DNA from: Deltaproteobacteria bacterium
GTDB taxonomy: Bacteria; SAR324; NAC60-12
Reading direction: 5' to 3'
Length of the DNA: 64,000 nt
Assembly: GCA_038150265.1 (NCBI GenBank)
Contig: JAYOTF010000005.1
Span: forward strand, 46,469-110,468
Each line of letters starts with the position of its first letter. Position 1 is the first letter of the stretch. Under the pieces are notes generated by a model. The model saw nothing but the letters and a program-made list of their open reading frames with translations. It had not been told where the DNA came from and ran no database searches. Shown in pieces: positions 1 through 64,000 of this stretch. Position numbers and translations under genes: made by a program.

Positions 1-529
1 AGTGCAGCATCGACAGCCCGGGGGAGGACGTCTTGGGGCTCTCAATGACCACCTTGCCCCGGAAGCGTGGGTCGGTGAGGTCTTCCAGGGTCCGGGGCGG
101 CTCCTGAAGCGTTTCCGAGTCATAGACAAAGGCGATGTAGCCATAGTCGAAGGGCGTGACCCGGTGTTCCGGATCCAGCTGCAAGGCTTCCGGAACCCGA
201 TCCAGGTGCGGAGACCGGTACGGCTCCCAGAGGTCGTAGCGGAAGGACTTGGCCAACTCGCTGTCGTTGACGCCGAGGAGGACATCGGCCCGGGGGTTGT
301 TTTTCTCCAGAATGACTCGGCTCAGCACCGACCCGGAGTCTCCGGGGGCAATGACCTGAACGGAGCACCCGCACTGCGCTTCAAAGGCCTTGAAGACCAC
401 CGGACCCGGACCCCACTCGGTGTTGAAGGAGTCGTAGGTATAGACCACCAGGTCCTGGGCTTGAGCCGAAAAGGCGGCGAGGGACAAAAAGACGCTGGCG
501 CACCAGCGCAGCAGAGGACGTTTCAACAT
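1..529 (-). CDS. thiB: Thiamine ABC transporter substrate-binding protein (ThiB/TbpA-like), N-terminal part; gene continues past the window start
   Basis: Minus-strand translation from ATG (complement of 527-529) gives MLKRPLLRWCASVFLSLAAFSAQAQDLVVYTYDSFNTEWGPGPVVFKAFEAQCGCSV..., a signal peptide plus the TbpA-type VYTYDSF..WGPGP motif. A TPP riboswitch lies upstream. Confidence 0.8.
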   Translation of the reverse strand, partial: MLKRPLLRWCASVFLSLAAFSAQAQDLVVYTYDSFNTEWGPGPVVFKAFEAQCGCSVQVIAPGDSGSVLSRVILEKNNPRADVLLGVNDSELAKSFRYDLWEPYRSPHLDRVPEALQLDPEHRVTPFDYGYIAFVYDSETLQEPPRTLEDLTDPRFRGKVVIESPKTSSPGLSMLH

Positions 530-659
530 CAGCGTGTTCCTTGATGAAATGGTATCAAACGGAGCCCGAAGCTTGGGACTCGGATCACGCTTCGATGGGA
601 GAGAAAAGGGCTGGAAGGTTCCGAAGAAGCAGAGGCACCCCGGGAAGGGGGGTGGTGCG

Positions 660-745
660 GAACGTCGTTTTCCTGCGCCGGCATTACCCGGATCAGGTTC
701 CAAGGGTGTTCTCTCAGGCAATGCGCAGGCATCACCACCCCTAAC
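660..745 (-). ncRNA. TPP (thiamine pyrophosphate) riboswitch, THI element, in the 5' leader of thiB
   Basis: Minus-strand sequence GGGGUGGUGAUGCCUGCGCAUUGCCUGAGAGAACACCCUUGGAACCUGAUCCGGGUAAUGCCGGCGCAGGAAAACG. It aligns motif-for-motif with the E. coli thiM aptamer (GGGGUGCCC..GGCUGAGA..ACCC..CACCUGAUCUGGAUAAUGCCAGCGUAGGGAA). Confidence 0.85.
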
Positions 746-769
746 GAAGCTACCAGTAGCTTATCCAGA

Positions 770-1918
770 TCACTTGAGGTTTGTCAACGGCTCATCCAGG
801 CCGGGAATCTTCCAGGTGGTGACGCCAAAATCGGTCCGCATGCGCTTGTAGGGCAGGCGAATCTGGATGCAGGTGCCGCCGAGGTAGGGAGAGTCGTCGT
901 CGGCCTCAATGGTTCCCTGATGCTCCTCGACGATCATGCGGCAGACGGTCAGGCCGAGGCCGGCGCCATCGCGGGCCGCCTTGGTGGAAAAGAAGGGCTC
1001 AAAGATCGTCTCCTGAATCGGTCCGGAGAGGCCGGGGCCGCTGTCTTCAATGGTGAGGAGGATGCCGTTTTCTTCAGCCTCAAGCTCCACACGGATGGCG
1101 GGCTCATGAAGGTTCAGGGCCGCCTCGCAGGCGTTCTTGAGGACGTGGTACAGCACCTGCCGGATCAGCTGCTGATTGCCTTCCACCTTCAGGTCCTGAT
1201 CCGGAGCTTCCCAGAGGATTTCCACCTCGGAGAAGGGGCCCCGGAGGCGCTCGAGTGAGTCGTCAATGAGCTCCGTGAGGGTCACCGATTCTCCCCACTT
1301 GGAGCTGGTATCCTTGGAAACAAGGAGGATCTTCTCAATGACCGTCTTGATGTGTTCGGCGGCCTGTTCAATTTTTTCGAGGCTGATCTGGTCATCCTCT
1401 TCCAGCTCGGCCTTGAGGGGTTCCAGCTCCTTGAGGGACAGCATGATGGTTGCTGTGGGGGTATTGATGTGATGGGCGAGCTGCTGCGCGATCTCGCCGA
1501 GTGCCTCCATTTTGCTGCGCTTGAGCTTTTGCTCATGGGCTTCCCGGATGGCCGTCAGGTTCCGGACCGTGGTCAGCAGCTCATGAGGGCCGAGCGCCTG
1601 CATGCGGGCTTCAAACCAGCGCTGCTGCCCTCCGACATCAAGGGTGTAGGTGTAGCTGTAGATCTCCCCTGTGGCCAGCGCTTCCTGGGCGGCCTGGTCC
1701 CACGCCTCACAGTGCTCCTGGCTGAGCCACTGCGTCTTGTTGGTCCCGACGATGTCGCTTGCGGCCCCCAGCAGGTCCGGATGATCTGGAGTGAGGACTT
1801 CCAGAAAGTCGCCCTGGGCACTCATGCGGAAGACGAGGTCGGGCATCAGGCGGAGCAGGGCGCGGTAGGCCTGGTCGTGGGGAAGGGGGTTCAGCTGGGC
1901 AGAACGTGTTTCAGTCAT
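770..1918 (-). CDS. Sensor histidine kinase (PAS sensor, HisKA, HATPase_c); no cognate response regulator adjacent
   Basis: H-box HHINTPTATIMLSL. G-boxes DSGPGLSGPIQETIFEPFFSTKAARDGAGLGLTVCRMIVEEHQGTIE. Intact 382-aa ORF. Confidence 0.85.
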   Translation of the reverse strand: MTETRSAQLNPLPHDQAYRALLRLMPDLVFRMSAQGDFLEVLTPDHPDLLGAASDIVGTNKTQWLSQEHCEAWDQAAQEALATGEIYSYTYTLDVGGQQRWFEARMQALGPHELLTTVRNLTAIREAHEQKLKRSKMEALGEIAQQLAHHINTPTATIMLSLKELEPLKAELEEDDQISLEKIEQAAEHIKTVIEKILLVSKDTSSKWGESVTLTELIDDSLERLRGPFSEVEILWEAPDQDLKVEGNQQLIRQVLYHVLKNACEAALNLHEPAIRVELEAEENGILLTIEDSGPGLSGPIQETIFEPFFSTKAARDGAGLGLTVCRMIVEEHQGTIEADDDSPYLGGTCIQIRLPYKRMRTDFGVTTWKIPGLDEPLTNLK

Positions 1919-1933
1919 CGGCTTCTCCCGTGG

Positions 1934-2773
1934 TCATGAGCTTGACTCCAGCAGAGAGGGGAGCCACTCGGCGCTGGTTCCTTGTAAGAAAAGCCCGCCC
2001 GCTCGGACAATTTTTTCGACGAATTCATGAGCCTCCGGATCAATCACGATCATCGGGATGCGTGAGGCGGCATAATCGACAAACTGGTTGGGCAGGAAGA
2101 GGGTGCCGCTGCACCCTGCAATGAGCAGCAGGTCCGCTTCCCCCAGCCACGTCAGGGCTTCATCGAGCCGGTAGTGTTGGCTGCTCTGGTAGTACTCATC
2201 AAACCAGAGGACGTGAGGGCGCATGCCTTCGCCACAGTGCGTGCAGCGCATGAGGGGATCTTCAAAGACTTCGAGGCTGGTGTCTTGCGTCAGGAAGTCC
2301 CAGGGAATTTCCACCCGTTCATCAGGGCATCCGCGGCCGGTGTCTTCAAACTCCGGAGTCGCTTGCACGCACCGCATCCAGCAGATGGATCCATGAATTT
2401 CAATGGTTTGGCTGACCTGATTTCCTGCCTCAAGGTGCAGGTTGTCGACGTTTTGAGTGACCAATCGAAAGCGATCCTGAAGGCGTTGCTCGGCCTTGAC
2501 GAGGGCTCGGTGTCCGGGATTGGGCTGAGCGCCTCGGCACTTTTGAAATCGATGCCGGTACCAGTCCCAAACGACCAGAGGACTGTGGTGAAAAAATGAA
2601 GCTGTGGCCATTTCCTCGGGAGCATAGTTTTGACTCCCAACGGTCCAGAACCCATCGTGTCCGCGGAAGGTGGGAATGCCCGATTCCGCAGACACCCCGG
2701 CTCCGGTGAGGCAGAGGAGGGTTCCTTTTTCCTGGACGGACCGAATCAGGTTTTGGGCAAGCTCCAGAGGCAT
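1934..2773 (-). CDS. NAD-dependent protein deacylase, sirtuin (CobB/Sir2 family)
   Basis: GAGVSAESGIPTFRG Rossmann motif, QNVDNLH and HGS catalytic signature. Zn-ribbon CxxC...CxxC (CWMRC ... CTHCG). Length 279 aa is typical of CobB. Confidence 0.85.
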   Translation of the reverse strand: MPLELAQNLIRSVQEKGTLLCLTGAGVSAESGIPTFRGHDGFWTVGSQNYAPEEMATASFFHHSPLVVWDWYRHRFQKCRGAQPNPGHRALVKAEQRLQDRFRLVTQNVDNLHLEAGNQVSQTIEIHGSICWMRCVQATPEFEDTGRGCPDERVEIPWDFLTQDTSLEVFEDPLMRCTHCGEGMRPHVLWFDEYYQSSQHYRLDEALTWLGEADLLLIAGCSGTLFLPNQFVDYAASRIPMIVIDPEAHEFVEKIVRAGGLFLQGTSAEWLPSLLESSS

Positions 2774-2978
2774 GACGTACGGTGAAATTCAGAGAAGAGA
2801 GGATTGATTGAACCTGATGAATTCAGCATAGAACTAAACGACACAGGGTTTCTTTACAAGCAAAATGCAGTGTTTTTTGGATAAAAATTCTTAAAACGAT
2901 TTAAGCGCAGAGAAGTGAGGGGAAAGTGGGAGGTGGGGAGTGGGAGAGAGGCGCCGGAGGACCCGACGCCTCAGAGGG

Positions 2979-3833
2979 TTACGCGCCTACTTGCAGGAGC
3001 GCACGCTTGGTGAAGACGCGTGCCATGGCACGGCGGTAGTCTTCGCTGACAGACCAGTCGCTGAGGACGTCCTTGCCTTGGGTCGCCTGATCGGCTGCGG
3101 CTTTGGCCGAAGCGTCATTGACGGCCTGACCCTTGAGGGCATTTTCCACACCGGCATCGCGGAAGGCGGAGTGACCGACGCCACTGAAGCCGACCCGGAT
3201 GTCTGAGCAGGTGCCTCCGGACTTGTCCATGGCGACCGCAACGCCAACGTACGGGTACCGGGAAGCCGGCTGGGCGTACTTGACGTAGCAGGAGTTGGCA
3301 TTGGCCGCATCGGTGGGAATGCGGATTTCCACCAGCAGCTCTCCGGGCTGGACAGCGGTCTCCCACAGGTCCACGAAGTACTCGCTGGCCGGCACCACAC
3401 GCTCGCCACCAGCGCCCTTGATGACCATGCTGGCGTTCAGGGCCAGCACGGCACCCGGGTAATCGGCGGCCGGATCGGAGTGAGCCAGGGCCCCCCCGAT
3501 GGTGCCACGGTTGCGGACCTGGACATCGCCAATGGCCCCAGCGGCCTGGCTCAGCGCCGGAGCTTTTTGCTGAACGACGCTGGAGGATTCCAGCATCCAG
3601 TGGGTGGCCATGGCGCCAACAGCGATGTGATCGCCCTTGTCGTTGATGTACTTCAGGCCTTCGATGCCACCGAGGTCAATCAGCCGCTCCGGGGTCGCCA
3701 GGCGAAGCTTCATGGCTGGGACCAGGCTGTGGCCACCGGCCAGGATTTTGGCGTCCTCGCCATATTGCTGCATGAGCGCAATGGCTTCATCCACGCTGGA
3801 CGCCCGATGATAGTCAAATGAGGTAGGAACCAT
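2979..3833 (-). CDS. Molybdenum hydroxylase FAD-binding subunit (CoxM/CutM-like)
   Basis: N-terminus MVPTSFDYHRASSVDEAIALMQQYGEDAKILAGGHSLVPAMKLR, typical of CO-DH/xanthine-DH medium subunits. Third gene of an S-L-M operon. Confidence 0.85.
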   Translation of the reverse strand: MVPTSFDYHRASSVDEAIALMQQYGEDAKILAGGHSLVPAMKLRLATPERLIDLGGIEGLKYINDKGDHIAVGAMATHWMLESSSVVQQKAPALSQAAGAIGDVQVRNRGTIGGALAHSDPAADYPGAVLALNASMVIKGAGGERVVPASEYFVDLWETAVQPGELLVEIRIPTDAANANSCYVKYAQPASRYPYVGVAVAMDKSGGTCSDIRVGFSGVGHSAFRDAGVENALKGQAVNDASAKAAADQATQGKDVLSDWSVSEDYRRAMARVFTKRALLQVGA

Positions 3834-3921
3834 AAGAAATTCTCCTTTGTCTCAGGTTTCCGTCGCCCCTTCCTGCCGGTCATTCATGCAGCAAGGGGCC
3901 GATCGGGGTTCAGGTTGTGGA

Positions 3922-6285
3922 TCAGGAAGCGCTGTTGATGGCAGCCCAGACCTTTTGCGGGGTCAGGGGCATGGCCAGATCGCTCACTCCCAGCGGGCGC
4001 AGCGCATCCACCACCGCGTTCACAATGGCCGGAGTGGAGCCGATGCAGCCGGCTTCTCCAGCACCCTTGGCACCCAGCGGGTTGTGCGGGCACGGGGTGA
4101 CGTTGCCGTCCACCTCAAAGGAGATCAGGTCATCTGCACGAGGCATGGCGTAATCCAGGAAGGTGCCGGTGGTGAGCTGACCACTTTCGTCATACACTGC
4201 GCCTTCCAGCAACGCCTGACCAATGCCCTGGGCCAGACCGCCGTGAATTTGGCCTTCCACGATCATCGGGTTGACGATGTTTCCGACGTCATCGACCGCG
4301 ACGAAGCGCTTGATGGTCGTCTTGCCGGTTTCCGGATCGACTTCCACAACGGCAATGTAGGTGCCGAAGGGGTAGGTGAAGTTGGCCGGATCATAGAAGC
4401 TGTTGAACTCGATTCCGGGCTCCAGGCCTTCCGGGAAGTTGTGCGGGACGTAGGACGCGAGGGCGACTTCGCCGAAGCTGATCGACTTGTCGGTGCCCTT
4501 CACGGTCCAGCTGCCGTCGGCAAACTCGAGGTCCTGCTCCGACGCCTCCAGGAGGTGTGCCGCCACCTTGGCGCCTTTTTCCTTCACCTTCTCCAGGGCG
4601 CCCACGATGGCGCTTCCGCCGACCGCAAGGCTCCGGGATCCGTAGGTGCCCATGCCGAAGGGGACCTGCTCGGTGTCACCGTGGATGATCTCGACGTTGC
4701 TCATGTCAATGCCAAGGTGATCGGCCACCACCTGAGCAAAGGTGGTGTCGTGTCCCTGACCGTGGGAGTGGCTTCCGGTGTAGACCGACACCATGCCGGT
4801 CGGTTGCACACGGACGTTGGCGCTCTCAAAGAGTCCGGCCCGTGCCCCGAGGGAGCCCACCACCGCCGACGGCGCGATGCCGCAGGCTTCGATGTAGGAC
4901 GAGAAGCCAATGCCGATGTAGCGGCCTTGCTTGCGGGCTTCTTCCTGCTCCTTGCGCAGCTCGTCGTAGCCGATGATGTCCAGGGCCTTGCGCATGGCTG
5001 CTTCGTAGTTGCCGCTGTCGTACTGCAGGGCCACCTGGGTCTGGTACCCCGGTTGGTCCACCCCGTCAAAGGCCGGAATGAAGTTCTTCATGCGCAGCTC
5101 CGCCGGGTCCATGCCCATCTCGGCAGCAGCGGTGTCCATGAGCCGCTCCAGCAGGTAGGTGGCTTCCGGACGTCCGGCCCCCCGGTAGGCGTCCACAGCA
5201 GTGGTGTTGGTGAACACGGCGTTCACACTGACGTACACTGCCGGTGTGGTGTACTGTCCCTGCAGCAGGGTTCCATACAGGTAGGTGGGCACTGCCGTGG
5301 AGAAGGTGGACAGGTACGCGCCAATGTTGGCATCGGTGTGCACCTTGAGCGCCGTCAGCTTGCCGTCGGCATCAAAGCCCATCTGAGCCGTGGTGTGGTG
5401 GTCGCGTCCGTGTGCATCGGTGACAAACGCTTCGCTGCGCTCGGAGGTCCACTTGATCGGGCGTCCAATCTGCTTGGAGGCCCAGGTGACGAGGGCTTCT
5501 TCGGTGTAGTGATAGATCTTGCTGCCGAAGCCGCCACCGACGTCTTTGGCCACCACACGGACCTTGTGCTCGGGAATGCCAAGCACAAAGGCACACATCA
5601 GCAGGCGAATCACGTGCGGATTCTGCGAGGACGTGTAGAGCGTGTAATTGTCGCGAGACGCGTCGTAGTCGCCGATGTAGCTGCGTGGCTCAATCGGGTT
5701 CGGCACCAGACGCTGGTTGCGGATCTTCATGGAGGTGACGTGAGCGGCTTTGGCCAGCCCTTCGTCAGCCGCCGACGCATCTCCGAGTTCCCAGTCAAAG
5801 ACGAGGTTGTCCGGAAGCTCGTCGTGCACCTTTGCTGCACCCGGCTTGAGGGCATCCACCGATTCCACCACCACGGGCAGCTCCTCGTAGTCCACTTCAA
5901 TCAGGTCTGCCGCATCACGGGCCTGAGCCTTGGTTTCGGCAATGACCACGGCCACGCTGTCGCCCACGTGTCGGACCTTGTCGTGTACCAGCAGCGGGTG
6001 CTTGGGCTCCCGCATGGTCTCTCCGCTCTTGAAGTTGACCTGCCAGCCGCAGGGCACTCCGTTGACTTCCTGGACGTCTGCTCCCGTAAAGACGGCCACC
6101 ACTCCAGGGGCTGCCTTGGCGGCAGAGGTGTCAATGCTCTTGATGCGGGCGTGAGCCAGCTGGCTGCGCAGGATGTACGCGTGCGTCATGCGGTGCAGCA
6201 CAATGTCGTCGGTGTAGGTGCCCTTTCCGGTAATAAACCGTTGGTCCTCTACCCGCTTAATCGCTTGTCCAATGTATTTGCCCAT
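3922..6285 (-). CDS. Molybdopterin-binding large subunit of a form-II CoxL-like / xanthine dehydrogenase family enzyme
   Basis: Start ATG at 6285 with AAGGAGG RBS ([22 protein letters not shown]...). Active-site loop reads AYRGAGR (form II), not AYxCSFR of bona fide CO dehydrogenases. Confidence 0.9.
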
Positions 6286-6295
6286 GAATTCCTCC

Positions 6296-6757
6296 TTATG
6301 CGGACTGGTCAGCGGCCCACTGAACGGCCTTGACGATGTTGTCGTATCCCGTGCAGCGGCAGAAGTTTCCTTCGAGCGCATGCCGGATTTCTTGTTCGGA
6401 AGGCTTGGGGTTGCGTTGGAGCAACTGCCAGGAACTCATGATCATCCCCGGGGTGCAGTAGCCACACTGCAAGCCATGCTTCTCGCGGAAGCCCTCTTGA
6501 AGGGGGTGGAGCGTTCCGTTGGAAGCCAGCCCTTCAATCGTGGTGATTTCTGCGCCATCGCACTGCACAGCCAACAGGGTGCAGGACTTGACGGATTCGC
6601 CATTGACAACAATGGTGCAGGCCCCACAGCTGCTGGTATCACAGCCAACGTGGGTGCCGGTCAAACTGAGGTTTTCGCGCAAAAACTGCACGAGCAGGGT
6701 TCGTGGCTCGACGTCTTGGGAGACAGTCGCGCCGTTGACGGTCATCGTGACTTGCAT
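6296..6757 (-). CDS. (2Fe-2S)-binding small subunit (CoxS-like)
   Basis: MQVTMTVNG start with AAGGAGGA RBS. Cys motifs CDTSSCGAC and CGYCTPG..CRCTGY. Confidence 0.9.
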
Positions 6758-6864
6758 GGTGGGTCCTCCTTCTAATTTGGGAGAGAGGGTTAAGGCGCCT
6801 CGTGAGAGCAGAAAGCGCGAATGTGATAGCACGCGGTGCTACCGAAAGTCAATGATTCCGAGTG

Positions 6865-6893
6865 TTGACACCCGAAAAGCCCTTGGCTAAGGT
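6865..6893 (+). promoter_or_regulatory. Candidate sigma-70 promoter (TTGACA-17-TAAGGT) upstream of hypothetical gene 6926
   Basis: Exact TTGACA hexamer, 17-nt spacer, weak -10. Confidence 0.25.
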
Positions 6894-6925
6894 GAGTCCG
6901 CACCTTAGACCGCACAGGAGGGTTT

Positions 6926-7354
6926 GTGACGCATCGTTACCGAAAATGGTTCTTCCTCACTGCGACCTGCTGGAGCCTGACCCTGGGAACCGGCACCGCC
7001 CAGCCGGCTTCAGGCAACACCCCTGCCGCCCAGCGGCACGCCGACTTTGCCTGGGAGCGCCTCCGGGGGTGGGAACTGCAGTCCGTGGAAGCGACCTTCG
7101 AAGGCTTCGTCTGCGTGACCACCCTCAAGGGAGGAGTCGGGTTCCGACGCAAGGTCCTCCAGCAGCAGGAGGAGGCGCGCCAGCTGTTTTCCGACCTCCG
7201 GGCCCATGCGATTGAAGCCTCTGGAAGTGTCGGGTGTGTGGTCTATGCCTCCAGTCAGGGCCGGCAGTTTGCGGAGGCGGCGGTCCGGAGCTTCCTGGAT
7301 CGGAGCAAGAGCATGGTCTACTTCTATGGGGCGGCGCCCCAGGTGCAGCCGTGA
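6926..7354 (+). CDS. Hypothetical secreted protein
   Basis: Signal-peptide-like N-terminus MTHRYRKWFFLTATCWSLTLGTGTAQP. Strong GC3 codon bias consistent with coding. No recognisable domain. Confidence 0.45.
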   Translation: MTHRYRKWFFLTATCWSLTLGTGTAQPASGNTPAAQRHADFAWERLRGWELQSVEATFEGFVCVTTLKGGVGFRRKVLQQQEEARQLFSDLRAHAIEASGSVGCVVYASSQGRQFAEAAVRSFLDRSKSMVYFYGAAPQVQP

Positions 7355-7362
7355 AGGGGCCG

Positions 7363-7935
7363 CTAGCTCCGAGGCACCGGAGCCACCGCTTCCATGGGCA
7401 ACCCGGCTGCTTCCCAGGCCTCAATTCCGTCCTTGAACCAGGCGATGTGCGAGTAGCCCATTTCGGAGACACGCTTGACGGCGTTCCAGGACATCCAGCA
7501 ATTTGCTGTGCAGTAGAACACAATCCGGACCTCCGGATCAACAGCTGTTTGCGTCCTCATGAAATCCGAAAGGTAATTGAGCCACTCGGGGAGCAAGTCG
7601 CCGTGTCCAACGTTGGGAAGCCAGTAGCTGCCCGCAATGGCACGGTGGGGCTCGTCCCAGATGAAGCGCCCACTTCGGAACAGGGTGGGCTGAACGTCCA
7701 CCAGCACCAGCGGCTTCCCGTCCTGCCGCATGGCTTCCAGTTCCGCGACATGAACGGTCGCACCGCCTTCCGCCGCTTCTGGGGTCGGAAAGCTGTAGTG
7801 CATGATCCGGTAGCCATCGATGGTGAAGTATTCGTCTTCCCAATCATCCGAGGCTCCGGTATCCTGCGACCAAGCCGTGCTGCTCAGCAGCACTACTCCT
7901 AAAACTCCCACCACGAACCGCCTCATGAAACTCAT
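7363..7935 (-). CDS. PQQ-dependent catabolism-associated CXXCW-motif protein (rhodanese-like domain)
   Basis: Signal peptide MSFMRRFVVGVLGVVLLSSTAWSQ. Motif YCTANCWMSWNAVKRV (CxxCW). Alternative start at 7926. Confidence 0.8.
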   Translation of the reverse strand: MSFMRRFVVGVLGVVLLSSTAWSQDTGASDDWEDEYFTIDGYRIMHYSFPTPEAAEGGATVHVAELEAMRQDGKPLVLVDVQPTLFRSGRFIWDEPHRAIAGSYWLPNVGHGDLLPEWLNYLSDFMRTQTAVDPEVRIVFYCTANCWMSWNAVKRVSEMGYSHIAWFKDGIEAWEAAGLPMEAVAPVPRS

Positions 7936-8485
7936 CTTTGCCTTTTTTGTGTTTGTGCTGCTTGGCACACCAGCCGTCCTCCAGGCGGAAGGAGGAACGG
8001 AAAATACGGGGGTTGCCGCCCTGAAGGCCTATGCGGTCTTCAAAATGGGACGCTACGAAGAGTCCCTGGCCATGTGGCAAGCGCTCTCGGATCAGGGCAA
8101 CACCACCGCCATGATCAACCTTGCCAACCAGTACGAAAAGGGCCTAGGGACCCCGAAGGACCTCGATCAGTCCACCTTCTGGCTCACCAGGGCGGCGGAT
8201 CTGGGAGATCCGGTGGCGCAGTTGAACCTTGGCCTGGCCTATGAAGAAGGCCTCGGGGTGGAAAAGAACAACCGCACGGCTGCTCAGTACTTCCGGAAGG
8301 CAGCGGAGCAAGGCGACCGCGACGCTCAGTTCAACCTCGGTGTGATGCTGGCCACCAATTATGGAACCGACGCTCCTCCGGATGCGACGACTGTTGCCGA
8401 GGCCCGACGCTGGCTGACGGCAGCCAAAGAGGCCCGTCATCCGGACGCCGGTACCTTCTTGCAACTGCTTCCGCAGGAGCCGTGA
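7927..8485 (+). CDS. Sel1/TPR-repeat periplasmic protein
   Basis: Signal peptide MKLIFAFFVFVLLGTPAVLQA. Repeated Sel1-like blocks (AMINLANQYEKGLGTPKDLDQSTFWLTRAADLGDPVAQLNLGLAYEEGLGVEKN...). Confidence 0.75.
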
Positions 8486-9478
8486 TCAGCCTTCGGGCAG
8501 CACCCGGACCCCCCACGGGAAGCGTCCCACCTTGATGGACTTGAGCACCTTCAGGTCCTCCACGTCAATCACCGACACATCGCCACTGACCCCGTTGGTG
8601 GTGAGCAGCCGTTTTCCGTCGGGCGTGAGGTCCATGTGCCACACGCGCCGTCCCACCAGCAGGTACTTTTCCACTTCATAGGTTTCCGTGTTGACGACGG
8701 CCACGTGGTTGGCCGGCCCCAGGGCCACAAAGGCGAGGGTCTCATCCTGGTTGAAGCGGATGCCCACGGGCTGAATGCGGTTGGGGTGGATGCCCCGGAT
8801 CTTGAAGCCGAACTCCTTGACGGGTTCCTGCGTGGCCACATCAATCACGTGAATGGTCCCGCCGATCTCAGCCGAAGCCCAGACCAGGTTGCGGGTGTGC
8901 ATGAACTCCACGTGCCGGGGACGCTGTCCCACGAGTGTGTTGTGGACCAACTCCCGGGTTTCGGTGTTGATCCAGTGCAGCATGTTGGTGGTTTCAGACG
9001 TGTTGATCGCCCACTTGCCGTCTGGACTCACCGCCATGCCTTCCGGCTCCACGCCCACGTCAATCTGAGCCAGCACCTCCCGGGTTTCAGTATCGACAAC
9101 GGTGGCAATGTTGTCGTTCTCATTGGAAATGTAGAGGTCCCGGTTGTTGGGGTGCAGGGCAAACTGTTCCGGATCCTCTCCAGAGGGCAGGTTGTGGGTG
9201 ATCGTCCGGGTGGCGACATCCAGCACCTGCACGGTGTTGTCATCGCTGGCACAGATGAACAGGTGCTTGAAGTCCTTGCTGAAGATGATGCCCCGTGGAC
9301 GCAGCCCAACGGGAATCGTTTCGACCAGCTCGAGGGTCTTGAGGTCGATGACCGACAGGGTGTTGTCCTTCTCATTGGAAACCCACGCGGTTTGAGCCAG
9401 CGTCCATCCGGCTGAGCTGAGCCCCAGCACGCCCAGCACCCCCACTTTCCAGAGCTTAATCATCGTCTTCCTCGTCAA
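8486..9478 (-). CDS. PQQ-dependent catabolism-associated beta-propeller protein (YVTN repeat family)
   Basis: Signal peptide followed by repeated blocks: VSNEKDNTLSVIDLKTLELVETIPVG, YISNENDNIATVVDTETREV, FVALGPANHVAVVNTETYEV. Confidence 0.8.
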   Translation of the reverse strand: MTRKTMIKLWKVGVLGVLGLSSAGWTLAQTAWVSNEKDNTLSVIDLKTLELVETIPVGLRPRGIIFSKDFKHLFICASDDNTVQVLDVATRTITHNLPSGEDPEQFALHPNNRDLYISNENDNIATVVDTETREVLAQIDVGVEPEGMAVSPDGKWAINTSETTNMLHWINTETRELVHNTLVGQRPRHVEFMHTRNLVWASAEIGGTIHVIDVATQEPVKEFGFKIRGIHPNRIQPVGIRFNQDETLAFVALGPANHVAVVNTETYEVEKYLLVGRRVWHMDLTPDGKRLLTTNGVSGDVSVIDVEDLKVLKSIKVGRFPWGVRVLPEG

Positions 9479-9884
9479 ATTTGGATTTCTCTTCGTTCAG
9501 GACGCCGGCTTCAATGACGGCCTCGGCAATTCCTGCCTGGGCAACAATGCCGTCCCACGGCATGCCTGCGCGCCACTCGCCCTCATACATCGCCATGTCG
9601 GCACTGGCTTCCAGGCAGAGGCCTGAGGCAATTTCGGGATCGACCTCTTCCACCTCATCGGCTTCGACCGCCGCACAGATTTCCAGGCTTCCATAAAAGT
9701 ACCCCACGCCCTGGCCGTGAGGGACCCCGTCCTGGTCCTCTCCTTCGTACTCGGCCAGGTAGGCGTCCGGAAGCTCGGGTGTCCAGGTGAGGTCTTCGGT
9801 CAGGTAGAGTGAGTTGGCCAAGGTGGCTCCCGGCAGCAAACAGGTGCCCAGAAGCCCGATCAACAGAGAAGCAGTCGGTCTCAT
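9456..9884 (-). CDS. Hypothetical secreted protein with acidic C-terminus
   Basis: Start ATG overlaps upstream gene stop (ATGA coupling at 9881-9884). Signal peptide MRPTASLLIGLLGTCLLPGATLA. Ends ...EEKSKFDEEDDD. Confidence 0.5.
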   Translation of the reverse strand: MRPTASLLIGLLGTCLLPGATLANSLYLTEDLTWTPELPDAYLAEYEGEDQDGVPHGQGVGYFYGSLEICAAVEADEVEEVDPEIASGLCLEASADMAMYEGEWRAGMPWDGIVAQAGIAEAVIEAGVLNEEKSKFDEEDDD

Positions 9885-11059
9885 TGAAAGGCAGTACATT
9901 GGGATTCAGGTTGATCAAAGCCCAGGGTATCCAGCTCCGTTTTCGGGTGCAAAAACCCCTGTTGCGGAGACGTGGAAACGAGGGCACGTGGATGAACCAG
10001 CGGGATGGTCTGACGCAACTGGCCGTTCCAGGACCGGAAGTTCAGGCTCAGCCCCTTGAAGCCGGCAATCTTGAGCTGATCGCCAAGGAGGTACGTCCGG
10101 AGCGTTGTCGGGTCGGCGGCCTTGGTGCGAGTGACCGCCTCGCCGATGGCCCGCATCGCCACCCAGGCGGCATAATCCCGGGCCCGCATGTCACGGTCGG
10201 CGAGGCGCTGAAAGCGTTCCTGCAGCTGCACGGCGCCCCACTGCTCCACCACGCGGTCCCAGGTGGTGGCCACGAGTCCCTGAGTTCCCGCGACTGGGCG
10301 GGGGTCTCGGGTGTGGTAGGGCAGGTATTCGCCAAAGTCTCCGATTTCATCGGCCACGACGAGGATGTCGTACTCCTCTGGAATTTGCGTGAACAGGGGG
10401 AATTCCTGCTGCGCCAGCCGGCGCATGTCCGAGTCGAAGGTCCATTGCTTCTCGGCAACAATCTTGATGCCATACCGCTTGGCTGTCCGCTTGAGGGACG
10501 CGACGTAGAGCCGGTCGCCCGGCTTGTTTCCGGAGATGAGGAACCAGCGCTTCCACTTCATGGCAAGCAGGTACTGCCCGAGCGCATCAGTGAGCATGGC
10601 GCGGCTGGGCAGGGTGTGCAGCAGGTTGGCCTGGCACTGTTCCTCGCGGAGGGCATTTTCCGGGGCTCCCGCATTGAAAAGCAGCACATCGGAGCCGGTG
10701 GCCAATTCGGCTGCGCGTTGGGTTTCTGCCGCCGGTGCATTGAGAACCAGGTACTGGGTTCCGGAGGCAAGGACCTCCTGAACCGCAGCCTCCCAGTCTC
10801 CGCCAGTGGGAACCACGACTTCCTGCAACGTGTAGCTTTGTCCGAGAAAGCGTCCGGAGGCGAGGTTGTCCTGAATGCCAAGCCGAGCCCCCTGGAGGCC
10901 GAGGTCTTCTGGAACTTCATCCAGGTTGGAAAGCACCGGGGGGCGTTCCACTTGTTGCTCCAGGTACGTGACTGCGACCTCGAGTTTGGAGTTCGATTGC
11001 CCCCAGCCGGGAGCGGCGAGAACCATCAGAGCAGTGATCAGGAGGAGACGGAGCTTCAT
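9881..11059 (-). CDS. ABC-type periplasmic substrate-binding protein, PQQ-dependent alcohol dehydrogenase system (LivK-like fold)
   Basis: Signal peptide MKLRLLLITALMVLAAPGWGQ. About 390 aa of type-I PBP architecture. Embedded in the quinoprotein locus. Confidence 0.8.
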   Translation of the reverse strand: MKLRLLLITALMVLAAPGWGQSNSKLEVAVTYLEQQVERPPVLSNLDEVPEDLGLQGARLGIQDNLASGRFLGQSYTLQEVVVPTGGDWEAAVQEVLASGTQYLVLNAPAAETQRAAELATGSDVLLFNAGAPENALREEQCQANLLHTLPSRAMLTDALGQYLLAMKWKRWFLISGNKPGDRLYVASLKRTAKRYGIKIVAEKQWTFDSDMRRLAQQEFPLFTQIPEEYDILVVADEIGDFGEYLPYHTRDPRPVAGTQGLVATTWDRVVEQWGAVQLQERFQRLADRDMRARDYAAWVAMRAIGEAVTRTKAADPTTLRTYLLGDQLKIAGFKGLSLNFRSWNGQLRQTIPLVHPRALVSTSPQQGFLHPKTELDTLGFDQPESQCTAFQ

Positions 11060-11997
11060 TGCGGCGTCTGGATCAGAGAAAAGGTTTGGGCTTCGTATTT
11101 GGGATAAAGGTGAACCACGGAGCGTGCCAGCTCTTCCCGGAAGAGGGCAATGCTTTCAAACTCCTTGGGTGTGGGAGTTTGCATGACCTCGTTCATGTTC
11201 CGTCCCTTCATGCTGGCCCGCGCAAAGACCTCATGAAGCCACTGCAGGTGCTTCTGCGTCTGCTGGATGGGGCGGGTATCGGTGGCCGTTTCGCCATGTC
11301 CGGGCACCAGGAGGGTGAAGGGGAGCTGTTCCAACTCCTTGAGCGATTCCAGCCAGGCCGCAATCTGCGCATGCGGGGTCGCCAGGGCCCGGTTGTGGAA
11401 GACAATGTCTCCGGCAAACAGCACACCGGTGGTTTCATCAAAGATCGCCAGGTCGGCGCTCGTGTGGCCATGCAGGGCGATCAGGCGCAGGCGGTGCCCG
11501 CCAAACTCAACAGTCCCCGGAGCAAGCGTGTGTTGGGGAAGCCGCACATCGGTTCCCTGCATCGGGGCGCCGACGAGGCGGTAGAGGTTGTCCAGAAAGC
11601 CGGGGCCCTGCGTCTTGAGGCCCTCAATGGTCTTCGGAAGCGCATGGAGCTGATCGGCGTCAAAGGCCTGGTTGCCAAAGGCATGATCCGGGTGGTGGTG
11701 GGTGATCCAGACCTGCCAGATGGGCTGATCCGTCACCGTGGCAATGGCCTCCCGGAGCGCCTCGCCATAGAGCTTCGAGGGGCCGGAGTCGATCACGAGC
11801 ACCCCCTCCGGAGTGGTCACGAAGGAGATGTTGACAATGTTGCCGTGATTCTCCCGAGCGAGCCCCTCCTTTTTGCCAAACAGCACATACGTGTCCGGCG
11901 CCACCTGCTGGGGCTTGAGGTCGTAGAAGGACTTGCTCCAGCCAGGACTTGGCAGGAACAGCAGGCTGATCAGGCAGAGGCGGAGCAGCGGCATCAT
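11056..11997 (-). CDS. Quinoprotein relay system zinc metallohydrolase (MBL fold)
   Basis: Signal peptide MMPLLRLCLISLLFLPSPGWS. MBL motif WITHHHPDHAFG, plus later His/Asp ligands (HGHTSAD, GHG). Confidence 0.8.
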   Translation of the reverse strand: MMPLLRLCLISLLFLPSPGWSKSFYDLKPQQVAPDTYVLFGKKEGLARENHGNIVNISFVTTPEGVLVIDSGPSKLYGEALREAIATVTDQPIWQVWITHHHPDHAFGNQAFDADQLHALPKTIEGLKTQGPGFLDNLYRLVGAPMQGTDVRLPQHTLAPGTVEFGGHRLRLIALHGHTSADLAIFDETTGVLFAGDIVFHNRALATPHAQIAAWLESLKELEQLPFTLLVPGHGETATDTRPIQQTQKHLQWLHEVFARASMKGRNMNEVMQTPTPKEFESIALFREELARSVVHLYPKYEAQTFSLIQTPQ

Positions 11998-12800
11998 TGC
12001 ATGGGAAACTGTGAAGCCAGCAGGTCCGGAAGGCGCGTTTGGGATTCAATCACGCCTTCGACCTGGAGGCCATTGTTGTCACGGAAGGTGACCCGGTAGC
12101 CGGACTCAGCGTGGTGCGGATCCAGCGTCAGGGTGGGATTTTCCGCAACGGGCTCATGGAGGCGCAGGCGTCCGAGCAACTCGTCAGTGCTGGCCTCTCG
12201 AACTTCCACCGTTTCAATGATGAAGACGGGGATGCCGTCACTGAGTCCGGTGTCCATGGGGTGCATCAGGCGCACACGCAGGCGGTCGGTGGAGTCGTTT
12301 TCCGGCCAGACCTGTCCCCAGAGCTCGCCGTAGTGGTCCTCCCACGAGGCAATCTGCTGGCCGACGCTGGGCGTGGTGCAGCCTCCTCCTGCCGCATCGA
12401 TGTAGGCTCCACCCACGTGCCAGACGCCATCGGTGGTGCGCATGGCAGCTCGGACCACGGTGCCCTGCTGGACCTTGAGGCGTACGGAAATCGAGGGATC
12501 GGCGTGAACGGGCTCATACGAGAGGACCCGGATGATCGGGTTGAGGTCTGCCATGATCCGGACTTCCTCCACCTGGCCGTCTCCCCTCCAGTAGGCACTG
12601 ACGGGGACCTGCATGCTGTCTTCTGCAGAGGCAGGAAGCAGCACCTCTACCTGCGAGTCAAAGGCCACTGGGCCTCCGTCCAGGTGGTGCTCATGCACGT
12701 ACTCCCACATGGGGGACTGGTAGGGGTCTTCCGGGACAGCGGCCCACGCGGTCAGGCCTCCTAGCAGGGCCACCGTGGTGGCCAGGAACGATTTGATCAT
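11994..12800 (-). CDS. Quinoprotein dehydrogenase-associated SoxYZ-like carrier (SoxY-SoxZ fusion architecture)
   Basis: Secreted 268-aa protein with internal AAGGGCTTPS (SoxY-type GGCGG-like carrier-cysteine motif at the domain junction). 4-nt overlaps with both neighbours. Confidence 0.65.
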   Translation of the reverse strand: MIKSFLATTVALLGGLTAWAAVPEDPYQSPMWEYVHEHHLDGGPVAFDSQVEVLLPASAEDSMQVPVSAYWRGDGQVEEVRIMADLNPIIRVLSYEPVHADPSISVRLKVQQGTVVRAAMRTTDGVWHVGGAYIDAAGGGCTTPSVGQQIASWEDHYGELWGQVWPENDSTDRLRVRLMHPMDTGLSDGIPVFIIETVEVREASTDELLGRLRLHEPVAENPTLTLDPHHAESGYRVTFRDNNGLQVEGVIESQTRLPDLLASQFPMQ

Positions 12801-13516
12801 GCTTCCTCCTTATCAGGTGCGGAAAAGGTAAGCTCGCGACGCAACTCGGCCAGAAACTCGGCGTTTCGGTGTTCCCGAGGCTGGGTCAGGTGAGTCTCGT
12901 GTACAATGCCCCGGGCTTCCGGGCTGAAGAACAGGACTCGGTCGGCCAACTCCAGCGCCTCGTTGAGGTCGTGGGTGACAAAGAGCACCGCGCACTGGCG
13001 TTCCTCCCACAGCTCAAGGAGCAGGCGGCGGAGCAAAGCCGCGTTTTCTTCATCAAGTGAAACAAATGGCTCATCAAGCAGCAACAGGTCCGGCTGAATC
13101 GAGAACGCGCGGGCCAGCGAAACGCGACGGGCCATGCCCAGTGAGAGGTCTCCGGGATACGCCTGTCGGTAGTCGAGCAGGCCCATGCGCTTCAGGTAGC
13201 GGAGCGGGCGGTCGCTGGACCGTTCTTCCGGAGGCAGCACCAGCCGGAGGTTCTGCTCAATGGTCCGCCATGGCAGCAGCGTGGGCTCTTGAAAGACATA
13301 CGCCAGCCGCTGCTCAGGCGCTTGGTCAAAGCGGCCCTCGAAGTGCGGGTCAATGCCGGCGATGAGGTTCAAGAGGGTCGTCTTGCCACACCCGGAAGGG
13401 CCTGAGAGGGCAATGAACTCCCCTGGTGCCACGGTGATGGAAACATTTTCCAAAACCACCCGGGGAGGCTCGCCTGCGCGTCCCGGAAAGGCCTTGCGTT
13501 CCAGATCAATCTGCAA
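12797..13516 (-). CDS. ABC transporter ATP-binding protein (PQQ-ADH system transporter)
   Basis: Walker A GPSGCGKTT, signature LSLGMARRVSLARA, Walker B LLLLDEPFVSLDE. Confidence 0.9.
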   Translation of the reverse strand: MQIDLERKAFPGRAGEPPRVVLENVSITVAPGEFIALSGPSGCGKTTLLNLIAGIDPHFEGRFDQAPEQRLAYVFQEPTLLPWRTIEQNLRLVLPPEERSSDRPLRYLKRMGLLDYRQAYPGDLSLGMARRVSLARAFSIQPDLLLLDEPFVSLDEENAALLRRLLLELWEERQCAVLFVTHDLNEALELADRVLFFSPEARGIVHETHLTQPREHRNAEFLAELRRELTFSAPDKEEA

Positions 13517-13528
13517 CTGCCCTCACTT

Positions 13529-14281
13529 TCATGCTGGAACCGCCTTCCAGCGATTGGACCAGCGCTCAAGGGGTTGCAGGATCTGCCACTCAATCAACTG
13601 GACAACGACAATAAAAGCCGCACTGTAGGCCAGGATGCCGGCAACGTCAAATAGCTGGAAGTACGCGTGGAGCTGAAAGCCGACGCCGTTGCTGCGTCCG
13701 AGTAGCTCGACGACCAGGACGATCTTCCAGATGAGCGCCAGTCCGGAACGCGCTGCTGCGGCAAGGTAGGGAGCCAGTTGGGGCAGCAGGATGTGCCAAA
13801 AGCGGTCGGCCCAGGAGAGGCGGTAGCTGATGGCCAGCGCGTTGAACTGCGGGTTGAAGCTCCGGGCGCCTTCCCGCAGGATCACGGTGACGTTCGGGAC
13901 CTTGTTCAGGATGACGGCCAGCAACGCCGCTGCTTCCACCAGCCCCATGCTGAGGTAGCAGAGAATGATGGTCACCAATGCAGGGACGTTGAGCAGGATG
14001 ACCAGCCAGAGGTCCAGAGTGGAGTTGACTCGCTCGGAGCGCCCCATGGCAACCCCGATGAGGCTTCCGGTGAACATGGCAATCACAAAGCAGATCAGCA
14101 CGCGCTTGAGGGTGATGCCGAGGTGCCACCAAAGCTCCCCGCTCTGGGCTTCTTCCCAGAGTACCTCAAGGGTCTTGCCTGGGGTGGGCAAAAACGGAAT
14201 CCACTGTCCAGAGGCAGCCAGGTGCCACGCTCCGACAATCAGCAGTAAGGATCCCCACGCACCCCAGCTATGCTGCTTCAT
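13529..14281 (-). CDS. ABC transporter permease (NitT/TauT-type)
   Basis: Six predicted TM segments, binding-protein-dependent permease fold. Confidence 0.85.
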   Translation of the reverse strand: MKQHSWGAWGSLLLIVGAWHLAASGQWIPFLPTPGKTLEVLWEEAQSGELWWHLGITLKRVLICFVIAMFTGSLIGVAMGRSERVNSTLDLWLVILLNVPALVTIILCYLSMGLVEAAALLAVILNKVPNVTVILREGARSFNPQFNALAISYRLSWADRFWHILLPQLAPYLAAAARSGLALIWKIVLVVELLGRSNGVGFQLHAYFQLFDVAGILAYSAAFIVVVQLIEWQILQPLERWSNRWKAVPA

Positions 14282-15261
14282 GACTCGACGTCAGCCACTC
14301 CCCAGAAGGTGCCTTCGGCCAGCTGCGTGCTGTCGCCAATGAGCTTCTTGCCACCCAGTTTTCCCAAAATCCGGAAGAGCTTTTTGGCATCCCGGACCCC
14401 GGCTGCTGTGACGGGTTGGGGGGTGCCTTCGAGGTAACCCCGCTTGAGCTGCTCAAATTCCGCATCGTTCCTGGTTCCCATCTTGGGACGGAGCGAAGTC
14501 CAGGCGTCCGGATTGCGAGCGAGCAGGTCCTTGGCGCTGGTGGAGGCCTGAACCATCCCGGCGACTGCTTCAGGGTTGGCCTTGGCCCAGTCTTCCATGA
14601 AGATGTACCCCAGCATCGGCACCTGCTCCGTGATGCCAAGCTGAGGAGCAACGTCGGTCAGGTTCATCAGGCGCTTCATGCCGGCCGCCTCAAGCTTGGC
14701 GGCAAAGTGCCAGTAGGTGATCACGGCGTCGACGCGTCCAGCCTGCAGCTCCTTGCTCAGCAGCGGCGGTGCGCCAAAGACCTTCTCGATGGAATTGAGA
14801 TCCAGGTTGTCCTGCTGCCCAAGGGCCTGCAGCATGAGCCAGCCCTTGGAGAGGGCGCCACCGACCACTCCGAGCTTCTTCCCTTCGAGGTCCTTGACGG
14901 AGGTGATGCCCGAGTCCGGACGGATCATCAGGCCACCGACCGAGGACGAGTAGGGGACAAAGCTAAAGGCGTGGCCCTGGTCGCGCATCCGGGAAACCCA
15001 CATCCAGTCGGCAACCGCAACATCGGCAGCGCCCTGCTGAACGGCCATCCGGGTGGCACCAATGTCGGCGAGTTCCAGAATCTCCAACTCAATGCCGGCC
15101 TGGCGGTCCAGTCCGTTTTCCACAATGGCATTCAACTCCCAGTTGACCGTACCGGTTTTGGTACTGGCAACGCGAACCGTGGTTGCGGCGGCGGCAGAGC
15201 TCAGCAAGAGGCCTGAGACGGCAACCGCCAGAAATCGTTTAATCAGCATCGTTCTCCTCAT
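14278..15261 (-). CDS. ABC transporter substrate-binding protein (NMT1/NitT/TauT family)
   Basis: Signal peptide MLIKRFLAVAVSGLLLSSAAAA. About 320-aa periplasmic SBP immediately upstream of the permease and ATPase. Confidence 0.8.
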   Translation of the reverse strand: MRRTMLIKRFLAVAVSGLLLSSAAAATTVRVASTKTGTVNWELNAIVENGLDRQAGIELEILELADIGATRMAVQQGAADVAVADWMWVSRMRDQGHAFSFVPYSSSVGGLMIRPDSGITSVKDLEGKKLGVVGGALSKGWLMLQALGQQDNLDLNSIEKVFGAPPLLSKELQAGRVDAVITYWHFAAKLEAAGMKRLMNLTDVAPQLGITEQVPMLGYIFMEDWAKANPEAVAGMVQASTSAKDLLARNPDAWTSLRPKMGTRNDAEFEQLKRGYLEGTPQPVTAAGVRDAKKLFRILGKLGGKKLIGDSTQLAEGTFWGVADVES

Positions 15262-16202
15262 TCAGGGTTCAGGTACTCCGGAAGCCGGTAGGTCATGCCG
15301 TATTGGGCATAGATCTTCTCCATGGTGCCGTCATTCACCATTTGAGTTACCTGGTCTTCCAACGCATAGCCGAGGTCACGAGAGTCCTGCCGGACGGCCA
15401 TTCCGATGTCCCATTCGGTCCGCGGTTCAGCCATTTCGTAGGTGCACTCCGCCTCAATTTCAACTTTTGAGGTCCAGTCTTTTTTGATGTCGGGGCAGCG
15501 GATCACGCGTTGAGGAGTGAGAAGCCCGGCGAGAGGGGGCTGGAACACGTTGATGTTCTCGGTCTCCGAGAGCATGCTTTCCACAGGGCCGGATAGGCCC
15601 ATGACGGCGGCGACCTCTCCGGTGCGGAGCGCGTCCGTTGCTGCAGTCAGGTTGGGGTAGCGGACAATGCCGCGGTTGAGGCGTCCCCCAAACATGCCGG
15701 ACAGGATGAAGTCCGGAATGCTGTCCAGTTCCACACCCACCTTCTCATACATGAAGATGGCGTAATTGGGGAACGACTCAATCTTGCGGACGTCGTGCGC
15801 CAGCAAGAAGGTTTCAGACTGGTAGGGGGCCGTGATGACGACGAGCTCGTTCCGGAGGGCAAACTCCAGATCAAAGGGGATGCGGAGCATGAAGTCCGCC
15901 ACCTCCCAGTTCCGGATGGCGTTGCCTTTTCCAACAGCCACCCGCAGGTCGGCATCCACGTTTTCCCCGGCCTCATGCCAGTGCCAGCGGGGCTCCACCC
16001 CGAGCCGTCGGGCGATCTCTCGCCCAATCTCGACATCAGAGCCTCGCGGTTCCCCATTCTCCTGATAGGAAAAGGGGGGGAAGTCGGTGTACACGGCAAT
16101 GGAGATGTACCCCGACTCCATGACGTCATCCAGCAAGCGGGCACTGGCCGAACTGAGTGAGACCAGTAACGCCGCGAGGATGCAGAACGCTTTATTCCAC
16201 AT
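15258..16202 (-). CDS. Quinoprotein dehydrogenase-associated periplasmic solute-binding protein (XoxJ/MoxJ-like, SBP family 3)
   Basis: Start MWNKAFCILAALLVSLSSASA at 16202. Family-3 SBP features. Directly downstream of the cytochrome gene. Confidence 0.75.
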   Translation of the reverse strand: MWNKAFCILAALLVSLSSASARLLDDVMESGYISIAVYTDFPPFSYQENGEPRGSDVEIGREIARRLGVEPRWHWHEAGENVDADLRVAVGKGNAIRNWEVADFMLRIPFDLEFALRNELVVITAPYQSETFLLAHDVRKIESFPNYAIFMYEKVGVELDSIPDFILSGMFGGRLNRGIVRYPNLTAATDALRTGEVAAVMGLSGPVESMLSETENINVFQPPLAGLLTPQRVIRCPDIKKDWTSKVEIEAECTYEMAEPRTEWDIGMAVRQDSRDLGYALEDQVTQMVNDGTMEKIYAQYGMTYRLPEYLNPE

Positions 16203-16611
16203 GGACCGTATCCAGCCAGCTGCGGATCGCCCACATGGCTTCTTGGCTAAAGACCTCTTCAAAGGCCGGCATGTAGGTCATCCCGTTGCGGATGACCCCG
16301 TTGCGGATGCGCATCAGGAACCACTCGTCGCCTTCCATCCCCACCGGCAGCATGCGCAGGTCGGGGGCAATGCCGCCCGAGATGGCCTCAAGGCCGTGGC
16401 AGCGGGCGCAGTTTTGGTTGTAGGCCGAGGCGCCAATTTCAATGGCCCGCTCGTTTCCGCGGTAGGGGTTTTCATCCAGCCACTCGTCACCCAAAGGCTC
16501 CAGGCCACTGGTGTCGACCAACTGCGGAGTGACATCGCCATGGGAGAAAGCTGAGCCCGTCCATCCGACGAGGCCAATGAAGAGAGCAAATGCGCTAACA
16601 ATGAGTCTCAT
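16192..16611 (-). CDS. Cytochrome c550 (PedF/ExaB-type electron acceptor of the PQQ dehydrogenase)
   Basis: Signal peptide MRLIVSAFALFIGLVGWTGSAFS. Single haem motif CARCHG. About 139 aa. Confidence 0.8.
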   Translation of the reverse strand: MRLIVSAFALFIGLVGWTGSAFSHGDVTPQLVDTSGLEPLGDEWLDENPYRGNERAIEIGASAYNQNCARCHGLEAISGGIAPDLRMLPVGMEGDEWFLMRIRNGVIRNGMTYMPAFEEVFSQEAMWAIRSWLDTVHVE

Positions 16612-16714
16612 GATCCATCCAAAAATTGGGGGTTTGGAGTCTGGCAACGTGGAGGAGGCGGAGGCGGGACCGGTCATGAGCTTCCGCGTCTCCATGCTGA
16701 CGAAGGTTCCGGTG

Positions 16715-16762
16715 TCTGGGAAGAAAACCAGGGAATGAAAGGGAGGAGCCGAAGCTCCTCCC
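16715..16762 (-). terminator. Intrinsic terminator/attenuator between the PQQ dehydrogenase gene and the cytochrome gene
   Basis: On the minus-strand RNA: GGGAGGAGC-UUCG-GCUCCUCCC (9-bp GC stem, UUCG tetraloop) followed by UUUCAUUCCCUGGUUUUCUUCC. Confidence 0.55.
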
Positions 16763-16768
16763 GGGAAC

Positions 16769-18556
16769 TCAGTTGCTGCCGAGTTGCAGCGTGTCCTTCT
16801 GGTTGTTGTAGGTGCTCAGCTTCGGAAGCTTGAAGGTCCAGACCATGCCACCCTGGTTGAGGTAGTTGACGGTCTTGGCGACTTCACCGCCCCACAGCGG
16901 AACGGCTCCGCCCCATCCGGACACGACGGTGACGTACTGCTCACCGTCCATGCGCCAGGTGACGGGGGATCCGACGATTCCGGAACCGGTCTGGAACTTC
17001 CAGAGGGTCTCACCGGTCTCATCATCAACCGCCATGAATTGGCCTTCCGGAGTTCCGTAGAACACCAGTCCTCCACCCGTGGTCAGCACGCCACCCCACA
17101 GCGGAGCGTTGTTGCGCTTTTCCCACTTGATGTCACCCGTGCGGGGATCGATCGCCTTGAGGGCGCCGATGTAGTCCTCATGCAGCGGCTTGATGGTGAA
17201 GCCGGCTCCGAGGTAAGCCGCACCTTTTTTGTAGGTGACGGGCTCGTTCCAGAGGTCCATCGCCCAGGAGTTGGACGGCACGTAGAAGTTGCCGGTGCGC
17301 TGGCTGTAGGCCATCGGCATCCAGTTCTTTCCACCGAGGAAGGACGGGTAGACCACGATCGGCTCACCCTTGTCCTGGCCGGCCGGATTTCCGGGGCGCA
17401 GCTGGTTCGGAAGCGGACGGCAGTTTTCGTCCAGTCCCTCGGTCCAGTTCACTTCCACAAACGGAAGGGCGCGGATGCACTTGCCGTTCTCACGGTTGAG
17501 GACGTAGAAGTGTCCGTTTCGGTCGGCCTTGGCGCCGGCCTTGATGGTGCGACCGGTCTTGGGGTCGATGTAGTCAAAGGAGACGAACTCGTTGACGCCA
17601 TCATAGTCCCAGTGGTCATTCGGAGTGCCCTGGAAGTGCCACTTGATGACGCCGGTGTTGACGTCGATGGCGAGGGTGGAGGTGCTGTAGAGGTTGTCCC
17701 CCTTGCGCAGGTACGCGTTCCAGGGAGCCGGGTTGCCGGTTCCGAAGAAGGCGAGGCCGGTGTCCGGGTCGTAGGTGCCGCCCAGCCAGGTGGCTGCGCC
17801 GCCGAACTTCCACATTTCACCCGGCCAGGTCTTGCCTGCGGCACCACCCGTGATGCCGTTGTCCTTGCCGTTCAGGGTGCCCATGTGGCCCTCAACGGTG
17901 GGGCGGGACCAGACCAGCTCACCGGTGTTGACGTCACGAGCCTCAACTTTTCCGACAATGCCGAATTCACCCCCGGACACTCCGGTGATGACCATGCTGT
18001 TGACGACCAGCGGAGCGGCGGTGTAGGAGTACCCGGCTTTGTAGTCTCCCAGCTTCTTGCTCCAGACGACCTTCCCGGTTTTCTTGTTCAGCGCCACGAG
18101 CTTGGCATCCAGGGTGCCGAAGATCACCTTGTCTCCGCTCAGAGCGGCGCCACGGTTGACCACGTCACAGCACGGCATGATGCCGTCTGGGAGGCGAGCC
18201 TCGTACTGCCACAGCTCCTCTCCCGTCCGGGCATCGACCGCGAACAGGCGAGAGTAGGAAGCGGTGACGTACATCACGCCATCTTCGATGAGCGGCTGGG
18301 TTTCCTGTCCACGCTGCTTCTCACCGCCAAAGGAGAAGGCCCAGGCGGGGAGCAGGTTTTGGACGTTGTCCTTGTTGATGTCGGTCAGCGGACTGTAGCG
18401 CTGGCCTTGCGGTCCCAGTCCGGTCCCCAGAACGTCCTCAACGCTGTTTTGGTCATTGAGGATTTCGGCGTCCGTGGTGGCCAGAGCTGGCCCGGCTGGA
18501 AGCGCGAGGAGTGCTGCTGCGGCCAGGCCGAAGTAGCTCATGTTTCGTTTTTTCAT
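16769..18556 (-). CDS. PQQ-dependent alcohol dehydrogenase, lanthanide-dependent type (PedH/ExaF/XoxF-like)
   Basis: Signal peptide, vicinal CC ([10 protein letters not shown]), propeller W-motifs. WDYDG (catalytic Asp plus the extra Asp diagnostic of Ln coordination). 595 aa. Confidence 0.95.
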
Positions 18557-18758
18557 CGGTTGTGCCCCCGTGAAAAGGTTTTGAGTCAGTCAAAAGTGGG
18601 CAAGGTGCCCCTTGGTTTCCCTGGGAGACGCCCAAGCACCGGTCGCTCCGGAACGTCTCACCACTACCCAGAAACCCGAACCCTCGGGCTTGCAGGTACA
18701 TCCGTCCCTCCCGAAGCAGGGACTTTGACAGGGGGACAGATTAGCGCCCCCCAAGATA

Positions 18759-18775
18759 GAATGCTTGCTGCATTC
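18759..18775. promoter_or_regulatory. Palindrome GAATGC-N5-GCATTC about 200 bp upstream of the PQQ dehydrogenase start
   Basis: Perfect 6-bp arms with 5-nt spacer. No flanking U-tract, so not an intrinsic terminator. Candidate regulator site. Confidence 0.3.
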
Positions 18776-18825
18776 TCCAAAAAAATAGAAGTATTGTACC
18801 GCTCCCGGTGAGCTCATTGGCGTTT

Positions 18826-19788
18826 TCAGGCAAGCGCACGCGCCTGCTGCCGCTGGGGGTCCAGGACCCGAAACGCCTGACGCTGGCGCGCCTGGAACTG
18901 CTTCGGGGTGACGCCCTTGATGCTCTTGAAGAGGTTGATGAAGTAGCTCACTGAGGTGAAGCCCATCATGAAGCAGACCTCTGTGACCGAGTGGTCCGGG
19001 TGCTGCAGCAACTGACAGGCGCGGTCGATGCGGAGCTGGTTGATGTACTGAACGGGCGTGAAGCCGAATTCATTCTTGAAGCACCGGAAGAGGTTGGTCT
19101 TGCTCATCCCTGCGTGCTTGGCCAGTTCCTCAATGGAAATGGCGCGGTGCAGGTTCTTCTTGATGAACTCAGCCGCCTCGGAGAGGCTGTGACAGGGTGC
19201 ATGCTGGCTACTGTTCCAGAGCCACCTCGACGAGGCATCAAACTGCAGCATCCGGATCACCAGCTCCATGACCTTGACGTCAATGAGCTTGTCCCGAAGC
19301 GGGTGATTTTCGGTGAACACGGTCACCAGGTTGGCCACAATGCCTTCAATCTGGACCGAGTTGCGAAAGTGGTACTGGTTGTTCGGGTCGTAGCGCCACT
19401 CTCCCGATTCCTCTGCCCGAGGCATCTGCTCATTCATCCGTCCCACAATCTGCTGGACCTTCTGGGTGTCGATCTCCACCGTCAGGCACTTGGTCGGTTG
19501 CTCCAGCTGAGCTTCCGGGAAATCGATGTGGATTTCCTCACCGGGAGGCACCACCAGAGACTCTCCGGGCAAAAAGTCGAAGAGTGGATAGCTTTTGAAG
19601 TGGATGACCTTGCGGCCTGTGACCATGCCGCAGTACAGAGGATTGGAAGAACTGAGCGCGACCCGCTCGGCACGCTGGTAGGTGTCATAGACCGAAAACT
19701 CCGTGTCTTCGCCTCCGAAGACGGTCCGGTTCTCGATCAACTTCAACGGTTTGTGGGTCCGCTGGATGCGCTGAAGTTGTTGTTCCAT
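18826..19788 (-). CDS. AraC-family transcriptional regulator
   Basis: Start MEQQLQ at 19788 with GGAGGTG RBS. C-terminal AraC HTH (AGMSKTNLFRCFKNEFGFTPVQYINQLRIDRACQLL). Confidence 0.9.
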   Translation of the reverse strand: MEQQLQRIQRTHKPLKLIENRTVFGGEDTEFSVYDTYQRAERVALSSSNPLYCGMVTGRKVIHFKSYPLFDFLPGESLVVPPGEEIHIDFPEAQLEQPTKCLTVEIDTQKVQQIVGRMNEQMPRAEESGEWRYDPNNQYHFRNSVQIEGIVANLVTVFTENHPLRDKLIDVKVMELVIRMLQFDASSRWLWNSSQHAPCHSLSEAAEFIKKNLHRAISIEELAKHAGMSKTNLFRCFKNEFGFTPVQYINQLRIDRACQLLQHPDHSVTEVCFMMGFTSVSYFINLFKSIKGVTPKQFQARQRQAFRVLDPQRQQARALA

Positions 19789-20053
19789 GTACACCTCCGT
19801 GACCTTCCCAAGTGCGGGCCCCATGCCACTCACTTGGCGTCGGACACACTAGTGACTCGCCCTCGTCATGTCAAGCCGAACCCCCACCAGAGTCCCTATA
19901 TTTTTCCCAGCCGCCGTCGCCATTTCGCTTCCGCATTTTCCTCCTCTTTCCTACACTCTTTTTCCTGGTTCTCACGTAGGGAACCTCCTTCAGGCATTTC
20001 TGGTCGGAGCCTGGTGTTTGGAGGCCTTCCCCCATCCTCATCCTGGAGCCTGT

Positions 20054-20701
20054 GTGTCAACAACACTTGTGATTGGAAACAAAAACTACTCCTCCTGGTC
20101 TCTGCGCCCCTGGCTGTTCCTCCGGCACTTTGAGGTCCCCTTTGCCGAAGTGCGGATTCCTCTGGATGAGCCGGAAACGGCGAGGCGCATCCGGGAGTAC
20201 AGTGCCGCGGGGAAGGTTCCGGTGCTGCTGCATGACGGGCGGACGGTCTGGGAGTCGCTGGCGATTCTGGAGTACAGCAATGAGCAGTGGGACCTGAAGG
20301 GGCTGCCCGAGGCTCCGGAGGCTCGGGCGGTGTGCCGCTCGGTGTGTGCCGAAATGCACAGCGGCTTCTCAGCCCTCCGGAATGCGCTCCCCATGAATTG
20401 CCGCCGAAGAGTCCCCGATTTCGCGCTCCCTGAAGCCGTGCAGCAGGACGTGACGCGCATTCAGCAGGTCTGGCAGGAGTGTCGGGACGCCTTCGGGAGT
20501 GCTGGGCCGTGGCTGTTTGGCACCTTCAGCATGGCAGATGCGATGTTTGCGCCTGTGGCCTCACGCTTTCAGACGTATGGCGTCGCACTGGAAAATGAGG
20601 CAAGGCGGTACGTCGAGACGGTGCTGGGACACCCGGCGATGCAGGAGTGGGAGGCTGCCGCGCAGGCAGAGTCTGAGGTGGTTGAGGCAGAAGAGGTCTG
20701 A
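20054..20701 (+). CDS. Glutathione S-transferase family protein
   Basis: GTG start giving (M)STTLVIGNKNYSSWSLRPW. GST N- and C-terminal folds. Longer ORF from 19868 judged unlikely. Confidence 0.75.
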   Translation: MSTTLVIGNKNYSSWSLRPWLFLRHFEVPFAEVRIPLDEPETARRIREYSAAGKVPVLLHDGRTVWESLAILEYSNEQWDLKGLPEAPEARAVCRSVCAEMHSGFSALRNALPMNCRRRVPDFALPEAVQQDVTRIQQVWQECRDAFGSAGPWLFGTFSMADAMFAPVASRFQTYGVALENEARRYVETVLGHPAMQEWEAAAQAESEVVEAEEV

Positions 20702-20744
20702 GGGAGGAAACTGAAGAACCGCCACCGTCTGTGCCCACGGCGGA
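20702..20744 (-). terminator. Possible terminator hairpin between convergent GST and OM-protein genes
   Basis: CCGCCACCGTCTGTGCCCACGGCGG GC-rich hairpin. Minus-strand tail UUCUUCAGUUUCC. Confidence 0.3.
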
Positions 20745-20768
20745 GGCTCCTCAGTTGAAGCGGCTCGG

Positions 20769-21392
20769 TTACTTGAACAGGTAGCCGAAACCAATGGAGG
20801 TTACCGAAAACTTCGCGTCGTAGGTATCTCCAGGAGTTCCAGTAAAGATGTCGCTGGTCTCAACTTCGACGTCGAAGCTTCTCTGTCCCAGCATCAACTC
20901 CCAATTTTCCCCAACGACAATGCCGAGGTTCACGAAGTAGGACTGGTTGCGCTTGGACGTGCTCTCATAAAGGGCAGCATAGTCGGTACCGTTGATTTGG
21001 TAGGTATCGAGGGACGCATCGCCGAACACGGTCATGCCCAGGGTGAGGTTGACGCTCTCTCCCAACGTGTAGGAAACATCCAACCCACCCCCAGAGACGG
21101 CGATTTCGCTCGTCGTCAACTCTTGGGTAATTCTGACCGTACCGGAGCCAACTCCGAGACCAATTCCATTGGCAAAGACAAAGGACAACTCTGCTCCACT
21201 CGTACTCGTGTCCCAACCGGTGACCTGGGTCAGGTCCGTGGTGTTGCCGGAAGTGTCTGTCTGATTGTACTCAGTGGCCGTTCCGGCTCCGAGCAGCAGC
21301 CGGAACCGTGAGTTGTCGACCGCAAAGGCGGTGCTGGCAAACAGTGTTGCCACACCCAAGGCCGCCAGTGCTTTCAGGCCTCTTGATTTCAT
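20769..21392 (-). CDS. Outer-membrane beta-barrel protein (small porin/OmpW-like architecture)
   Basis: Signal peptide MKSRGLKALAALGVATLFASTAFA. Alternating-hydrophobic beta-strand pattern. C-terminal aromatic GFGYLFK. Confidence 0.6.
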   Translation of the reverse strand: MKSRGLKALAALGVATLFASTAFAVDNSRFRLLLGAGTATEYNQTDTSGNTTDLTQVTGWDTSTSGAELSFVFANGIGLGVGSGTVRITQELTTSEIAVSGGGLDVSYTLGESVNLTLGMTVFGDASLDTYQINGTDYAALYESTSKRNQSYFVNLGIVVGENWELMLGQRSFDVEVETSDIFTGTPGDTYDAKFSVTSIGFGYLFK

Positions 21393-21556
21393 AAGCTTCT
21401 CCTGATTGAGAAATCTGTTGCAAACTCCGTAGAGCTGTCACTGGAATCCAGTTGATTGAAGGTGCGTCCATGCCCTTTGCGTATCGGCAGACTGTCAGAA
21501 AACTTGAGCGGATTTCGGGGGGAGAAGCGGGGAGTGCGCGAGGGGAAGGCAGGGAA

Positions 21557-21577
21557 GAGGAGCCGGGAGGGCTCCTC
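21557..21577 (-). terminator. Terminator-like hairpin downstream of the thioredoxin-like gene
   Basis: GAGGAGCC-gggag-GGCTCCTC 8-bp stem followed on minus strand by a U/C-rich tract. Confidence 0.3.
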
Positions 21578-21589
21578 AGGAAAGGGGGA

Positions 21590-22615
21590 TTATTGTCCGG
21601 ATGCCTCGCGGAGCCGGGCGGAGCGTTCGTCGATGTAGCGCTGGAATTCCGGCTGCGTCGTGTAGGCTTCGTTGAGGACGTACTCAAGAGCAGTTTGGAC
21701 GTGGAAGCCGCGTAGGTAGCTGTCCATCCGGAAGGTCTCTTCCTGCGAGCCCTGAGCGTAGAGCAAAATGGTGGGGAAGTAGTTCAGGCTGAGGGAATCC
21801 ACCCATTTTCGGACGGTTGTTTTTTGTCCGTCAGGGAGCGTGATGGCGTCATCGGAGAGCGCGTCAAAGCGGACCGCGTGATAATTTTTCAGGAACTCGT
21901 GGGTGCCTTTTTGGCTGAAGGCCCCTTGCTGCATGCGCAAGCAGTCCTCACAGCTCCGGGTTTCCAGAAAGACCGCAAGGGGCTTGTCTCCAACCAGGGT
22001 GTCGAGCGCGGTAGTCTGTTCGAAAAAAGGCTGGGGGTAGAGTTCTCCCTCAGGGCGTCGGTACTCCGCCAGCGCGTCTTCCGAGACCCCTGCGGTCTGA
22101 GCGAGCAGGCGGAGGAAGGGCTTGGGCGGGCGGTAGCCGTTGATGCGCAGCTTGGGGTTTTCCAGGTCGGGCGTATCGAGGATGAGGATGGTCGGCGTGT
22201 ACTGAACCTTGAGGTGAATCGCAAAGTCCTTCTCGCTCATGGTGCTTCCATCCGGAAGCGTCACCTCACGGTCGCCCCGCAGGTTGAAGGAGACCACGTC
22301 GAAGTGCTCCTGCACAAAGTCTCGAATGTCCGGGGCCGACAGATTCTTCTGGGCCATGGCCATGCAGTACGGACACCCTTCCTGCCAGAAGTACAGCATC
22401 AGCTGCTTGTCGGATTCCACCGCCTCAGCGACGTCTTCATCGACAATCAAGAAGCTGTCTTTGAACCAGTAGGGGTTTTCAAAGGCGGAACCCACGCCTC
22501 CCTGGATGAACTCATCCTGGTTGCCCGATTGGGCACTGGAGAGAGCAGGCAGCCCGAGGAGGAACAGGCCCCCCAGAAGCCAATGAGGCCACTTGAGCGA
22601 TGCTGAGAAGATCAT
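21590..22615 (-). CDS. Periplasmic thioredoxin-fold protein with two Trx-like domains
   Basis: Signal peptide MIFSASLKWPHWLLGGLFLLGLPALSSA. CxxC motifs CPYC and CEDC. Start could alternatively be 22657. Confidence 0.75.
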   Translation of the reverse strand: MIFSASLKWPHWLLGGLFLLGLPALSSAQSGNQDEFIQGGVGSAFENPYWFKDSFLIVDEDVAEAVESDKQLMLYFWQEGCPYCMAMAQKNLSAPDIRDFVQEHFDVVSFNLRGDREVTLPDGSTMSEKDFAIHLKVQYTPTILILDTPDLENPKLRINGYRPPKPFLRLLAQTAGVSEDALAEYRRPEGELYPQPFFEQTTALDTLVGDKPLAVFLETRSCEDCLRMQQGAFSQKGTHEFLKNYHAVRFDALSDDAITLPDGQKTTVRKWVDSLSLNYFPTILLYAQGSQEETFRMDSYLRGFHVQTALEYVLNEAYTTQPEFQRYIDERSARLREASGQ

Positions 22616-23104
22616 GATCGAAAACTCCAATCTCAGAGGAAAATCAGGCGGACGCACCGCCGACTAAACGGGAAGAGCCTCCAAGATTTCAAGGTTTTCG
22701 TGGGGTTGTCAATGAAAAAGCGCCAAGGGCGTCAGGAAGGATTCATGAGGAGGGAGGCTCCGGAAGGGAGCCAAGAGGGCCTTCCGGAGGGGTGAGCGAT
22801 CAATGCTGCTCTTGGGTGCCGTGGGTCTGCTTCCACGCAAGGTAAGCCGCTTGTGCGTCATAGGCGTTGCGGTACTCGGTGCGGAAGTAGTTCTTCATCG
22901 CCAGTTCGTTGTTTCGGGTAGGGCTCAGCCAGTTCAGAATTTTCATTGTGTGATCTCAGATTTGAGTGTCCCGACATCCCTCGGGAAGGAAGAGCCAAAC
23001 CAATTGGCCCTTGTTACTAAATCAATTTAGCGCTGGTTTTATACAAACTCAAACCTGTTTTTGTAACAATAGTTGCTTTTATTTGGAATGAAACGAATGG
23101 GAGG

Positions 23105-23141
23105 CGCCTTCTCCGGAGGCAGCTCTTCAAGGCGCCAAACG
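23105..23141 (-). terminator. Hairpin GGCGCCTT-N18-AAGGCGCC immediately downstream of the SDR gene
   Basis: 8-bp perfect stem. Imperfect U-tract on minus strand (UUCGUUUCAUUCC). Confidence 0.35.
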
Positions 23142-23158
23142 GTGGAAAGTGGCTCCCT

Positions 23159-23932
23159 TCAGGGCTCAATGCGTTGGCCGTCCCAGGCGAAGCAGGCGCC
23201 GCTGTCTTCAGGAGTCAGCCCAGCCAGAACCTGATACTGCTGCGCAACAGAAAATTCCGGGGTGAACAGCCCTCCTTCGGGAACCAGCGTCTGAAACGGC
23301 TGGGAAAGCGCGCTGTCCACGGTTCCGGGGTGAAGGCCGACGACGATCGCTTTCCTGGAGCGCCGTCGGATTTCAATGGAAGCCGTTCGGATGAGCATGT
23401 TGAGCGCGGCTTTGGACGCCCGGTAGGCATACCAGCCTCCAAGCCGGTTATCGGAGATGCTGCCGATGCGAGCAGACAGGGCGGCGACGAGGCTCCTTTC
23501 GTTTCGAGGCATCAGCGGAACAAAGTGCTTGAGCACCAGCAGGGGACCGATGGTGTTGACGCGAAAGACCTCCTCCAGCGCCGCTGGATTCACCTCCTTC
23601 AGGCTCCGTTCCGGATGCAATTCTGACCCCTGGTGCAAGATGCCGGTGGCAATGATCAGGCAGTGAAGGGGGCCTTCGATCTGGGCAGCTGCGGCGGCGA
23701 GGCTGGCTTCGTCGGTCACCTTGAGGGAAACGGAGCGCACCTTGGGGTGCGTGAAGGCGGCGCCCGCTCGAGAACCGGCCCAGACCGCGGTGACCTGTTC
23801 ATCCTGGGCCAGCCGTTCCACCCACGCCTGCCCAATGGCTCCGGAGGCTCCAATGACGGCGGCGTGGATTCCGCCAGTGGGCGCGTCTTCCTGCGGGAAC
23901 AGGTCAGCAGGGGGATGTTCCGAAACACTCAT
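23159..23932 (-). CDS. Short-chain dehydrogenase/reductase (SDR family)
   Basis: Start MSVSEHP at 23932. GASGAIG cofactor motif. YRASK catalytic pair. Confidence 0.8.
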   Translation of the reverse strand: MSVSEHPPADLFPQEDAPTGGIHAAVIGASGAIGQAWVERLAQDEQVTAVWAGSRAGAAFTHPKVRSVSLKVTDEASLAAAAAQIEGPLHCLIIATGILHQGSELHPERSLKEVNPAALEEVFRVNTIGPLLVLKHFVPLMPRNERSLVAALSARIGSISDNRLGGWYAYRASKAALNMLIRTASIEIRRRSRKAIVVGLHPGTVDSALSQPFQTLVPEGGLFTPEFSVAQQYQVLAGLTPEDSGACFAWDGQRIEP

Positions 23933-24211
23933 GGTTGTCTCCGTTGGAAGATGAGGAAAAAAGAGCGACATGCTCAGCGGACCGAGTGGGAGCGTCTGCT
24001 GAAGCAACTCCAGGTCGTGCTTTCGTGGCCAGGAAGGCGCTGCGGAAAGCCCGAAGGAAGCACACCGCGACACGTGATTGGGGGAAAGAATCGGGGGGCT
24101 TTTTCATGTTTCTTGAAGATATGTCTTGAAACGCGATTTATTAAATCACATTTTATAGCCCTTCTTGCTTCCTGAAGAAGGAGGCTCAATTTTTCAGACT
24201 TGAGGAGAAAC

Positions 24212-25204
24212 ATGATCAAGCTCAACAAATGGCTTCGCGCTTTCCTGTTCGCCTCGGCTTCTTTGATTTGGGCCGGCACCGGAATGGCACAAGACTGCCC
24301 TCGGGGCGATCTTGACAGTCGTTTTTGTGACCGGAACGGCGACTTGGTGGCTGATGCTCCGGCAGATTCAGGAGACTGGGTCAATCCGAACACCCTGATC
24401 TTTGCGTACACTCCGGTGGAGGACCCTGCGGTCTACAAAACGGCTTGGTCGGACTTTCTCACCCACATGGAGGAGGTGACGGGCAAGAAGGTCATCTTCT
24501 TCCCGGTTCAATCGAATGCCGCTCAGATCGAGGCGATGCGTTCCGGACGGTTGCACATTGCGGGCTTCAACACGGGCTCCAACCCCTTGGCGGTCAACTG
24601 CGCGGGCTTTGTCCCGTTCACGATCATGGCCAGCCTGGACGGGCACTTTGGTTACGAGATGGAGATCATCACGTATCCCGGAAGCGGAATCAAGGAGGTG
24701 GCCGACCTCAAGGGCCGTCAATTGGCGTTCACCTCACCGACTTCGAACTCGGGCTTCAAGGCCCCGTCTGCGATCCTCAAGGCCGAGTTTGACCTGCTTC
24801 CGGACCGCGACTTTGACACGGCCTTCTCGGGAAAGCATGATAACTCAATCCTCGGGGTTGCCAACAAGGACTATGACGCCGCGTCGATTGCCAACTCCGT
24901 CAAGTCTCGCATGATCCTCCGGGAGGTCATTCAGGAAGATGACGTCATCACGATCTACAAGTCCCAGACGTTCCCGACGACCGGGTTTGGTCACGTTTAC
25001 AACCTGGATCCGACGCTGGCCGCCAAGGTGCGCGATGCCTTCTTCAGCTTTGAGTGGGACCGTCCGGATGGCACCCCAACCACACTGAAGGAAGAGTTTT
25101 CCAAGTCCAACGAGGGGCAATTCATTCCGATTACCTACCAGGAGCACTGGGCGGTCATCCGGACCATTGACAAAGCCAATGGGGTCTCCTACGCCTGCAA
25201 GTAA
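24212..25204 (+). CDS. phnD: Phosphonate ABC transporter substrate-binding protein
   Basis: ATG at 24212 with GAGGAG RBS. Signal peptide MIKLNKWLRAFLFASASLIWAGTGMA. PhnD-family sequence, followed by phnC and two phnE. Confidence 0.85.
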   Translation: MIKLNKWLRAFLFASASLIWAGTGMAQDCPRGDLDSRFCDRNGDLVADAPADSGDWVNPNTLIFAYTPVEDPAVYKTAWSDFLTHMEEVTGKKVIFFPVQSNAAQIEAMRSGRLHIAGFNTGSNPLAVNCAGFVPFTIMASLDGHFGYEMEIITYPGSGIKEVADLKGRQLAFTSPTSNSGFKAPSAILKAEFDLLPDRDFDTAFSGKHDNSILGVANKDYDAASIANSVKSRMILREVIQEDDVITIYKSQTFPTTGFGHVYNLDPTLAAKVRDAFFSFEWDRPDGTPTTLKEEFSKSNEGQFIPITYQEHWAVIRTIDKANGVSYACK

Positions 25205-25216
25205 CCTCTAAAACGA

Positions 25217-25234
25217 GTCCGCCTTCGGGCGGAC
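25217..25234 (+). promoter_or_regulatory. Intercistronic stem-loop between phnD and phnC
   Basis: GTCCGCC-TTCG-GGCGGAC: 7-bp stem with UUCG tetraloop, no U-tract. Typical SBP-distal mRNA-stabilising hairpin. Confidence 0.5.
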
Positions 25235-25249
25235 GGCCTCCAATGCTTC

Positions 25250-26059
25250 ATGCTTGAACTGAAACAACTGGTCAAACGGTACCGAACCGGAGACCAGGCC
25301 CTCAAAGGGGTCGACCTGGTGGTGCCGGCGGGCCAGGTTCTGGCCCTCATTGGCCCCTCGGGTGCCGGAAAGTCCACCCTGATCCGCTGCATCAATCGAC
25401 TGGTGGAACCCACTTCTGGCGCCGTGCTGCTCCATGGAGAGAACCTCACCCGGTTGCGTGGCAACAGCCTCCGGAAGGCCCGGCGACGCATCGGGATGAT
25501 CTTCCAGGAGTATGCGCTGGTGGAGCGCCTCAGTGTGATGGAAAACGTGCTCTCCGGGCGACTGGGGTACGTTGGGTTCTGGAACAGCTACTTCCGTCGC
25601 TTTCCTCAAACGGATGTGGACACCGCGTTTTCGCTGCTGGAACGCGTGGGGCTGGACCACATGGCAGACAAACGGGCCGACGAACTCTCCGGCGGGCAAC
25701 GGCAACGGGTGGGCATCGCCCGAGCGCTGATCCAGAATCCGGAGCTGCTCCTGGTGGATGAGCCGACGGCGAGCCTGGACCCCAAGACGTCTCGGCAGAT
25801 CATGCGCCTGATCACGGAGCTGTGTACCGAGCGGAAGCTGGCGGCGATCATCAACATCCATGACGTGGCGCTGGCACAGATGTTTTCGGAACGCATCGTC
25901 GGGCTTCAGGCCGGAGCCGTGGTGTACGATGGCTCGCCCGATGGACTGGTTCCGGAGGTGCTGACCCAGATCTATGGAGAAGAGGACTGGACCGCCGTCC
26001 GGAAGAAGAAGGCCGCAGCGGCTGCCGCGGATCCCAATGAGCTGGAGGATCAACTGTGA
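25250..26059 (+). CDS. phnC: Phosphonate ABC transporter ATP-binding protein
   Basis: [43 protein letters not shown]. Walker A/B. PhnC-type N-terminus. Confidence 0.9.
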
Positions 26060-26850
26060 CCGCCTCACGTACGTGGAAGCGCAAGCCCCTGATTGAGAAT
26101 CCGACGCTGCGGTGGAGCCTGCTGCTGGGCACAGCGCTTTACCTGGTCCTGGCCGTGGGCTCGGTGGAGGTCAACTGGACCCGTGTTTACGAAGGCCTGG
26201 ACCGTGGGGCGAAGTTTCTGACCGCATTTGCCCAGCCCAACTTCTCGGGACGCTGGCAGGACATTTCGGAGGGGCTGCTGGAGAGTCTGGTCATGACGGT
26301 GGTCTCCACCGGAATTGGCATTGTGATCTCGCTGCCCATTGCCTTGGGAGCATCCCGGAACCTGGCGCCGTTGCCCATTTACCTGCTGTGCCGGTCGATC
26401 ATCACGCTGTCCCGGACCTTTCAGGAGGTGATCATTGCGATCCTCTTTGTGGCCATCTTCGGGTTTGGGCCCTTTGCGGGGGTGCTGACGATTTCGTTTG
26501 CGACCATTGGCTTCCTGGCCAAGTTGCTGGCGGAGGCAATTGAGAACATTGAGGCGAGTCAGGCCGAGGCCATCCGTTCAACGGGGGCCCGCTGGTGGCA
26601 GTGGCTGAATTATGGCATCCAGCCACAGGTGATGCCGCGCTTCATTGGCCTGTCTCTCTACCGTCTGGACATCAACTTCCGCGAGTCGGCCGTGGTCGGG
26701 CTCGTGGGGGCCGGAGGCATTGGAGCCACGCTCAACACCGCCTTTGACCGCTACGAGTTTGACACCGCAGCGGCGATTCTGATTCTGATCATTGGCATTG
26801 TGATGTTCGCCGAGTACTCGTCCAGTGCCATTCGCAAGCGGGTGCAGTGA
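26056..26850 (+). CDS. phnE: Phosphonate ABC transporter permease
   Basis: PhnE-type permease, 4-nt overlap with phnC. Confidence 0.85.
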
Positions 26851-27665
26851 TGCCAGTTGAACTCAAGGGAACTACCCAGGTCTGGAAGTACCGGAACCGC
26901 AAGGAGCAGCTCACCAGCTGGGCGCTCTGGTTCTTCGGCACGCTGCTGTTTCTCTGGTGCTGGCAGCTCGTCTCTGAAAAAACGGAGTGGTTCTTTGTCC
27001 TGGATGCTCCGAACATTGCGGCAGACATTGGGTCGCGGATGCTGCCTCCGCGCTGGAGCTACCTGGATCAGCTCTGGGAGCCGCTTTGGGACACCCTGAA
27101 CATCGCCACGCTGGGAACGCTGCTGTCGCTCGTCCTGGCGGTTCCGGTGGCGTTTCTGGCCGCTCGGAACACGTCTCCGAGTCCCACGCTGCTGCGTCCG
27201 GTGGCCTTGCTGATCATTGTCTCCTCGCGTTCCATCAACTCCCTGATCTGGTCGCTGCTGCTGGTCTCCATTCTGGGGCCGGGTGTGCTGGCAGGGATCA
27301 TTGCGATTGCCCTGCGCTCCATTGGCTTTGTCGCCAAGCTGCTGTACGAGGCGATTGAGGAGATTGATGAGTCGCAGGTGGAAGCGATCACCTCAACCGG
27401 AGCCGGCCGTTCGCAGGTCATTGCCTTCGGAATTGTGCCCCAGATCCTTCCGACCTTCGTGGGCGTGTCGGTGTTCCGCTGGGACATCAACATTCGTGAG
27501 TCCACGGTGCTGGGGCTGGTTGGAGCCGGAGGCATCGGCTTGCAGCTTCAGGCGTCCCTGAACGTGCTGGCGTGGCCTCAGGTGACCCTGATCCTCTTGA
27601 GCATTCTCCTGACTGTGGTGCTCAGCGAATGGCTTTCGGCAAAAGCCCGCCACGCGATCATCTGA
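26847..27665 (+). CDS. phnE: Phosphonate ABC transporter permease (second PhnE)
   Basis: Paralogous to the preceding permease. 4-nt overlap. Confidence 0.85.
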   Translation: MMPVELKGTTQVWKYRNRKEQLTSWALWFFGTLLFLWCWQLVSEKTEWFFVLDAPNIAADIGSRMLPPRWSYLDQLWEPLWDTLNIATLGTLLSLVLAVPVAFLAARNTSPSPTLLRPVALLIIVSSRSINSLIWSLLLVSILGPGVLAGIIAIALRSIGFVAKLLYEAIEEIDESQVEAITSTGAGRSQVIAFGIVPQILPTFVGVSVFRWDINIRESTVLGLVGAGGIGLQLQASLNVLAWPQVTLILLSILLTVVLSEWLSAKARHAII

Positions 27666-27668
27666 CCC

Positions 27669-28322
27669 ATGCAGGCCTTCTCCCTCTTCCGGAAGCAGCG
27701 ACACGTTGAGGACCTGCTGCAGCACCTGCTCCGCAGCCTCGAAGACCTCGCCCTGAACTTTCGGGAGGCGATGGCGGACTACCTCAACGTCCAGCTGGAC
27801 TCGTGTCAGCAGCGCGCCCAAGAGGTGGATCGGCTGGAGTCGGAGCTGGATGAACTGCACCGCAAGATTCAGCTGCTGCTGCTCCGGGAGGCGCTGATGC
27901 CCGACTCCCGGGACGACGTGTTGCGGCTGCTGACGAAGCTGGATCGCATTCCCGGGCAGTGTCGGCATTCCCTGAAGGAGGTCCTGCTGGAACGCCCCCC
28001 CCTGCCTCCGGACTTTCAAGTGCCGTTGCTCCGGCTACTTGACAAGACGCACGCCAGCATCCGGGCCCTCAGCGCAACCATTGATGCCCTTTTTTCGGAC
28101 TTGCGGTCGGTCCGCCGGAATGCCGAGGAGGTGGCCCGTCAGGAAAGTGAAGTGGACCGGGTGGAGCAGGAGCTGCTGCAGCGCGTCTTTCAGGATGAGA
28201 CCCTGGAGCTGGCCCGGCAGTTTCAGTACAAGTCCTTCTTGCAGCGGCTGGGGGGCATTTCGGATCTGGCGGAAGACGTTGCCGATGAGGCGCTGCTGGT
28301 TGCCACCAAGCGACTCGCCTGA
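27669..28322 (+). CDS. DUF47 (TIGR00153) PhoU-like phosphate-transport regulator-related protein
   Basis: Helical 217-aa protein directly after phnE. DUF47 proteins usually pair with PiT transporters. Confidence 0.65.
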   Translation: MQAFSLFRKQRHVEDLLQHLLRSLEDLALNFREAMADYLNVQLDSCQQRAQEVDRLESELDELHRKIQLLLLREALMPDSRDDVLRLLTKLDRIPGQCRHSLKEVLLERPPLPPDFQVPLLRLLDKTHASIRALSATIDALFSDLRSVRRNAEEVARQESEVDRVEQELLQRVFQDETLELARQFQYKSFLQRLGGISDLAEDVADEALLVATKRLA

Positions 28323-28324
28323 GG

Positions 28325-29377
28325 CTAGGGCGCGACGACCGGAATCGCAAAGACGTTTTGCAGGAAGTGCAGCCCCAGAAAGCACAGGAGCCCGGCCGCC
28401 ACAGGAGTCAGGAACCAGCCCATCACCACACGCCCCACCGTTCCCCAGTTCACCTCTCGTCCTCCTCGCAGCAGCCCCACCCCCAAAATGGCTCCCAGAA
28501 TGGCCTGAGAGCTGGAAACGGGGACCAGCGGAAGCGAAGGCAGCCCGTGTGCGACCAGCCACTGCTTGAGGCTGGTGGAAGCAAACAGCAGCAGGACCAG
28601 CGAGTGGGCACTCACGCAGACCCACGCGGCCAGAGGCGAGAGGGGCGCCACGCCGCTGCCAATGAGTTTCATCGTCTGCTTGGAGTAGGTGAGGACCCCG
28701 GAAGCAATCGCGCCTCCTCCGACGAGGAGCAAGAGGTCCAGGGCGGTCATGGTCGTGTTCCCCCAGGTGACTTCGGAAAAGGGCTGGGTGGGCAGAAAGA
28801 CACCGACGACGTTGGCGATGTTGTTGGCCCCCAGGCTGTAGGCGCCAACGGCTCCGGAGAGGAGCAGCGCGACGCGGGTGTAGGCGTCGAGCCGGATGAG
28901 TCCAATGGGGTAGTGCCGGACCCAGAGCCGGGCAAGGAGCATCATTCCGGCGGCAAAGCCGGCAGCAAGGAGCGGGCTGATGCCCCATGTGGCCACAATC
29001 TTGAGGAGGACTCCGGAATCGGTCTCGATCCCGGCAAAGACATTCCACCCCACAATGGCGCCAATCAGCGCCTGCGTGGTGGAAACCTGAATGCCGGTCC
29101 GGATCATGGAAAACACCGTCAGGGCCGACGCAAGCGCAACCATGAAGGCGCCTCCAAGCGCATCGACGCTTCCCAGGGCGCCGAGGTTCCGGACCACGCC
29201 TTCTCCACTGAAGACCGCGCCCAGGACGACAAACACGCTACAGATCACAGCGGCCGTGCCAAAGCGGATCATGCGACTGCCAACGGCCGTGCCAAAGACG
29301 TTGGCTGCGTCGTTTGCCCCCAGGGACCACCCGAGGAAGAGCCCGCTGCTCAGCAGAATGAGGGATTCCAGCGCCAT
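28325..29377 (-). CDS. pit: Inorganic phosphate transporter, PiT family
   Basis: N-terminal GANDAANVFGTAVG motif, repeated in the C-terminal half (GANNIANVVGVF). Confidence 0.9.
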   Translation of the reverse strand: MALESLILLSSGLFLGWSLGANDAANVFGTAVGSRMIRFGTAAVICSVFVVLGAVFSGEGVVRNLGALGSVDALGGAFMVALASALTVFSMIRTGIQVSTTQALIGAIVGWNVFAGIETDSGVLLKIVATWGISPLLAAGFAAGMMLLARLWVRHYPIGLIRLDAYTRVALLLSGAVGAYSLGANNIANVVGVFLPTQPFSEVTWGNTTMTALDLLLLVGGGAIASGVLTYSKQTMKLIGSGVAPLSPLAAWVCVSAHSLVLLLFASTSLKQWLVAHGLPSLPLVPVSSSQAILGAILGVGLLRGGREVNWGTVGRVVMGWFLTPVAAGLLCFLGLHFLQNVFAIPVVAP

Positions 29378-29383
29378 GGGGCC

Positions 29384-30442
29384 TCAGTCGCGGACCAGGC
29401 TGACCCCGCGACGCTTGAGCTGAAGGTGCACCTCCGTTCCGGCTTCATGCACCGCCTCCATGAGTGGATCCATCACAAAAAGCTCGCCCAACGGGGTCTC
29501 AACGGTGTAGTCCATGTGCCCACCCAGGTAGGTGGCCTTGCGCACGGTTCCGGGAATGCCCGGCTCGGTGGGAGGCTGCAGCCGGATTGCTTCTGGGCGG
29601 ATGGCCACCGTCACGGAGCCCGACAAGAGGCCCTGATGCGGAAGCACCAGGGAGAGGTCGGCGAGCTGAACGGTTCCGGTGTCTCCCACGGCCACTTCGA
29701 GCTGCCCGGTCACCAGGTTGGAGTCTCCAATGAAGTCGGCCACAAAGCGGCTTTGCGGGGTCTCGTAAAGCTGATGCGGTGTGCCTTCCTGCGCAATGAC
29801 GGCTTCCTTCATGACAATGATCCGGTCTGAGACGGCGAGGGCCTCTTCCTGGTCGTGAGTGACGTACACAACCGTGAGGTTGAGTTCCTGCTGCAGGTCC
29901 CGGATCTCTTCACGGACGTGGCGCCGGAGCTTGGCATCGAGGTTGGAGAGGGGCTCATCAAAGAGCAAAACCTCGGGCTCCAGTACCAGCGCCCGGGCCA
30001 CAGCGACGCGTTGCTGCTGCCCTCCGGAGAGTTCGCTGGGAAGTCGCTGCTCGTATCCGGAAAGTCCAACCAGCTTGAGCCCCGCCTGCGCGCGCTCCTC
30101 CACCTCTGGTTTCGGCAGCTTGGACATGGTGAGGCCGTACCCCACATTCTGCATCACCGACATGTGGGGGAAGAGGGCGTAGGACTGGAACACCATGCTG
30201 ACGTCCCGGTCGGTCGCAGGAAGCCGAGTCACGTCTCGTCCGCCAATGAGGATCTTTCCGGAGGTGGCCATTTCGAGCCCGGCGATCATCCGGAGCGTGG
30301 TCGTTTTGCCACATCCGGATGGCCCAAGCAGGGTCACGAGTTCGCCACTCTGGATCTGAAAGCTCACGTCTCGGACCGCCTTCACGGTTCCGAAGGCCTT
30401 GGTCACGTTTTGAAACTCAACGGCAGTGCCCGATGAGGTCAT
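29384..30442 (-). CDS. ABC transporter ATP-binding protein with C-terminal TOBE domain (FbpC/PotA-like)
   Basis: Walker A GPSGCGKTT, LSGGQQQRVAVARAL, LLFDEPLSNLD. Confidence 0.9.
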   Translation of the reverse strand: MTSSGTAVEFQNVTKAFGTVKAVRDVSFQIQSGELVTLLGPSGCGKTTTLRMIAGLEMATSGKILIGGRDVTRLPATDRDVSMVFQSYALFPHMSVMQNVGYGLTMSKLPKPEVEERAQAGLKLVGLSGYEQRLPSELSGGQQQRVAVARALVLEPEVLLFDEPLSNLDAKLRRHVREEIRDLQQELNLTVVYVTHDQEEALAVSDRIIVMKEAVIAQEGTPHQLYETPQSRFVADFIGDSNLVTGQLEVAVGDTGTVQLADLSLVLPHQGLLSGSVTVAIRPEAIRLQPPTEPGIPGTVRKATYLGGHMDYTVETPLGELFVMDPLMEAVHEAGTEVHLQLKRRGVSLVRD

Positions 30443-32703
30443 CCTGCTCCTCCTAAATTGACGGTTTCTGAGTGGCGTCGCCCCAATTGACGCTTGCCGA
30501 CAGCGGCCTGAATCAGTCCAATCACGAGGAGCATGACCACGATCAGGACAGACGAGTAGGCGATGGCGAGTCCGTAGTCGGCATTTTCCACACGACCCAG
30601 GATGTATGAGGTGGCCATGTCGTAGTCAGCGCTGACAAGAAAGATGACGGCACTGATGGCGGTCATGGCGCGGACAAAGCTGAAGACGAGCGCGGCAATC
30701 AAGGCTGGGCGCAGCAGCGGCAGCAGAATCTTGCGCAAGGTGGTTCCGGAAGGAGCCCCCAGGGTGAGCGAGGCTTCATCCAGGCTGGGGTCCAGCTGGG
30801 CCATGGACGCCACACCGGCCCGGATGCCTGTGGGCATGTTCCGAAAGATGAAGCACACCACGAGGATGACTCCGGTTCCAGTGATTTCGACCGGAGGCAC
30901 ATTGAAGGCGAGGATGTAACCGATGCCGATGATGGTGCCGGGAATGGCAAAGCTGAGCATGGTCACAAACTCAAAGACGTCTTTGCCGGCAAAGCGCTGG
31001 CGGGTCAGCAGCCATGCCGTCAGCAGCCCCAGCCCAGCAGTGAGGGGCGCCGAGATTCCGGAGATCTGGAGGGTGGTCCAGAACGAGTTCCAGGCCGCCC
31101 CCTGCCACATGAGCCCGAATTCGTCAGACCACCCCAGCGCAAAGGCATCCGCGTAGTGCTTGAGGGTGAAGTTGTGCTTGTAGCCCCACGATTCGACAAA
31201 GCCTCCAAAGAGGATCATTCCATACAGCGTGACACTCAGCACAACAAACGGAGCGGCGATGGAGCCAATGCCCCAGAGCACCCGCCGTGGCAACTGGACC
31301 GGAACCCCCGCGTCTCCCTTGCCGGTGACGCTGACGTAAGACTTCTGACCCAGCCAGCGGCGCTGAATCCAGAAGGTCGTCAGGGTGAAGCCAAGGAGCA
31401 CCAGCGCCAGCACGGCTGCCATGCCCTGATCGCTTTGAGCACCGGCAATGGCAAAAAAGATCTGGGTGGAAAGCACCTCGTAACTGCCTCCGAGCACCAG
31501 TGGGTTTCCAAAGTCGGCCAGGCTTTCAATGAACCCCAGCAAAAAGGCGTTGGCGATGCCGGGACGCATCAGGGGCAGGGACACGGTCCGGAAGGTCTCC
31601 CACTTGCTCGCCCGGAGCGTCTGGGCGGCTTCTTCCATTGAGGGGCTGACTCCTTCCACCACACCAATGAGCACCATGAAGGCGATGGGGGTGAAGGCCA
31701 TGGTTTGGGCAAACCAGACGCCTGGGAGGCCGTACACCCAACGGCTGGGAGGAATGTCGAAGGCCCAATGCAGAAAGCTGTTGAAGGCTCCGGCTCGTCC
31801 GAAGAGGAGAATGATGGCCAGGCCAATCACGAATGGTGGCGTGATGATGGGCAACAGGGTCACTGCCCGGATGGCCTTCTTGCCCTGAACCCCTGTCCGG
31901 GTGACCAGCAGCGCAAAGGCCAGGCCCAGCACCGTTGTGGTGGCTCCCACCAGGACCGCCAGCCAGAGCGAGTTCCAGGCGACGCCGCAGCTCAGCTCCG
32001 AGTACAGGCACCGCAGCTGCCAGATGCGTGGTGACGTGAGCTTTTCGGCAAACAGTGCCAGAGAAAGCTGGTCGTCTTCATTGAGAAGCGCACTGAAGAG
32101 GATGCGGGAGACGGGGTAGAAGATGAACAGGGCCACCAGCACGAGGTTGAGCCCAATGGTTCCGGTGACAAAACCGTCTCCCTGAACACCGCCTCTGAGC
32201 GACCACCCCTGGGTAAACAGGAACAGGAAGCACGCGGCAACCAGCAAGGCTCCGTAGCCCATGCCCTCTTGAGCCGGTCCGGGGCTGCCCAGCCAGGCCA
32301 GCAGCCACTCGCCGTTCCAGCCCCGTAACCCGATGGCGAAGCCCTGCAGGAAGAGCCAGAAGAGCCCGGCGCCTCCACAGAAACGGAGCATCCGGGAAAC
32401 CGAGGGATGCGTGCGCGGACGCCAGACCACGCTGAAGGGCAACGCGAGCAGCACCAGCAGCGGCACCAGCCACACCCGGTCAAACCAGAGGATCTGGAGC
32501 ACTCCGGGAGCGTACTCGTCATCCCAGGGCCAGCCATCGCTGACCCAGATGAAGCTCCAGAAGCCGTCATACGCGTGGTACCAGGGCAGGATCAGGATTC
32601 CGAACCAGCCCAGGCCCAGCCAGAAGAGAAGGGTGTGGCGGAAAAGAGAGGCGCCTCCGGCTCCACGAATGCGGAGGGAGGCGCTTGCACTGGAAGAGGT
32701 CAC
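30439..32703 (-). CDS. Fused two-domain ABC transporter permease (FbpB/iron(III)-type)
   Basis: 754 aa with two tandem binding-protein-dependent permease domains. 4-nt overlaps with the ATPase and SBP genes. Confidence 0.85.
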   Translation of the reverse strand: MTSSSASASLRIRGAGGASLFRHTLLFWLGLGWFGILILPWYHAYDGFWSFIWVSDGWPWDDEYAPGVLQILWFDRVWLVPLLVLLALPFSVVWRPRTHPSVSRMLRFCGGAGLFWLFLQGFAIGLRGWNGEWLLAWLGSPGPAQEGMGYGALLVAACFLFLFTQGWSLRGGVQGDGFVTGTIGLNLVLVALFIFYPVSRILFSALLNEDDQLSLALFAEKLTSPRIWQLRCLYSELSCGVAWNSLWLAVLVGATTTVLGLAFALLVTRTGVQGKKAIRAVTLLPIITPPFVIGLAIILLFGRAGAFNSFLHWAFDIPPSRWVYGLPGVWFAQTMAFTPIAFMVLIGVVEGVSPSMEEAAQTLRASKWETFRTVSLPLMRPGIANAFLLGFIESLADFGNPLVLGGSYEVLSTQIFFAIAGAQSDQGMAAVLALVLLGFTLTTFWIQRRWLGQKSYVSVTGKGDAGVPVQLPRRVLWGIGSIAAPFVVLSVTLYGMILFGGFVESWGYKHNFTLKHYADAFALGWSDEFGLMWQGAAWNSFWTTLQISGISAPLTAGLGLLTAWLLTRQRFAGKDVFEFVTMLSFAIPGTIIGIGYILAFNVPPVEITGTGVILVVCFIFRNMPTGIRAGVASMAQLDPSLDEASLTLGAPSGTTLRKILLPLLRPALIAALVFSFVRAMTAISAVIFLVSADYDMATSYILGRVENADYGLAIAYSSVLIVVMLLVIGLIQAAVGKRQLGRRHSETVNLGGAG

Positions 32704-33725
32704 CGGGGCAGTGTGGAGACCTCGTTATCCCACTTGGCCAACAGGCGGGAGCGCTCATCTTTGGAACCGTACTTGGCGTGGTCATAGTCAATGACCTTCA
32801 CCGAGTCCAAATCAGGTGCTTCGCTGGGGACGGTGGCGTTCTTGTTGGAGGGCACCTGGTAGGCTCCGACAGATGCTGCCAGGCTCTGGGCTTCAGCCGA
32901 GAGGGCAAAGTCGTAGAACTTCCTGGCGCTTTCCTGGTTCCGGGCCCCCTTGATGATGCTCATGGACCCAATCTCGTAGCCGGTTCCTTCACAAGGGGCA
33001 ACCGTTGCGATCGGCATGCCCTTGACCGCTTGGGTAACGGCGTCATGCATGAAAACGATTCCCACCGTGGTCTCGCCCTTTGCTGCCGCCTTGATCGGTG
33101 CAGAGCCGGACTTGGTGTACTGGCTCACGTTTCGGTGAAGCTGCTTCATGAAGTTGAAGCCCTCTTCTTCCCCAAAGAGCTGGACCATGGTGGCCAGAGT
33201 CGTGTAGGAGGTTCCGGAGGTGTTAGGGTTCGCAATCTGAACTTCTCCCTTCAGCGCTGGGCTGAGGAGGTCCTTCCAGCACTTCGGAGCCGGGACGTTC
33301 TTTTGGGCCAGCAATTCCTTGTTGTAGCCAAAGCCAAGACCGCCCATGTAGATGCCGACGGTTTTGCCCCCGGTTGCCTGATGCGGGGTGACCGCCCAGC
33401 CATTGAGCTGCGACATCATCGGAGAGGTGTAGGCCTCAGTGAGCCCCTCTTCGGCAGCTTGCAGGTGTGGGTCACCGGTTCCTCCCCACCACACGTCTCC
33501 CTTCGGATTCGAGCGCTCGGCCTTGATCTTCGCCAATGTTTCTCCAGAACTCATCCGCGTCATTGACACCTTGATCCCGGTTTGCTGCTCAAAGGTGTTC
33601 ACCATCAATTCACACCACTCAATCTGAGGGCTGCAGTAGAGGGTGAGGCGGTCAGCAGCCTGGGCCGATGCTCCCAGCAACAAGGCTCCCGCGAGGGCAC
33701 CGAAACTCTTGGTCCATTGCTTCAT
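32700..33725 (-). CDS. ABC transporter periplasmic substrate-binding protein (SBP family 1, Fe3+/FbpA-like)
   Basis: Start MKQWTKSFGALAGALLLGASAQA at 33725 with GGGAGA RBS. Continues ADRLTLYCSPQIEWCELMVNTFEQQTGIKV. Confidence 0.8.
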   Translation of the reverse strand: MKQWTKSFGALAGALLLGASAQAADRLTLYCSPQIEWCELMVNTFEQQTGIKVSMTRMSSGETLAKIKAERSNPKGDVWWGGTGDPHLQAAEEGLTEAYTSPMMSQLNGWAVTPHQATGGKTVGIYMGGLGFGYNKELLAQKNVPAPKCWKDLLSPALKGEVQIANPNTSGTSYTTLATMVQLFGEEEGFNFMKQLHRNVSQYTKSGSAPIKAAAKGETTVGIVFMHDAVTQAVKGMPIATVAPCEGTGYEIGSMSIIKGARNQESARKFYDFALSAEAQSLAASVGAYQVPSNKNATVPSEAPDLDSVKVIDYDHAKYGSKDERSRLLAKWDNEVSTLPR

Positions 33726-33815
33726 CACGTTTTTCTCCCTTTCTAAAAGTGAGGTTGGGGGGATCCCCGAAAAACCAGAAAGGAGAGAATTTGATTTCAA
33801 TTGAGTCACATTTCA

Positions 33816-33834
33816 AGGCCTATTTTTGTTGCAC
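33816..33834. promoter_or_regulatory. Near-palindrome TTGTTGCACGTGCgAACAA upstream of the Fe-type ABC operon
   Basis: 9-bp inverted repeat around a CACGTG core about 90 nt upstream of the SBP start. Confidence 0.3.
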
Positions 33835-33899
33835 GTGCGAACAAAACGCCGGACCTTGAGGCAAAATGAGGGAAGAGGGCAGGGAAAAAAAGTGGGGAT

Positions 33900-34208
33900 T
33901 CAGTAGGCGAGAACCGACTCGCGCACCAGTCCGGTGCGCATCCGGAAGCGGCGTCCCTTGCGTCCTGGTGCTCCCTGGCCGTTGATGCGTTCCAGGATGC
34001 CTTTGGCTTCCAGGTCGCTGAGAACGCGGGAGACGTGTTCTCGTGCGCAGCCCAGCATTTCAGCGGTCTGGGACACGTGCAGCTGCACCTCACCGTTGTC
34101 TTGCAGGGACTTCATGCAGAAGAGCAGCACCTGCAGCTTCTTGGTGGCCCCCAACTCTTCGGAGAGCGCCAGAAGTTCGGACAGGTTGATTTCAATGTAC
34201 TGAGACAC
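33900..34208 (-). CDS. Small winged-helix/HTH transcriptional regulator
   Basis: HTH-like segment VSQTAEMLGCAREHVSRVLSDLEAKGILERI. 102 aa. Divergent from an SDR gene. Confidence 0.5.
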   Translation of the reverse strand: MSQYIEINLSELLALSEELGATKKLQVLLFCMKSLQDNGEVQLHVSQTAEMLGCAREHVSRVLSDLEAKGILERINGQGAPGRKGRRFRMRTGLVRESVLAY

Positions 34209-34458
34209 AGGCGGAGTTCGGACAGAAGTAAAATCAAACAGGTCCTACCTTAAGCCGCCTCTGTTAGCTTATGATTAAGAGATCTGTGAAGTTGCATTTA
34301 TTTTCGGAGCTCTGCTCTTCTTGCCTGGGGGCTCTGCCACGGCTCCCGTTTCACCCGGGTCCCATGGTGAAGCTCAGGCTGCTTTTGAACTTGGCCCTCC
34401 ACGCCAGAGTTCTTATGCTGGCCCGGACTTTTTGATGAACCCTTGTTGGCAAAGAAAC

Positions 34459-35220
34459 ATGACAGCAGCAGAGAAGCGAGTGGCCCTGGTGACCGGAGCC
34501 GGATCAGGAATTGGACGAGCCGCCGCCCTGGCTCTTCAGGGAGAAGGCTACCACGTCTTCCTCACGGGGCGGCGGGAGGACGCGCTGCAGGCGACCGCAG
34601 CGGAAGCTCAGGCCTCCGGAGGCGCTGTGCATTGTGTTCCGGCTGATGTCGCGTCACCAGAGGAGGTGAGCCGCCTGTTTCAGCAAATTCAGGAAACGTA
34701 CGGACGCCTGGATGTCCTCTTCAACAACGCAGGAGTGGGAGCGCCACCGGTGGGGTTTGACGAGCTGACATTTGAGGACTGGAAGCGGGTGGTGGACATC
34801 AACCTCAACGGCGCCTTTCTCTGCGCCCAGGCGGCCTTCCGGATGATGCGGGAGCAGACGCCGCAGGGTGGGCGCATCATCAACAATGGCTCCATTTCGG
34901 CACAGGTTCCGCGTCCGAATTCGGCTCCCTACACGGCGACCAAGCACGCCATCACCGGCCTCACCCGGAGCCTTTCGCTGGATGGGCGCCCCTACCGGAT
35001 TGCCTGCAGTCAGTTGGATATCGGAAACGCGGAGACGCCGATGACGGCACGGATGAAGGACGGGGTGCCTCAGGCCAACGGAACCCGGCAACCCGAGCCG
35101 GTGATGGGGGTGCAGCATGTGGCCGACAGCGTGGTGCTGATGGCCAACCTGCCGCTGGAGGCGAATGTGCAGTTCATGACCCTGATGGCCACGAATATGC
35201 CCTTCATTGGGCGGGGTTAA
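34459..35220 (+). CDS. Short-chain dehydrogenase/reductase (SDR)
   Basis: Start [34 protein letters not shown] catalytic motif. Confidence 0.85.
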
Positions 35221-35234
35221 CGCTGGGCCGGACG

Positions 35235-36236
35235 CTAGGGAAGGACCGGAAGGCGGGTGGTCACCATCTTGATGTACTGAGAGCGCTCAAATGCCGCCGG
35301 ATTGTCCCCATGGAGGTGGCTGAGGCTTCCTTGCATCTGCTTGACCGACTCATACTCGTGGCGCTCCATCCACTCCACCAGGTCGCTTTTGATTTGTTCC
35401 AGGTGGGCCATGCCGTTCCAGAACAGCGCGGAGGCCATCATGGTCACCTTCGCCCCAACCATCAACAGCTTCAGGACGTCCTCGTGGCTGTGAATGCCAC
35501 TGGTGGCAGCAAAGTCGACCCCAATCTTTCCATACAGCAGCCCGATCCAGGTCAGCGGAAGCCGATGCTCTTCTGAGGACGAGAGCACCACCTTGGGCTT
35601 CAGGGTCAGCTCATCCAGGTCCACATCTGGCTGGTAGAAGCGGTTGAAGAGCACGAGCGCGTTGGCCCCGGCGCCTTCCAGTCGGCGGGCGACGTTGCCG
35701 AAGTTGGTGTAAAACGGGCTCAGCTTCACAGCAAGGGGAATCCGGGTTTGATCCCGGACGGTCCAGACGATGTTTTGCAGGGCCTGCTCCATCCCCTCGG
35801 CGCTCCGGTCCAGGTCGGTGGGCACCGAGTACACATTCAGCTCCAGCGCATCGGCGCCGGCCTGCTCAATTTCCTGGGCCAGTCGGGTCCACCCGCCGTT
35901 GGTTTCCCCATTGAGGCTGGCAATGACTGGAATGCCAAGGCGTTGCTTGGCGCGCATGATCAGCTCCAGGTACTCCTCAGGTCCCACCTGCAACTCTGGG
36001 TGCTCCGGAAAGTAACTGGTGGCCTCGGCATGACTCTCAGCGGTGTGGCTGAGGTGGAGGTCCAGAAAGCGCCCCTCATGAGCGAGTTGCTCCTCAAACA
36101 GCGAGGGCAGGACGATTGCTCCGGCTCCGGCATCTTCAAGCCTCAGCAGGTTGTCCAGCTTCTCCGTCAGAGGAGACGCTGAAGGCACAAGCGGGGAGCT
36201 GAGTTCCATCCCCAGGTAGTGGGTGCTCAAGTCCAT
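35235..36236 (-). CDS. Dihydroorotate dehydrogenase-like (PyrD family) protein encoded immediately downstream of PFOR
   Basis: ATG at 36236 with AGGAGTG RBS overlapping the PFOR stop. TIM-barrel PyrD-like sequence. Confidence 0.75.
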   Translation of the reverse strand: MDLSTHYLGMELSSPLVPSASPLTEKLDNLLRLEDAGAGAIVLPSLFEEQLAHEGRFLDLHLSHTAESHAEATSYFPEHPELQVGPEEYLELIMRAKQRLGIPVIASLNGETNGGWTRLAQEIEQAGADALELNVYSVPTDLDRSAEGMEQALQNIVWTVRDQTRIPLAVKLSPFYTNFGNVARRLEGAGANALVLFNRFYQPDVDLDELTLKPKVVLSSSEEHRLPLTWIGLLYGKIGVDFAATSGIHSHEDVLKLLMVGAKVTMMASALFWNGMAHLEQIKSDLVEWMERHEYESVKQMQGSLSHLHGDNPAAFERSQYIKMVTTRLPVLP

Positions 36237-36241
36237 GATGC

Positions 36242-39200
36242 TCACTCCTGTTCAGGTTGTTGCGGAGCTGGCTCGGGAATCCAGCCAGCGAGGTGCTCAT
36301 AGAAGCGTTGCCGTTCGTTGAGGCCCACCTCTGCGACCTGTTGCAGGTGTTTGGCGGTGTCCGGATCCGTCTGTCGGAGCATGCGGTAGCGGTTTTCCAA
36401 ATCCTGGAACTGGCTGAGGTGAACGCCTGAGGGCTTGGAGTCCAGCTGCAGCGGTGGCTGGTGCAGGGCAATGCGCCGAGGATCAAAGCGGTACAGGGGC
36501 CAGCTTCCAGACTGCACCAGAGCCTTTTGGTGCTGCATCCCGGTGGTCATGTCAATGCCGTGGGCAATGCAGTGGCTGTAGGCAATGATCAGCGACGGTC
36601 CCGGATACGACTCGGCCTCAAGGAAGGCCCGGAGCGTGTGAGTATCCTTCGCGCCCATGGCCACGCTGGCGACATAGACGCTGCCGTAGCTCATTGCCAT
36701 CATGCCCAGGTCCTTCTTCGCCTGCACCTTTCCTCCCATGGCAAACTTGGCCACGGCGCCCATCGGGGTGGATTTCGACTTCTGGCCACCAGTGTTGGAA
36801 TACACCTCGGTGTCGAGCACCAGCACATTGACGTCTCGGCCACTGGCAAGCACATGATCGAGTCCCCCAAAGCCAATGTCGTAAGCCCAGCCGTCTCCGC
36901 CGATGATCCACACACTCCGGCGGACCAGCGTCTCGGCAAGGGATTCAAGCCGGCGGGCCTGAGGCGTTTGCAGGGCCTGCAGCTTCTGCCGGAGTTGCGT
37001 CACGCGTTCTCGCTGCTCATGGATGCCGGCTTCGGTGCTCTGATCGGCTTCCAGGAGGGCCTGGACCCAGGTGTCTCCGAGCTCCGGAGCGAGTTGCTTC
37101 ACCAGGGTGGTGGCCGTCTGCTGCTGCTGATCAAGGGTGACCCGGAAGCCCAGGCCAAATTCGGCGTTGTCTTCAAAGAGGGAGTTGGACCACGCGGGTC
37201 CGCGTCCTTCCGGAGTCTGTGCCCACGGCGTGGTGGGCAGGTTTCCGCCGTAAATGGAGGAGCACCCGGTGGCATTTGCCACAACCATGCGGTCTCCAAA
37301 TAACTGAGACGCCAGCTTGACGTACGGGGTTTCTCCACATCCTGAACAGGCTCCGGAGAACTCGAACAGCGGCTGCTGAAACTGCTGCTGCGGAATCTTT
37401 CCGGCATCAATTCGGAGGCGGTCGGTCTCCGGAAGCGCGGTGAAGAACTTCCAATGGGCCGCCGAGGCTTCCCGTAGTGGCGCCTGTGGCTTCATGTTGA
37501 TGGCCTTGAACTTGGTCTGCGACTTGTTCTTCGCGGGGCAGACATCGACACAGAGGCCGCAGCCGGTGCAGTCTTCTGGAGCAACAGCGAGCACATACTG
37601 CGCTCCTTCCCAAGTGCGGTCACGTGCTGGAACAGAGAGGAAGCCTGCTGGTGCCGCGTCCAGCGCTTGGGGCTCCACGACCTTGGCGCGGATGACCGCG
37701 TGCGGACAGACCATCAGGCACTTGTTGCACTGAATGCAGGTCTTCGGGTCCCAGACCGGGATCTCGGCCGCAAGGTTGCGCTTTTCCCACTGGGCGGTTG
37801 CGGTTGGGAAGGTGCCGTCTTCCGGAAGCGCGCTGACTGGAAGCTGGTTTCCGCCATCGGCAATGATGCACCCCAGCACGTTTTTGACAAAATCCGGAGC
37901 CTCTTCCGGAACGGCAGGCTTGAACGCCAGACGACTGCTGACCGTCTCCGGAAGCGGCACCTCGTGCACGGCCTGCATGGCTGCTTCGAGGGCCTTCAGG
38001 TTTTGCTCAACAACCGCAGTTCCCTTCGAGGCATAGGTCTTCTTGACGGCGTTCTGAATGGCTTCGCGGGCCTGTTCTTCCGGAAGCACGCCACTGACCT
38101 TGAAGAAGGCCGCCTGCATGACCGTGTTGATGCGACGTCCCATGCCCACCTCCCGGGCAATGCGCTCCGCGTCAATGACGGTGAAGCGCATCCGCTTTTC
38201 CAACAGCTGCTCCTGAAGGGGACGCGGCAGGTGGTTCCAGGCGGCTTCCGGAGCATCTGGCGTGTTCAGCAGGAAGGTGGCTCCCGGAAGGGCCGAGGCA
38301 AGGACGTTGTGACGCTCCAGGAAGACGGGCTGGTGACAGCCAATGAAGTTGGCCTGCTCAATCAGGTACGGCGCTCGGATGGGCTCGGGTCCGAAGCGCA
38401 GGTGCGAGATGGTCATGGCTCCGGATTTCTTGGAGTCGTAGACGAAGTAGGCCTGAGCAAAGTGTCCGTCAAGGTCGCCGATGATCTTGATGCTGTTTTT
38501 GTTGGCCCCAACGGTTCCATCCGAGCCGAGGCCGTAGAAGATGGCCCGGAAGGTGTCTGGAGACTCAATGCGGAAGGACTCGTCCACGCTCAGGCTCAGG
38601 TGGGTGAGGTCGTCATCAATGCCCACGGTGAAGGGGTGCCGAGGTGAGTCGTCATGGAGGTGGTCGAGGGTGGCCTTGACCATCGCCGGGGTAAACTCCT
38701 TGGACGAAAGCCCGTAGCGTCCGCCCACCACCTGAGGTGCGTGCTCCCGCCAGCCCTGGCGGACGGCCTCGGGAAGCGCGGCGGCGACATCCAGAAACAG
38801 GGGCTCTCCCAACGCCCCCGGCTCCTTTGTTCGGTCGAGGACCGCCAGCTTCTGGACCGTCTTGGGAAGAACGGCAGCAAACCGCTGGACGTCGAAGGGG
38901 CGGTAGAGACGCACAGTGACCACTCCGACACGATCTCCCTGTGCCTGGAGGTACCGGACGGTTTCCCGCGCCGTTTCCGCCCCTGATCCCATGAGCACCA
39001 GGACGCGCTCGGCTTCCGGGTGCCCGGTGTACTCAAAGACCTGGTAGGCGCGGCCCGTTAGCTCAGCAAAGCGGTCCATGACCTGCTGGACGGTTTCCGG
39101 AACCTGTTGGTAGAAACGATTGGAGGCTTCCCGGGCCTGAAAGAAGACATCCGGGTTCTGGGCGGTTCCGCGCAGTACCGGGTGTTCCGGAGAAAGAGCG

Positions 39201-39814
39201 CGCTCGCGATGGGCCTGAATGGCCGACTCGGAGACCAGCTGCTCAAGAACCTCGTTGGGAAGGCGTTCGGAGGAGTTGAGCTCGTGCGAGGTCCGGAAGC
39301 CATCAAAGAAGTGCAGCACCGGCACTCGGGAAAGCAGCGTGGCCGCATGAGCAAGGGCGGCATGGTCTGCCGCTTCCTGGACGCTTCCGGAGGCCAGCAT
39401 GGTCCAGCCAGCAGGACGCATGGCCATCACGTCGGAGTGGTCTCCGAAGATCGAGAGGGCATGTGTGGCAACCGAGCGGGCGGCCACGTGGATGACGGCT
39501 GGAGTGAGTTCGCCTGCAATCTTGTACAGGTTGGGAAGCATCAGGAGCAGGCCCTGCGACGCCGTAAACGTCGTGGCGAGTGCCCCGGTTTGCAGGGCGC
39601 CATGAAGCGCTCCGGCAGCTCCTCCTTCGCTTTGCATTTCCACAACATCCGGACGTCCGCCCCAGATGTTGTCGCGTTGACCGGCGCTCCAGGTGTCTGC
39701 CCACTCTCCCATCGGCGAAGATGGGGTAATGGGGTAGATGCAGACCACCTCACTCAGCCGGTAGGCGACATCAGCGACTGCTTCGTTGCCATCAAGAATG
39801 TGATGTGTGCCCAT
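36242..39814 (-). CDS. nifJ: Pyruvate:ferredoxin (flavodoxin) oxidoreductase, single-polypeptide type
   Basis: 1190 aa. Ferredoxin-type clusters CIQCNKCLMVCPHAV and CTGCGLCVDVCPAKN. TPP-binding C-terminal domain (GGDGWAYDIGFGGLDH). Confidence 0.95.
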   Translation of the reverse strand: MGTHHILDGNEAVADVAYRLSEVVCIYPITPSSPMGEWADTWSAGQRDNIWGGRPDVVEMQSEGGAAGALHGALQTGALATTFTASQGLLLMLPNLYKIAGELTPAVIHVAARSVATHALSIFGDHSDVMAMRPAGWTMLASGSVQEAADHAALAHAATLLSRVPVLHFFDGFRTSHELNSSERLPNEVLEQLVSESAIQAHRERALSPEHPVLRGTAQNPDVFFQAREASNRFYQQVPETVQQVMDRFAELTGRAYQVFEYTGHPEAERVLVLMGSGAETARETVRYLQAQGDRVGVVTVRLYRPFDVQRFAAVLPKTVQKLAVLDRTKEPGALGEPLFLDVAAALPEAVRQGWREHAPQVVGGRYGLSSKEFTPAMVKATLDHLHDDSPRHPFTVGIDDDLTHLSLSVDESFRIESPDTFRAIFYGLGSDGTVGANKNSIKIIGDLDGHFAQAYFVYDSKKSGAMTISHLRFGPEPIRAPYLIEQANFIGCHQPVFLERHNVLASALPGATFLLNTPDAPEAAWNHLPRPLQEQLLEKRMRFTVIDAERIAREVGMGRRINTVMQAAFFKVSGVLPEEQAREAIQNAVKKTYASKGTAVVEQNLKALEAAMQAVHEVPLPETVSSRLAFKPAVPEEAPDFVKNVLGCIIADGGNQLPVSALPEDGTFPTATAQWEKRNLAAEIPVWDPKTCIQCNKCLMVCPHAVIRAKVVEPQALDAAPAGFLSVPARDRTWEGAQYVLAVAPEDCTGCGLCVDVCPAKNKSQTKFKAINMKPQAPLREASAAHWKFFTALPETDRLRIDAGKIPQQQFQQPLFEFSGACSGCGETPYVKLASQLFGDRMVVANATGCSSIYGGNLPTTPWAQTPEGRGPAWSNSLFEDNAEFGLGFRVTLDQQQQTATTLVKQLAPELGDTWVQALLEADQSTEAGIHEQRERVTQLRQKLQALQTPQARRLESLAETLVRRSVWIIGGDGWAYDIGFGGLDHVLASGRDVNVLVLDTEVYSNTGGQKSKSTPMGAVAKFAMGGKVQAKKDLGMMAMSYGSVYVASVAMGAKDTHTLRAFLEAESYPGPSLIIAYSHCIAHGIDMTTGMQHQKALVQSGSWPLYRFDPRRIALHQPPLQLDSKPSGVHLSQFQDLENRYRMLRQTDPDTAKHLQQVAEVGLNERQRFYEHLAGWIPEPAPQQPEQE

Positions 39815-39849
39815 GAATTTTCTCCGAAACGGGTGTGGGTCAGCCTCGT

Positions 39850-39912
39850 TTCAAAGTATTCAAAAACTCAAACATTCCAGCCATTCGTAAATAGACGTAA
39901 GGTTGGCTGGAA
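39850..39912 (-). terminator. Terminator-like hairpin about 60 nt upstream of the PFOR start codon
   Basis: Perfect 9-bp stem TTCCAGCCA/TGGCTGGAA with 19-nt loop. On the minus strand followed by UGUUUGAGUUUUUGAAUACUUUGA. Confidence 0.4.
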
Positions 39913-40282
39913 TGAAACGGGGCGCGTTCAGCAGGTGGGCTGCTGGGAGAAGGACAGAGCGGGGGAGGCTGGAACGGAGGTGGACTTGCGGAATTTTTCC
40001 GAGTGCGAAGGTTCTCCTCCATGCCGGGACGGAATCCCAGAGGCCAGGGAACGTCCCGCCAACTGAAGCAGTGAGCGGCGACTGAAGTTCAACATGTGTG
40101 TGATACCTATTTCAAGTATGAGTAATCGAATCTGACGACACCTAATTATGACGGTCAAATGTTTAGATTGATTGAGCGCTCCGTTGCATCCCTGCAAAAA
40201 GGGGCAACCGCAGGAGCCAGAGGATGTTGGATGCTCTAGCAGAGGGCGTGCCAAATGAGGCGGAGGCGAGGGAACCGAAGGG

Positions 40283-41839
40283 TCAGGTCATCCCGGTCAT
40301 CATGCGGCCGATTTGCTCGACACTGGCGTCAGACCGGGGCAGGACGCCCACGATGCGTCCGTCAAAAAGAACGGCAATGCGATCGGAGAGGAGCATGAGC
40401 TCATCCAGATCTTCCGAGATCCACAACACCGCCAATCCTTCCTCCCGTCCGGCTCCGATGGATTCTCGAATGAAGCGGGTGGCATGAATATCCAGTCCGC
40501 GTGTGGGCTGACAGGCCAGCAGCACCTTGAGGGGGCGAGAGGTCTCTCTCGCGAGGATGACCTTCTGCATGTTTCCCCCAGAGAGCAGGCCCACCCGGGT
40601 CTTTTCAGAGGGAGCCCGGACATCGAACTCTCCCATTTTTTCATGACCATACTGCTGAATGGCTCTGTGCTGCAGCAGGGCATTTTGGAAAAATTGGGAA
40701 TTTTGAAAATCCCGGAGCAGGAAGTTTTCGGCAATGGACATTCCGGAAGCCACTCCAAATTTTTTCCGGTCTTCAGGAATGTAGCCCACGCCCCGCTGAA
40801 TGAGGTCGTTGACCTCTGGAGGCGCCAGCGTTTCGCCTTCAAACTGGAAGCGTCCGGAGGTGAGGGGGCGCAGGCCACAGAGGACCTCTGCCAACTCGCG
40901 CTGTCCATTTCCTGAAACTCCAGCCATGCCCAGCACCTCGCCGGCACGAAGCTCAAGGGAGACCCCCTTTAGCGCCGGGTGTCCCAAGTCGTTGACCGCA
41001 TGAACCGCCTCAAGGGAGACAACGATGCGGCCCTGCTCGGATTCGGTGGGCTGCTGGGCCACTTGCTCCGCCTGAGCCTCTTGAAGGACCACGGCTTCAT
41101 CGGCATCAAGCTGTGCCTTGGGGGCGTTGCCCATCATCCAGGAGGCCAGGGCCTCCGGCGTGGTGTCTTCGCGCTGCAGCGTGGTCATCAGGCGCCCATG
41201 GTGAATGACGGTGATCCGGTGCGAAAGCGCCATCACCTCCTTCATCTTGTGGGAAATGAAGAGCAGGGACTGCCCCTCCTGACTCATCCGCTGCATGATG
41301 CGGTAGAGCGCTTCAGACTCCTGAGGCGTCAAGACAGCGGTCGGCTCGTCCAGGATCAGGACCTGGGCTCCTCGGTACAGCACCTTGATGATTTCCACAC
41401 GCTGCTGCTCGCCCACGGAGAGGTCTCGGACGCGGCGAGTTGGGTCGACCTCAAGGTTGTAGCGCTCGCTGATTTCCCGGATCTCCTGGTTGACCTTCCG
41501 GAAGTCGAGGGCCTGGGCGCCGGGCTGGCCGAGAATGATGTTTTCAGCGACCGTGTGGTTCCGGACCAGCATGAAGTGCTGAAAGACCATGCCGATGCCG
41601 TGCTCAATGGCCTGCCGGGGATTCCGGAAGAGAACGGGCTTGCCATGGATGCGGATCTCTCCCTCGTCGGGAGCATAGAGCCCGGCAATGATGCTCATCA
41701 GCGTGGACTTGCCGGCACCGTTTTCTCCAAGGATCGTGTGGATTTCTCCGGCTCGCAGATCCAGGTCGATGTGATCGTTGGCAAGAACTCCGGGAAAGGC
41801 TTTGGTGATCCCCTGAAGTTCCAACACAGGAGGCGTCAT
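40283..41839 (-). CDS. ABC transporter ATP-binding protein with two nucleotide-binding domains (CUT2/ribose-nucleoside type)
   Basis: Two Walker A (GENGAGKST; GVSGNGQRE) and two signature/Walker B sets. No permease or SBP gene adjacent. Confidence 0.9.
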   Translation of the reverse strand: MTPPVLELQGITKAFPGVLANDHIDLDLRAGEIHTILGENGAGKSTLMSIIAGLYAPDEGEIRIHGKPVLFRNPRQAIEHGIGMVFQHFMLVRNHTVAENIILGQPGAQALDFRKVNQEIREISERYNLEVDPTRRVRDLSVGEQQRVEIIKVLYRGAQVLILDEPTAVLTPQESEALYRIMQRMSQEGQSLLFISHKMKEVMALSHRITVIHHGRLMTTLQREDTTPEALASWMMGNAPKAQLDADEAVVLQEAQAEQVAQQPTESEQGRIVVSLEAVHAVNDLGHPALKGVSLELRAGEVLGMAGVSGNGQRELAEVLCGLRPLTSGRFQFEGETLAPPEVNDLIQRGVGYIPEDRKKFGVASGMSIAENFLLRDFQNSQFFQNALLQHRAIQQYGHEKMGEFDVRAPSEKTRVGLLSGGNMQKVILARETSRPLKVLLACQPTRGLDIHATRFIRESIGAGREEGLAVLWISEDLDELMLLSDRIAVLFDGRIVGVLPRSDASVEQIGRMMTGMT

Positions 41840-41845
41840 GGATGC

Positions 41846-42202
41846 TTAGCTGCCGCGATAGGTCGTGAATCCAAAAGGACTGAGCAGGAGGGGGATGTGG
41901 TAGTGCTGATCGGGGTGTTCCAGGTGGAAGCGGATGTCGACTTCAGGATAGAAGCTGGACTGGCCCAGTTGCTCGAAGTAGGGGGCCACCGCAAAGCGCA
42001 TGCGGTAGATGCCCGGGGGCAATTCAGTCTCCGGAGGCAGCAGGTCAGTGACCCGGCCATCGGCGTTGGTGAGGCCTTCTGCAAGAACCTCCCAGTGCTT
42101 CTGATCGCTCTTGAGGCGACTGAGGGAGACGGACACTCCTGCAGCCGGACGGCCCAGGGCGGTATCCAGAATGTGCGTGGTGATCGGACTGATCGCGCTC
42201 AT
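41846..42202 (-). CDS. 5-hydroxyisourate hydrolase (transthyretin-like, HIUase)
   Basis: 118 aa ending in the diagnostic YRGS tetrapeptide. HILDTALGRPAAGV near N-terminus. GGAG RBS. Confidence 0.85.
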   Translation of the reverse strand: MSAISPITTHILDTALGRPAAGVSVSLSRLKSDQKHWEVLAEGLTNADGRVTDLLPPETELPPGIYRMRFAVAPYFEQLGQSSFYPEVDIRFHLEHPDQHYHIPLLLSPFGFTTYRGS

Positions 42203-42364
42203 GAGGAACTCCAGAAGGTTTCAGGGGCACAGCCAAAACAGCTCTATACCTTGCGCCTCTTGTCCTCAATCCTCAAGCGGATTCCATGGCATCCCTGAGA
42301 TCGTCGTCCCCCCACTCCTCAAAGAGAAGCAGGGGGAACTGGCGATGACTCATGGAAGTCTGTC

Positions 42365-43972
42365 TTAGCCCGCGGAGCCCTGGACGAGTCCGAGGACCGA
42401 GCGAGGCACCTGGTTGGCCTGAGCCACCATGGCCGTGCTGGCTTGCAGCATGATTTGGTCACTGGTGAGCTTCGACATCGTCTCGGCCACATCAGCATCC
42501 CGAATCATGGATTCCGCGTTGGTCAGGTTTTCCTCGGCAATCTTGAGGCTCTCCAGGTTGGCCTCCAGTGCGTTTTTCTGGAAACCGCCCAACTGGGCCC
42601 GGAATTGCGACACCTCGTCAATGACGCTTTCCACGATCCGACCGGCATCCAGGGCACCCTGGGTGGAGGTCACATCCACGTCGGCCAGGCTTTCAAACCC
42701 ACTCTTGTTGGGAATGCCCTGACCCAGTCGACGGGACCGAACGTCAATGAAGGAGAACGACGGGGTGAACTCGTTGTTCGGGTGCACCGGGAACTCCTTG
42801 GACTGCTGGGAGATGTGCAGGTACCCTTCGACGGGGCCGCCAACGACTTCCTCGTTGCTTTCTTCCACAAACTCCACACCCACCTGGGCTCCCTTCTCGT
42901 CAAAGACCGGAACCTCCTTGAGGCCGATTTCGCGAGTGTAGGCCACGGTGGCGCCACTGGCAGCGGTGCCTTCCAGAGCCGTCAGCAGCTGACCACGTCC
43001 CAGGGCGACTTCACCGTTGATGGTGCCCTCGACGTTTTTGCCGGGAGAGGCCAGTTCCGCGACGTTGGCTTCTTGCGAAAGCACCCCGGCGATGGAGCTG
43101 GTGACCGAGAAGGACGGCTCATCTCCAAACTGGTTGTGCCGGACCATCAACTCGCCGTTGGGGGTCTCAAACACGTAGGTGTCGGTTCCAGCCGCATCCA
43201 TCTCCTTTTGCAGAGCAAAGGTGATGATGCCCCGGATCTGAGAGCTCGCTTCCTGAGCCGTGAAGCGGTCGGGCGCAGCATCGTGATTCTTCAGAATCTG
43301 GGCAATGTCCTTGGCAATCTGCCCCTCACGCGTGTCCAGAGTGGCGTTCTTGCCGCCCTCGCTGATCACAATGAAGAGGCCGTTCCGGATGTTGTCCGTA
43401 TTGATGACGGTGGTGCCCCGGACCTGAGCCTGGGTGCCGACTTGGGTGATGTCGATGTTCCAGCCCGACTCCGGAGAGTTCGGAGTGGAGGACTCGGCCG
43501 ACACAAAGCGCAGGTGGTCACCGACGGTGACGCCGTTGGCGCCCATGCTGCCGTCCAGCAGACGCTTGCCGTTGAATTCCGTGTTGCGGGCAATCCGGTC
43601 CATGGTGCTCAACAGGTGCTCAATTTCCATTTGGTCAGCCTGGAGCATGTCCGGATCATTGACGGCCTCGTTGGCCGCGTGAACCGTCAGCTGCTTCAAC
43701 CGAACGAGGATGCCACTGACTTCATTCAGGGCTCCTTCTGCGGTTTGAACCAGCGAAACCGAAGTGGAGGCGTTATTGTAGGCTTGCTGCAAGCCCACAA
43801 TGTGCCCGCGCAATCGCTCGGAGGCAATGAGCGACGCAGGGCCGTCCGCTCCGCGGTTGATTTTTGTTCCCGAGCTCAGTTGCTCGATTCCACCCTTCAC
43901 TCGATCGAAATTGCTGCTGGCATGCCGCAACGTCGTGAGGGAGGTGGGGTTTTGTCGAATTGTCATCGCCAT
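42365..43972 (-). CDS. fliC: Flagellin
   Basis: Start MAMTIRQ with AAGGAG RBS. Conserved N-terminal (LSSGTKINRGADGPASLIASERLR) and C-terminal (QANQVPRSVLGLVQ) flagellin helices around a variable central region. Confidence 0.85.
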   Translation of the reverse strand: MAMTIRQNPTSLTTLRHASSNFDRVKGGIEQLSSGTKINRGADGPASLIASERLRGHIVGLQQAYNNASTSVSLVQTAEGALNEVSGILVRLKQLTVHAANEAVNDPDMLQADQMEIEHLLSTMDRIARNTEFNGKRLLDGSMGANGVTVGDHLRFVSAESSTPNSPESGWNIDITQVGTQAQVRGTTVINTDNIRNGLFIVISEGGKNATLDTREGQIAKDIAQILKNHDAAPDRFTAQEASSQIRGIITFALQKEMDAAGTDTYVFETPNGELMVRHNQFGDEPSFSVTSSIAGVLSQEANVAELASPGKNVEGTINGEVALGRGQLLTALEGTAASGATVAYTREIGLKEVPVFDEKGAQVGVEFVEESNEEVVGGPVEGYLHISQQSKEFPVHPNNEFTPSFSFIDVRSRRLGQGIPNKSGFESLADVDVTSTQGALDAGRIVESVIDEVSQFRAQLGGFQKNALEANLESLKIAEENLTNAESMIRDADVAETMSKLTSDQIMLQASTAMVAQANQVPRSVLGLVQGSAG

Positions 43973-44042
43973 GATGGACTCCTTGGTGGTACAAGTGAAA
44001 AACACTCTTCGGCAACGCTACCGTCGAGCGCTCTTGGGTCCA

Positions 44043-44069
44043 ACATCGGCAGTCGGGGGGAAAACTTTA
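44043..44069 (-). promoter_or_regulatory. Sigma-28 (FliA)-type promoter upstream of flagellin
   Basis: Minus strand reads TAAA-N15-GCCGATGT (consensus TAAA-N15-GCCGATAA) about 75-95 nt upstream of the fliC ATG. Confidence 0.5.
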
Positions 44070-44158
44070 GCGCAGAAACCGATTCGGGTGAAAAAACTTC
44101 AGAATCCGGAGGTCCGGTGAGGAAAGCGGGAAAACCAGAGGGGGGCTTCCCCGGAAGC

Positions 44159-44905
44159 TCAGAAGAAGAGGCTCTTGCCGAGGCCGAGCACACAGAGGCT
44201 GAGGAGGAGGATCAGGGTCAGGCGTCGGAAGGATTCCGGAGGGGCGGAGACAAAGCGCCGGTTCCCCAGCCACACCCCGATCACCAGCGCCGGAAGGAAG
44301 GCCAGCACCCGCAAGGCGATGTCCCAGGAAAGCAGCTGCTGGGTACCGAGCCAGGAAACGGCATAAAGCTCTCCGGCAAACAGGTAGGCCACCAGCGTCG
44401 CACGAGACGTGGCCACCCCGGCCGGAGTCGCCAGGAAGAGCAGGACCACCGGAAGCCCTCCGACCGCCGCAAGGCCATTGGTGAAGCCCGAGACCATGCC
44501 GGTGCCAACGGTAAAGGCCCGTCCGCCGCCTTTTTCGAGGCGGATGCCCTTGAGCAGGAGGAGCGCGCAGATGAGGATCACCCCATAAACAAGGGGGCGG
44601 ACCGAGGCGTCATCCAGCACCGCCAGCGCCAGGATGCCCAGTGGCATGGCCAAGGCGGCTCCCACGCCCAGCTCGCCCACCCGGCGCCAGTCCACCTCTC
44701 GCCACACCAGCGGAAGGAGGTGGAGGCTGGCGACAATCTCCATGAGGAAGGCCGAGGGCACCACCTCCGCCGGAGGCAGCACCAGCGAATGCGTGGCCAC
44801 CACAAGCGCGGAGAAGCCAAAGCCCGTGTAGCCCCGGACGACCCCGGCTCCCAACACCACGAGCCAGCATCCGGCCAATGCTTCCCACGAAAGTCCGGCC
44901 CACAT
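44159..44905 (-). CDS. TauE/SafE family sulfite/anion exporter-like membrane protein
   Basis: Eight hydrophobic segments with internal duplication. Gly-rich motifs typical of TauE. Confidence 0.8.
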   Translation of the reverse strand: MWAGLSWEALAGCWLVVLGAGVVRGYTGFGFSALVVATHSLVLPPAEVVPSAFLMEIVASLHLLPLVWREVDWRRVGELGVGAALAMPLGILALAVLDDASVRPLVYGVILICALLLLKGIRLEKGGGRAFTVGTGMVSGFTNGLAAVGGLPVVLLFLATPAGVATSRATLVAYLFAGELYAVSWLGTQQLLSWDIALRVLAFLPALVIGVWLGNRRFVSAPPESFRRLTLILLLSLCVLGLGKSLFF

Positions 44906-44929
44906 GAGATTCCTTTTTTCAGTAAGAGG

Positions 44930-45196
44930 TCAGGAAGAAGGCGGGTCTTCCGCATCCCGCAGCTCAAGGTAGCGACGCTGCAGGAGGAGTTTCTGTTGCT
45001 GGTAGTCCTTCTTTCCGAGGCGTCCGAGCTGGTAGTCGTCTTCCAACTCGCTGAGTGCTGCCAGGAGGGACTCGGCTTCGTTGAACTCGGTCTGCTCCTG
45101 GCGGAGCAGGTAGTTCTGCAGTCCAGAAAAGAACAGGGGGTACGCGATGATCGCAATGGTCACCACACTCAGCACAAGGGCTGCGAGCAACGTCAT
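44930..45196 (-). CDS. Small membrane-anchored hypothetical protein
   Basis: One N-terminal TM helix (LLAALVLSVVTIAIIAYPLFF) then a charged helical tail. 4-nt overlap with the Mini-III gene. Confidence 0.4.
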   Translation of the reverse strand: MTLLAALVLSVVTIAIIAYPLFFSGLQNYLLRQEQTEFNEAESLLAALSELEDDYQLGRLGKKDYQQQKLLLQRRYLELRDAEDPPSS

Positions 45197-45618
45197 GACG
45201 CTTTGGAGAGAGAGGTCGGCGTGAGGAAAGGAGCCAGCACTTCCTGAGCTTCCGGAAGCGCCAGCAGTTCAGTCAGGCGAGTGCGGTGCGCCTCCAGGTG
45301 CCAGAATCCCACCAGGCACTCGAATCCGGTGGCGGCTCGGTATTCCTTGACCGTGGCATGCTTGGGAACGGAAGCCGGGCGCAGGTTCCGTCCGCGTCGA
45401 AACACGGCCAGCTCCGCTTCAGAGAGCTGGGGCAACAGGGTCTGAACCAGTTGAGACTGCGTCTGGCACCGAACCAGACCAATCACTCGGCGTGAAACCT
45501 CGGCGGGCGTCTGGAAGCGCGCGAGGACTTGCTCCCGGCACCAGGTTTCATAAAGCGCATCGCCGAGGTAGGAGAGGGCAAAAACGGAAGCCGAATCCGT
45601 GGTCAGAGCGCGCGCCAT
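45193..45618 (-). CDS. Mini-ribonuclease III (MrnC-like)
   Basis: LSYLGDALYETWCREQVL and RGRNLRPASVPKHATVKEYRAATGFECLVGFWHL align with the B. subtilis MrnC signature blocks. Confidence 0.8.
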   Translation of the reverse strand: MARALTTDSASVFALSYLGDALYETWCREQVLARFQTPAEVSRRVIGLVRCQTQSQLVQTLLPQLSEAELAVFRRGRNLRPASVPKHATVKEYRAATGFECLVGFWHLEAHRTRLTELLALPEAQEVLAPFLTPTSLSKAS

Positions 45619-46169
45619 TCCGGATCCGAGGCGCAGATGATGCGGCTTTGACGAACCCGGAACATGCCGTTCGGGACCACGCGCTCATGCACAATCTCTG
45701 TTTCAGCATCATCCTGACGCCGCACGCCGAAGCTGCCGTCTGTCCGGAGGATGATTTCTGCTCCCGGAAGGGCATAGAAGGTCTGGCTGCCTCGGTCAAT
45801 CACGGCCGGACGTGGAATCTCAGGACGAGGCTCACGAGGAGGACGGGCCTCGCGAGGGGGGCGCTCACGCTCCGGATCCTCTGCAGGCTGGACCTGCTGG
45901 ATCGGCAGCTCGTTCCAGTTGTCCGGAAGCTCGGAGCCCGCTCGAAGCAGGCAGACCGCCCGATCCGGACCTTCTCCCACGGAGTGGCTCTCCAGTCCAT
46001 AGTCGGTGCCGAGCTTGTGGAGCAGGCGCCGCCGGTACGAGTTCATCGGCTCAAAGCGCAAAACGGTCTCTTCCGTCTCCAGAAAACGATTGATGCTCTG
46101 ATCGGCTTGTTCAATCAGCGTCTGTTCCACTTCGCTGATTTCCGTGTCTTGAAAAAGGTGAGCCTTCAT
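45603..46169 (-). CDS. R3H-domain protein with Pro/Arg-rich linker
   Basis: N-terminal R3H-like segment (SYRRRLLHKLGTDYGLESHSVGEGPDRAV). Low-complexity PEDPERERPPREARPPREPRPEIPRP. Confidence 0.6.
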   Translation of the reverse strand: MKAHLFQDTEISEVEQTLIEQADQSINRFLETEETVLRFEPMNSYRRRLLHKLGTDYGLESHSVGEGPDRAVCLLRAGSELPDNWNELPIQQVQPAEDPERERPPREARPPREPRPEIPRPAVIDRGSQTFYALPGAEIILRTDGSFGVRRQDDAETEIVHERVVPNGMFRVRQSRIICASDPEWRAL

Positions 46170-46181
46170 GAATTTGAATTC

Positions 46182-48626
46182 TTATGAGGGAATCGAGGTC
46201 CCGGAGGGGACGTCAAAGTTTTGTTGAGGAATAAGGGAGGTGTCGGGCTCAGCCGCCGCTTCCTCCTTGGGATCCACCACGGGGCTGGGGAAATGCTCCA
46301 GCGCGTGGTGAAGGACTTCATCCAGGGTCTGGACCGGAATGATCTCCAGCGCGTCCTTGATCTCGTTGGGGATTTCCTGAAGGTCCTTCCGGTTCTTTTC
46401 AGGAATGAGCACCTTCTGACTCAGGCCACGCTTGGCGGCCAGGAGCTTTTCCTTGAGGCCACCGATTGGGAGGACCTTGCCCCGGAGGGTGACTTCTCCG
46501 GTCATGGCCACTTCTCGGCAAACCGGAATGCCGGTGAAGGCGCTGACGAGCGAGGTGCTGATGGTGACGCCTGCAGAGGGGCCGTCCTTGGGAACCGCCC
46601 CTTCGGGAACGTGGACGTGGATGTCGCACTCCTTGAACGCAGACGAGTAAATGCCAAGACGGTTGCCGTTGGTCCGGACGTAAGTCAGGGCCGCCTGCGC
46701 AGACTCCTTCATCACGTCTCCGAGCTTTCCGGTCAACTGGAGCTTGCCCACGCCTTTCATGAGGCTGACCTCGGTGATGAGCATTTCGCCTCCGGCCTGC
46801 GTCCAGGCGAGTCCGGCGGTGGTGCCCACCTCGTTCTTCTCTTCTGCCCGATGGTGCTTGTACTTGGGCACCCCCAGCAGGTCGTTGACCCGCTTCGGTG
46901 TGACCACGTACTTCTTCTTTTCCTTGGACCGGACGAGCTGGGTGGCCACCTTGCGGCAAGCCTTGGCGATCTCGCGCTCCAGGTTCCGGACGCCTGCTTC
47001 GCGCGTGTAGCGCTGAATGATTTCGGTGAGGGCGGCAGACTGAAACTGGATCTGCTTGCCGGTCAGGCCGTTTTCTTCCATCTGCTTGGGAAGCAGGTGC
47101 TGCTGGGCAATGTGTTCCTTTTCCAGCTCGGTGTAGCCCGAAAGCTGGATGACTTCCATCCGGTCCTTCAGGGCGCGGGGAATGTTTTGCGCGACGTTGG
47201 CGGTGCAGAAGAAGAGGACGTCTGACAGGTCGAACTCCACCTCCAGGTAGTGATCCATGAAGGTGCTGTTCTGTTCCGGATCCAGGACCTCCAGCAGGGC
47301 GGCCGCAGGATCGCCCATCACCCCGCGGGTCATCTTGTCGATCTCGTCAAGCAGCAGCAGCGGGTTCCGGCTCTTGCTCTTGCGCAACGACTGCACGATT
47401 TTTCCCGGAAGGGCCCCGACGTAAGTCCGGCGGTGTCCGCGGATTTCGGCTTCGTCCCGGACGCCTCCGAGGCTGATGCGGGAGAACTTGCGGCCCAGGG
47501 CTTCAGCGACGGAGCGGGCCAGGGACGTCTTCCCGACCCCAGGCGGGCCGACGAGGCAGATGATGGGGCCCTTCATCTTGCCGACCTGCTTGGCGACAGC
47601 AAGGTACTCGATGATGCGCTCCTTGATCTTTTCCAGGCCGTAGTGCCGGTCGTTGAGCACCTGCTCGGCGTGGTTGAGGTCGAAGCAATCCTCGGTACGC
47701 TCCTCCCAGGGCATGGACACCAGCCAGTCCAGGTAGTTCCGGACCACGTTGGCTTCTGCCGACATGGGGGGCATCATCCGGAGCTTCTTCAGCTCCTTCT
47801 CTGCGGTCTCCTTGGCTTCCTTGCTGAGGGGGACGTCTTCAATCTTCTGGGTGTACTCCTCAATCTCCGCCTTCCCGTCGTCTCCCTGTCCGAGTTCCTT
47901 CTGGATGGCCTTGATCTGTTCATTGAGGTAGTACTCCTTCTGCGTTCGTCCAATCTGTCCCTGAACGCGTTCCTTGAGCTTGCGCTCCACCTTCTTGAAC
48001 TCGCTTTCCTCCAGCATGCGTTCAAAGACGATCTGGAGCCGCTCTGCCGGGTCGGCATTTTCCAGCAGGGCCTGCTTCTTGTCGAGGTTCATGTTCAGGA
48101 GCGGGGCAATGCGGTCGGCGAGCCGGTGCGGGGGCTCGGCATCAATCCCCAGCTTCTCCACGCCTTCGGTGTGCCGCTTGACCTCCTTGAGGTAGCGCTT
48201 GAACTCGCTCCGGACGTTCTTGCTCAGGGCAATGATCGCTGGCGTTTGCACCGGCGCCTCGTGGATGGGCTCCACCGTGGCGGCGTAGTGCGGCCCATCG
48301 AGGCGGACATCCAGGAGCTTTCCACGCATCTGAGCCTCAAACAGGGCCTTGATGGTGCCGTTATGGAGCCGCATGATCTGCAGCACCTTGCCGATGGTTC
48401 CCACCTTGAACAGGTTTTCCGGCTGGGGGTCTTCCACCAGCGGATCTTCCTGGGCGACCACGAAGATCTGACGGTCTCCGTTGAGGGCTTTTTCCAGCGC
48501 GGCAATGGACAGGGGGCGCCCAATGAAGAACGGGGCCGTCATGTGCGGAAACACCACAATGTCCCGCATGGGCAGCATGGGCAAAAACAGCTGAGGGGGC
48601 AGTGAGGAGTTAGGATCAGAGGTCAT
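46182..48626 (-). CDS. lon: ATP-dependent protease Lon
   Basis: N-domain [18 protein letters not shown]+ GPPGVGKTS. Protease domain with PKDGPSAG active-site serine motif. Confidence 0.95.
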
Positions 48627-48746
48627 CCGAGTCTCCGTAAATCTTGGGGTCGCAAGGAGTGATGTGTTTGGAACGGATCGCTGGCAGAAATGTTATTCAA
48701 ACGAAAAGAGTAACGTTCCGGTTAGGAAAGAGCAAGGCTCGGGCAA

Positions 48747-49061
48747 TCAAGGCACCTGCGGGGTGGCCAGAACCTCCACACAGGTTTGCCCTCCGGAGGA
48801 GCTGCGGCCAATTTCCTTGAAGCGGGGGAGGTACCGCTCATTGCCGACGACACTCCGCAGGTGGAAGGCGGCCGTGTTTTCGGCCGCTCGCCGTGCTTCC
48901 TGAGGATCCAGCGCACAGGCGCGTCCCCGGACGGTGGCATCAAGGCCTCCCTTGTCGGCAACTTCGTAGCGGGGGTCGAAGGTGCTGCGGAACAAATCAC
49001 TGGAGTTGCTGCTGCAGGCTCCGAGCAAGCCGACGCTGAGGAAGATCACAATCAATCGCAT
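48747..49061 (-). CDS. Hypothetical lipoprotein
   Basis: Lipobox MRLIVIFLSVGLLGAC. Confidence 0.45.
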   Translation of the reverse strand: MRLIVIFLSVGLLGACSSNSSDLFRSTFDPRYEVADKGGLDATVRGRACALDPQEARRAAENTAAFHLRSVVGNERYLPRFKEIGRSSSGGQTCVEVLATPQVP

Positions 49062-49177
49062 GGTTTTGCCATTCCGCCGAGGGTAAGTTAACGTAACACG
49101 TCTGGAGCATCCTGGCGGATGCCCCCTTCAGGACTTCCACAAATGTTCAACAACCCTGCCACCACGAGAGACGTCGC

Positions 49178-50458
49178 ATGCAGATGAAGCACTCTTCTGA
49201 ACTTTTCCTCCGCGCCCAGCAACGCATTCCCGGCGGAGTCAACAGCCCGGTCCGCGCCTTCCGAGCGGTCGGCGGGAAGCCTCTGTTCATTCAGCGGGCC
49301 TCGGGGTCCAAGCTGTTTGATGTGGACGGGAACGAGTACATCGACTACATCGGTTCGTGGGGGCCCATGCTCCTGGGGCATTGCAACCCCGAGGTCACTC
49401 AGGCGGTGCAGGACGCGCTTCAGTTCGGAACCTCCTTTGGCGCGCCCACGCCCGGAGAGATCACCATTGCCGAGCAGATCTGTGACGCCGTTCCCAGCGT
49501 GGAAATGGTCCGGCTGGTGAACTCCGGAACCGAGGCCACCATGGGAGCCCTGCGGGTGGCCCGAGGGTACACGGGGCGCGACAAGGTCCTGAAGTTTGAG
49601 GGCTGCTACCATGGCAGCGTCGATTCGTTGCTGGTCAAGGCCGGCTCCGGCGCCATGACCCTGGGGCTCCCGGATTCTCCAGGGGTGCCCAGCTCGTACA
49701 CGGAGCACACCCTGCTGGCCGAGTTCAACAACCTCGAGTCTGTGGCCGATGCGGTGGACGCCCATCCGGGAGAAGTGGCGGCCATCATCCTGGAGCCGGT
49801 TCCGGGGAATATGGGGATGCTGCAGCCGGAACACGGCTTCCTCCAGGGCCTGCGGGAACTCTGTGACCGGGAAGGCATCGTGCTGATCTTTGATGAGGTC
49901 ATGAGTGGCTTCCGGGTCGACTTTGGTGGGGCTCAAGCGCTTTTGGGAATCATGCCCGACCTGACCACCTTTGGGAAGGTGATTGGAGGAGGGCTTCCAG
50001 TGGGCGCGTATGGAGGACGTCAGGACATCATGGCGGTTGTGGCGCCGTCGGGTCCGGTGTACCAGGCCGGCACGCTCTCTGGGAATCCCCTTGCGGTGGC
50101 AGCGGGGAGCGCCATGTTGCGGCAACTCAAGGAGCTCAATCCGTATTCGGATCTTGCCCGCAAGACCAACTGGCTCCTCAGTGAGCTTCAGGACGCGTGT
50201 CAGAAGGTGGGAGTGCCGGTGCAAACCTGTGCCATGGGGGGCATGTTTGGGTTCTTCTTCTCCGAAAAACCGGTCCGGAACTACCAGGATGCGCTGCAGA
50301 CCGATACTCAACGCTTCTCCACCTTCTTCCGGAAGATGCTGGAGCAGGGCGTTTACCTGGCACCCTCTGCGTTTGAGTCGCTCTTCCTGTCAACCACCCA
50401 CAGCGAGGAGGATCTGGAAAAAACGGCTGCCGCGTTCCGGGTGGCGTTGCAGGCTTAA
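49178..50458 (+). CDS. hemL: Glutamate-1-semialdehyde 2,1-aminomutase
   Basis: RIPGGVNSPVRAF N-terminal motif. PLP-lysine region. 426 aa. Confidence 0.95.
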   Translation: MQMKHSSELFLRAQQRIPGGVNSPVRAFRAVGGKPLFIQRASGSKLFDVDGNEYIDYIGSWGPMLLGHCNPEVTQAVQDALQFGTSFGAPTPGEITIAEQICDAVPSVEMVRLVNSGTEATMGALRVARGYTGRDKVLKFEGCYHGSVDSLLVKAGSGAMTLGLPDSPGVPSSYTEHTLLAEFNNLESVADAVDAHPGEVAAIILEPVPGNMGMLQPEHGFLQGLRELCDREGIVLIFDEVMSGFRVDFGGAQALLGIMPDLTTFGKVIGGGLPVGAYGGRQDIMAVVAPSGPVYQAGTLSGNPLAVAAGSAMLRQLKELNPYSDLARKTNWLLSELQDACQKVGVPVQTCAMGGMFGFFFSEKPVRNYQDALQTDTQRFSTFFRKMLEQGVYLAPSAFESLFLSTTHSEEDLEKTAAAFRVALQA

Positions 50459-50754
50459 CGCTTGCGCTCATCGGGGTGAGTGATTTCGGTAATCCTCACG
50501 CCAAAGTGATCATTCACGACCACGACCTCGCCCCGGGCAATGAGACGGTCGCCGGCCAGGACCTCAACGGGCTCCCCTGCGACCTTTTCCAAATCCACCA
50601 GGCTTCCGGTTTTCCAGGACATGACTTCCCGGAGCGGGACCTGGGCACGTCCAATTTCAACCTCAAGGGTCTGGGGCACGTCCATCACAAAACGGAGGCG
50701 CTCCACCAGGTTTTCGGCATCCGAATCGGTTTTTTGTGGGACTAAATCATTCAT
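50455..50754 (-). CDS. FliN-family (SpoA domain) flagellar switch / type III secretion C-ring-like protein, solitary
   Basis: VPQTLEVEIGRAQVPLREVMSWKTGSLVDLEKVAGEPVEVLAGDRLIARGEVVVVNDHFGVRITEI matches the FliN C-terminal domain. Confidence 0.7.
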   Translation of the reverse strand: MNDLVPQKTDSDAENLVERLRFVMDVPQTLEVEIGRAQVPLREVMSWKTGSLVDLEKVAGEPVEVLAGDRLIARGEVVVVNDHFGVRITEITHPDERKR

Positions 50755-50792
50755 GGGCGTGTTCCTCTTTCAGAGACCGGTTCGTTTCCCCC

Positions 50793-50821
50793 TTGCAACT
50801 CGGGCTGAAACTGGATTTAAT
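50793..50821 (+). promoter_or_regulatory. Candidate sigma-70 promoter for tatA (TTGCAA-17-TTTAAT)
   Basis: Good -10, 17-nt spacer, about 45 nt upstream of the tatA ATG. Confidence 0.35.
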
Positions 50822-50866
50822 TGCTGCTTTCGAATTCACCGTTGACCCTGTCATTTTTGGAGAATC

Positions 50867-51058
50867 ATGTTTGGTCTTGGACTGCCGGAATTACTTGTCA
50901 TCCTTGGAATTGTCGTCCTGCTTTTTGGGGCAAAGCGTCTCCCGATGATCGGAGATGGCCTCGGTTCCATGATCACCAACTTTAAGAAGGCTCGGGCCAA
51001 GGAGCAAATTGATGGTCCGGCTGAAGAGAAGCCTGCGACGGAGCGCGAAGCAAGTTAA
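50867..51058 (+). CDS. tatA: Twin-arginine translocase subunit TatA/E
   Basis: [28 protein letters not shown] plus amphipathic helix. Confidence 0.85.
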
Positions 51059-51064
51059 GTCCGC

Positions 51065-51505
51065 TTAACGCTTGGCTTGGGGCTGAATGACGAGGTTGAG
51101 GCTCACGCCCAGCTCCTTCAGCCTCGCAATGACGGGGACCAGCGCCCCGTACCGCGCGTTTTCGTCGGCTTCCAGGTCGACCTGCCACGGCTCCTTCTCC
51201 TTCTCGGTCCACGTCCGGACCCGCTCCTGGAAGATCCGCTGACTCTCCTCGTCGCTGCTGAGTCCAATCCTCGCATCGTCCACATACAGCACCCCCTCCT
51301 TGTCCACGACCACCCGCAGAGGCTCCTCCATGGGTTTGATCTTGTCCTGACTGAACTGGTCCTGAGGCAGGTCCACCTGAATGGCGTGATTGATGATCGG
51401 GGCGGTCACCATGAAAATGACCAGCAGCACCAGCAGCACGTCCACAAAGGGCGTGACGTTGATTTCACTGAGAGACTCGTTCTCTTGAAACGGTGAGCTG
51501 CTCAT
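51065..51505 (-). CDS. ExbD/TolR biopolymer transport protein
   Basis: SEINVTPFVDVLLVLLVIFMV TM region. Start assumed at MSSSPFQ, overlapping the upstream gene by about 41 nt. Confidence 0.8.
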   Translation of the reverse strand: MSSSPFQENESLSEINVTPFVDVLLVLLVIFMVTAPIINHAIQVDLPQDQFSQDKIKPMEEPLRVVVDKEGVLYVDDARIGLSSDEESQRIFQERVRTWTEKEKEPWQVDLEADENARYGALVPVIARLKELGVSLNLVIQPQAKR

Positions 51506-52193
51506 GAAGGATCCACTCCAGGCGGTTGGAAAGCTCCGAGCCAAAGTCTCGCATGGCGTTGCCCTGGAGGCGGACTCGGTTGCGGTAATGATTGTATCCC
51601 ATCAGGGCCGGAATCGCGGCCAGCAGTCCCGCTGCGGTGGCAATCAGGGCTTCGGAAATTCCGGGAGCGACGGCTGCCAGGCTGGTGACGCCTGAGACAC
51701 CGATGCTCTGGAAGGAGTCGATGATGCCCAAGACGGTGCCAAAGAGGCCAATGAAGGGGGAGGCGCTGGAGATGGTGGCCAGCAGGTTCAGTTGCTGCTC
51801 CAGTGTGGAGAGCTGCTCCAGGATGCCTCGGTCCGTGAGACGCTGCAGGCGGACCGTGATGTGAGGAAGCATCGTGGGGCCAATGCCCTTGTCCCGCGCC
51901 CGACGCGAGGACTCAACCGCTTCCTGGTAGGTGCTTTCAAAGATGGAACGGAAGGGAGACTCCGGAAGCTCCTTGACCTGGTGGATGATCTCTTTCATCC
52001 GGATGTCTTCCTCAAACGCCTCCCAGAACAGCAGGTTCCCCTGCTGAACCTTCTTCAGCTGACGAGACTTGCGGATGATGATGGCCCAGGAAAGGCAGGA
52101 GAGGAGCAGCAGGAGCAGCAGAATGAGCTGCCCCATGATGCTGCCACCCAGCACCATCCCCACAAGACCGTGATCTTCAATTAACTCAGGCAT
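51465..52193 (-). CDS. MotA/TolQ/ExbB proton-channel protein
   Basis: Three TM segments. 242 aa. Confidence 0.85.
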   Translation of the reverse strand: MPELIEDHGLVGMVLGGSIMGQLILLLLLLLSCLSWAIIIRKSRQLKKVQQGNLLFWEAFEEDIRMKEIIHQVKELPESPFRSIFESTYQEAVESSRRARDKGIGPTMLPHITVRLQRLTDRGILEQLSTLEQQLNLLATISSASPFIGLFGTVLGIIDSFQSIGVSGVTSLAAVAPGISEALIATAAGLLAAIPALMGYNHYRNRVRLQGNAMRDFGSELSNRLEWILHEQLTVSRERVSQ

Positions 52194-52228
52194 TGTGTGT
52201 CGGGAGGTGCTGAGGCGTCAGGGAAGGA

Positions 52229-53017
52229 TTAGAGGCGAGTGAACTCAACTCGGCGGTTCTGGGACCAGGCCGACTCATTGCTTCCGGAAGCGACCGGACG
52301 CTCTTCGCCGAAGCTGATCATGGTCAGCTGCTGAGGGGTGGCCCCCAGGCGCACCAGGTAGTCGTAAACGGTACGGGCGCGGCGCTCTCCCAACGCGAGG
52401 TTGTATTCATTGGTGCCTCGCTCGTCACAGTGGCCTTCCAGCTGAATCCGCACTCCCGGATTTTCCTGCATCCACGCGAAGTTTCGGCGAATGGTGGCCT
52501 CAAACTCCGGTCGCAGCTCGCTCTTGTCGTAGTCGAAGTACACAATTTCCAAGTCTGCCATGGCCATGGAGGGCTCTTCCACAGGAGCAGCGAGGATCAC
52601 CGCCGGCTCACGAGGAGGAAGAACTTCTGCCGGGGCATCATCGACACGAGCCATCAACTGCTCGGCCTCTTCCTGAGCTTCTGCCGTCGGAGCTGTTTCA
52701 ATCAGGTTCTGGACGGTCTCTTTGACCGCAGTTTGTGTCTGCTCGACCGATCGGGTCGGAGGCTCAGGCTGCGGTGCCGGTTGGGGCTCAGGCTTCGGAG
52801 CAGGTGCTGGTTTCGGAGCAGGTGCTGGTTTCGGAGCAGGTGCCTTGACCGCTTCCTCTACTTGCGCAACAACTTTTTCTGCCTCGGTTTTGGCTTCTGC
52901 TGCGACTTCTTCTGTTTGCTCAGGTTCGGGAGCAACTTCAGCAGACTTCTTGGCACAGCCGGTGACGACCAGGCTGATTGCCATGAGAAGGTAAATCAAA
53001 ATAAGCGATTTTCGCAT
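52229..53017 (-). CDS. OmpA-family peptidoglycan-associated lipoprotein (Pal-like) with APKPAP linker
   Basis: Lipobox MRKSLILIYLLMAISLVVTGC. C-terminal OmpA domain (NEYNLALGERRARTVYDYL, RRVEFTRL). Confidence 0.8.
   Translation of the reverse strand: MRKSLILIYLLMAISLVVTGCAKKSAEVAPEPEQTEEVAAEAKTEAEKVVAQVEEAVKAPAPKPAPAPKPAPAPKPEPQPAPQPEPPTRSVEQTQTAVKETVQNLIETAPTAEAQEEAEQLMARVDDAPAEVLPPREPAVILAAPVEEPSMAMADLEIVYFDYDKSELRPEFEATIRRNFAWMQENPGVRIQLEGHCDERGTNEYNLALGERRARTVYDYLVRLGATPQQLTMISFGEERPVASGSNESAWSQNRRVEFTRL
52787..52843. repeat. 18-bp tandem repeat (about 3 copies) encoding the APAPKP linker of the Pal-like protein
   Basis: aggtgctggtttcggagc repeated head-to-tail on the plus strand. Confidence 0.6.
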
Positions 53018-53179
53018 GATTTTTGAGTCGAGTGAGCGGTTGAGGAAATTTGGGGAAGCCTGGACCGAAGACCTGGGAGACACTTTCGGATTTGGCCAAA
53101 GCATCCTTTTTACCGGTTTAACCACCGATTGTCAATGCAAACTCCTTTTTCCGGTAAAGTGTTTTTGCGTTGAGTCCCC

Positions 53180-53210
53180 CAGACACTCATTGTACAAAAT
53201 TTTTGTACAA
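53180..53210 (+). promoter_or_regulatory. Promoter with perfect 21-bp operator palindrome TTGTACAAAA-T-TTTTGTACAA upstream of the acyl-CoA dehydrogenase gene
   Basis: Palindrome at 53190-53210. Its 3' half contains TACAAT (-10) about 28 nt before the ATG. Confidence 0.5.
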
Positions 53211-53237
53211 TTTTGCCACCTTAGCGAAGGATTTCTC

Positions 53238-54437
53238 ATGCCTGATTTTTCGGTCGATCCCTCCACCGCCGCCTTTGTCCACCGGCTCCGTGAGTTTGTG
53301 GACACGCACTTGATTCCGTTGGAGGACCAGCCGGATGCGTATGATGAAGGCGAGAATTTAGCTGAACCTCACCTGTCCCGCCTCCGGAGCCTGGCCCGGG
53401 AATCAGGGCTTTGGGCCCTGCAGATGCCCACGGCTCGGGGCGGGCAAGGCTTTTCGGTTTCTGCGATGGCGGTGTGTTATGAGGCAATGAACCGCAGCCT
53501 CTTCGGACCCGTGGTGTTCAACTGTGCGGCTCCGGATGACGGAAACATGATCCTGCTGGAACGCGTGGGGACCGAAGCTCAAAAGGAGCGCTGGCTCCAG
53601 CCGATTATTGACGGGAAGGTGCGGTCTGCCTTTGCCATGACGGAACCGGCCCCCGGAGCCGGCTCCGATCCTGCGGGGGCGATGAAGACCACGGCCACCC
53701 GTGAAGGAGACGAATGGGTCATTCAGGGACGGAAGTGGTACATCACCGGGGCCGGAGTGGCCCAGCACTTCATTCTCATTGCCCGGACTTCAGATCATCC
53801 GCGCAAGGGCCTGACGGCGTTTCTGTTTGATCGGGACGATCCCGGATGGGAGATCGTGCGGCGGATTCCGATACTGGGGCCCGAGGAGCATGGCGGACAC
53901 TGTGAGCTTCAGTTTGACGGCCTCCGGATTCCAGATGCCAACCGACTGATGGAGGTGGGGGATGGGCTCAAGGCCACCCAGATCCGCTTGGGCACCGCCC
54001 GTCTGACTCACTGCATGCGCTGGTTGGGGCTGGCGAAACGCTCCCTGGAAATTGCCCGGGGGTACATTCAGGAACGGCAGGCCTTTGGGCAGACGCTGGC
54101 AGAACATGAAGGCGTGCAGTGGATGCTGGGAGAAGCCGCCATGCAGATCCAGGTGGGACGCCTGCTCACCCGTCAGGCGGCCTGGAAGCTCGACCAGGGG
54201 GACTTTGCCCGCAAGGAGGTTTCCATGGCCAAGATCGCGGTGGCCGACACCCTCCACCACGCGGTGGACACCGCCATTCAGCTCTGTGGCGCCCGCGGGT
54301 ATTCCAAAGATACGGTGCTGGAGTGGATCTACCGCTACGCACGGCAGGCTCGGCTTGTGGATGGGGCGTCCGAGGTGCACAAGATGGTGCTGGCGCGGAA
54401 CTACCTTCAGGAAGGCGACGACTTCTGGGGGATCTGA
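53238..54437 (+). CDS. Acyl-CoA dehydrogenase
   Basis: ATG at 53238 with AAGGA RBS. ACAD N-, middle and C-terminal domains. 400 aa. Confidence 0.9.
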   Translation: MPDFSVDPSTAAFVHRLREFVDTHLIPLEDQPDAYDEGENLAEPHLSRLRSLARESGLWALQMPTARGGQGFSVSAMAVCYEAMNRSLFGPVVFNCAAPDDGNMILLERVGTEAQKERWLQPIIDGKVRSAFAMTEPAPGAGSDPAGAMKTTATREGDEWVIQGRKWYITGAGVAQHFILIARTSDHPRKGLTAFLFDRDDPGWEIVRRIPILGPEEHGGHCELQFDGLRIPDANRLMEVGDGLKATQIRLGTARLTHCMRWLGLAKRSLEIARGYIQERQAFGQTLAEHEGVQWMLGEAAMQIQVGRLLTRQAAWKLDQGDFARKEVSMAKIAVADTLHHAVDTAIQLCGARGYSKDTVLEWIYRYARQARLVDGASEVHKMVLARNYLQEGDDFWGI

Positions 54438-55426
54438 GGGCCCGGAAACCGACACCGGACCGAGTGATGCTCAGAGCCCTCCAGCGGAGGAAGGGCCGCT
54501 TGGCAGACCGGCTGGGCCCGGGGGCATCGGTCCTGAAACCGGCACCCCAGGGGAAGCTCCAGCAGCGTCGGGACCGTTCCGGGGATGTTGTACAGGCGCT
54601 CCTCCTGCCCAAGGTGGTGCTGAGCAGAGGGGATGGCCTGCATCAGCCCCTGCGTGTAGGGGTGCTGCGGGTCATCAAACAGCGCCTCGACCTCTGCCTC
54701 TTCCACCACATCACCTGCATACATGACGGCCACCCGGTCAGCCATCTCGGCAATCACGCCCAGGTCATGAGTGATCATCAAAATCGCAGTCCCGTACTTT
54801 TGCTGCAGCTCGCGCATCAGGTCCAGGATCTGCGCCTGAATCGTCACATCCAGCGCGGTGGTGGGCTCGTCGGCAATGAGCAGATCCGGCTCGCAGGCGA
54901 GGGCCATGGCGATCATCACCCGCTGTCGCATGCCGCCACTGAGCTCGTGCGGAAACCGGCGGAGCTGATCTGCCGGATTGGGGAGGCCCACTTCCTGAAG
55001 CCAGTGGATGGCCTGCTGCTCGGCTGCCGCAGGACTCAGCTTCTGATGAAGCCGGAGGGGCTCCATCATCTGAGTGCCAATGGACAGCACCGGGTTGAGC
55101 CCCGTCATCGGATCCTGAAAGATCATGGCGATCCGGTTGCCGCGAACCTGGCGGATCCGGCGTGCGCCTGCCTGAAGCAGGTCCTCTCCTTCCAGACGGA
55201 CCTGCCCACCCAGAATGCGTCCGGGCTCTTCGATCAGCTGCATGATCGCCAGAGACGTCACACTCTTGCCACATCCGGACTCCCCCACCAGGCCCAGCAC
55301 CTCGCCGCGATGGAGCGTCAGGTTGAGCCCGTTGATGGCGCGCGCCACGCCTTGCCGGAGGAAGAACGCGACTTCCAGGCCCCGGACTTCCAGGAGGGGA
55401 GAGGGAGAATCAGCAACAGGGGTCAT
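54407..55426 (-). CDS. Oligopeptide/dipeptide-type ABC transporter ATP-binding protein (DppD/OppD-like), orphan
   Basis: GESGCGKS Walker [17 protein letters not shown]-terminal oligopeptide-ABC extension with Cys cluster. Confidence 0.85.
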
Positions 55427-55545
55427 AGGTACTTTTCACAGATTCGGGGGAAGTCCCGCTTATCGCACCAATCGTAAAAGCGACCGCTCCCGCTGCATCC
55501 GGACAGGAACAGCAGCAGCAGGCTCAGGCCGATCCAGCGCCTCAT
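55426..55545 (-). CDS. Possible small lipoprotein (39 aa) translationally coupled to the upstream GT28 gene
   Basis: ATG overlaps upstream stop (ATGA). GGAG RBS. MRRWIGLSLLLLFLSGCSGSGRFYDWCDKRDFPRICEKY has a lipobox. Confidence 0.3.
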
Positions 55546-56603
55546 CGGGCACACTCCTGCACCAGGTGCGCAAAGGCTTCCAGGCCTCCCGGCGGAAGCA
55601 GGTCCGCCAGCCGGTTGCCACAGGCGCCGGGAGTGCGTTCGGCAAGGAAGGCCTCCCACCAGTCGCCTCCGGAAGTTGCGAGCTGTTGCTGCTCCAGCAG
55701 CACCCCGGCCTCGTGTTCTGCGACCCATGCGGCATTTTCCAGCTGATGAGAGTGAGGGAGGGGAACGAGAACCGTGTCCTTGCGCAAAGCCGCCAGCTCC
55801 CCGAGGATTCCCATGCCGGCGCGGGTCATCACCACATCGGCACAAGCGAGCAGGTCCCCCATCCCGGTGTGCACAAACTCCAGCGCCTGGTAGCCCGGAA
55901 GCGTGAGGTCGGTGGCCCGTCCGCTGCCCGTCAGGTGCACCACCTCATGGGTCTGGGTCCAGCGCTCCACCCAGGGGCGGATGGCTTCGTTGAGGCCCAC
56001 GGCGCCCTGACCGCCTCCGGTGATCACCAGCACAGGACGATCGGGCGGCAACCGAAATCGCTCCCTTCCTGCCTGAGCGGAGGCACGAAGGACTTCTGGA
56101 CGAACCACCGGGCCAATGCGAACCCTGCGGGCCGGACGTGAGAAGCCGTGGAGGGGATCGGGGTAGTGAGCCAGCGCTGTCGCGGCAGGGGCCATCAGGC
56201 GGTTGGCGAGTCCGGGGCGAACGTCCATCTGCAGCAGCACCTGTGGAATGCCCAGCCCCCTGGCCGCCCAGGCGACGGGGACGCTGACGAAGCTTCCGGC
56301 AGAAACGAGGACGTTGGGGCGGAACTCCCGGAGCCACTGTGCCCCTTGCCAGGCGCCTTTGAGGATGCGTCCGAGGTCGGTGACGTTCTGCCAGCTCCAG
56401 TAGCGCCGGAGCTTGCCTGAGGGAATGGGGTGAAAGGGAAGGCCTGCCTGTTCGACCATGGAGCGTTCCGGACCCGTCTCGCTTCCGAGGAAGAGGACCT
56501 CAGGCGGTTCCGGAAGGGTTTCCTGGAGGTGACGAGCGAGAGCAAGGAGGGGGGCGGTGGGCCCTCCGGAGCCTCCGCCGGTGAGCAGCAGCCGCAACGG
56601 CAT
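55542..56603 (-). CDS. MurG-family glycosyltransferase (GT28)
   Basis: LLTGGGSGGPTAP G-loop (GGTGGH-like but His replaced by Pro). C-terminal UDP-sugar binding region. Confidence 0.7.
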   Translation of the reverse strand: MPLRLLLTGGGSGGPTAPLLALARHLQETLPEPPEVLFLGSETGPERSMVEQAGLPFHPIPSGKLRRYWSWQNVTDLGRILKGAWQGAQWLREFRPNVLVSAGSFVSVPVAWAARGLGIPQVLLQMDVRPGLANRLMAPAATALAHYPDPLHGFSRPARRVRIGPVVRPEVLRASAQAGRERFRLPPDRPVLVITGGGQGAVGLNEAIRPWVERWTQTHEVVHLTGSGRATDLTLPGYQALEFVHTGMGDLLACADVVMTRAGMGILGELAALRKDTVLVPLPHSHQLENAAWVAEHEAGVLLEQQQLATSGGDWWEAFLAERTPGACGNRLADLLPPGGLEAFAHLVQECAR

Positions 56604-56608
56604 GAGGA

Positions 56609-57106
56609 TTAGCTGCGGCTGAGTGTGATCCTGGGCTCACGGATGACGGTTTTCTGGACCTCCCGAGGGGTGCCTTCGCGCAAGATCTTCACCGAGCGCA
56701 ACTCGGATCCGACCTTCAGCTGGGGAAGCAGCTCTTCGCCTGAGACGACCCGCCCCACCACGGGGCAGGTGCCGTCCAGGTGCGGAAGGGCTTCCAGGGC
56801 AATGAAAAACTCGCCACCGTTGTCCTGGGCTTCCGGGCTCAGGCCCACCATGCCGGCAGTGTCGAAGTGACGCCGGGGAGAGGGCTCTTGCTCCACACGG
56901 TACCCACAGCCTTCTCCAGCAGCCGTCTGACCAAAGTGCAGGCGCATCTGGGGAGCACCGCTGAAGAACTTCTGGCTGGTGTAAAATCCCTGCTCAGCCA
57001 ACTCCAGGAGGCTTGCCACTGCGTTGGGAGCATCGGCCTCATACAGCACGACCTCCAGGCGTCCGTGCTCAGTGTCCAGGGCGATTTTGGGCAAAGTGTT
57101 CGACAT
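56609..57106 (-). CDS. Peptidyl-prolyl cis-trans isomerase, cyclophilin type
   Basis: Cyclophilin fold motifs (FFIALEALPHLDGTCPVVGRVVSG). Confidence 0.9.
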   Translation of the reverse strand: MSNTLPKIALDTEHGRLEVVLYEADAPNAVASLLELAEQGFYTSQKFFSGAPQMRLHFGQTAAGEGCGYRVEQEPSPRRHFDTAGMVGLSPEAQDNGGEFFIALEALPHLDGTCPVVGRVVSGEELLPQLKVGSELRSVKILREGTPREVQKTVIREPRITLSRS

Positions 57107-57294
57107 GGTTGTTTCTTCAGAGGAGAGGGCGTTGCGGAGCCAGGAGTTGGGGAAAACGGTTCTTGTGTCGATCTGGAATTGCAGACCGACCCGGAATCTG
57201 CTGAAATCAGCGCACAGGTATCGGAACCTAATGACCTTACCAAACCTGTTATACAGGCTGGAAGCAGAAAATCAATCTATTGCAGGAGATTCCC

Positions 57295-57663
57295 ATGTCA
57301 ATCCTTTATGTGGACCACAACCTGGAACGCATGCAGGCCCTCAAGGAAAAACTGGAAGGGTGCTGTGAGGTGGAGTATGCGCCCAACGGCTGGGAAGGAC
57401 TGGGGGCAGCGATGATGTACAAGCCGCAGCTGGTGGTCCTGAACCTGATGGCAGAGGTGATGACGGGGCTGGAGATGCTCCGCTTGCTCCGGACGGAAGA
57501 CGCGCTGACCTCGCTGCCAGTGCTGGTGTTTACCGATCCGGAAAATGAGGAAGCGCACCGCTTGGCGCAGGAGCTGGGCTGCACGGCCCTGCTGGACTCT
57601 GCCGAACTCGACACCCTGGTGGGCGGAGTTCAGCAGTACCTTCCGGCACCGGCAGCAACCTGA
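57295..57663 (+). CDS. Stand-alone receiver (REC) domain protein lacking the phospho-acceptor aspartate (pseudo-receiver)
   Basis: ILYVDHN (acidic pair DD replaced by DH). QLVVLNLMAEVMTG (Asn at the D57-equivalent). Conserved Thr present, Lys-equivalent absent. Confidence 0.7.
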   Translation: MSILYVDHNLERMQALKEKLEGCCEVEYAPNGWEGLGAAMMYKPQLVVLNLMAEVMTGLEMLRLLRTEDALTSLPVLVFTDPENEEAHRLAQELGCTALLDSAELDTLVGGVQQYLPAPAAT

Positions 57664-57718
57664 ATCACAGGGCCTTGCTCAATGGACCTCAGGTCTCGGG
57701 GCAAGGCACCCAGCAGGG

Positions 57719-57985
57719 TCAGGCCGAGGCCTGGTTGGCAGCCACAGTCAGGCGGGACTTGTAGCGTGCCGCAGTGCGGTGGTGGAGGATGCCCTTGGTG
57801 ACCATCTTGTCGATCACCTTGTGCGTTTGGGGCAGCTCGCTCTGAATCTGCTCAGCGGCTCCGTTGTCCATGGTGCTCCGGAACTTCTTGAGGGAGGTGC
57901 GCAGGGTCGAGCGCAGGGAGCGGTTCCGGGCGGTGCGCTTGGCCGTTTGGCGGATGCGCTTTTTTGCTGACTTATGATGGGCCAT
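57719..57985 (-). CDS. rpsT: 30S ribosomal protein S20
   Basis: MAHHKSAKKRIRQTAKRTARNRSLRS... Confidence 0.9.
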   Translation of the reverse strand: MAHHKSAKKRIRQTAKRTARNRSLRSTLRTSLKKFRSTMDNGAAEQIQSELPQTHKVIDKMVTKGILHHRTAARYKSRLTVAANQASA

Positions 57986-58003
57986 GCGTCTCTTTTTCTC
58001 AGG

Positions 58004-58357
58004 TTAGAACGCGTTGACGATGTGCTCCAGAACCGGTTGGGGCTCTGTGAGCTGCACAGAAATAACATCAAACCGGGGCTGACGGTGGGTCAGGCCCTGT
58101 TGATCAAGGTACAGCAGCCCCAGTTGACGGAGCTTGCGGATCTTGCGGGGGTTCACCGAAAGCGACGGGTGAACCTGACTGCCGGAGCGGGTCTTCACTT
58201 CACAGAAGACGAGATACTCGCCTGCTTCCGCGACGATGTCAATCTCTCCCAGCCGGCACCGAAAGTTTCGGGCGCGGATGCGGTACCCCTGCTGCTGCAG
58301 AAACGCGGCAGCGTAGTCCTCTCCTGCTTTTCCCAGACGCTGACGCGCTTCGGTCAT
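58004..58357 (-). CDS. YraN-family (UPF0102) predicted endonuclease
   Basis: GEDYAAAFLQQQGYRIRARNFRCRLGEIDIVAEAGEYLVFCEVKTR. Confidence 0.8.
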   Translation of the reverse strand: MTEARQRLGKAGEDYAAAFLQQQGYRIRARNFRCRLGEIDIVAEAGEYLVFCEVKTRSGSQVHPSLSVNPRKIRKLRQLGLLYLDQQGLTHRQPRFDVISVQLTEPQPVLEHIVNAF

Positions 58358-58992
58358 AGCAGACTCAGTTGCTCCGGTCGCGGGCGACTCCGGAAGGTCT
58401 TCCGATGAATCGGGCTCAGGCCATGGGCCTGAATGGCCTGTCGGTGCTCACGGGTCGGGTACCCGAGGTGTCGGTCAAAGCCCCACTGCGGGTAACGGCG
58501 GGCGTAAACGCGCATCAGCCGGTCGTGCACCACCTTGGCCAGAATGGAAGCGGCCGCAATGCTGAGGGAGCGGGCATCTCCCTTGACCACCGTCTCGCCC
58601 GGAAGCTCAGTGGGCGGGTACCGGTTGCCGTCAATCAAGGCGTAGTCCGGACGAGGCGTGAGCCCATCGAGGCTGGCGGCCATGGCCTGCAGCGTGGCTG
58701 CAAGGATGTTGCTCTCATCAATGGCCTGCGCGGAGACCACGATGATCTTGTGTCCCTGAGCTTCCTTCCGGATGATGGAAAACAACCGCTCCCGTTCTTC
58801 CGGGGTCAGCTGCTTGGAGTCGTTCAGGGGGTGCGTGAGGTCCCACTGAGAACCGAGCACCACGGCGCTGACGACCAACGGTCCTGCCAGGGGTCCGCGT
58901 CCGGCCTCATCGACCCCCGCAACCTGAAGGAAGCCCCGCTGCTGAGCCTGGGCCTCCAGTTCCAGCGTGGGCTTACTTGCCAGCTTGGGCAA
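58354..58992 (-). CDS. rnhB: Ribonuclease HII
   Basis: [23 protein letters not shown]. Confidence 0.9.
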
Positions 58993-59359
58993 GGCGCGCG
59001 ATGCGGCTGTTCATGCGCTCCTTGATGCGAGCCGCCTTGCCCTTGCGATCGCGCAGGTAGTACAGCTTGGCCCGGCGGACCCGGCCTTCGCGCATCACCA
59101 CGATGCTTTCAATGCGCGGAGAGTGCAGCGGGAAGATCCGTTCCACTCCGTAACCCTGGGTGACCTTGCGGACGGTGAAGGTGGCCTTGGCGTTGTTCGG
59201 ACCGCAGTGCCGACCGATGACAATGCCCTCGTAGGCCTGGATGCGCTCTTTGTTTCCCTCGGTCACGCGATAATTGACGCGCACGGTGCAGCCCACCCGG
59301 AAGTCCGGAAGGTTGTCGCGAAGCTGGGATTGCTCCACAATTTCCATCAACGTAGCCAT
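58973..59359 (-). CDS. rplS: 50S ribosomal protein L19
   Basis: Conserved L19 sequence. Downstream of trmD. Confidence 0.9.
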
Positions 59360-59371
59360 TTTCGTTTTCAG

Positions 59372-60064
59372 CTAGGGTTTGAGTAGATCCGGGCGTCGCT
59401 GCGCGGTACGTTGCTTCGCCTGATCTCGCCGCCATGCGGCGATGCGTTGGTGATTGCCTGAAAGCAGCACTTCTGGAACCTTCAGGCCTCGAAATTCGGG
59501 GGGACGCGTGTATTGAGGAAACTCAAGCAACGCCTCCGAAAAGGATTCTTGTACGCTGGAGTCGGCATTTCCCAACACCCCGGGAACCAACCGCCCCACT
59601 GCCTCCAGGAGGGTCAGGGCAATGACTTCTCCACCCAGGCAGATGAAGTCGCCTCCTGAAATTTCTTCATCCACAAAGGTCCGGATCCGCTCATCGAATC
59701 CCTCGTACCGTCCGCAGATGAGGACCAGCGTTTCGTCGCGCTGACTCAACTCCCGGGCCTTGGCCTGGTGAAAGGGCTCGCCCTGAGGAGTCAGCAAAAT
59801 CTTGTGAACCGCACGTCCGTGCTGGGCGTTGCGCTCTTCGCAGTCCTGAAGCGCCTCCCAGATGGGCTCGGTCCGCAGCACCATTCCGGGGCCGCCCCCG
59901 TAGGGCTCGTCATCCACCTGCTGGTGCTTGCCCCGTCCAAAACGTCGGAAGGGGTTGAGCGTCACCTCCAGGTGCTCGTTCGCCAGGGCCCGACTCAGCA
60001 ATCCTTCCTGAAGAAAGGGCTGAAAGAACTCCGGAAACAGGGTCAGGACTTCAAACCGCAGCAT
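59372..60064 (-). CDS. trmD: tRNA (guanine37-N1)-methyltransferase
   Basis: MLRFEVLTLFPEFF... SPOUT fold. Confidence 0.95.
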   Translation of the reverse strand: MLRFEVLTLFPEFFQPFLQEGLLSRALANEHLEVTLNPFRRFGRGKHQQVDDEPYGGGPGMVLRTEPIWEALQDCEERNAQHGRAVHKILLTPQGEPFHQAKARELSQRDETLVLICGRYEGFDERIRTFVDEEISGGDFICLGGEVIALTLLEAVGRLVPGVLGNADSSVQESFSEALLEFPQYTRPPEFRGLKVPEVLLSGNHQRIAAWRRDQAKQRTAQRRPDLLKP

Positions 60065-60603
60065 CAGGTGTCCTCTTCCCCCAGCAGGCCGGGGATGGGG
60101 TCAATGACGACACGGCGTTCGTGAACATTGACCTCCTTGACGATTTCCGGAATGGCCGGGACCAGGAATTCGCCGGTTTCGGTCTGGACCTCATACACGT
60201 CGTTGGCGCCGGTTTCGAGGATGCCCTTGAGGACCCCGAGCTTGGCACCCGTGAGGTCGAAGACGTCACAGCCGTAGAGCTGATACTGGAAGAATTCCCC
60301 TTCTGCCAGCGGCTTGAGGGCGTCATCTGGAATCAGCAACCGGGCCCGTTTGAAGGACTCGGCGGCGGTGCGGTCTTCCAGGCCTTGCAGCGCGAGCAAC
60401 CAGTGGTGGTGCCGCCACACAAAGCTTTCGATCTCATGGTAGTGAAGGGTCTCCTCCTTTTCGAGGAAGACGCCTTCCAGATCAAGGTAGTACTCCGGAT
60501 CGTCTGTGAGAGGAGCCACCTTCAGTTCCCCCCGGAGCCCATGGGCGCCGATGACGGTTCCGAGCCAGGTCAGCTCGTCATAATCCCGCAGGCGTTCCGG
60601 CAC
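60064..60603 (-). CDS. rimM: 16S rRNA processing protein RimM
   Basis: LGTVIGAHGLRGELKV. PRC barrel. Confidence 0.85.
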   Translation of the reverse strand: MPERLRDYDELTWLGTVIGAHGLRGELKVAPLTDDPEYYLDLEGVFLEKEETLHYHEIESFVWRHHHWLLALQGLEDRTAAESFKRARLLIPDDALKPLAEGEFFQYQLYGCDVFDLTGAKLGVLKGILETGANDVYEVQTETGEFLVPAIPEIVKEVNVHERRVVIDPIPGLLGEEDT

Positions 60604-60609
60604 CGGAGG

Positions 60610-60849
60610 TCAGCCCTGCTCAGCCTGCTTCATGAGGCGCTGAACCCGGTCCGTCGGCTGTGCGCCCACGGAGACCCAGTACTTGGCGCGCTCCATGTCG
60701 ATGTCAAAGCGGTTCTCGTCCACCATCGGGTTGTAGAAGCCAATGCGCTCAATGAAGCGGCCTTCACGCTTGTTGCGCGAGTCGATCACCACAATGCGGT
60801 AGTAGGGGCGTTTTTTGGCTCCGCCCCGAGCCAGTCGGATTTTGACCAT
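60610..60849 (-). CDS. rpsP: 30S ribosomal protein S16
   Basis: [34 protein letters not shown]. Confidence 0.95.
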
Positions 60850-60904
60850 TTAACTCAGTCAGGTAACAAGGGTTGAGACTTCCAGGAAGCCGTTGCATGC
60901 GCCC

Positions 60905-62245
60905 TTAGCGGGGCATCATGTTCTGCATCATCCGCATCGCCTTGCCGGGATCGGACGTACGGGAAAGCTTGGACATCATCTTGCGCATCTGCGCAAACTG
61001 CTTGAGCAGGCGGTTGATCTCACTCACCTGCACCCCGCTTCCCTTGGCAATGCGCGCCCGTCGGGAGCCGTTGATGATGTTCGGGTGCTGACGCTCCTTC
61101 ATGGTCATGGAGGAGATGATGGCCTCAATCCGGACCAGTTGCTTGTCGTCGACATTCGCATTCTTCAGAGCGCCGGCGTTCATGCCGGGGAGCATGCCCA
61201 GGAGGTCCTTGATCGACCCCATCTTCCGCATCGTCCGCAGCTGATCCCGGAAGTCGTCTAGCGAAAACTCATTCTTCTTGAGCTTCTGCTGAACCTGCAG
61301 CGCCGATTTTTCGTCATAGGCCGTCCCGACTTTCTCAATCAGCGAAAGCATGTCGCCCATGCCAAGGATGCGGGAGGCAATCCGTCCGGGGTGGAAGGGC
61401 TCCAGCGCATCCAGCTTCTCACCCGTGGTGATGTACTTGATGGGCTTTTGCGTGATCGCCCGGATGGACAGCGCGGCCCCGCCTCGGGCGTCTCCGTCCA
61501 TCTTGGTCAGCACAATGCCCGAGACATTGAGCCGCTCGTCAAACCCGCGGGCCACGTTCACGGCTTCCTGACCGGTCATCGCGTCAGCGACAAAGAGGAT
61601 CTCCTGAGGCTTCACGGCGGCTTTGACCCGCTCCAGCTCGGCCATCAGGGCTTCGTCGATCTGCAGGCGTCCGGCGGTGTCAATGAGGACCACGTTCGCG
61701 CCCTGCGCCTGCGCCTCCGCAAGGCCGGACCGGACAATGTCCACCGGGTCCATATCGGTCCGCGAAGCAAAGACCGGCACCTGAAGCGTCCGGGCCAGCA
61801 CATGCAGCTGCTCAATGGCCGCAGGCCGGTAGATGTCAGCCGGGATCAGGTACGGCTTGCGTCCCTGAGACTGCGCCAGCTTGGCCAGCTTCCCCGTGGT
61901 GGTGGTCTTTCCGGAGCCCTGCAGGCCCACCATCATCGTCAGGAGGAGGTCGTGCTCCTTGAAGTCGAGCCCCACGCCTTCGCCGCCCATCATGTCCGTC
62001 AGTTCTTCGTTGACGATCTTGATGAACTGCTGTCCGGGGCTGAGGCTGCCTTGCACCTCTTCGCCAATGGCCCGGGACTGAACGGAGCGCAGAAACGCCT
62101 TCACCACCCGGAAGTTGACGTCGGCTTCCAGCAGCGCCATTTTGACTTCATTGAGGGTGCCCTTGATGTTGTCTTCCGTCAACCGACCCTGCCCCCGAAC
62201 CTTGCGGAGTGAGCCTGTTAATTTGGTGGAAAGTGTTTCAAACAT
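60905..62245 (-). CDS. ffh: Signal recognition particle protein Ffh
   Basis: N, G (GLQGSGKTTT) and M domains. Confidence 0.95.
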   Translation of the reverse strand: MFETLSTKLTGSLRKVRGQGRLTEDNIKGTLNEVKMALLEADVNFRVVKAFLRSVQSRAIGEEVQGSLSPGQQFIKIVNEELTDMMGGEGVGLDFKEHDLLLTMMVGLQGSGKTTTTGKLAKLAQSQGRKPYLIPADIYRPAAIEQLHVLARTLQVPVFASRTDMDPVDIVRSGLAEAQAQGANVVLIDTAGRLQIDEALMAELERVKAAVKPQEILFVADAMTGQEAVNVARGFDERLNVSGIVLTKMDGDARGGAALSIRAITQKPIKYITTGEKLDALEPFHPGRIASRILGMGDMLSLIEKVGTAYDEKSALQVQQKLKKNEFSLDDFRDQLRTMRKMGSIKDLLGMLPGMNAGALKNANVDDKQLVRIEAIISSMTMKERQHPNIINGSRRARIAKGSGVQVSEINRLLKQFAQMRKMMSKLSRTSDPGKAMRMMQNMMPR

Positions 62246-62315
62246 CGTCTTTAGCGTCCCCTAGTGGAGTCAAACTGACTATTAACTAGGATTTGAGGCG
62301 ATCTGTCAAGGTTTT

Positions 62316-64000
62316 TCAGGAAACGCTCAGGGGAGGAGCCGTTGCCTGGAGGCGGACGGCACAAAACTTAAACTCCGGGATCTTTCCAAAGGGGTCGAGC
62401 GCATCGGTGGTCAGGAGGTTGGCGGCCGCTTCATGGTAGGAAAACGCCATGTACACGCTCCCGCGTGGGACCCCCGCATCCGGACGGACCTGCGCCGTCA
62501 ATTCCCCTCGGCGAGACTGCACCCGGAGCTGCGCGTCGTCATCCGGATTCAGCTGAGCCCAGTCTTCAGGGTGGATGCTGATCACGGGAACCGGCTCCAC
62601 CGCGTCCAGCACCCGCGCCCGGCGGGTCATGCTTCCGGTGTGCCAGTGCTCCAGCTGCCGTCCGGTGACAAAGACAAAGGGGTAGGTGGCATCCGGAAGC
62701 TCATGTGCGGGCGTGAAGGTCGCCGGAACAAACTGGGCGCGCTGCGAAGGTCGGGGAAAGTGCTCCTGGAAGAGGATCGGAGCCCCCGGGTCGCCTTCCT
62801 GTTCGCAGGGGTAGGTGACGCTGTGTTCGCGCTCCAGGCGTTCCCAGGTGATGCCGGCCATGCTGGGGGTGGCCTGCCGGACTTCCGCAAAGATTGCCTC
62901 GGGTCCGGAATAGTTCCACGGCAGCCCCAGGCGCTGGGCCAGTTGCTGGAGGATCCACCAGTCCTGGCGCGCCTCTCCGGGCGGATCCAGGGCCTGACGC
63001 CCAAGCTGAACCTGCCGGTTGGTGTTGGTGAAGGTTCCGGTTTTTTCCGGAAACGCCGAGGCCGGAAGCAGGACATCGGCAAAACCGGCGGTCTCGGTGG
63101 GAAAGATGTCCTGCACCACCAGGTGCTGCAGCCGGGCCAGGGCCTCACGGGTGTGGTTCAGGTTCGGGTCCGACATGGCCGGATTCTCCCCCATGATGTA
63201 AATGCCCTGAATCGTCCCCTGGTGCACCGCCTCGGTGATCTCCACCACCGTCAATCCCGGGTTCGGATCCAGCGGGGTGTTCCAGAGGGCTTCAAAGAAC
63301 GCCCGGGCTTCTGGAGCATCCACGCGCTGGTAGTCCGGAAACACCATCGGGATGAGGCCCATGTCGGAGGCTCCCTGCACGTTGTTTTGGCCGCGCAGGG
63401 GGTGGAGCCCGGTTCCGGGACGTCCGATCTGGCCCGTCATCAGCGCCAGCGCAATCAGGCAGCGGGCGTTGTCGGTGCCATGCGTGTGCTGCGAGACCCC
63501 CATGCCCCAGAAGATGATGGAGCGCTCAGCGGTGGCGTAGCAGCGTGCCACCTCCCGGAGCGTCTCCGCAGGGATGCCACAGATCGGCGCCATGCGTTCC
63601 GGAGCATACGCCTCCAGGTTGGCGCGGAAGGCCTCAAAGTTTTCGGTACGCTCGGCGATGAAGGCTTCATCGCACCAGCCCTCGGACACAATGACATGCA
63701 TCAGGGCATTGAACAGCGCCACATCCGTTCCGGGATGAAAGTGCAGGCCATGGGTGGCATGCCGGGCCAGCTCGGTTCGACGCGGGTCAATCATCACCAG
63801 CGTCTTCCCGGCCTTGGCGGCATTCTTGAAGAAGGTCGCCGCAACTGGGTGGTTCGCCGTGGTGTTGGAGCCCACCACCACAATGACCTCAGCGTCTTCT
63901 GCGTCGGTGAACGGATTGGAAACGGCGCCGGAGCCGATTCCTTCCAACAGGGCGGCCACCGAAGAGGCATGACACAACCGGGTGCAGTGATCCACGTTGT
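62316..64000 (-). CDS. Formate dehydrogenase alpha subunit-like molybdopterin oxidoreductase, C-terminal approximately 560 aa; gene continues past the window end
   Basis: Molybdopterin oxidoreductase domains (CHASSVAALLEGIGSGA, MGENPAMSDPN) and C-terminal MopB_CT-like barrel. 5' end outside the window. Confidence 0.85.
   Translation of the reverse strand, partial: NVDHCTRLCHASSVAALLEGIGSGAVSNPFTDAEDAEVIVVVGSNTTANHPVAATFFKNAAKAGKTLVMIDPRRTELARHATHGLHFHPGTDVALFNALMHVIVSEGWCDEAFIAERTENFEAFRANLEAYAPERMAPICGIPAETLREVARCYATAERSIIFWGMGVSQHTHGTDNARCLIALALMTGQIGRPGTGLHPLRGQNNVQGASDMGLIPMVFPDYQRVDAPEARAFFEALWNTPLDPNPGLTVVEITEAVHQGTIQGIYIMGENPAMSDPNLNHTREALARLQHLVVQDIFPTETAGFADVLLPASAFPEKTGTFTNTNRQVQLGRQALDPPGEARQDWWILQQLAQRLGLPWNYSGPEAIFAEVRQATPSMAGITWERLEREHSVTYPCEQEGDPGAPILFQEHFPRPSQRAQFVPATFTPAHELPDATYPFVFVTGRQLEHWHTGSMTRRARVLDAVEPVPVISIHPEDWAQLNPDDDAQLRVQSRRGELTAQVRPDAGVPRGSVYMAFSYHEAAANLLTTDALDPFGKIPEFKFCAVRLQATAPPLSVS

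Follow-up and report, generated by a model that had tools for sequence, protein, structure and literature searches.

In Pseudomonas putida KT2440, the ped genes are ordered pedE-pedF-pedG-PP_2677-PP_2678-pedH and PP_2666-pedC-pedB-pedA2-pedA1. PP_2666, PP_2677, and PP_2678 of this cluster make up a trio of a SoxYZ-like carrier, an MBL hydrolase, and a rhodanese-like protein, which was discussed in print in 2024-2026; clusters from Ca. Thiodiazotropha and Hyphomicrobium that also carry the accessory set have been discussed in print as well. The PedA1A2BC/Lut system, which genetic evidence links to lanthanide uptake, includes the PedA1 and PedA2 homologues, and homologues of both types are needed for lanthanide-dependent growth in P. 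putida and M. extorquens. According to a review, the trio of M. extorquens shares a transcript with a thioredoxin-like gene.

The locus analyzed here lies in a 64-kb stretch of DNA (the window) from an uncultured bacterium and is a newly found example of the described ped-type cluster for lanthanide-dependent periplasmic alcohol oxidation. A sequence-only reading had called the gene set known only from comparative family models, which was mistaken, as the KT2440 cluster has the same genes; its statement that the substrate of the trio is experimentally uncharacterized agrees with the literature consulted. The confirmed genes are located on the minus strand and span 18556 to 7363 (Table 1). Seven ORFs exceed the curated NCBIfam cut-offs, namely the PQQ alcohol dehydrogenase (ADH), PedF, the SoxYZ-like carrier, the MBL, the PedA1-type protein, PedA2, and the C-x3-C-W protein. 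The claim of a lanthanide-type PQQ-ADH locus with a SoxYZ-like, MBL, CXXCW, and propeller set was upheld, in that five accessory ORFs and PedF match the PQQ-associated family models.

Table 1. Features of the locus and its surroundings in the window. Profile scores are NCBIfam bits/curated cut-off; signal peptides were called by eye only.
Feature	Coordinates	Strand	Evidence or remark
142-aa secreted hypothetical protein	6926..7354	+	Real gene; codon-position bias 17/14/48 vs L003
Rhodanese-like C-x3-C-W protein	7363..7968	-	TIGR03865 163/128
Secreted Sel1-repeat protein	7925..8485	+	Pfam Sel1 87.9 bits
PedA2/LutB-type YVTN beta-propeller	8486..9463 (longer form 8486..9478)	-	TIGR03866 507/287
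Acidic secreted protein, lineage-specific	9456..9884 (longer form 9456..9899)	-	pI about 4; coding confirmed
PedA1/LutA-type periplasmic binding protein	9881..11059	-	TIGR03863 501/414; Pfam Peripla_BP_6
SoxH-like periplasmic binuclear-metal MBL ("quinoprotein relay system zinc metallohydrolase 1")	11056..11997	-	TIGR04558 400/300
SoxY-SoxZ fusion carrier	11994..12800	-	TIGR04557 183/140
ABC importer ATPase, TauB/SsuB-like	12797..13516	-	Profile search
ABC importer permease, SsuC/TauC-like	13529..14281	-	BPD_transp_1
NMT1/SsuA-like binding protein of NitT/TauT-type importer	14278..15261	-	Pfam NMT1 78.9 bits
Family-3 solute-binding-like periplasmic protein, PedG/MoxJ position	15258..16202	-	Pfam SBP_bac_3
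Cytochrome c550 PedF, CARCH haem motif	16192..16695	-	TIGR04494 208/122
GC-rich hairpin GGGAGGAGC-UUCG-GCUCCUCCC, 9 bp	16741..16762	-	Directly 3' of ADH stop codon
PedH-type lanthanide-dependent PQQ-ADH, 595 aa	16769..18556	-	TIGR03075 753/480
AraC-family regulator (candidate)	18826..19833	-	Directly upstream; kept in L003
Secreted protein with two thioredoxin-like domains (CPYC, CEDC)	21590..22657	-	Pfam Thioredoxin_2

The best PDB match of the ADH is PedH (6ZCW, 857 bits, versus 656 for the Ca-type ExaA), and the protein contains the WDYDG motif, with the lanthanide-type DYD signature, and the vicinal cysteines of PCCD. Because of this match, the two motifs, and the seven proteins above family cut-offs, we read the locus as a ped/exa-type operon with modules for oxidation, metal supply, and a thiol carrier; we consider the chances of this three-part reading to be about even. 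In the oxidation module, for which homology is established, the PedH-type enzyme would pass electrons to PedF, with the helper in the PedG position alongside. Judging from the sequence, the true start of PedF is probably Met29, at 16611; in another locus, L003, the upstream ATG is replaced by CTG. The hairpin behind the ADH gene (folding energy -30.3 kcal/mol, z = -3.1) is also kept in L003, where a C-to-T change retains a G-U pair and no T-run is present. This element is probably a partial terminator or stabilizes the mRNA.

ATGA overlaps of 4 nt were found at six junctions, in addition to one 8-nt and one 11-nt overlap. The sequence-only reading had extended the 4-nt overlaps to the entire arrangement, which is wrong for the Sel1 gene, the C-x3-C-W gene, and the 142-aa ORF. 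The Sel1 gene is real (substitutions by codon position 10/9/63 versus L003, a third-position bias), but it is on the plus strand and outside the overlapping chain; it converges on the propeller gene and lies head-to-head to the C-x3-C-W gene, a layout also seen in L003. Since the plus strand encodes both the Sel1 protein and the 142-aa product, the C-x3-C-W gene falls outside the chain that runs from the cytochrome c gene to the propeller gene. By that reading's own criterion of independent promoters and terminators, the locus is interrupted, by the hairpin after the ADH gene and by the opposite-strand gene before the C-x3-C-W gene, and the latter separation weakens our preferred explanation. 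The 142-aa ORF had no family match in NCBIfam or Pfam, its relative was found in L003 only (66% identity), and its link to the ADH system is unproven.

The two periplasmic binding proteins reported from the sequence are both present, but a third, the PedA1-type protein, had been omitted. The match of the first is restricted to the N-terminus of SBP_bac_3, and this protein had no match to TIGR03871; in 34 of the 51 loci, the interval from PedF to the SoxYZ-like gene encodes a relative with 26-41% identity. The NMT1-type protein also has weak matches to SsuA_fam and taurine-binding families. An ABC transporter is encoded, as had been noted, but its assignment to the PQQ-associated family fails: the transporter does not pass TIGR03861, the ATPase scores 94 bits against a cut-off of 302 for TIGR03864, and assignment of the permease to the ABC-2 family (PedC) was rejected, as it belongs to BPD_transp_1. 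By sequence family, the transporter is of the NitT/TauT type (SsuABC-like) and not PedBC; neither PedB nor PedC was found anywhere in the window. The genetics of PedA1A2BC/Lut suggest that the PedA1- and PedA2-type proteins, whose homology is clear, would supply metal; the importer and the very acidic secreted protein may contribute. As PedB and PedC are absent, this module either lacks components in the locus or functions in another way.

The mature acidic protein (about 118 aa) contains 32 D/E versus 3 K/R residues, MORN-like YxGxW repeats, and an EEDDD tail. It had no match in Pfam, NCBIfam, or the PDB, and a search of 1.84 billion proteins returned only two strong representative clusters. 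In L083, the MBL and PedA1 genes are separated by a gene for a 56% identical relative.

The carrier contains one cysteine only, Cys141, in the invariant AAGGGCTxPS loop; this residue is invariant in 30 of 30 aligned homologues and corresponds in an alignment to the carrier cysteine of SoxY in 4UWQ. In the AF2 model (pLDDT 87) the loop at 140-150 has low confidence, and Cys141 is predicted to lie on a flexible loop flanked by two well-folded domains, one SoxY-like and one SoxZ-like; the top Foldseek matches were SoxY chains. Pfam SoxY and SoxZ match the protein and JGI labels its homologues "sulfur-oxidizing protein SoxY", as might be expected if the genes were a remnant of true Sox thiosulfate or sulfur oxidation. 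However, identification as a true SoxY or SoxZ was rejected by the equivalog models (39/125 and 23/76), the cysteine is internal, with no free C-terminal GGCGG arm, and no SoxAX, SoxB, or SoxCD genes were found in the window. Nor could genes merely lying beside an ADH by chance explain the synteny with PedH and PedF, which is kept across alpha-, beta-, and gammaproteobacteria. Both versions are very improbable and appear largely refuted by the family membership and synteny tests.

The position of Cys141 argues for a carrier role: the aligned, invariant, sole cysteine on its glycine-rich loop may be where an adduct is made. The MBL was correctly recognized as a periplasmic zinc hydrolase and has a complete, invariant HxHxDH/H/D/H metal site (H100xH102xD104H105, H178, D197, H234). 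This site, the ATGA overlap with the carrier gene, and the adjacency of the two genes in every one of the 51 loci with flanks of 8 kb or more on both sides suggest that the MBL acts on the carrier, removing the adduct and thereby regenerating it. SoxH has been proposed to free sulfate from SoxY in Sulfurimonas CVO, a precedent for such a reaction.

The rhodanese-like protein belongs to the family suggested by the sequence-only reading, but its motif is C-x3-C-W and not CXXCW. Its only two cysteines are in the active-site loop (FYCTANCW here; FYC..[DN]CWMSWN in 22 homologues). In five loci it is fused to a CxxC thioredoxin-like domain, to which the secreted thioredoxin-like protein encoded about 3 kb from the locus is 31-33% identical; the gene for the latter is kept in L003 and L081. 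The secreted protein is a candidate redox partner of the C-x3-C-W protein. In Sox systems, SoxS/SoxV maintain or reset the SoxY thiol. The C-x3-C-W protein and its partner may do the same for the carrier in the oxidizing periplasm.

A PedH-like ADH (at least 58% identity) is encoded near the SoxYZ-like gene in 46 of the 51 loci and cytochrome c550 in 43; C-x3-C-W is present in 16, in 14 of these directly after the MBL. The comparative points that are new are the 51/51 carrier-hydrolase adjacency, the 46/51 association with a PedH-like ADH, and the five thioredoxin fusions. Neighboring ADHs are chiefly of the lanthanide type (60/79), and PCCD is found in 72/72 of those that are PedH/PedE-like. 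These counts, and the fusions, which suggest thiol-disulfide exchange, would also suit a trio that handles no metabolite but serves the ADH itself, by forming or preserving its strained vicinal Cys-Cys disulfide or by aiding PQQ or lanthanide insertion. A review favors "enzyme maturation or redox control" and records the association with ADHs bearing adjacent cysteines. We consider maturation quite unlikely: P. aeruginosa ExaA has the same disulfide without trio genes, apo-PedH is reported to be activated by lanthanide addition alone, and it is not obvious what a binuclear-metal hydrolase that always accompanies the carrier would do in disulfide formation. To our knowledge, every characterized swinging-arm cysteine of the SoxY type carries a substrate.

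Many of the loci are from sulfur oxidizers (Thiothrix, Thiodiazotropha, Thiolinea), and the carrier, hydrolase, and rhodanese have sulfur-related homologies. The carrier cysteine might trap reactive sulfur species (sulfite, thiosulfate, or persulfide) before they add to the electrophilic PQQ C5 or reduce the vicinal disulfide of the ADH; the MBL would, like SoxB, hydrolyze the resulting S-sulfonate or persulfide adduct, and the rhodanese-like and thioredoxin proteins would move sulfane sulfur or reset the thiol. The Sulfurimonas SoxH proposal fits this scheme, as does the NitT/TauT family, which usually carries sulfonates, taurine, or nitrate. Growth of H. denitrificans on methanol is inhibited by thiosulfate, and protection of PQQ is hypothesized in a review. 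However, the set is also found in P. putida, Thauera, Aromatoleum, and Skermanella, which are not sulfur oxidizers, and Sox enzymes are missing from the window. The neighboring genes in H. denitrificans are not thiosulfate-regulated, the Dahl group interprets the cluster as alcohol catabolism, and the mSystems authors favor a carbon role over a sulfur role. Sulfur scavenging or repair is unlikely.

Our best guess for the thiol-carrier module is a periplasmic relay with hydrolytic release; the covalent, thiol-bound intermediate proposed from the sequence is a reasonable hypothesis. In the chemistry that we think most likely, Cys141 would capture the aldehyde product as a thiohemiacetal, PedH would oxidize this to a thioester, with electrons going to PedF, and the MBL would hydrolyze the thioester to the acid. 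This specific carbon chemistry is tentative and somewhat doubtful. The thioesterases GloB and PqsE are among the weak sequence relatives of the MBL, which suggests thioester cleavage, but a search with a family profile weakens that role, since the nearest solved relatives are the uncharacterized MBL 8D2Z and B1 beta-lactamases. Free aldehydes are oxidized by PedE and PedH, so a carrier is not obviously needed. In three loci (L043, L044, L064), no ADH lies in the flanks of the pair or trio, and in five the only ADH in the vicinity is of the Ca type, which weakens the explanation. In RB-TnSeq of P. putida, the trio had minimal phenotypes on short-chain alcohols, in an assay lacking lanthanides, and P. 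aeruginosa without trio genes still oxidizes alcohols via ExaA.

Compared with the KT2440 ped cluster, the locus shares the PedH-type enzyme, PedF, a binding protein in the PedG position, the carrier with the SoxH-like MBL directly behind it, the rhodanese-like protein, and PedA1 and PedA2 homologues. It lacks the Ca-type PedE, PedI, PedS2/R2, and PedD, along with PedB/PedC; the NitT/TauT-type importer genes separate PedG from the carrier, the overlapping chain continues past the MBL to PedA1, the orphan acidic protein, and PedA2, the candidate regulator is of the AraC type, and the opposite strand carries the Sel1 gene. In the Ca. Thiodiazotropha "soxYZ-S2" islands and the H. denitrificans Sox(YZ)/SoxH cluster, the fused SoxYZ gene adjoins soxH, PQQ-ADH, ADH accessory, and rhodanese genes. 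Nine loci (L012, L025-L028, L035, L067, L074, L082) share this gene order, with 42-52% carrier identity. C-x3-C-W directly follows the MBL in loci of this type, sometimes fused to thioredoxin, whereas in the present locus PedA1, PedA2, and the opposite-strand gene come between the two.

Sox of Paracoccus pantotrophus (SoxYZ, SoxB, SoxH, SoxS/SoxV) has in common the carrier fold, the aligned cysteine, and a SoxH-kind MBL and, as proposed here, a working cycle in which an adduct is formed and hydrolytically released and the carrier is then reactivated by a thioredoxin-type protein. In contrast, the carrier of the locus is a single-chain fusion whose cysteine is in an internal GGGC-T-x-P-S loop and not in a C-terminal GGCGG, SoxAX, SoxB, and SoxCD are absent, and the partner redox enzyme is an ADH. 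The Lut cluster of Methylorubrum extorquens AM1 (LutA, LutB, LutE, LutF, LutD/LanM) shares the PedA1/LutA- and PedA2/LutB-type proteins, which are reported to be homologous to PedA1A2BC, but LutE/F (PedB/C) and a TonB receptor are missing from the cluster in this window. The Lut genes include some for small periplasmic metal-binding proteins, with which the acidic protein may be compared; homology between the latter and any solved structure was not detected. Glutathione-dependent formaldehyde oxidation with glyoxalase II, which proceeds from thiohemiacetal to thioester to an MBL-fold thioesterase, is a mechanistic analogue only, the profile search placing the MBL of the locus nearer to B1 lactamase-like proteins. 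If the proposed chemistry is true, the locus would encode a periplasmic, protein-thiol analogue of that pathway, with a protein cysteine as the thiol and a PQQ enzyme as the oxidant.

Within the locus interval we counted 15 real genes, 13 of them on the minus strand. L003, a MAG locus from the closest genome, has the identical gene order, and its proteins are 87-99% identical to those of the window. Looking up exact copies of the carrier sequence returned two short metagenome contigs and no more. Substitutions relative to L003 at codon positions 1/2/3 number 17/14/48 in the 142-aa ORF, 10/9/63 in the Sel1 gene, 14/10/66 in the gene for the acidic protein, and 12/7/57 in the gene for the rhodanese-like CX3CW protein; because of this third-position bias, all four are regarded as genuine coding genes.

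Genes of the ped-type locus, in window positions (scores are NCBIfam bits/curated cut-off)
Gene product	Position	Strand	Basis
AraC-family regulator	18826-19833	-	
PQQ alcohol dehydrogenase (ADH)	16769-18556	-	TIGR03075 753/480
Cytochrome c550 PedF	16192-16695	-	TIGR04494 208/122
Family-3 binding-protein-like protein	15258-16202	-	Pfam SBP_bac_3
NMT1 binding protein, NitT/TauT-type ABC importer	14278-15261	-	Pfam NMT1
Permease, NitT/TauT-type ABC importer	13529-14281	-	Pfam BPD_transp_1
TauB-like ATPase, NitT/TauT-type ABC importer	12797-13516	-	
SoxY-SoxZ fusion carrier	11994-12800	-	TIGR04557 183/140
SoxH-like MBL hydrolase	11056-11997	-	TIGR04558 400/300
PedA1-type binding protein	9881-11059	-	TIGR03863 501/414
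Acidic secreted protein, 142-147 aa	9456-9884/9899	-	no family
YVTN propeller (PedA2)	8486-9463	-	TIGR03866 507/287
Rhodanese-like CX3CW protein	7363-7968	-	TIGR03865 163/128
Sel1-repeat gene	7925-8485	+	
142-aa ORF	6926-7354	+	

ATGA overlaps are found at six junctions (binding protein/NMT1, NMT1/permease, ATPase/carrier, carrier/MBL, MBL/PedA1, and PedA1/acidic protein), and further overlaps of 8 nt and 11 nt join the acidic protein to the propeller and cytochrome c550 to the binding protein, respectively. The ten genes from cytochrome c550 through the propeller are therefore tightly packed. A sequence-only reading of this DNA had described 4-nt overlaps throughout the accessory set. This holds for the six junctions; the CX3CW gene, however, lies outside the chain, separated from it by the opposite-strand Sel1 gene. 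That reading's gene list had also left out the PedA1-type protein. The Sel1 and CX3CW genes are arranged head-to-head (region 7924-7968), with their likely ATGs sharing one CATG (7924-7927), and L003 has the same arrangement. Consequently, either each gene has its promoter and RBS inside the coding sequence of the other, or CX3CW is expressed from an operon mRNA that crosses Sel1 in antisense orientation.

Scans for sigma-70 promoters and terminators returned sites no commoner than in shuffled sequence, with the hairpin following the ADH gene as the sole stand-out. This intergenic hairpin (9-bp, GC-rich, UUCG; fold -30.3 kcal/mol, z = -3.1) sets the ADH gene apart from the genes downstream; it is kept in L003 with a G-U-preserving change, the T-run being missing there. 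A candidate sigma-54 promoter upstream of the ADH gene was rejected by eye for its wrong spacing, and an Rfam search of 6000-20500 gave no match.

The ADH passes the cut-off of the methanol/ethanol PQQ-ADH family. Its WDYDG at residue 316, a D-x-D motif with the extra Asp, aligns with WDFDG of P. putida PedH (6ZCW), and a vicinal Cys-Cys pair is present as PCCD at residue 128; Ca-type neighbouring ADHs at other loci have WDFSG (the D-x-S/A class). PedH is also the closest solved relative (857 bits, versus 656 bits for the Ca-dependent ExaA). The ADH is thus a predicted PedH/ExaF-type, lanthanide-dependent enzyme, in agreement with the sequence-only reading. The cytochrome c550 is a PedF with the haem site CARCH (CxxCH) in its translation. 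The first ATG of its ORF (16695) is CTG in L003. The true start is probably Met29 (MRLIVSAF..., 16611), with which the spacer between the ADH and cytochrome genes grows to ~157 nt (region 16611-16695). The position and SBP_bac_3 fold of the family-3 binding-like protein are consistent with PedG. It had no match to the MoxJ-like model TIGR03871 at E <= 1e-3 in a library from which that model is possibly absent, and the two syntenic PedG-position proteins tested, from loci L012 and L006, gave none at E <= 1e-5. Either the model is not in the library, or these proteins form a separate family.

The carrier scores above its family cut-off and consists of fused Pfam SoxY and SoxZ domains. Its sole cysteine, Cys141, is invariant in 30/30 homologues, and a profile of these 30 sequences matches SoxY of the Thermus SoxB-SoxYZ complex (4UWQ), placing Cys141 on the carrier cysteine. 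The AlphaFold (AF2) model has two confident beta-sandwich domains (pLDDT 87, pTM 0.82) linked by a low-confidence loop, 140-150, which begins at Cys141; in a Foldseek search with this model, SoxY chains came out on top. The GGGC cysteine motif reported earlier is real. Identity as a true SoxY or SoxZ was rejected: the equivalog models TIGR04488 and TIGR04490 failed (39/125 and 23/76), and the cysteine is internal (GGGCTxPS), with no C-terminal GGCGG arm. The window ORFs scanned include no SoxAX, SoxB, SoxCD, or other sox genes.

The MBL passes the type-1 model and fails the type-2 model (184/280). Its binuclear metal site is intact, with HxHxDH, H178, D197, and H234 all invariant. Single-sequence matches among solved structures include the thioesterases PqsE and GloB, whereas the family profile prefers the uncharacterised MBL 8D2Z and B1 lactamases, and also matches chlorothalonil dehalogenase; a literature search on 8D2Z returned nothing relevant. 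Since the two sets of relatives disagree, they do not choose between thioesterase and other chemistry.

The CX3CW protein passes its family model and matches Pfam Rhodanese. Its motif had been given as CXXCW; the actual spacing is C-x3-C-W (FYCTANCWMSWN), in the window and in 22/22 homologues. At five loci a C-terminal thioredoxin-like domain (CPFC or CQFC) is fused to CX3CW, and the L025 fusion passes TIGR03865 (195/128). These fusions are a clue tying the rhodanese-like protein to thiol redox chemistry. The window itself encodes, at 21590-22657 (-), a secreted two-domain thioredoxin-like protein with CPYC and CEDC, to which no NCBIfam name applies; its identity to the CX3CW-fused domain is 31-33%, and L003 and L081 have it near the cluster as well.

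In a scan that took one genome per species, we recovered 80 loci with a carrier relative and annotated them by BLAST with the window proteins; neighbours were counted where each flank reached at least 8 kb (51 loci). In all 51 the MBL gene adjoins the carrier gene. A PedH-like ADH (at least 58% identity) occurs in 46/51, cytochrome c550 in 43/51, and a PedG-position protein in 34/51. CX3CW occurs in 16/51 loci, directly after the MBL in 14 of those, the propeller in 12/51, and PedA1 in 9/51. Among the neighbouring ADHs (n=79), the motif is D-[YF]-D in 60 and D-[FY]-S in 12, the other 7 being distant. At five loci the Ca-type is the only ADH nearby, and three loci contain the carrier-MBL pair or the trio of carrier, MBL, and CX3CW with no ADH inside the flanks. 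Clustering of all ORFs from the 80 loci brought out just these further recurrent neighbours: regulators, PedD, a TonB-dependent receptor, ExbB-like proteins next to unannotated ones, and a small number of unknowns. Any YeeE-like or stand-alone thioredoxin family stayed below seven loci. Seven loci of Panacagrimonas or Nevskia type (L004-L006, L009, L023, L033, L077) have a second, distant PQQ dehydrogenase after the SoxYZ-like/MBL pair, with ~30% identity to the window ADH; its motif position reads WGYD[VL], and CCG replaces PCCD.

For metal supply, the window contains the PedA1-type protein and the PedA2 propeller. The ABC transporter is not of the PQQ-associated PedBC kind: the importer is of the NitT/TauT type, its ATPase scoring 94 against a cut-off of 302 for PedB (TIGR03864) and its permease being BPD_transp_1 and not the ABC-2 type of PedC (TIGR03861). 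A search of the rest of the window gave no PedB or PedC; with the bona fide PedC of L018 (TIGR03861 393/241) as query, tblastn had no match in the 64 kb. The NitT/TauT importer recurs with 36-56% identity in ~10 loci (L008, L012, L018, L026, L027, L035, L047, L061, L069, L076) from unrelated lineages (Thiothrix, Thiodiazotropha, Geminicoccaceae, Endozoicomonas, Salinisphaera, Azoarcus), and is therefore a recurrent accessory of clusters of this kind. At roughly half of these loci it adjoins PedB, PedA2, or PedA1. No curated family name covers this recurrent NMT1/permease/ATPase importer.

The acidic protein comes close to being an orphan: among 1.84 billion proteins, two strong representative clusters were retrieved. 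Its sequence shows MORN-like YxGxW repeats and two conserved cysteines, together with an EEEDDD tail. A 56% identical relative (L083 340-825) sits between the MBL and PedA1 genes, so that the acidic gene is next to PedA1 in both loci. It is tempting to regard the protein as a putative binder of cations (Ln3+ or Ca2+); a LanD/LanM-like reading stays speculation, because a PDB search gave no relative at E <= 10 and the protein has almost no relatives. As PedBC is absent, the NitT/TauT importer and the acidic protein are possible partners of PedA1 and PedA2, and a smaller possibility is that the four constitute a PedBC-independent lanthanide uptake route here. Separately, 13-15 loci (e.g., L047 11695-14395 and L071 7764-9890) combine the cluster with a TonB-dependent receptor and/or a block in which an ExbB-like protein is joined by three small unannotated ones. 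Receptor and block plausibly serve lanthanide-chelate uptake. The window has an ordinary ExbB/ExbD pair ~33 kb off (51065-52193, -) and none inside the cluster.

Directly beside the locus, at 2979-6832 (-), lies a CoxS/CoxL/CoxM-type molybdenum hydroxylase whose large subunit scores below the cut-offs for both glyceraldehyde dehydrogenase alpha (702/790) and CO dehydrogenase (721/991). At the distant Geminicoccaceae locus L018, CoxL/CoxS homologues (60-62% identity) and a Sel1 protein flank the ADH cluster. The hydroxylase may be an aldehyde-oxidising partner, the role that PedI has in P. putida. The remaining window (24200-28322, +; 36242-39814, -) is an ordinary chromosomal neighbourhood, with a phosphonate-type ABC importer and PhoU-like protein, a 1190-aa pyruvate:ferredoxin oxidoreductase, Lon, Ffh, and TrmD. 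No pqq genes were seen among the window ORFs scanned.

By homology, the predicted PedH is an enzyme of periplasmic alcohol oxidation that hands its electrons to PedF. We infer from homologues with genetics that PedA1 and PedA2 serve lanthanide supply. For the trio, anatomy and synteny suggest that the single cysteine in its flexible loop would take up an adduct, that the strictly coupled MBL would hydrolyse this adduct, and that the CX3CW protein and the thioredoxin-like partner would reset the thiol. We favour, tentatively, a carbon adduct that passes from thiohemiacetal to thioester to hydrolysis, because an alcohol/aldehyde dehydrogenase is the only redox enzyme conserved with the carrier-MBL pair. 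The protein cysteine would trap the aldehyde from the lanthanide ADH, the same PQQ enzyme would oxidise the thiohemiacetal to the thioester, and the MBL would free the acid. That carrier, MBL, and CX3CW/thioredoxin together form such a periplasmic covalent relay, with the PQQ enzyme making the thioester, is a more doubtful proposition. If true, aldehydes would be oxidised outside the cytoplasm on a protein thiol, independently of glutathione, and the carrier principle of Sox would have a non-sulfur use.

Scavenging of sulfur adducts by the trio seems unlikely to us. A 2024 study of Ca. Thiodiazotropha cites the proposal that SoxH can free sulfate from SoxY in Sulfurimonas CVO; the same study describes 'soxYZ-S2' fusions beside PQQ-ADH, soxH, and rhodanese genes and argues for a role in carbon and not sulfur metabolism. 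Work by the Dahl group assigns the Hyphomicrobium Sox(YZ)/SoxH cluster to alcohol catabolism, the neighbouring pmpAB not being thiosulfate-regulated. Maturation of the ADH by the trio is given a still lower probability. A 2026 review of ped clusters offers maturation or redox control, or protection of PQQ, as hypotheses, and notes that a thioredoxin-like gene is co-transcribed in M. extorquens, that P. aeruginosa is without counterparts of these genes, and that RB-TnSeq phenotypes are minimal, rare earths having been absent. The chemistry of the trio would tell whether the 'swinging-arm' carrier principle of Sox is reused for carbon metabolism or for the protection or maturation of PQQ enzymes.

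Of the unexplained parts of lanthanide alcohol-oxidation clusters in alpha-, beta-, and gammaproteobacteria, the trio is the most widely conserved. The window did not open this question: the review lists the same genes in the genetically tractable P. putida KT2440 (PP_2666 rhodanese, PP_2677 SoxYZ-like carrier, and PP_2678 SoxH/quinoprotein relay hydrolase), where it is better addressed. PedA1A2BC, homologous to the Lut system, is needed for lanthanide-dependent growth at nanomolar La3+. The sequence-only reading interpreted the locus correctly at the level of annotation and observed it largely correctly, with several structural details wrong; it overstated the novelty of a gene set already in print, whose PedA1A2BC part is genetically supported. 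What the window adds is a compact form of the operon in an uncultured lineage, and what the survey adds is quantitative synteny in the form of the invariable carrier-MBL adjacency, along with the clue from the CX3CW-thioredoxin fusions. The locus belongs to a known cluster type with lineage-specific variations. Compared to known ped-type clusters, it has a NitT/TauT importer in place of PedBC, and its extras are the orphan acidic protein, the opposite-strand Sel1 gene, and the AraC-type regulator.

Follow-up and report, generated by a model that had tools for sequence, protein, structure and literature searches.

The analyzed window, a 64,000-nucleotide stretch of contig JAYOTF010000005.1 from an uncultured bacterium of the SAR324 lineage, contains, among its listed open reading frames (ORFs), a reverse-strand gene for a 268-amino-acid carrier protein (11994..12800, stop codon included, ATG start). 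The protein matches the curated equivalog family TIGR04557 over profile positions 1-224 of 226 (183.1 bits, E = 4.6e-54, cutoff 140), and this family name is exactly what the pipeline of the NCBI would assign to the gene. Among Pfam profiles, the SoxY score is 72 bits and that of SoxZ 24.9, marginally below the cutoff of 25; the SoxY-like N-terminal domain and the SoxZ-like C-terminal domain reside in a single polypeptide. The original prediction of a SoxY-SoxZ fusion-like carrier is borne out by these matches, and the protein evidently is an ordinary member of a catalogued family of periplasmic SoxY-SoxZ fusions with one conserved cysteine. A forward-strand ORF at 12039..12764 was rejected as a true gene: it is a high-GC shadow ORF, and all homology lies in the reverse-strand frame.

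The carrier starts with a putative Sec signal peptide that has no twin-arginine motif (residues 1-20, 12741..12800, reverse strand; MIKSFLATTVALLGGLTAWA, with a putative cleavage site before AV); in the predicted structure, the N-terminus is a low-confidence helix (residues 2-15). The Ig-like SoxY and SoxZ folds that had been anticipated for this protein appear in the predicted structure as two beta-sandwiches, a SoxY-like one (residues 44-141, 12378..12671, reverse strand) and a SoxZ-like one (residues 171-247, 12060..12290, reverse strand) with the invariant HPMDTGL motif (residues 180-186, 12243..12263, reverse strand). The two are joined by a flexible linker (residues 137-159, 12324..12392, reverse strand), the sole internal stretch of low pLDDT, in which the block of residues 141-150 averages 50 and residues 147-149 fall below 50. 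The protein ends with a short helical tail (residues 254-264) that is common only to its closest relatives.

The signature A136-A-G-G-G-C141-T-T-P144 (12369..12395, reverse strand) overlaps the first residues of the linker. It includes AAGGGCTT (residues 136-143, that is, A136-A137-G138-G139-G140-C141-T142-T143; 12372..12395), precisely where a GGGC motif near residue 140 of 268 had been proposed, and the peptide IDAAGGGCTTPSVG is present in the carrier translation as well. Cys141 (codon TGC, 12378..12380) is the sole cysteine in the translation. In an alignment of 48 sequences with 41-89% identity, G138, G139, G140, C141, T142, and P144 are invariant; GGGC[TS]xP[SA] occurs in all 120 retrieved homologs, and the cysteine is the only one in 114 of the 120. 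The proposed likeness to SoxYZ structures holds as well: HMMER aligns Cys141 with the terminal GGC of crystallized SoxY (4uwq_B, 2ox5_Y, 2oxg_Y). Because the TIGR04557 match, the invariant residues, the occurrence in 120 of 120 homologs, and the alignment with the SoxY GGC coincide, the mid-protein GGGC is, to judge from sequence comparison, no chance motif. The cysteine is missing from a few distant fused relatives (P0195, P0228). Lanthanide binding by the carrier itself was considered and is not favored: the invariant acidic and histidine residues (E60; HPMDTG) are common to SoxY and SoxZ, and a thiolate would be a poor Ln3+ ligand.

The SoxYZ of the thiosulfate-oxidizing Sox pathway is a candidate identity for such a protein; the Pfam SoxY cutoff is exceeded, with SoxZ only marginally missed, and several relatives have been labeled 'sulfur-oxidizing protein SoxY' by JGI annotators. 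However, the carrier scores below the cutoffs for true SoxY with its GGCGG (TIGR04488, 39.4 vs 125 bits) and true SoxZ (TIGR04490, 22.8 vs 76 bits), and NCBIfam and Pfam scans of window ORFs turned up no SoxAX, SoxB, or SoxCD. Furthermore, the carrier is one chain, whereas SoxYZ of Paracoccus pantotrophus (2OX5/2OXG) and Thermus thermophilus (4UWQ) is a heterodimer, although the predicted Ig-like beta-sandwich folds are shared with both SoxY and SoxZ. Instead of the free C-terminal GGCGG of SoxY, which is absent, the carrier has an internal cysteine (141 of 268) followed by TTPS (T-x-P) and 127 further residues. The leader also differs: that of SoxY is of the Tat type, and that of the carrier putatively of the Sec type. 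In the literature, the TIGR04557 family serves as an outgroup to, or is purposely set apart from, genuine SoxY/Z. With the true-SoxY and true-SoxZ cutoffs failed, the cysteine internal, and no Sox enzymes among the scanned window ORFs, identification as a canonical Sox carrier is effectively refuted.

Directly downstream of the carrier gene, with its start overlapping the carrier stop by 4 nt (ATGA), is a gene for a SoxH-like MBL-fold protein (11056..11997, reverse strand), 'quinoprotein relay system zinc metallohydrolase 1' (hereinafter MBL1; TIGR04558, 399.9 bits, cutoff 300). In all 73 genome loci that contain both genes, that of the MBL directly follows that of the carrier. The predicted two-metal ligands of MBL1 are complete (HxHxDH, H, D, H; H100, H102, D104, H105, H178, D197, and H234), as they are in 69 of the 76 orthologous MBL matches; in 4 of the 76, found beside carriers, the ligands are missing. 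Outside its own family, MBL1 is most similar to hydroxyacylglutathione hydrolase GloB (TIGR03413, E = 2e-12) and, in the PDB, to the PqsE thioesterase, LACTB2, and GloB. A natural tri-domain protein combining SoxY, SoxZ, and MBL is encoded in two independent assemblies (P0260, P0268), which argues for the carrier and the MBL being physical partners, as far as gene fusion can indicate this. In P0260, the metal motif HxHxDH is degenerate, with THARAEF in place of HHHPDH; a single-sequence AF2 model of this fusion is of low confidence (pLDDT 39.5). The degenerate motif, the 4 matches without ligands beside carriers, and the few distant fused relatives that lack the cysteine would be expected if the SoxYZ fold served only as a scaffold, binding the MBL-like partner or the dehydrogenase with no covalent carriage and with the cysteine loop as a recognition element. 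We consider this very unlikely, given that within the family proper the cysteine is strictly invariant across 120 of 120 homologs and lies in a disordered loop rich in glycine, as reactive residues typically do, and that the MBL ligands are complete in the large majority of the matches. The window contains no second MBL (TIGR04559), no second PQQ dehydrogenase, and no second carrier.

The carrier and MBL1 belong to a gene string on the reverse strand that includes, upstream, a lanthanide-type PQQ alcohol dehydrogenase (16769..18556; TIGR03075, 753 bits; WDYDG; vicinal cysteines in PCCD), the cytochrome c-550 PedF (16192..16695; TIGR04494, 207.9 bits), and a periplasmic SBP_bac_3 protein in the PedG/MoxJ position (15258..16262; Pfam PF00497). 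The proposed link to a quinoprotein system is thereby supported: the dehydrogenase is encoded 4 kb upstream on the same strand and, in 49 of the 53 long loci, lies within 10 kb of the carrier. Its carrier-linked ortholog has WD[YF]DG in 58 of 58 readable matches, plus vicinal Cys-Cys (one further match is too short for the Cys-Cys to be read); the second, less similar dehydrogenase present in some loci has WDFSG, the Ca type. An extra Asp (D-x-D) in PQQ dehydrogenases is a mark of lanthanide dependence. By the criteria of D-[YF]-D, Cys-Cys, and PedF, the dehydrogenase cluster is predicted to be of the lanthanide-dependent ped type (PedH/ExaF/XoxF-like).

Downstream of MBL1, the string continues (8486..11059, reverse strand) with genes for a PedA1-like SBP (9881..11059; TIGR03863, 500.6 bits), the start of which overlaps the MBL1 stop by 4 nt, the acidic orf147 (9456..9899), and a PedA2-like beta-propeller (8486..9478; TIGR03866, 507.3 bits). 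Further along the same strand is a gene for a rhodanese-fold 'PQQ-dependent catabolism-associated CXXCW motif protein' (7363..7968; TIGR03865, 163.5 bits; Pfam Rhodanese; the motif reads YCTANCW), a homolog of which lies within 10 kb in 18 of the 53 loci, mostly, straight after MBL1. Next to the cluster are the genes for the three subunits of an aldehyde-oxidoreductase-type Mo-hydroxylase, and a two-domain thioredoxin-like protein with CPYC and CEDC is encoded 9 kb upstream.

In 39 of the 53 loci, the PedG/MoxJ-position homolog directly precedes the carrier. Here, an Ssu/Tau-like ABC importer (12797..15261, reverse strand) is inserted between the two, consisting of an NMT1-type SBP (14278..15261), a permease (13529..14281), and an ATPase (12797..13516), the stop of which overlaps the carrier start by 4 nt (ATGA). 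The importer-carrier order is repeated in a metagenome relative with 88% identity (L081), whereas no such insertion was found in the 53 genome loci or in L083. The importer just upstream appears to be the sole local peculiarity of the carrier locus.

The carrier gene set itself is already known, from the Pseudomonas putida ped cluster, methylotrophs, and lucinid symbionts. In P. putida KT2440, PP_2677 of the ped cluster belongs to the same family, likewise has two domains with a GGGC in the middle of the protein, and has like neighbors: PedF, PedG, a SoxH-like MBL, a PedH-type dehydrogenase, PedA1/A2, and the rhodanese/CXXCW protein. The clusters differ in that, here, the importer trio separates the carrier from the PedG-position gene, and the propeller gene is not followed by ABC genes of the PedB/PedC type. 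For SoxYZ-S2 of Candidatus Thiodiazotropha and other symbionts, a 2024 mSystems paper (PMC11237559) describes a fusion of SoxY and SoxZ in which the swinging-arm signature is divergent, encoded together with a PQQ quino(hemo)protein alcohol dehydrogenase, alcohol dehydrogenase accessory genes, soxH, and a rhodanese. In the Thiodiazotropha loci that we retrieved (L011, L016, L025-L028), the order is PQQDH-PedF-SBP-SoxYZ-MBL1-CXXCW, and the carriers are 47-53% identical to the window protein, which apparently matches SoxYZ-S2, with S2, rather than S4, assigned by gene context only. The same paper (PMC11237559; SoxYZ-S2/S4) and a second paper on sulfur biology assign such fusions to carbon, not sulfur, metabolism. 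Similar associations of carrier, MBL, and quinoprotein are the Sox(YZ) fusion with SoxH beside a PQQ enzyme in Hyphomicrobium denitrificans and META1p1703-1705 near xoxFGJ in Methylorubrum extorquens, an ensemble that the authors describing it concluded to be an accessory of alcohol catabolism. The Hyphomicrobium neighbors include pmpAB (YeeE-like half transporters) and those of Methylorubrum a thioredoxin-like gene; in the window, a search beside the CXXCW gene yielded no pmpAB-like ORF.

Altogether, the interpretation of the protein in the original prediction is supported, for a family that was already known, and annotation of the present copy adds little; the value lies in the family. The latter (117 clusters at 50% identity, E <= 1e-30) widely accompanies PQQ alcohol dehydrogenases of the lanthanide type as an accessory and is strictly paired with a putative metallohydrolase. 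The question of its chemistry is slightly sharpened by the adjacency in 73 of 73 loci, the D-[YF]-D type of the nearby high-identity dehydrogenase throughout, and the natural tri-domain fusion. The genetically tractable P. putida is a better test ground for the carrier function than the present uncultured relative. The literature searched contains context descriptions and hypotheses on TIGR04557 members; we found no experimental report on any of them there.

The single-chain TIGR04557 fusion with two Ig-like beta-sandwiches in the predicted structure and an invariant Cys141 in a Gly-rich disordered inter-domain loop can be considered established, as can the location of the carrier/MBL pair in one gene string with a PQQ alcohol dehydrogenase of the lanthanide type, its cytochrome c-550, and proteins like PedA1 and PedA2. 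By analogy with SoxYZ, the carrier probably functions as a swinging arm: the Cys141 thiol would covalently bind a small group, the flexible loop would offer this group to partner enzymes, and the adjacent MBL hydrolase would split the adduct to yield the free thiol again, in parallel with SoxB acting on SoxY-S-SO3-. As to the group carried, we tentatively favor a sulfur adduct, a persulfide or S-sulfonate, at a rough probability of 0.35-0.4. Under this hypothesis, the trio would shield the lanthanide-dependent dehydrogenase from damage by sulfur nucleophiles, rather than serve energy metabolism; the sulfur species would be taken from the periplasm or from the strained vicinal disulfide or PQQ of the dehydrogenase, and the rhodanese-fold CxxxCW protein would be the third member of the relay. 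This possibility is favored by the fact that all three conserved partners (SoxY/Z, SoxH-like MBL, and rhodanese fold) come from sulfur-handling families. It is also compatible with the suggestions of a ped review, namely, protection of PQQ from sulfur nucleophiles or maintenance of the disulfide or cofactor in REE-dependent alcohol dehydrogenases (PMC12997753).

Several observations count against the sulfur adduct, as does the assignment of SoxYZ-S2/S4 to carbon metabolism in the mSystems paper. The loop is tethered at both ends and accordingly has a shorter reach into an active site than the free C-terminus of SoxY, and HxHxDH is degenerate in the natural tri-domain fusion. Many of the carrier hosts, namely, Thauera, Aromatoleum, Methyloversatilis, and P. 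putida, are not known as sulfur oxidizers. RB-TnSeq in P. putida yielded minimal phenotypes, albeit under REE-free conditions (PMC12997753). Finally, among proteins with an established activity, those nearest to MBL1 in sequence (PqsE, GloB) hydrolyze thioesters, so that an aldehyde would fit equally well as the cargo. In such a relay, an aldehyde produced by the PQQ dehydrogenase would form a thiohemiacetal on Cys141 and then a thioester, which the glyoxalase-II-like MBL would hydrolyze to the acid, in a periplasmic, protein-thiol analog of glutathione-dependent formaldehyde/glyoxal detoxification. The pairing of carrier and MBL with an alcohol dehydrogenase (within 10 kb in 49 of the 53 long loci), the GloB (TIGR03413), PqsE, and LACTB2 matches, the term 'relay system' in the curated family names, and the assignment of the fusions to carbon metabolism in both sulfur-biology papers all agree with this scheme. 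The thioesterase similarities are, however, weak (E = 1e-5 to 1e-12), and an oxidant for the protein-bound thiohemiacetal is not evident. The active site of PQQ alcohol dehydrogenases is reached through a narrow funnel, for which a doubly tethered loop would be a poor probe, and PedE/PedH-type enzymes oxidize aldehydes directly; in addition, a Mo-hydroxylase of the aldehyde-oxidoreductase type adjoins the cluster. Given that this scheme also would not account for the rhodanese-fold partner or for why only the lanthanide-type paralog is linked, we regard an aldehyde relay as rather unlikely.

The vicinal PCCD pair of the dehydrogenase, the position of the carrier straight after the PedG/MoxJ-position gene in 39 of the 53 loci, and the CPYC/CEDC thioredoxin-like protein 9 kb upstream point in another direction, to enzyme maturation or redox maintenance. 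The single cysteine, acting alongside the rhodanese-fold CxxxCW protein and a thioredoxin-like protein of the periplasm, could form transient mixed disulfides to build or repair the vicinal Cys-Cys or to aid PQQ/lanthanide insertion. Such a role would, however, leave no obvious task for the metal-dependent hydrolase, the most tightly linked partner (73 of 73), and we know of no SoxY/SoxZ scaffold that acts as a thiol-disulfide oxidoreductase. According to the ped review, the M. extorquens operon includes a thioredoxin-like gene, and the function may be to form disulfides or stabilize the cofactor; yet P. aeruginosa, which lacks these genes, still matures Ca-type enzymes in which the Cys-Cys pair is identical (PMC12997753). 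On balance, we consider a maturation function unlikely. Similarly speculative, and in our view improbable, is a composite of the carriage schemes, in which the carrier cysteine on its SoxYZ scaffold would replace glutathione, with an adduct (an aldehyde thioester or a persulfide/S-sulfonate) formed at or near the lanthanide PQQ dehydrogenase and removed by the glyoxalase-II-like MBL; alcohol oxidation that depends on lanthanides would specifically need this carrier/MBL system, and in the present organism the system would be translationally coupled to the Ssu-like importer, which would take up the released product. Among RNA elements, an Rfam scan detected only a TPP riboswitch, distant from the carrier locus.

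The ORF at 11994..12800 (minus strand, ATG start) is a single frame of 268 codons, with AAGGGCTT at residues 136-143 and Cys141 (codon 12378..12380) as the sole cysteine; when the ORF and its translation were re-read, the coordinates, length, and motif position given in the original prediction proved accurate. The claim that this putative carrier is a SoxY-SoxZ fusion stood as well. By sequence, the protein classifies, at 183.1 bits (E 4.6e-54), as a regular member of TIGR04557, a curated equivalog model with a cutoff of 140 bits, and combines in one chain a SoxY region (Pfam SoxY on residues 44-141, 72 bits) and then a SoxZ-like region (Pfam SoxZ on residues 171-247, 24.9 bits, slightly below the gathering score of 25). 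It fails the models of genuine SoxY (39.4 vs 125 bits required) and genuine SoxZ (22.8 vs 76 bits). When the PDB was searched with the carrier alone, Thermus SoxY was retrieved (4uwq_B, E 3e-8); a profile of 48 sequences retrieved SoxY at E 8e-17, 2e-6, and 9e-4, and SoxZ (1v8h_A and 4uwq_C) at E 6e-3. In all SoxY alignments that reach the C-terminus (4uwq_B, 2ox5_Y, and 2oxg_Y), Cys141 falls on the substrate-carrying GGC. Structure prediction, suggested originally as a check for SoxY/SoxZ Ig-like folds, left the claim standing because the confident AlphaFold2 model based on the same 48 sequences (pLDDT 88.8, pTM 0.83) consists of two beta-sandwiches. The sole internal low-confidence stretch of this model is the linker starting at the motif (mean pLDDT of 50 for block 141-150), and the single invariant Cys lies on this flexible loop.

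A database search produced 1417 relatives of the carrier, the nearest being 88% identical and many bearing the NCBI name of the TIGR04557 family; an exhaustive profile search, clustered at 50% identity, yielded 117 clusters at E<=1e-30 and 506 at E<=1e-10. Among the residues invariant in the alignment of 48 sequences (41-89% identity) are G138, G139, G140, C141, T142, and P144, along with HPMDTGL (180-186), E216, P217, E220, and P222. All 120 retrieved homologs contain both GGGC[TS]xP[SA] and HPMDTG, and in 114 of these, the motif Cys is the only one beyond the leader. Remoter fused relatives retain GG(G)C[ST] at mid-protein, with the Cys lost in a few.

In the window, the carrier belongs to a same-strand string of genes encoding an AraC regulator, a PQQ dehydrogenase (TIGR03075, 753 bits), PedF (cytochrome c-550), an SBP_bac_3 protein in the PedG position (15258..16262, minus strand), a Ssu/Tau-like ABC importer trio (NMT1-type SBP, permease, and ATPase; 12797..15261, minus strand), the carrier, the MBL hydrolase MBL1 (TIGR04558, 400 bits) directly after it, a PedA1-like SBP (TIGR03863), an acidic 147-aa ORF (9456..9899, minus strand), and a PedA2-like beta-propeller (TIGR03866). 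ATGA overlaps are present at the ATPase-carrier, carrier-MBL1, and MBL1-SBP junctions. A rhodanese-fold CXXCW protein (TIGR03865; 7363..7968, minus strand) is encoded slightly past the end of the string; its motif reads YCTANCW, that is, C-x3-C-W, with the first Cys at the position expected for the rhodanese catalytic Cys and the usual loop Arg missing. No pmpAB-like genes were found next to it, and the window contains no second MBL, carrier, or dehydrogenase.

The carrier is strictly paired with a ligand-complete MBL hydrolase and is associated with lanthanide-type PQQ dehydrogenases. We sampled 80 species-representative genome loci, with neighborhood counts taken from the 53 that span 18 kb or more. 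In all 73 loci with both genes, the MBL ortholog directly follows the carrier, at an estimated gap of -15 to 143 bp. Within 10 kb of the carrier, a PQQ dehydrogenase is encoded in 49 of the 53 loci, PedF in 45, a PedG-position SBP in 39, and a CXXCW protein in 18, the commonest order being dehydrogenase, PedF, SBP, carrier, MBL. A Ssu-like ABC trio occurs near the carrier in a minority of loci, at other positions; it does not separate the SBP from the carrier in any of the 53. The window shares its placement only with an 88% identical metagenome contig (L081). The 55% relative (L083) has the usual order, and the only local peculiarities of the carrier are the inserted importer and a short C-terminal helix.

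We infer, with a probability of about 0.7, that Cys141 would bear a covalent adduct that is removed by the MBL hydrolase. The carrier would work similarly to SoxYZ but, unlike SoxYZ, outside the Sox system, to which it does not belong; no Sox enzymes were found among the ORFs scanned in the window. MBL1 keeps all seven ligands of the two-metal MBL site, and the set is complete in 69 of 76 orthologous matches. Its closest relatives of known activity, at weak similarity, are the thioester hydrolases GloB, PqsE, and LACTB2. An aldehyde-derived thioester as the adduct appears unlikely. SoxY+SoxZ+MBL tri-domain metagenome proteins of 555 and 556 aa, 99% identical, come from two independent assemblies (P0260 and P0268), and their MBL part aligns across the full length of MBL1. 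The HxHxDH metal motif is degenerate in this fusion (THARAEF), as it is in 4 of the 76 MBL matches beside carriers. The existence of such a natural fusion supports a physical partnership of the carrier and the MBL, with no word on chemistry; that the carrier, with its invariant Cys, is a non-covalent scaffold seems highly improbable.

In the PQQ dehydrogenase of the window, the vicinal Cys pair reads PCCD, and a WDYDG motif supplies the additional Asp, a mark of lanthanide-dependent enzymes. Among dehydrogenases beside carrier-MBL pairs (loci L001-L080), those matching the window enzyme at 60% identity or higher have WD[YF]DG in all 58 readable cases; one more match is too short to show the Cys-Cys motif. 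Second dehydrogenases of the same loci, 51-53% identical, mostly carry WDFSG (Ca type). We tentatively favor a sulfur species as the adduct: each of the three conserved partners belongs to a family that handles sulfur, and sulfur nucleophiles target strained vicinal disulfides and PQQ.

The carrier is already known as a family member. In a review of the ped cluster, PP_2677 represents its family and PP_2678 the SoxH-like hydrolase; counterparts are absent from P. aeruginosa, homologs lie near xoxFGJ in M. extorquens, and RB-TnSeq under REE-free conditions gave minimal phenotypes (PMC12997753). The review proposes either that the two proteins maintain disulfides or cofactors in REE-dependent ADHs or that they shield PQQ from sulfur nucleophiles (PMC12997753). 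We consider it rather improbable that the carrier acts in redox or maturation. In Thiodiazotropha, SoxYZ-S2 fusions adjoin PQQ ADH, soxH, and rhodanese genes, and a role in carbon metabolism was judged likelier than one in sulfur metabolism (PMC11237559), a view similar to that of a Hyphomicrobium study (PMC11582611). In other works, the family served as outgroup for true SoxZ or was filtered out. The literature found on the family reports no adduct, activity, or clear phenotype.

Several further features of the region were noted. Directly past the dehydrogenase stop codon, a strong hairpin (16741..16762, minus strand; GGGAGGAGC-TTCG-GCTCCTCCC, then TTTCATT) is probably a partial terminator that would keep the dehydrogenase level above that of the downstream accessory genes. 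The PedG-position protein scores below every NCBIfam cutoff, and its SBP match covers only the N-terminal ~65 residues, so the domain may be divergent or interrupted; translation probably begins ~20 codons after the listed TTG. The 147-aa product, encoded between the PedA1-like and PedA2-like genes, has a signal peptide, a very acidic composition with an EEDDD end, and two MORN-like YEGE..G.P.G repeats, and a family search gave no significant match; its slot is taken in L081 and L083 by ORFs of 142 and 162 aa, likewise without family matches. This protein may handle lanthanides in the periplasm. A 355-aa protein (21590..22657, minus strand), encoded upstream of a GST-like gene and the AraC regulator in a position kept in L081, combines an N-terminal hydrophobic signal-like stretch with two thioredoxin-like domains (CPYC and CEDC). 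A TPP riboswitch (653..752, minus strand; Rfam RF00059, 69.3 bits) bears no relation to the carrier. Adjoining the cluster, 2979..6832 (minus strand) encodes a molybdenum hydroxylase with three subunits (one for FAD, one of 819 aa for Mo, and one for 2Fe-2S that lacks a Tat leader), possibly a cytoplasmic aldehyde-oxidizing partner; L083 likewise has a Fer2_2 gene after its rhodanese gene.

Follow-up and report, generated by a model that had tools for sequence, protein, structure and literature searches.

Organization of the locus

We analyzed a 64,000-nt stretch of DNA, referred to here as the window, which contains a PQQ dehydrogenase gene together with a ped-like cluster. The genes and features of the cluster, in order of position, are as follows.

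7363..7968 (-): CXXCW-motif rhodanese-like protein of PQQ-dependent catabolism, PP_2666-like (TIGR03865, 163.5 bits, cutoff 128)
7820-8485 (+): Sel1-repeat gene, on the opposite strand between the pedA2-like and CXXCW genes
8486..9478 (-): PedA2-like beta-propeller protein of PQQ-dependent catabolism (TIGR03866, 507.3 bits, cutoff 287.3)
9881..11059 (-): PedA1-like substrate-binding protein of the PQQ-alcohol-dehydrogenase-associated ABC type (TIGR03863, 500.6 bits, cutoff 413.6)
11056..11997 (-): quinoprotein relay system zinc metallohydrolase, SoxH-like and PP_2678-like (TIGR04558, 399.9 bits, cutoff 300)
11994..12800 (-): SoxYZ-like carrier, PP_2677-like (TIGR04557, 183 bits, cutoff 140)
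12797..15261 (-): PqqT-type ABC system of three genes, named from the PqqT homology of its binding protein
12797-13516 (-): ABC ATPase of this system, NitT/TauT-like by profile
13529-14281 (-): ABC permease of this system, NitT/TauT-like by profile
14278-15261 (-): PqqT-like solute-binding protein of this system (PqqT structures 9B1U/9B1V)
about 15258..16202 (-): PedG-like periplasmic SBP_bac_3 protein, divergent, in the place of PedG/XoxJ/MxaJ (position and domain)
16192..16695 (-): cytochrome c550 of the PedF/ExaB type, haem motif CARCH (TIGR04494, c550_PedF equivalog)
16741..16762 (-): GC-rich hairpin with a 9-bp stem and a TTCG loop, then TTTCATT (consensus scan)
16769..18556 (-): PQQ alcohol dehydrogenase, PedH-type (PQQ-ADH type 2b), 595 aa (TIGR03075)
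18826..19833 (-): AraC-family regulator, directly upstream of the dehydrogenase gene on the same strand (NCBIfam AraC-type matches)

The 595-aa protein matches TIGR03075, the methanol/ethanol-family profile of the eight-bladed propeller quinoproteins, over profile positions 5-530 of 530 with a score of 753 bits (cutoff 480.05). Codon position bias (GC3 of 0.80) identifies the minus strand as the coding strand at 16769-18556. An ORF of 675 aa on the opposite strand (16784-18811, +) was rejected as a gene and is a shadow ORF of this 61% GC genome; long antisense ORFs in the window were generally taken as such. A G-rich stretch precedes the start ATG of the dehydrogenase at 18556. The N-terminus resembles a Sec signal peptide, the alignment to the mature PedH chain begins at residue 26, and a periplasmic location is predicted. 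Environmental sequences contain the identical protein on three independent short contigs from other assemblies, and the nearest cultured relatives are those of marine Gammaproteobacteria, at ~70% identity.

The first-pass annotation had proposed a short PedF-like c550 rather than a cytochrome cL as the partner of the dehydrogenase, and the profile searches agree: the adjacent cytochrome scored 207.9 bits against TIGR04494 (cutoff 122), and its profile matches included none to a cytochrome cL. A PedF-type cytochrome homologue adjoins the dehydrogenase gene in 65 of 80 related genomic loci, and the c550 is the predicted electron acceptor of the enzyme. Ahead of the cytochrome gene, 6 nt past the dehydrogenase stop, lies the strong GC hairpin GGGAGGAGC-TTCG-GCTCCTCCC with its T-rich tail. 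A consensus scan of the region returned 4 hairpin sites with 3.8 expected, and the site at 16741-16762 is at most faintly suggestive of a terminator or attenuator. It may act as a partial terminator that gives a high ratio of dehydrogenase to accessory transcripts.

The gene after the cytochrome owes the name PedG-like to its position and its SBP_bac_3 domain only, because no MoxJ/XoxJ-type NCBIfam model and no full solved structure was reached by its product. The Pfam SBP_bac_3 match is confined to ~45 N-terminal residues, and PDB matches span only the first ~50 aa. An independent gene call gave it 314 aa. A homologue (median identity 36%) follows the cytochrome gene in 66 of the 80 loci, and the protein belongs to a divergent, uncharacterized PedG/XoxJ-like family. 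On the other side of the dehydrogenase, the AraC-family protein at 18826-19833 carries AraC_N and HTH_AraC domains in the independent gene call and is a candidate local regulator; among the related loci it is kept only in L001, a colinear locus from the related MAG 'Co_bin_836_permissive'.

The solute-binding protein at 14278-15261 matched the PqqT structures 9B1U and 9B1V with E = 4e-61 and 38.5% identity over 288 aa. PqqT is a periplasmic PQQ-binding protein of M. extorquens whose contacts to PQQ have been described (PMC11331073). In 12 of the 80 loci, PqqT-type homologues lie no more than 10 kb from the PedH-type gene, and pedBC were also present in 8 of these 12. The idea that the embedded ABC system replaces pedBC is thus unsupported, and we regard the system as an accessory rather than a replacement because the two occur side by side in most of the loci that carry it.

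The remaining genes of the cluster include two of the four components of the PedA1A2BC transporter. The gene matching TIGR03863 was equated with pedA1 through the table in PMC12997753, and pedA1 and pedA2 are present while pedB and pedC are missing, so that the transporter is incomplete in the window. No match to pedC was found in the window, and pedB returned only generic ATPase matches of 31-37%; the ATPase of the cluster reached 93.6 bits against TIGR03864 (pedB), for which the cutoff is 302. In P. putida and in the related locus L004, pedB (TIGR03864) and pedC (TIGR03861) lie between pedA2 and the CXXCW gene, where the window has the Sel1-repeat gene. Locus L001 resembles the window in this respect, with a Sel1-repeat gene and no pedB or pedC at that place. 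Among the 80 loci, pedB was found in 35 and pedC in 32, L004 being one example. P. putida requires pedB and pedC when its growth depends on PedH and lanthanide is low (PMC12997753). No pedS2/pedR2-like pair adjoins the dehydrogenase gene, and pedS2/pedR2 and pedI had no match among the scanned genes. Pfam and NCBIfam scans of the likely-gene ORFs of the window returned no pqq biosynthesis genes, no lanmodulin and no TonB-dependent lanthanide receptor.

The other genes scanned in the window serve housekeeping and transport and are unrelated to the cluster. Positions 2979-6832 (-) encode a three-subunit molybdenum/FAD/[2Fe-2S] oxidoreductase; its best models are the alpha, beta and gamma subunits of glyceraldehyde dehydrogenase and the large subunit of aerobic CO dehydrogenase, all below curated cutoffs. 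It could provide the aldehyde-oxidizing step instead of an NAD-dependent PedI, to which no scanned gene of the window had a match. The region 24200-29377 may be a phosphorus-scavenging island. It contains a phosphonate-type ABC transporter (binding protein 24200-25204, ATPase 25250-26059, and two ORFs at 26056-27665 as the presumed permeases), after which come a PhoU-like gene and a phosphate transporter of the PHO4 family. At 35235-39814 (-), a pyruvate:ferredoxin/flavodoxin oxidoreductase of 1190 aa is followed by a dihydroorotate-dehydrogenase-like gene.

Metal site and lineage of the dehydrogenase

The first-pass annotation had pointed to a WDYDG motif in which a second Asp stands two residues past the catalytic Asp, and this is borne out by the translation. 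The sequence D-x-D occurs only twice in the protein, at aa 263 and aa 317, and the latter begins at the catalytic Asp. The elements of the site are as follows.

aa 316-320, nt 17597-17611 (-): WDYDG motif (translation and alignments to PedH, XoxF, ExaA and MxaF)
nt 17606-17608 (-): D317, catalytic and metal-binding Asp (alignment)
nt 17600-17602 (-): D319, extra lanthanide-coordinating Asp by alignment
C129-C130: vicinal cysteines, ExaA C105-C106 (full-length alignment)
E197: Glu ligand, ExaA E179 (full-length alignment)
N275: Asn ligand, ExaA N266 (full-length alignment)
D317: catalytic Asp, ExaA D316 (full-length alignment)
R346: Arg, ExaA R344 (full-length alignment)

An alignment with characterized enzymes had been proposed as the check on the second Asp. 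We carried it out as HMMER pairwise alignments and as a MAFFT alignment of six proteins, and no gaps were found around the motif. Thus aligned, D319 falls in the column of the second Asp of PedH (6ZCW, DFD), of XoxF of SolV (4MAE, DYD) and of XoxF of M. buryatense (6DAM, DYD). At this position ExaA (1FLG, DFS) has Ser318 and MxaF (1H4I, DYA) has Ala305. The MxaF comparison fragment is identical to residues 258-434 of 1H4I and includes D303-Y-A305. In the HMMER pairwise alignments the surroundings of the motif read as follows.

PedH: HDGW-D-F-D-GVNE
XoxF (M. buryatense): HDEW-D-Y-D-GINE
ExaA: NDAW-D-F-S-GNNE

The residue before the motif Trp (aa 315, nt 17612-17614, -) is His in the window, in L001 and in L067 only, giving HWDYDG; it is Gly in the other 77 related loci, Ala or Thr in ExaA-type copies, and Glu in MxaF and XoxF5.

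In a search against all solved structures, the best match was the lanthanide enzyme PedH of P. putida (6ZCW/6ZCV, 857 bits), followed by the calcium enzyme ExaA (1FLG, 656 bits), the XoxF methanol dehydrogenases 4MAE, 6DAM and 6OC5 (about 340-366 bits) and several MxaF structures (about 290 bits). Identity to PedH is 66.9% over 553 aligned residues, compared with 55.4% to ExaA, and both PedH and the window protein lack three insertions (6, 9 and 8 aa) that ExaA has. Among the best 120 database proteins, 83 have D-F-D and 37 have D-Y-D at the motif. The primary gene encodes D-[FY]-D in all 80 related genomic loci, in which it is 66-72% identical to the window protein except for the near-identical copy in L001. 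A second copy lies within 10 kb in 24 of these loci; all 24 second copies have D-F-S and are 51-56% identical. Because D-[FY]-D is found in 120/120 homologues and 80/80 primary loci and DFS in 24/24 second copies, the match of D319 to the metal-coordinating position is, on sequence grounds, not one of chance. The census also bears on the 'DYD' signature named in the first-pass annotation: the second Asp stands, but the middle Tyr is not part of the signature. With 83 D-F-D and 37 D-Y-D proteins among the closest 120, the middle residue (Tyr here, Phe in PedH) does not discriminate, and the proper signature is D-x-D. The identities, the shared deletions and the contrast between D-x-D and DFS copies thus argue for placing the dehydrogenase in the PedH-type lineage, which PMC11996626 names PQQ-ADH type 2b.

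These comparisons also bear on whether the enzyme is functionally a methanol dehydrogenase, with an XoxF-like role in methylotrophy, and not a broad-range ethanol/alcohol enzyme. The window protein does carry the DYD triplet of XoxF, and some methanol activity has been reported for ExaF (PMC11996626) and PedH (PMC5487730). However, the window protein scores ~365 bits to the XoxF structures against 857 to PedH, its partner is a PedF c550 and not cytochrome cL/XoxG, methylotrophy genes were not seen among the scanned window genes, and PedH oxidizes methanol ~14-fold more slowly than ethanol (PMC5487730). We consider a methanol dehydrogenase very improbable.

The published basis for the second Asp as a marker is sound. 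It had been claimed at the outset that this residue separates lanthanide from calcium enzymes, and both the alignment (Ser in ExaA, Ala in MxaF) and the literature uphold the claim (PMC5487730; bioRxiv 10.1101/2020.02.25.964783). Position 295 is Ser in PedE and Asp in PedH. The latter shows no activity with Ca2+; it works with La, Ce, Pr, Nd and Sm and, weakly, with Gd and Tb, and the Kd is 25-75 nM (PMC5487730). Lanthanide function is lost in XoxF1 D320A and in ExaF D319S (bioRxiv 10.1101/2020.02.25.964783). A global-ocean survey used D-x-D as a diagnostic motif (PMC11996626). The marker nevertheless rests on a handful of enzymes, and catalysis that depends on Ln3+ and fails with Ca2+ has been demonstrated for PedH, ExaF and XoxF only. 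For the enzyme of the window, lanthanide dependence is strongly predicted.

D-x-D may over-predict lanthanide dependence, in which case a protein with a PedH-type sequence would work with Ca2+ or with either metal. The motif is also present in the membrane glucose dehydrogenase, which was characterized with Ca/Mg, and type 2b alcohol dehydrogenases show metal heterogeneity and are not uniformly of one metal type (PMC11996626). XoxF1 produced without La binds Ca2+ (bioRxiv 10.1101/2020.02.25.964783). The genes missing from the window, namely pedB/pedC, the pqq genes, a lanthanide receptor and lanmodulin, count against the lanthanide-enzyme reading, and the lack of pedB/pedC favors use of Ca2+ or either metal. 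Against this, Ca2+ does not activate PedH, the closest relative to have been characterized, with 67% identity (PMC5487730), Ca-loaded XoxF1 has little or no activity (bioRxiv 10.1101/2020.02.25.964783), and the calcium type forms a clearly separate DFS lineage in 24/24 two-copy loci. On balance we believe that there is only a small chance that the enzyme works with Ca2+ or with either metal.

A second PQQ dehydrogenase was not found in the 64-kb window, where the next best match in a tblastn search with the enzyme had E = 0.17. The earlier statement that no calcium-type paralogue is present therein is correct for these 64 kb; the lack of a calcium-type copy holds for this stretch only and says nothing on the rest of the genome.

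Conservation of the dehydrogenase gene

The window was compared with L001, to which it has ~82% nucleotide identity. The dehydrogenase is 98.7% identical in amino acid sequence to the protein encoded at positions 10001-11785 of L001, while neighboring genes are 62-94% identical. With a dN/dS of 0.018 and a dS of 0.41 it ranks lowest among 11 cluster genes on both measures; the rest of the set ranges over 0.04-0.20 in dN/dS and 0.51-1.08 in dS. These values indicate that the dehydrogenase is under strong purifying selection. The reduced dS probably reflects codon-usage constraint from high expression. Recent horizontal transfer of the gene was considered and rejected, since the nucleotide sequences agree to no more than 88-95% and almost every difference is synonymous; this pattern and the dN/dS of 0.018 are what purifying selection with codon bias, and not transfer, would leave.

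The same values bear on whether the gene is decaying or non-functional and the motif a relic. No evidence supporting decay was found. The ORF is intact and full-length alignment placed the complete set of active-site residues (C129-C130, E197, N275, D317, D319 and R346), the dN/dS is the lowest among the 11 cluster genes, and the same protein occurs in three other assemblies, so that we give this explanation practically no weight. The analysis supports an intact and ordinary predicted member of the known family of periplasmic alcohol dehydrogenases that use rare-earth metals in place of calcium, with the customary set of helper genes around it.

Proposed function and comparison with known systems

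The enzyme is most likely a periplasmic PQQ-dependent alcohol/aldehyde dehydrogenase of the PedH/ExaF kind that uses a light lanthanide (La-Sm) and not Ca2+, and we hold this reading with high confidence. A PedH-like PQQ-Ln3+ site is predicted because the C129-C130 ring, E197, N275, D317, R346 and D319 are all kept. By analogy with the family, the protein would be secreted into the periplasm and would receive PQQ and a light lanthanide as cofactors. The Ln3+ would act as a Lewis acid on the C5 carbonyl of PQQ and D317 as the base that takes the alcohol proton. Electrons from reduced PQQ would then pass through the disulfide ring to the c550 encoded by the next gene and on to the respiratory chain. 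Extrapolation from PedH, at 67% identity, gives primary and secondary alcohols of C2-C8 and aldehydes as the probable substrates, with methanol a poor one.

The dehydrogenase is surrounded by a ped-like module, in which the PedG-like protein may serve in maturation or binding, next to the SoxYZ-like, SoxH-like and CXXCW trio. The PqqT-type ABC system in this module would plausibly handle exogenous PQQ, and the pedA1 and pedA2 products are putative homologues of a lanthanide uptake system. A more far-reaching reading is that the lanthanide enzyme is the sole quinoprotein alcohol dehydrogenase of this uncultured lineage, with no calcium back-up and no PedBC importer, and that PQQ is salvaged through the PqqT-type ABC system. 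We think this unlikely; if true, the locus would be a module for alcohol oxidation that obligately scavenges both rare earths and PQQ.

The dehydrogenase is a routine addition to a well-described family. It extends by one the list of alcohol dehydrogenases of uncultured bacteria for which rare-earth dependence is predicted, and it opens no new question. It fits the picture of lanthanide-type PQQ dehydrogenases as widespread in the ocean, where they outnumber calcium types (PMC11996626). The practical worth lies in correct annotation, with the gene as a marker of lanthanide use. Mildly unusual are the lack of a calcium-type copy and of pedBC within 64 kb and the embedded PqqT-type transporter, and the locus can serve as a compact example of a PedH-type cluster with a PqqT-type transporter and without pedBC.

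The calcium-dependent ethanol dehydrogenases ExaA (P. aeruginosa, 1FLG) and PedE share the fold, the family, the disulfide ring, the E/N/D ligands and the c550 partner with the window protein. ExaA differs in having Ser318 in place of D319, in its identity of 55.4% and in the three insertions absent here. The XoxF enzymes (4MAE, 6DAM, 6OC5) agree with the window protein in the aligned D-Y-D triplet and in their cofactor logic but are far more distant, at about 340-366 bits compared with 857 for PedH; they have a cytochrome cL-type partner (XoxG) and methanol as the physiological substrate (PMC11331073). PedH itself (PP_2679 of P. putida KT2440, 6ZCW/6ZCV, type 2b) differs from ExaA by the same indels as the window protein and agrees with it in the metal and PQQ ligands, the extra Asp among them, and in the pocket residues equivalent to F412 and W561. 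The middle residue of the motif is Phe in PedH, whereas the window protein has Tyr, with His before the Trp, and a C-terminal extension of 15 aa relative to PedH.

At the level of the cluster, genes of the window match one-to-one PP_2675-2678, PP_5538, PP_2669 and PP_2666 of the P. putida ped cluster (reference table in PMC12997753). The order differs from that of P. putida, with the dehydrogenase first in the window, then the cytochrome, then the pedG-like gene. PedE, pedB/pedC, PedS2/PedR2 and pedI of the P. putida cluster were not found in the window, which instead has an adjacent AraC-type regulator and the embedded PqqT-type ABC system, unlike the P. putida reference. Compared with PqqT of Methylorubrum extorquens (9B1U), the window binding protein keeps the PQQ contacts T41 and G112 and the key K142, while N143 is replaced by Gly. 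PQQ binding is predicted for this homologue, which sits inside the PedH-type cluster with a permease and an ATPase of its own.
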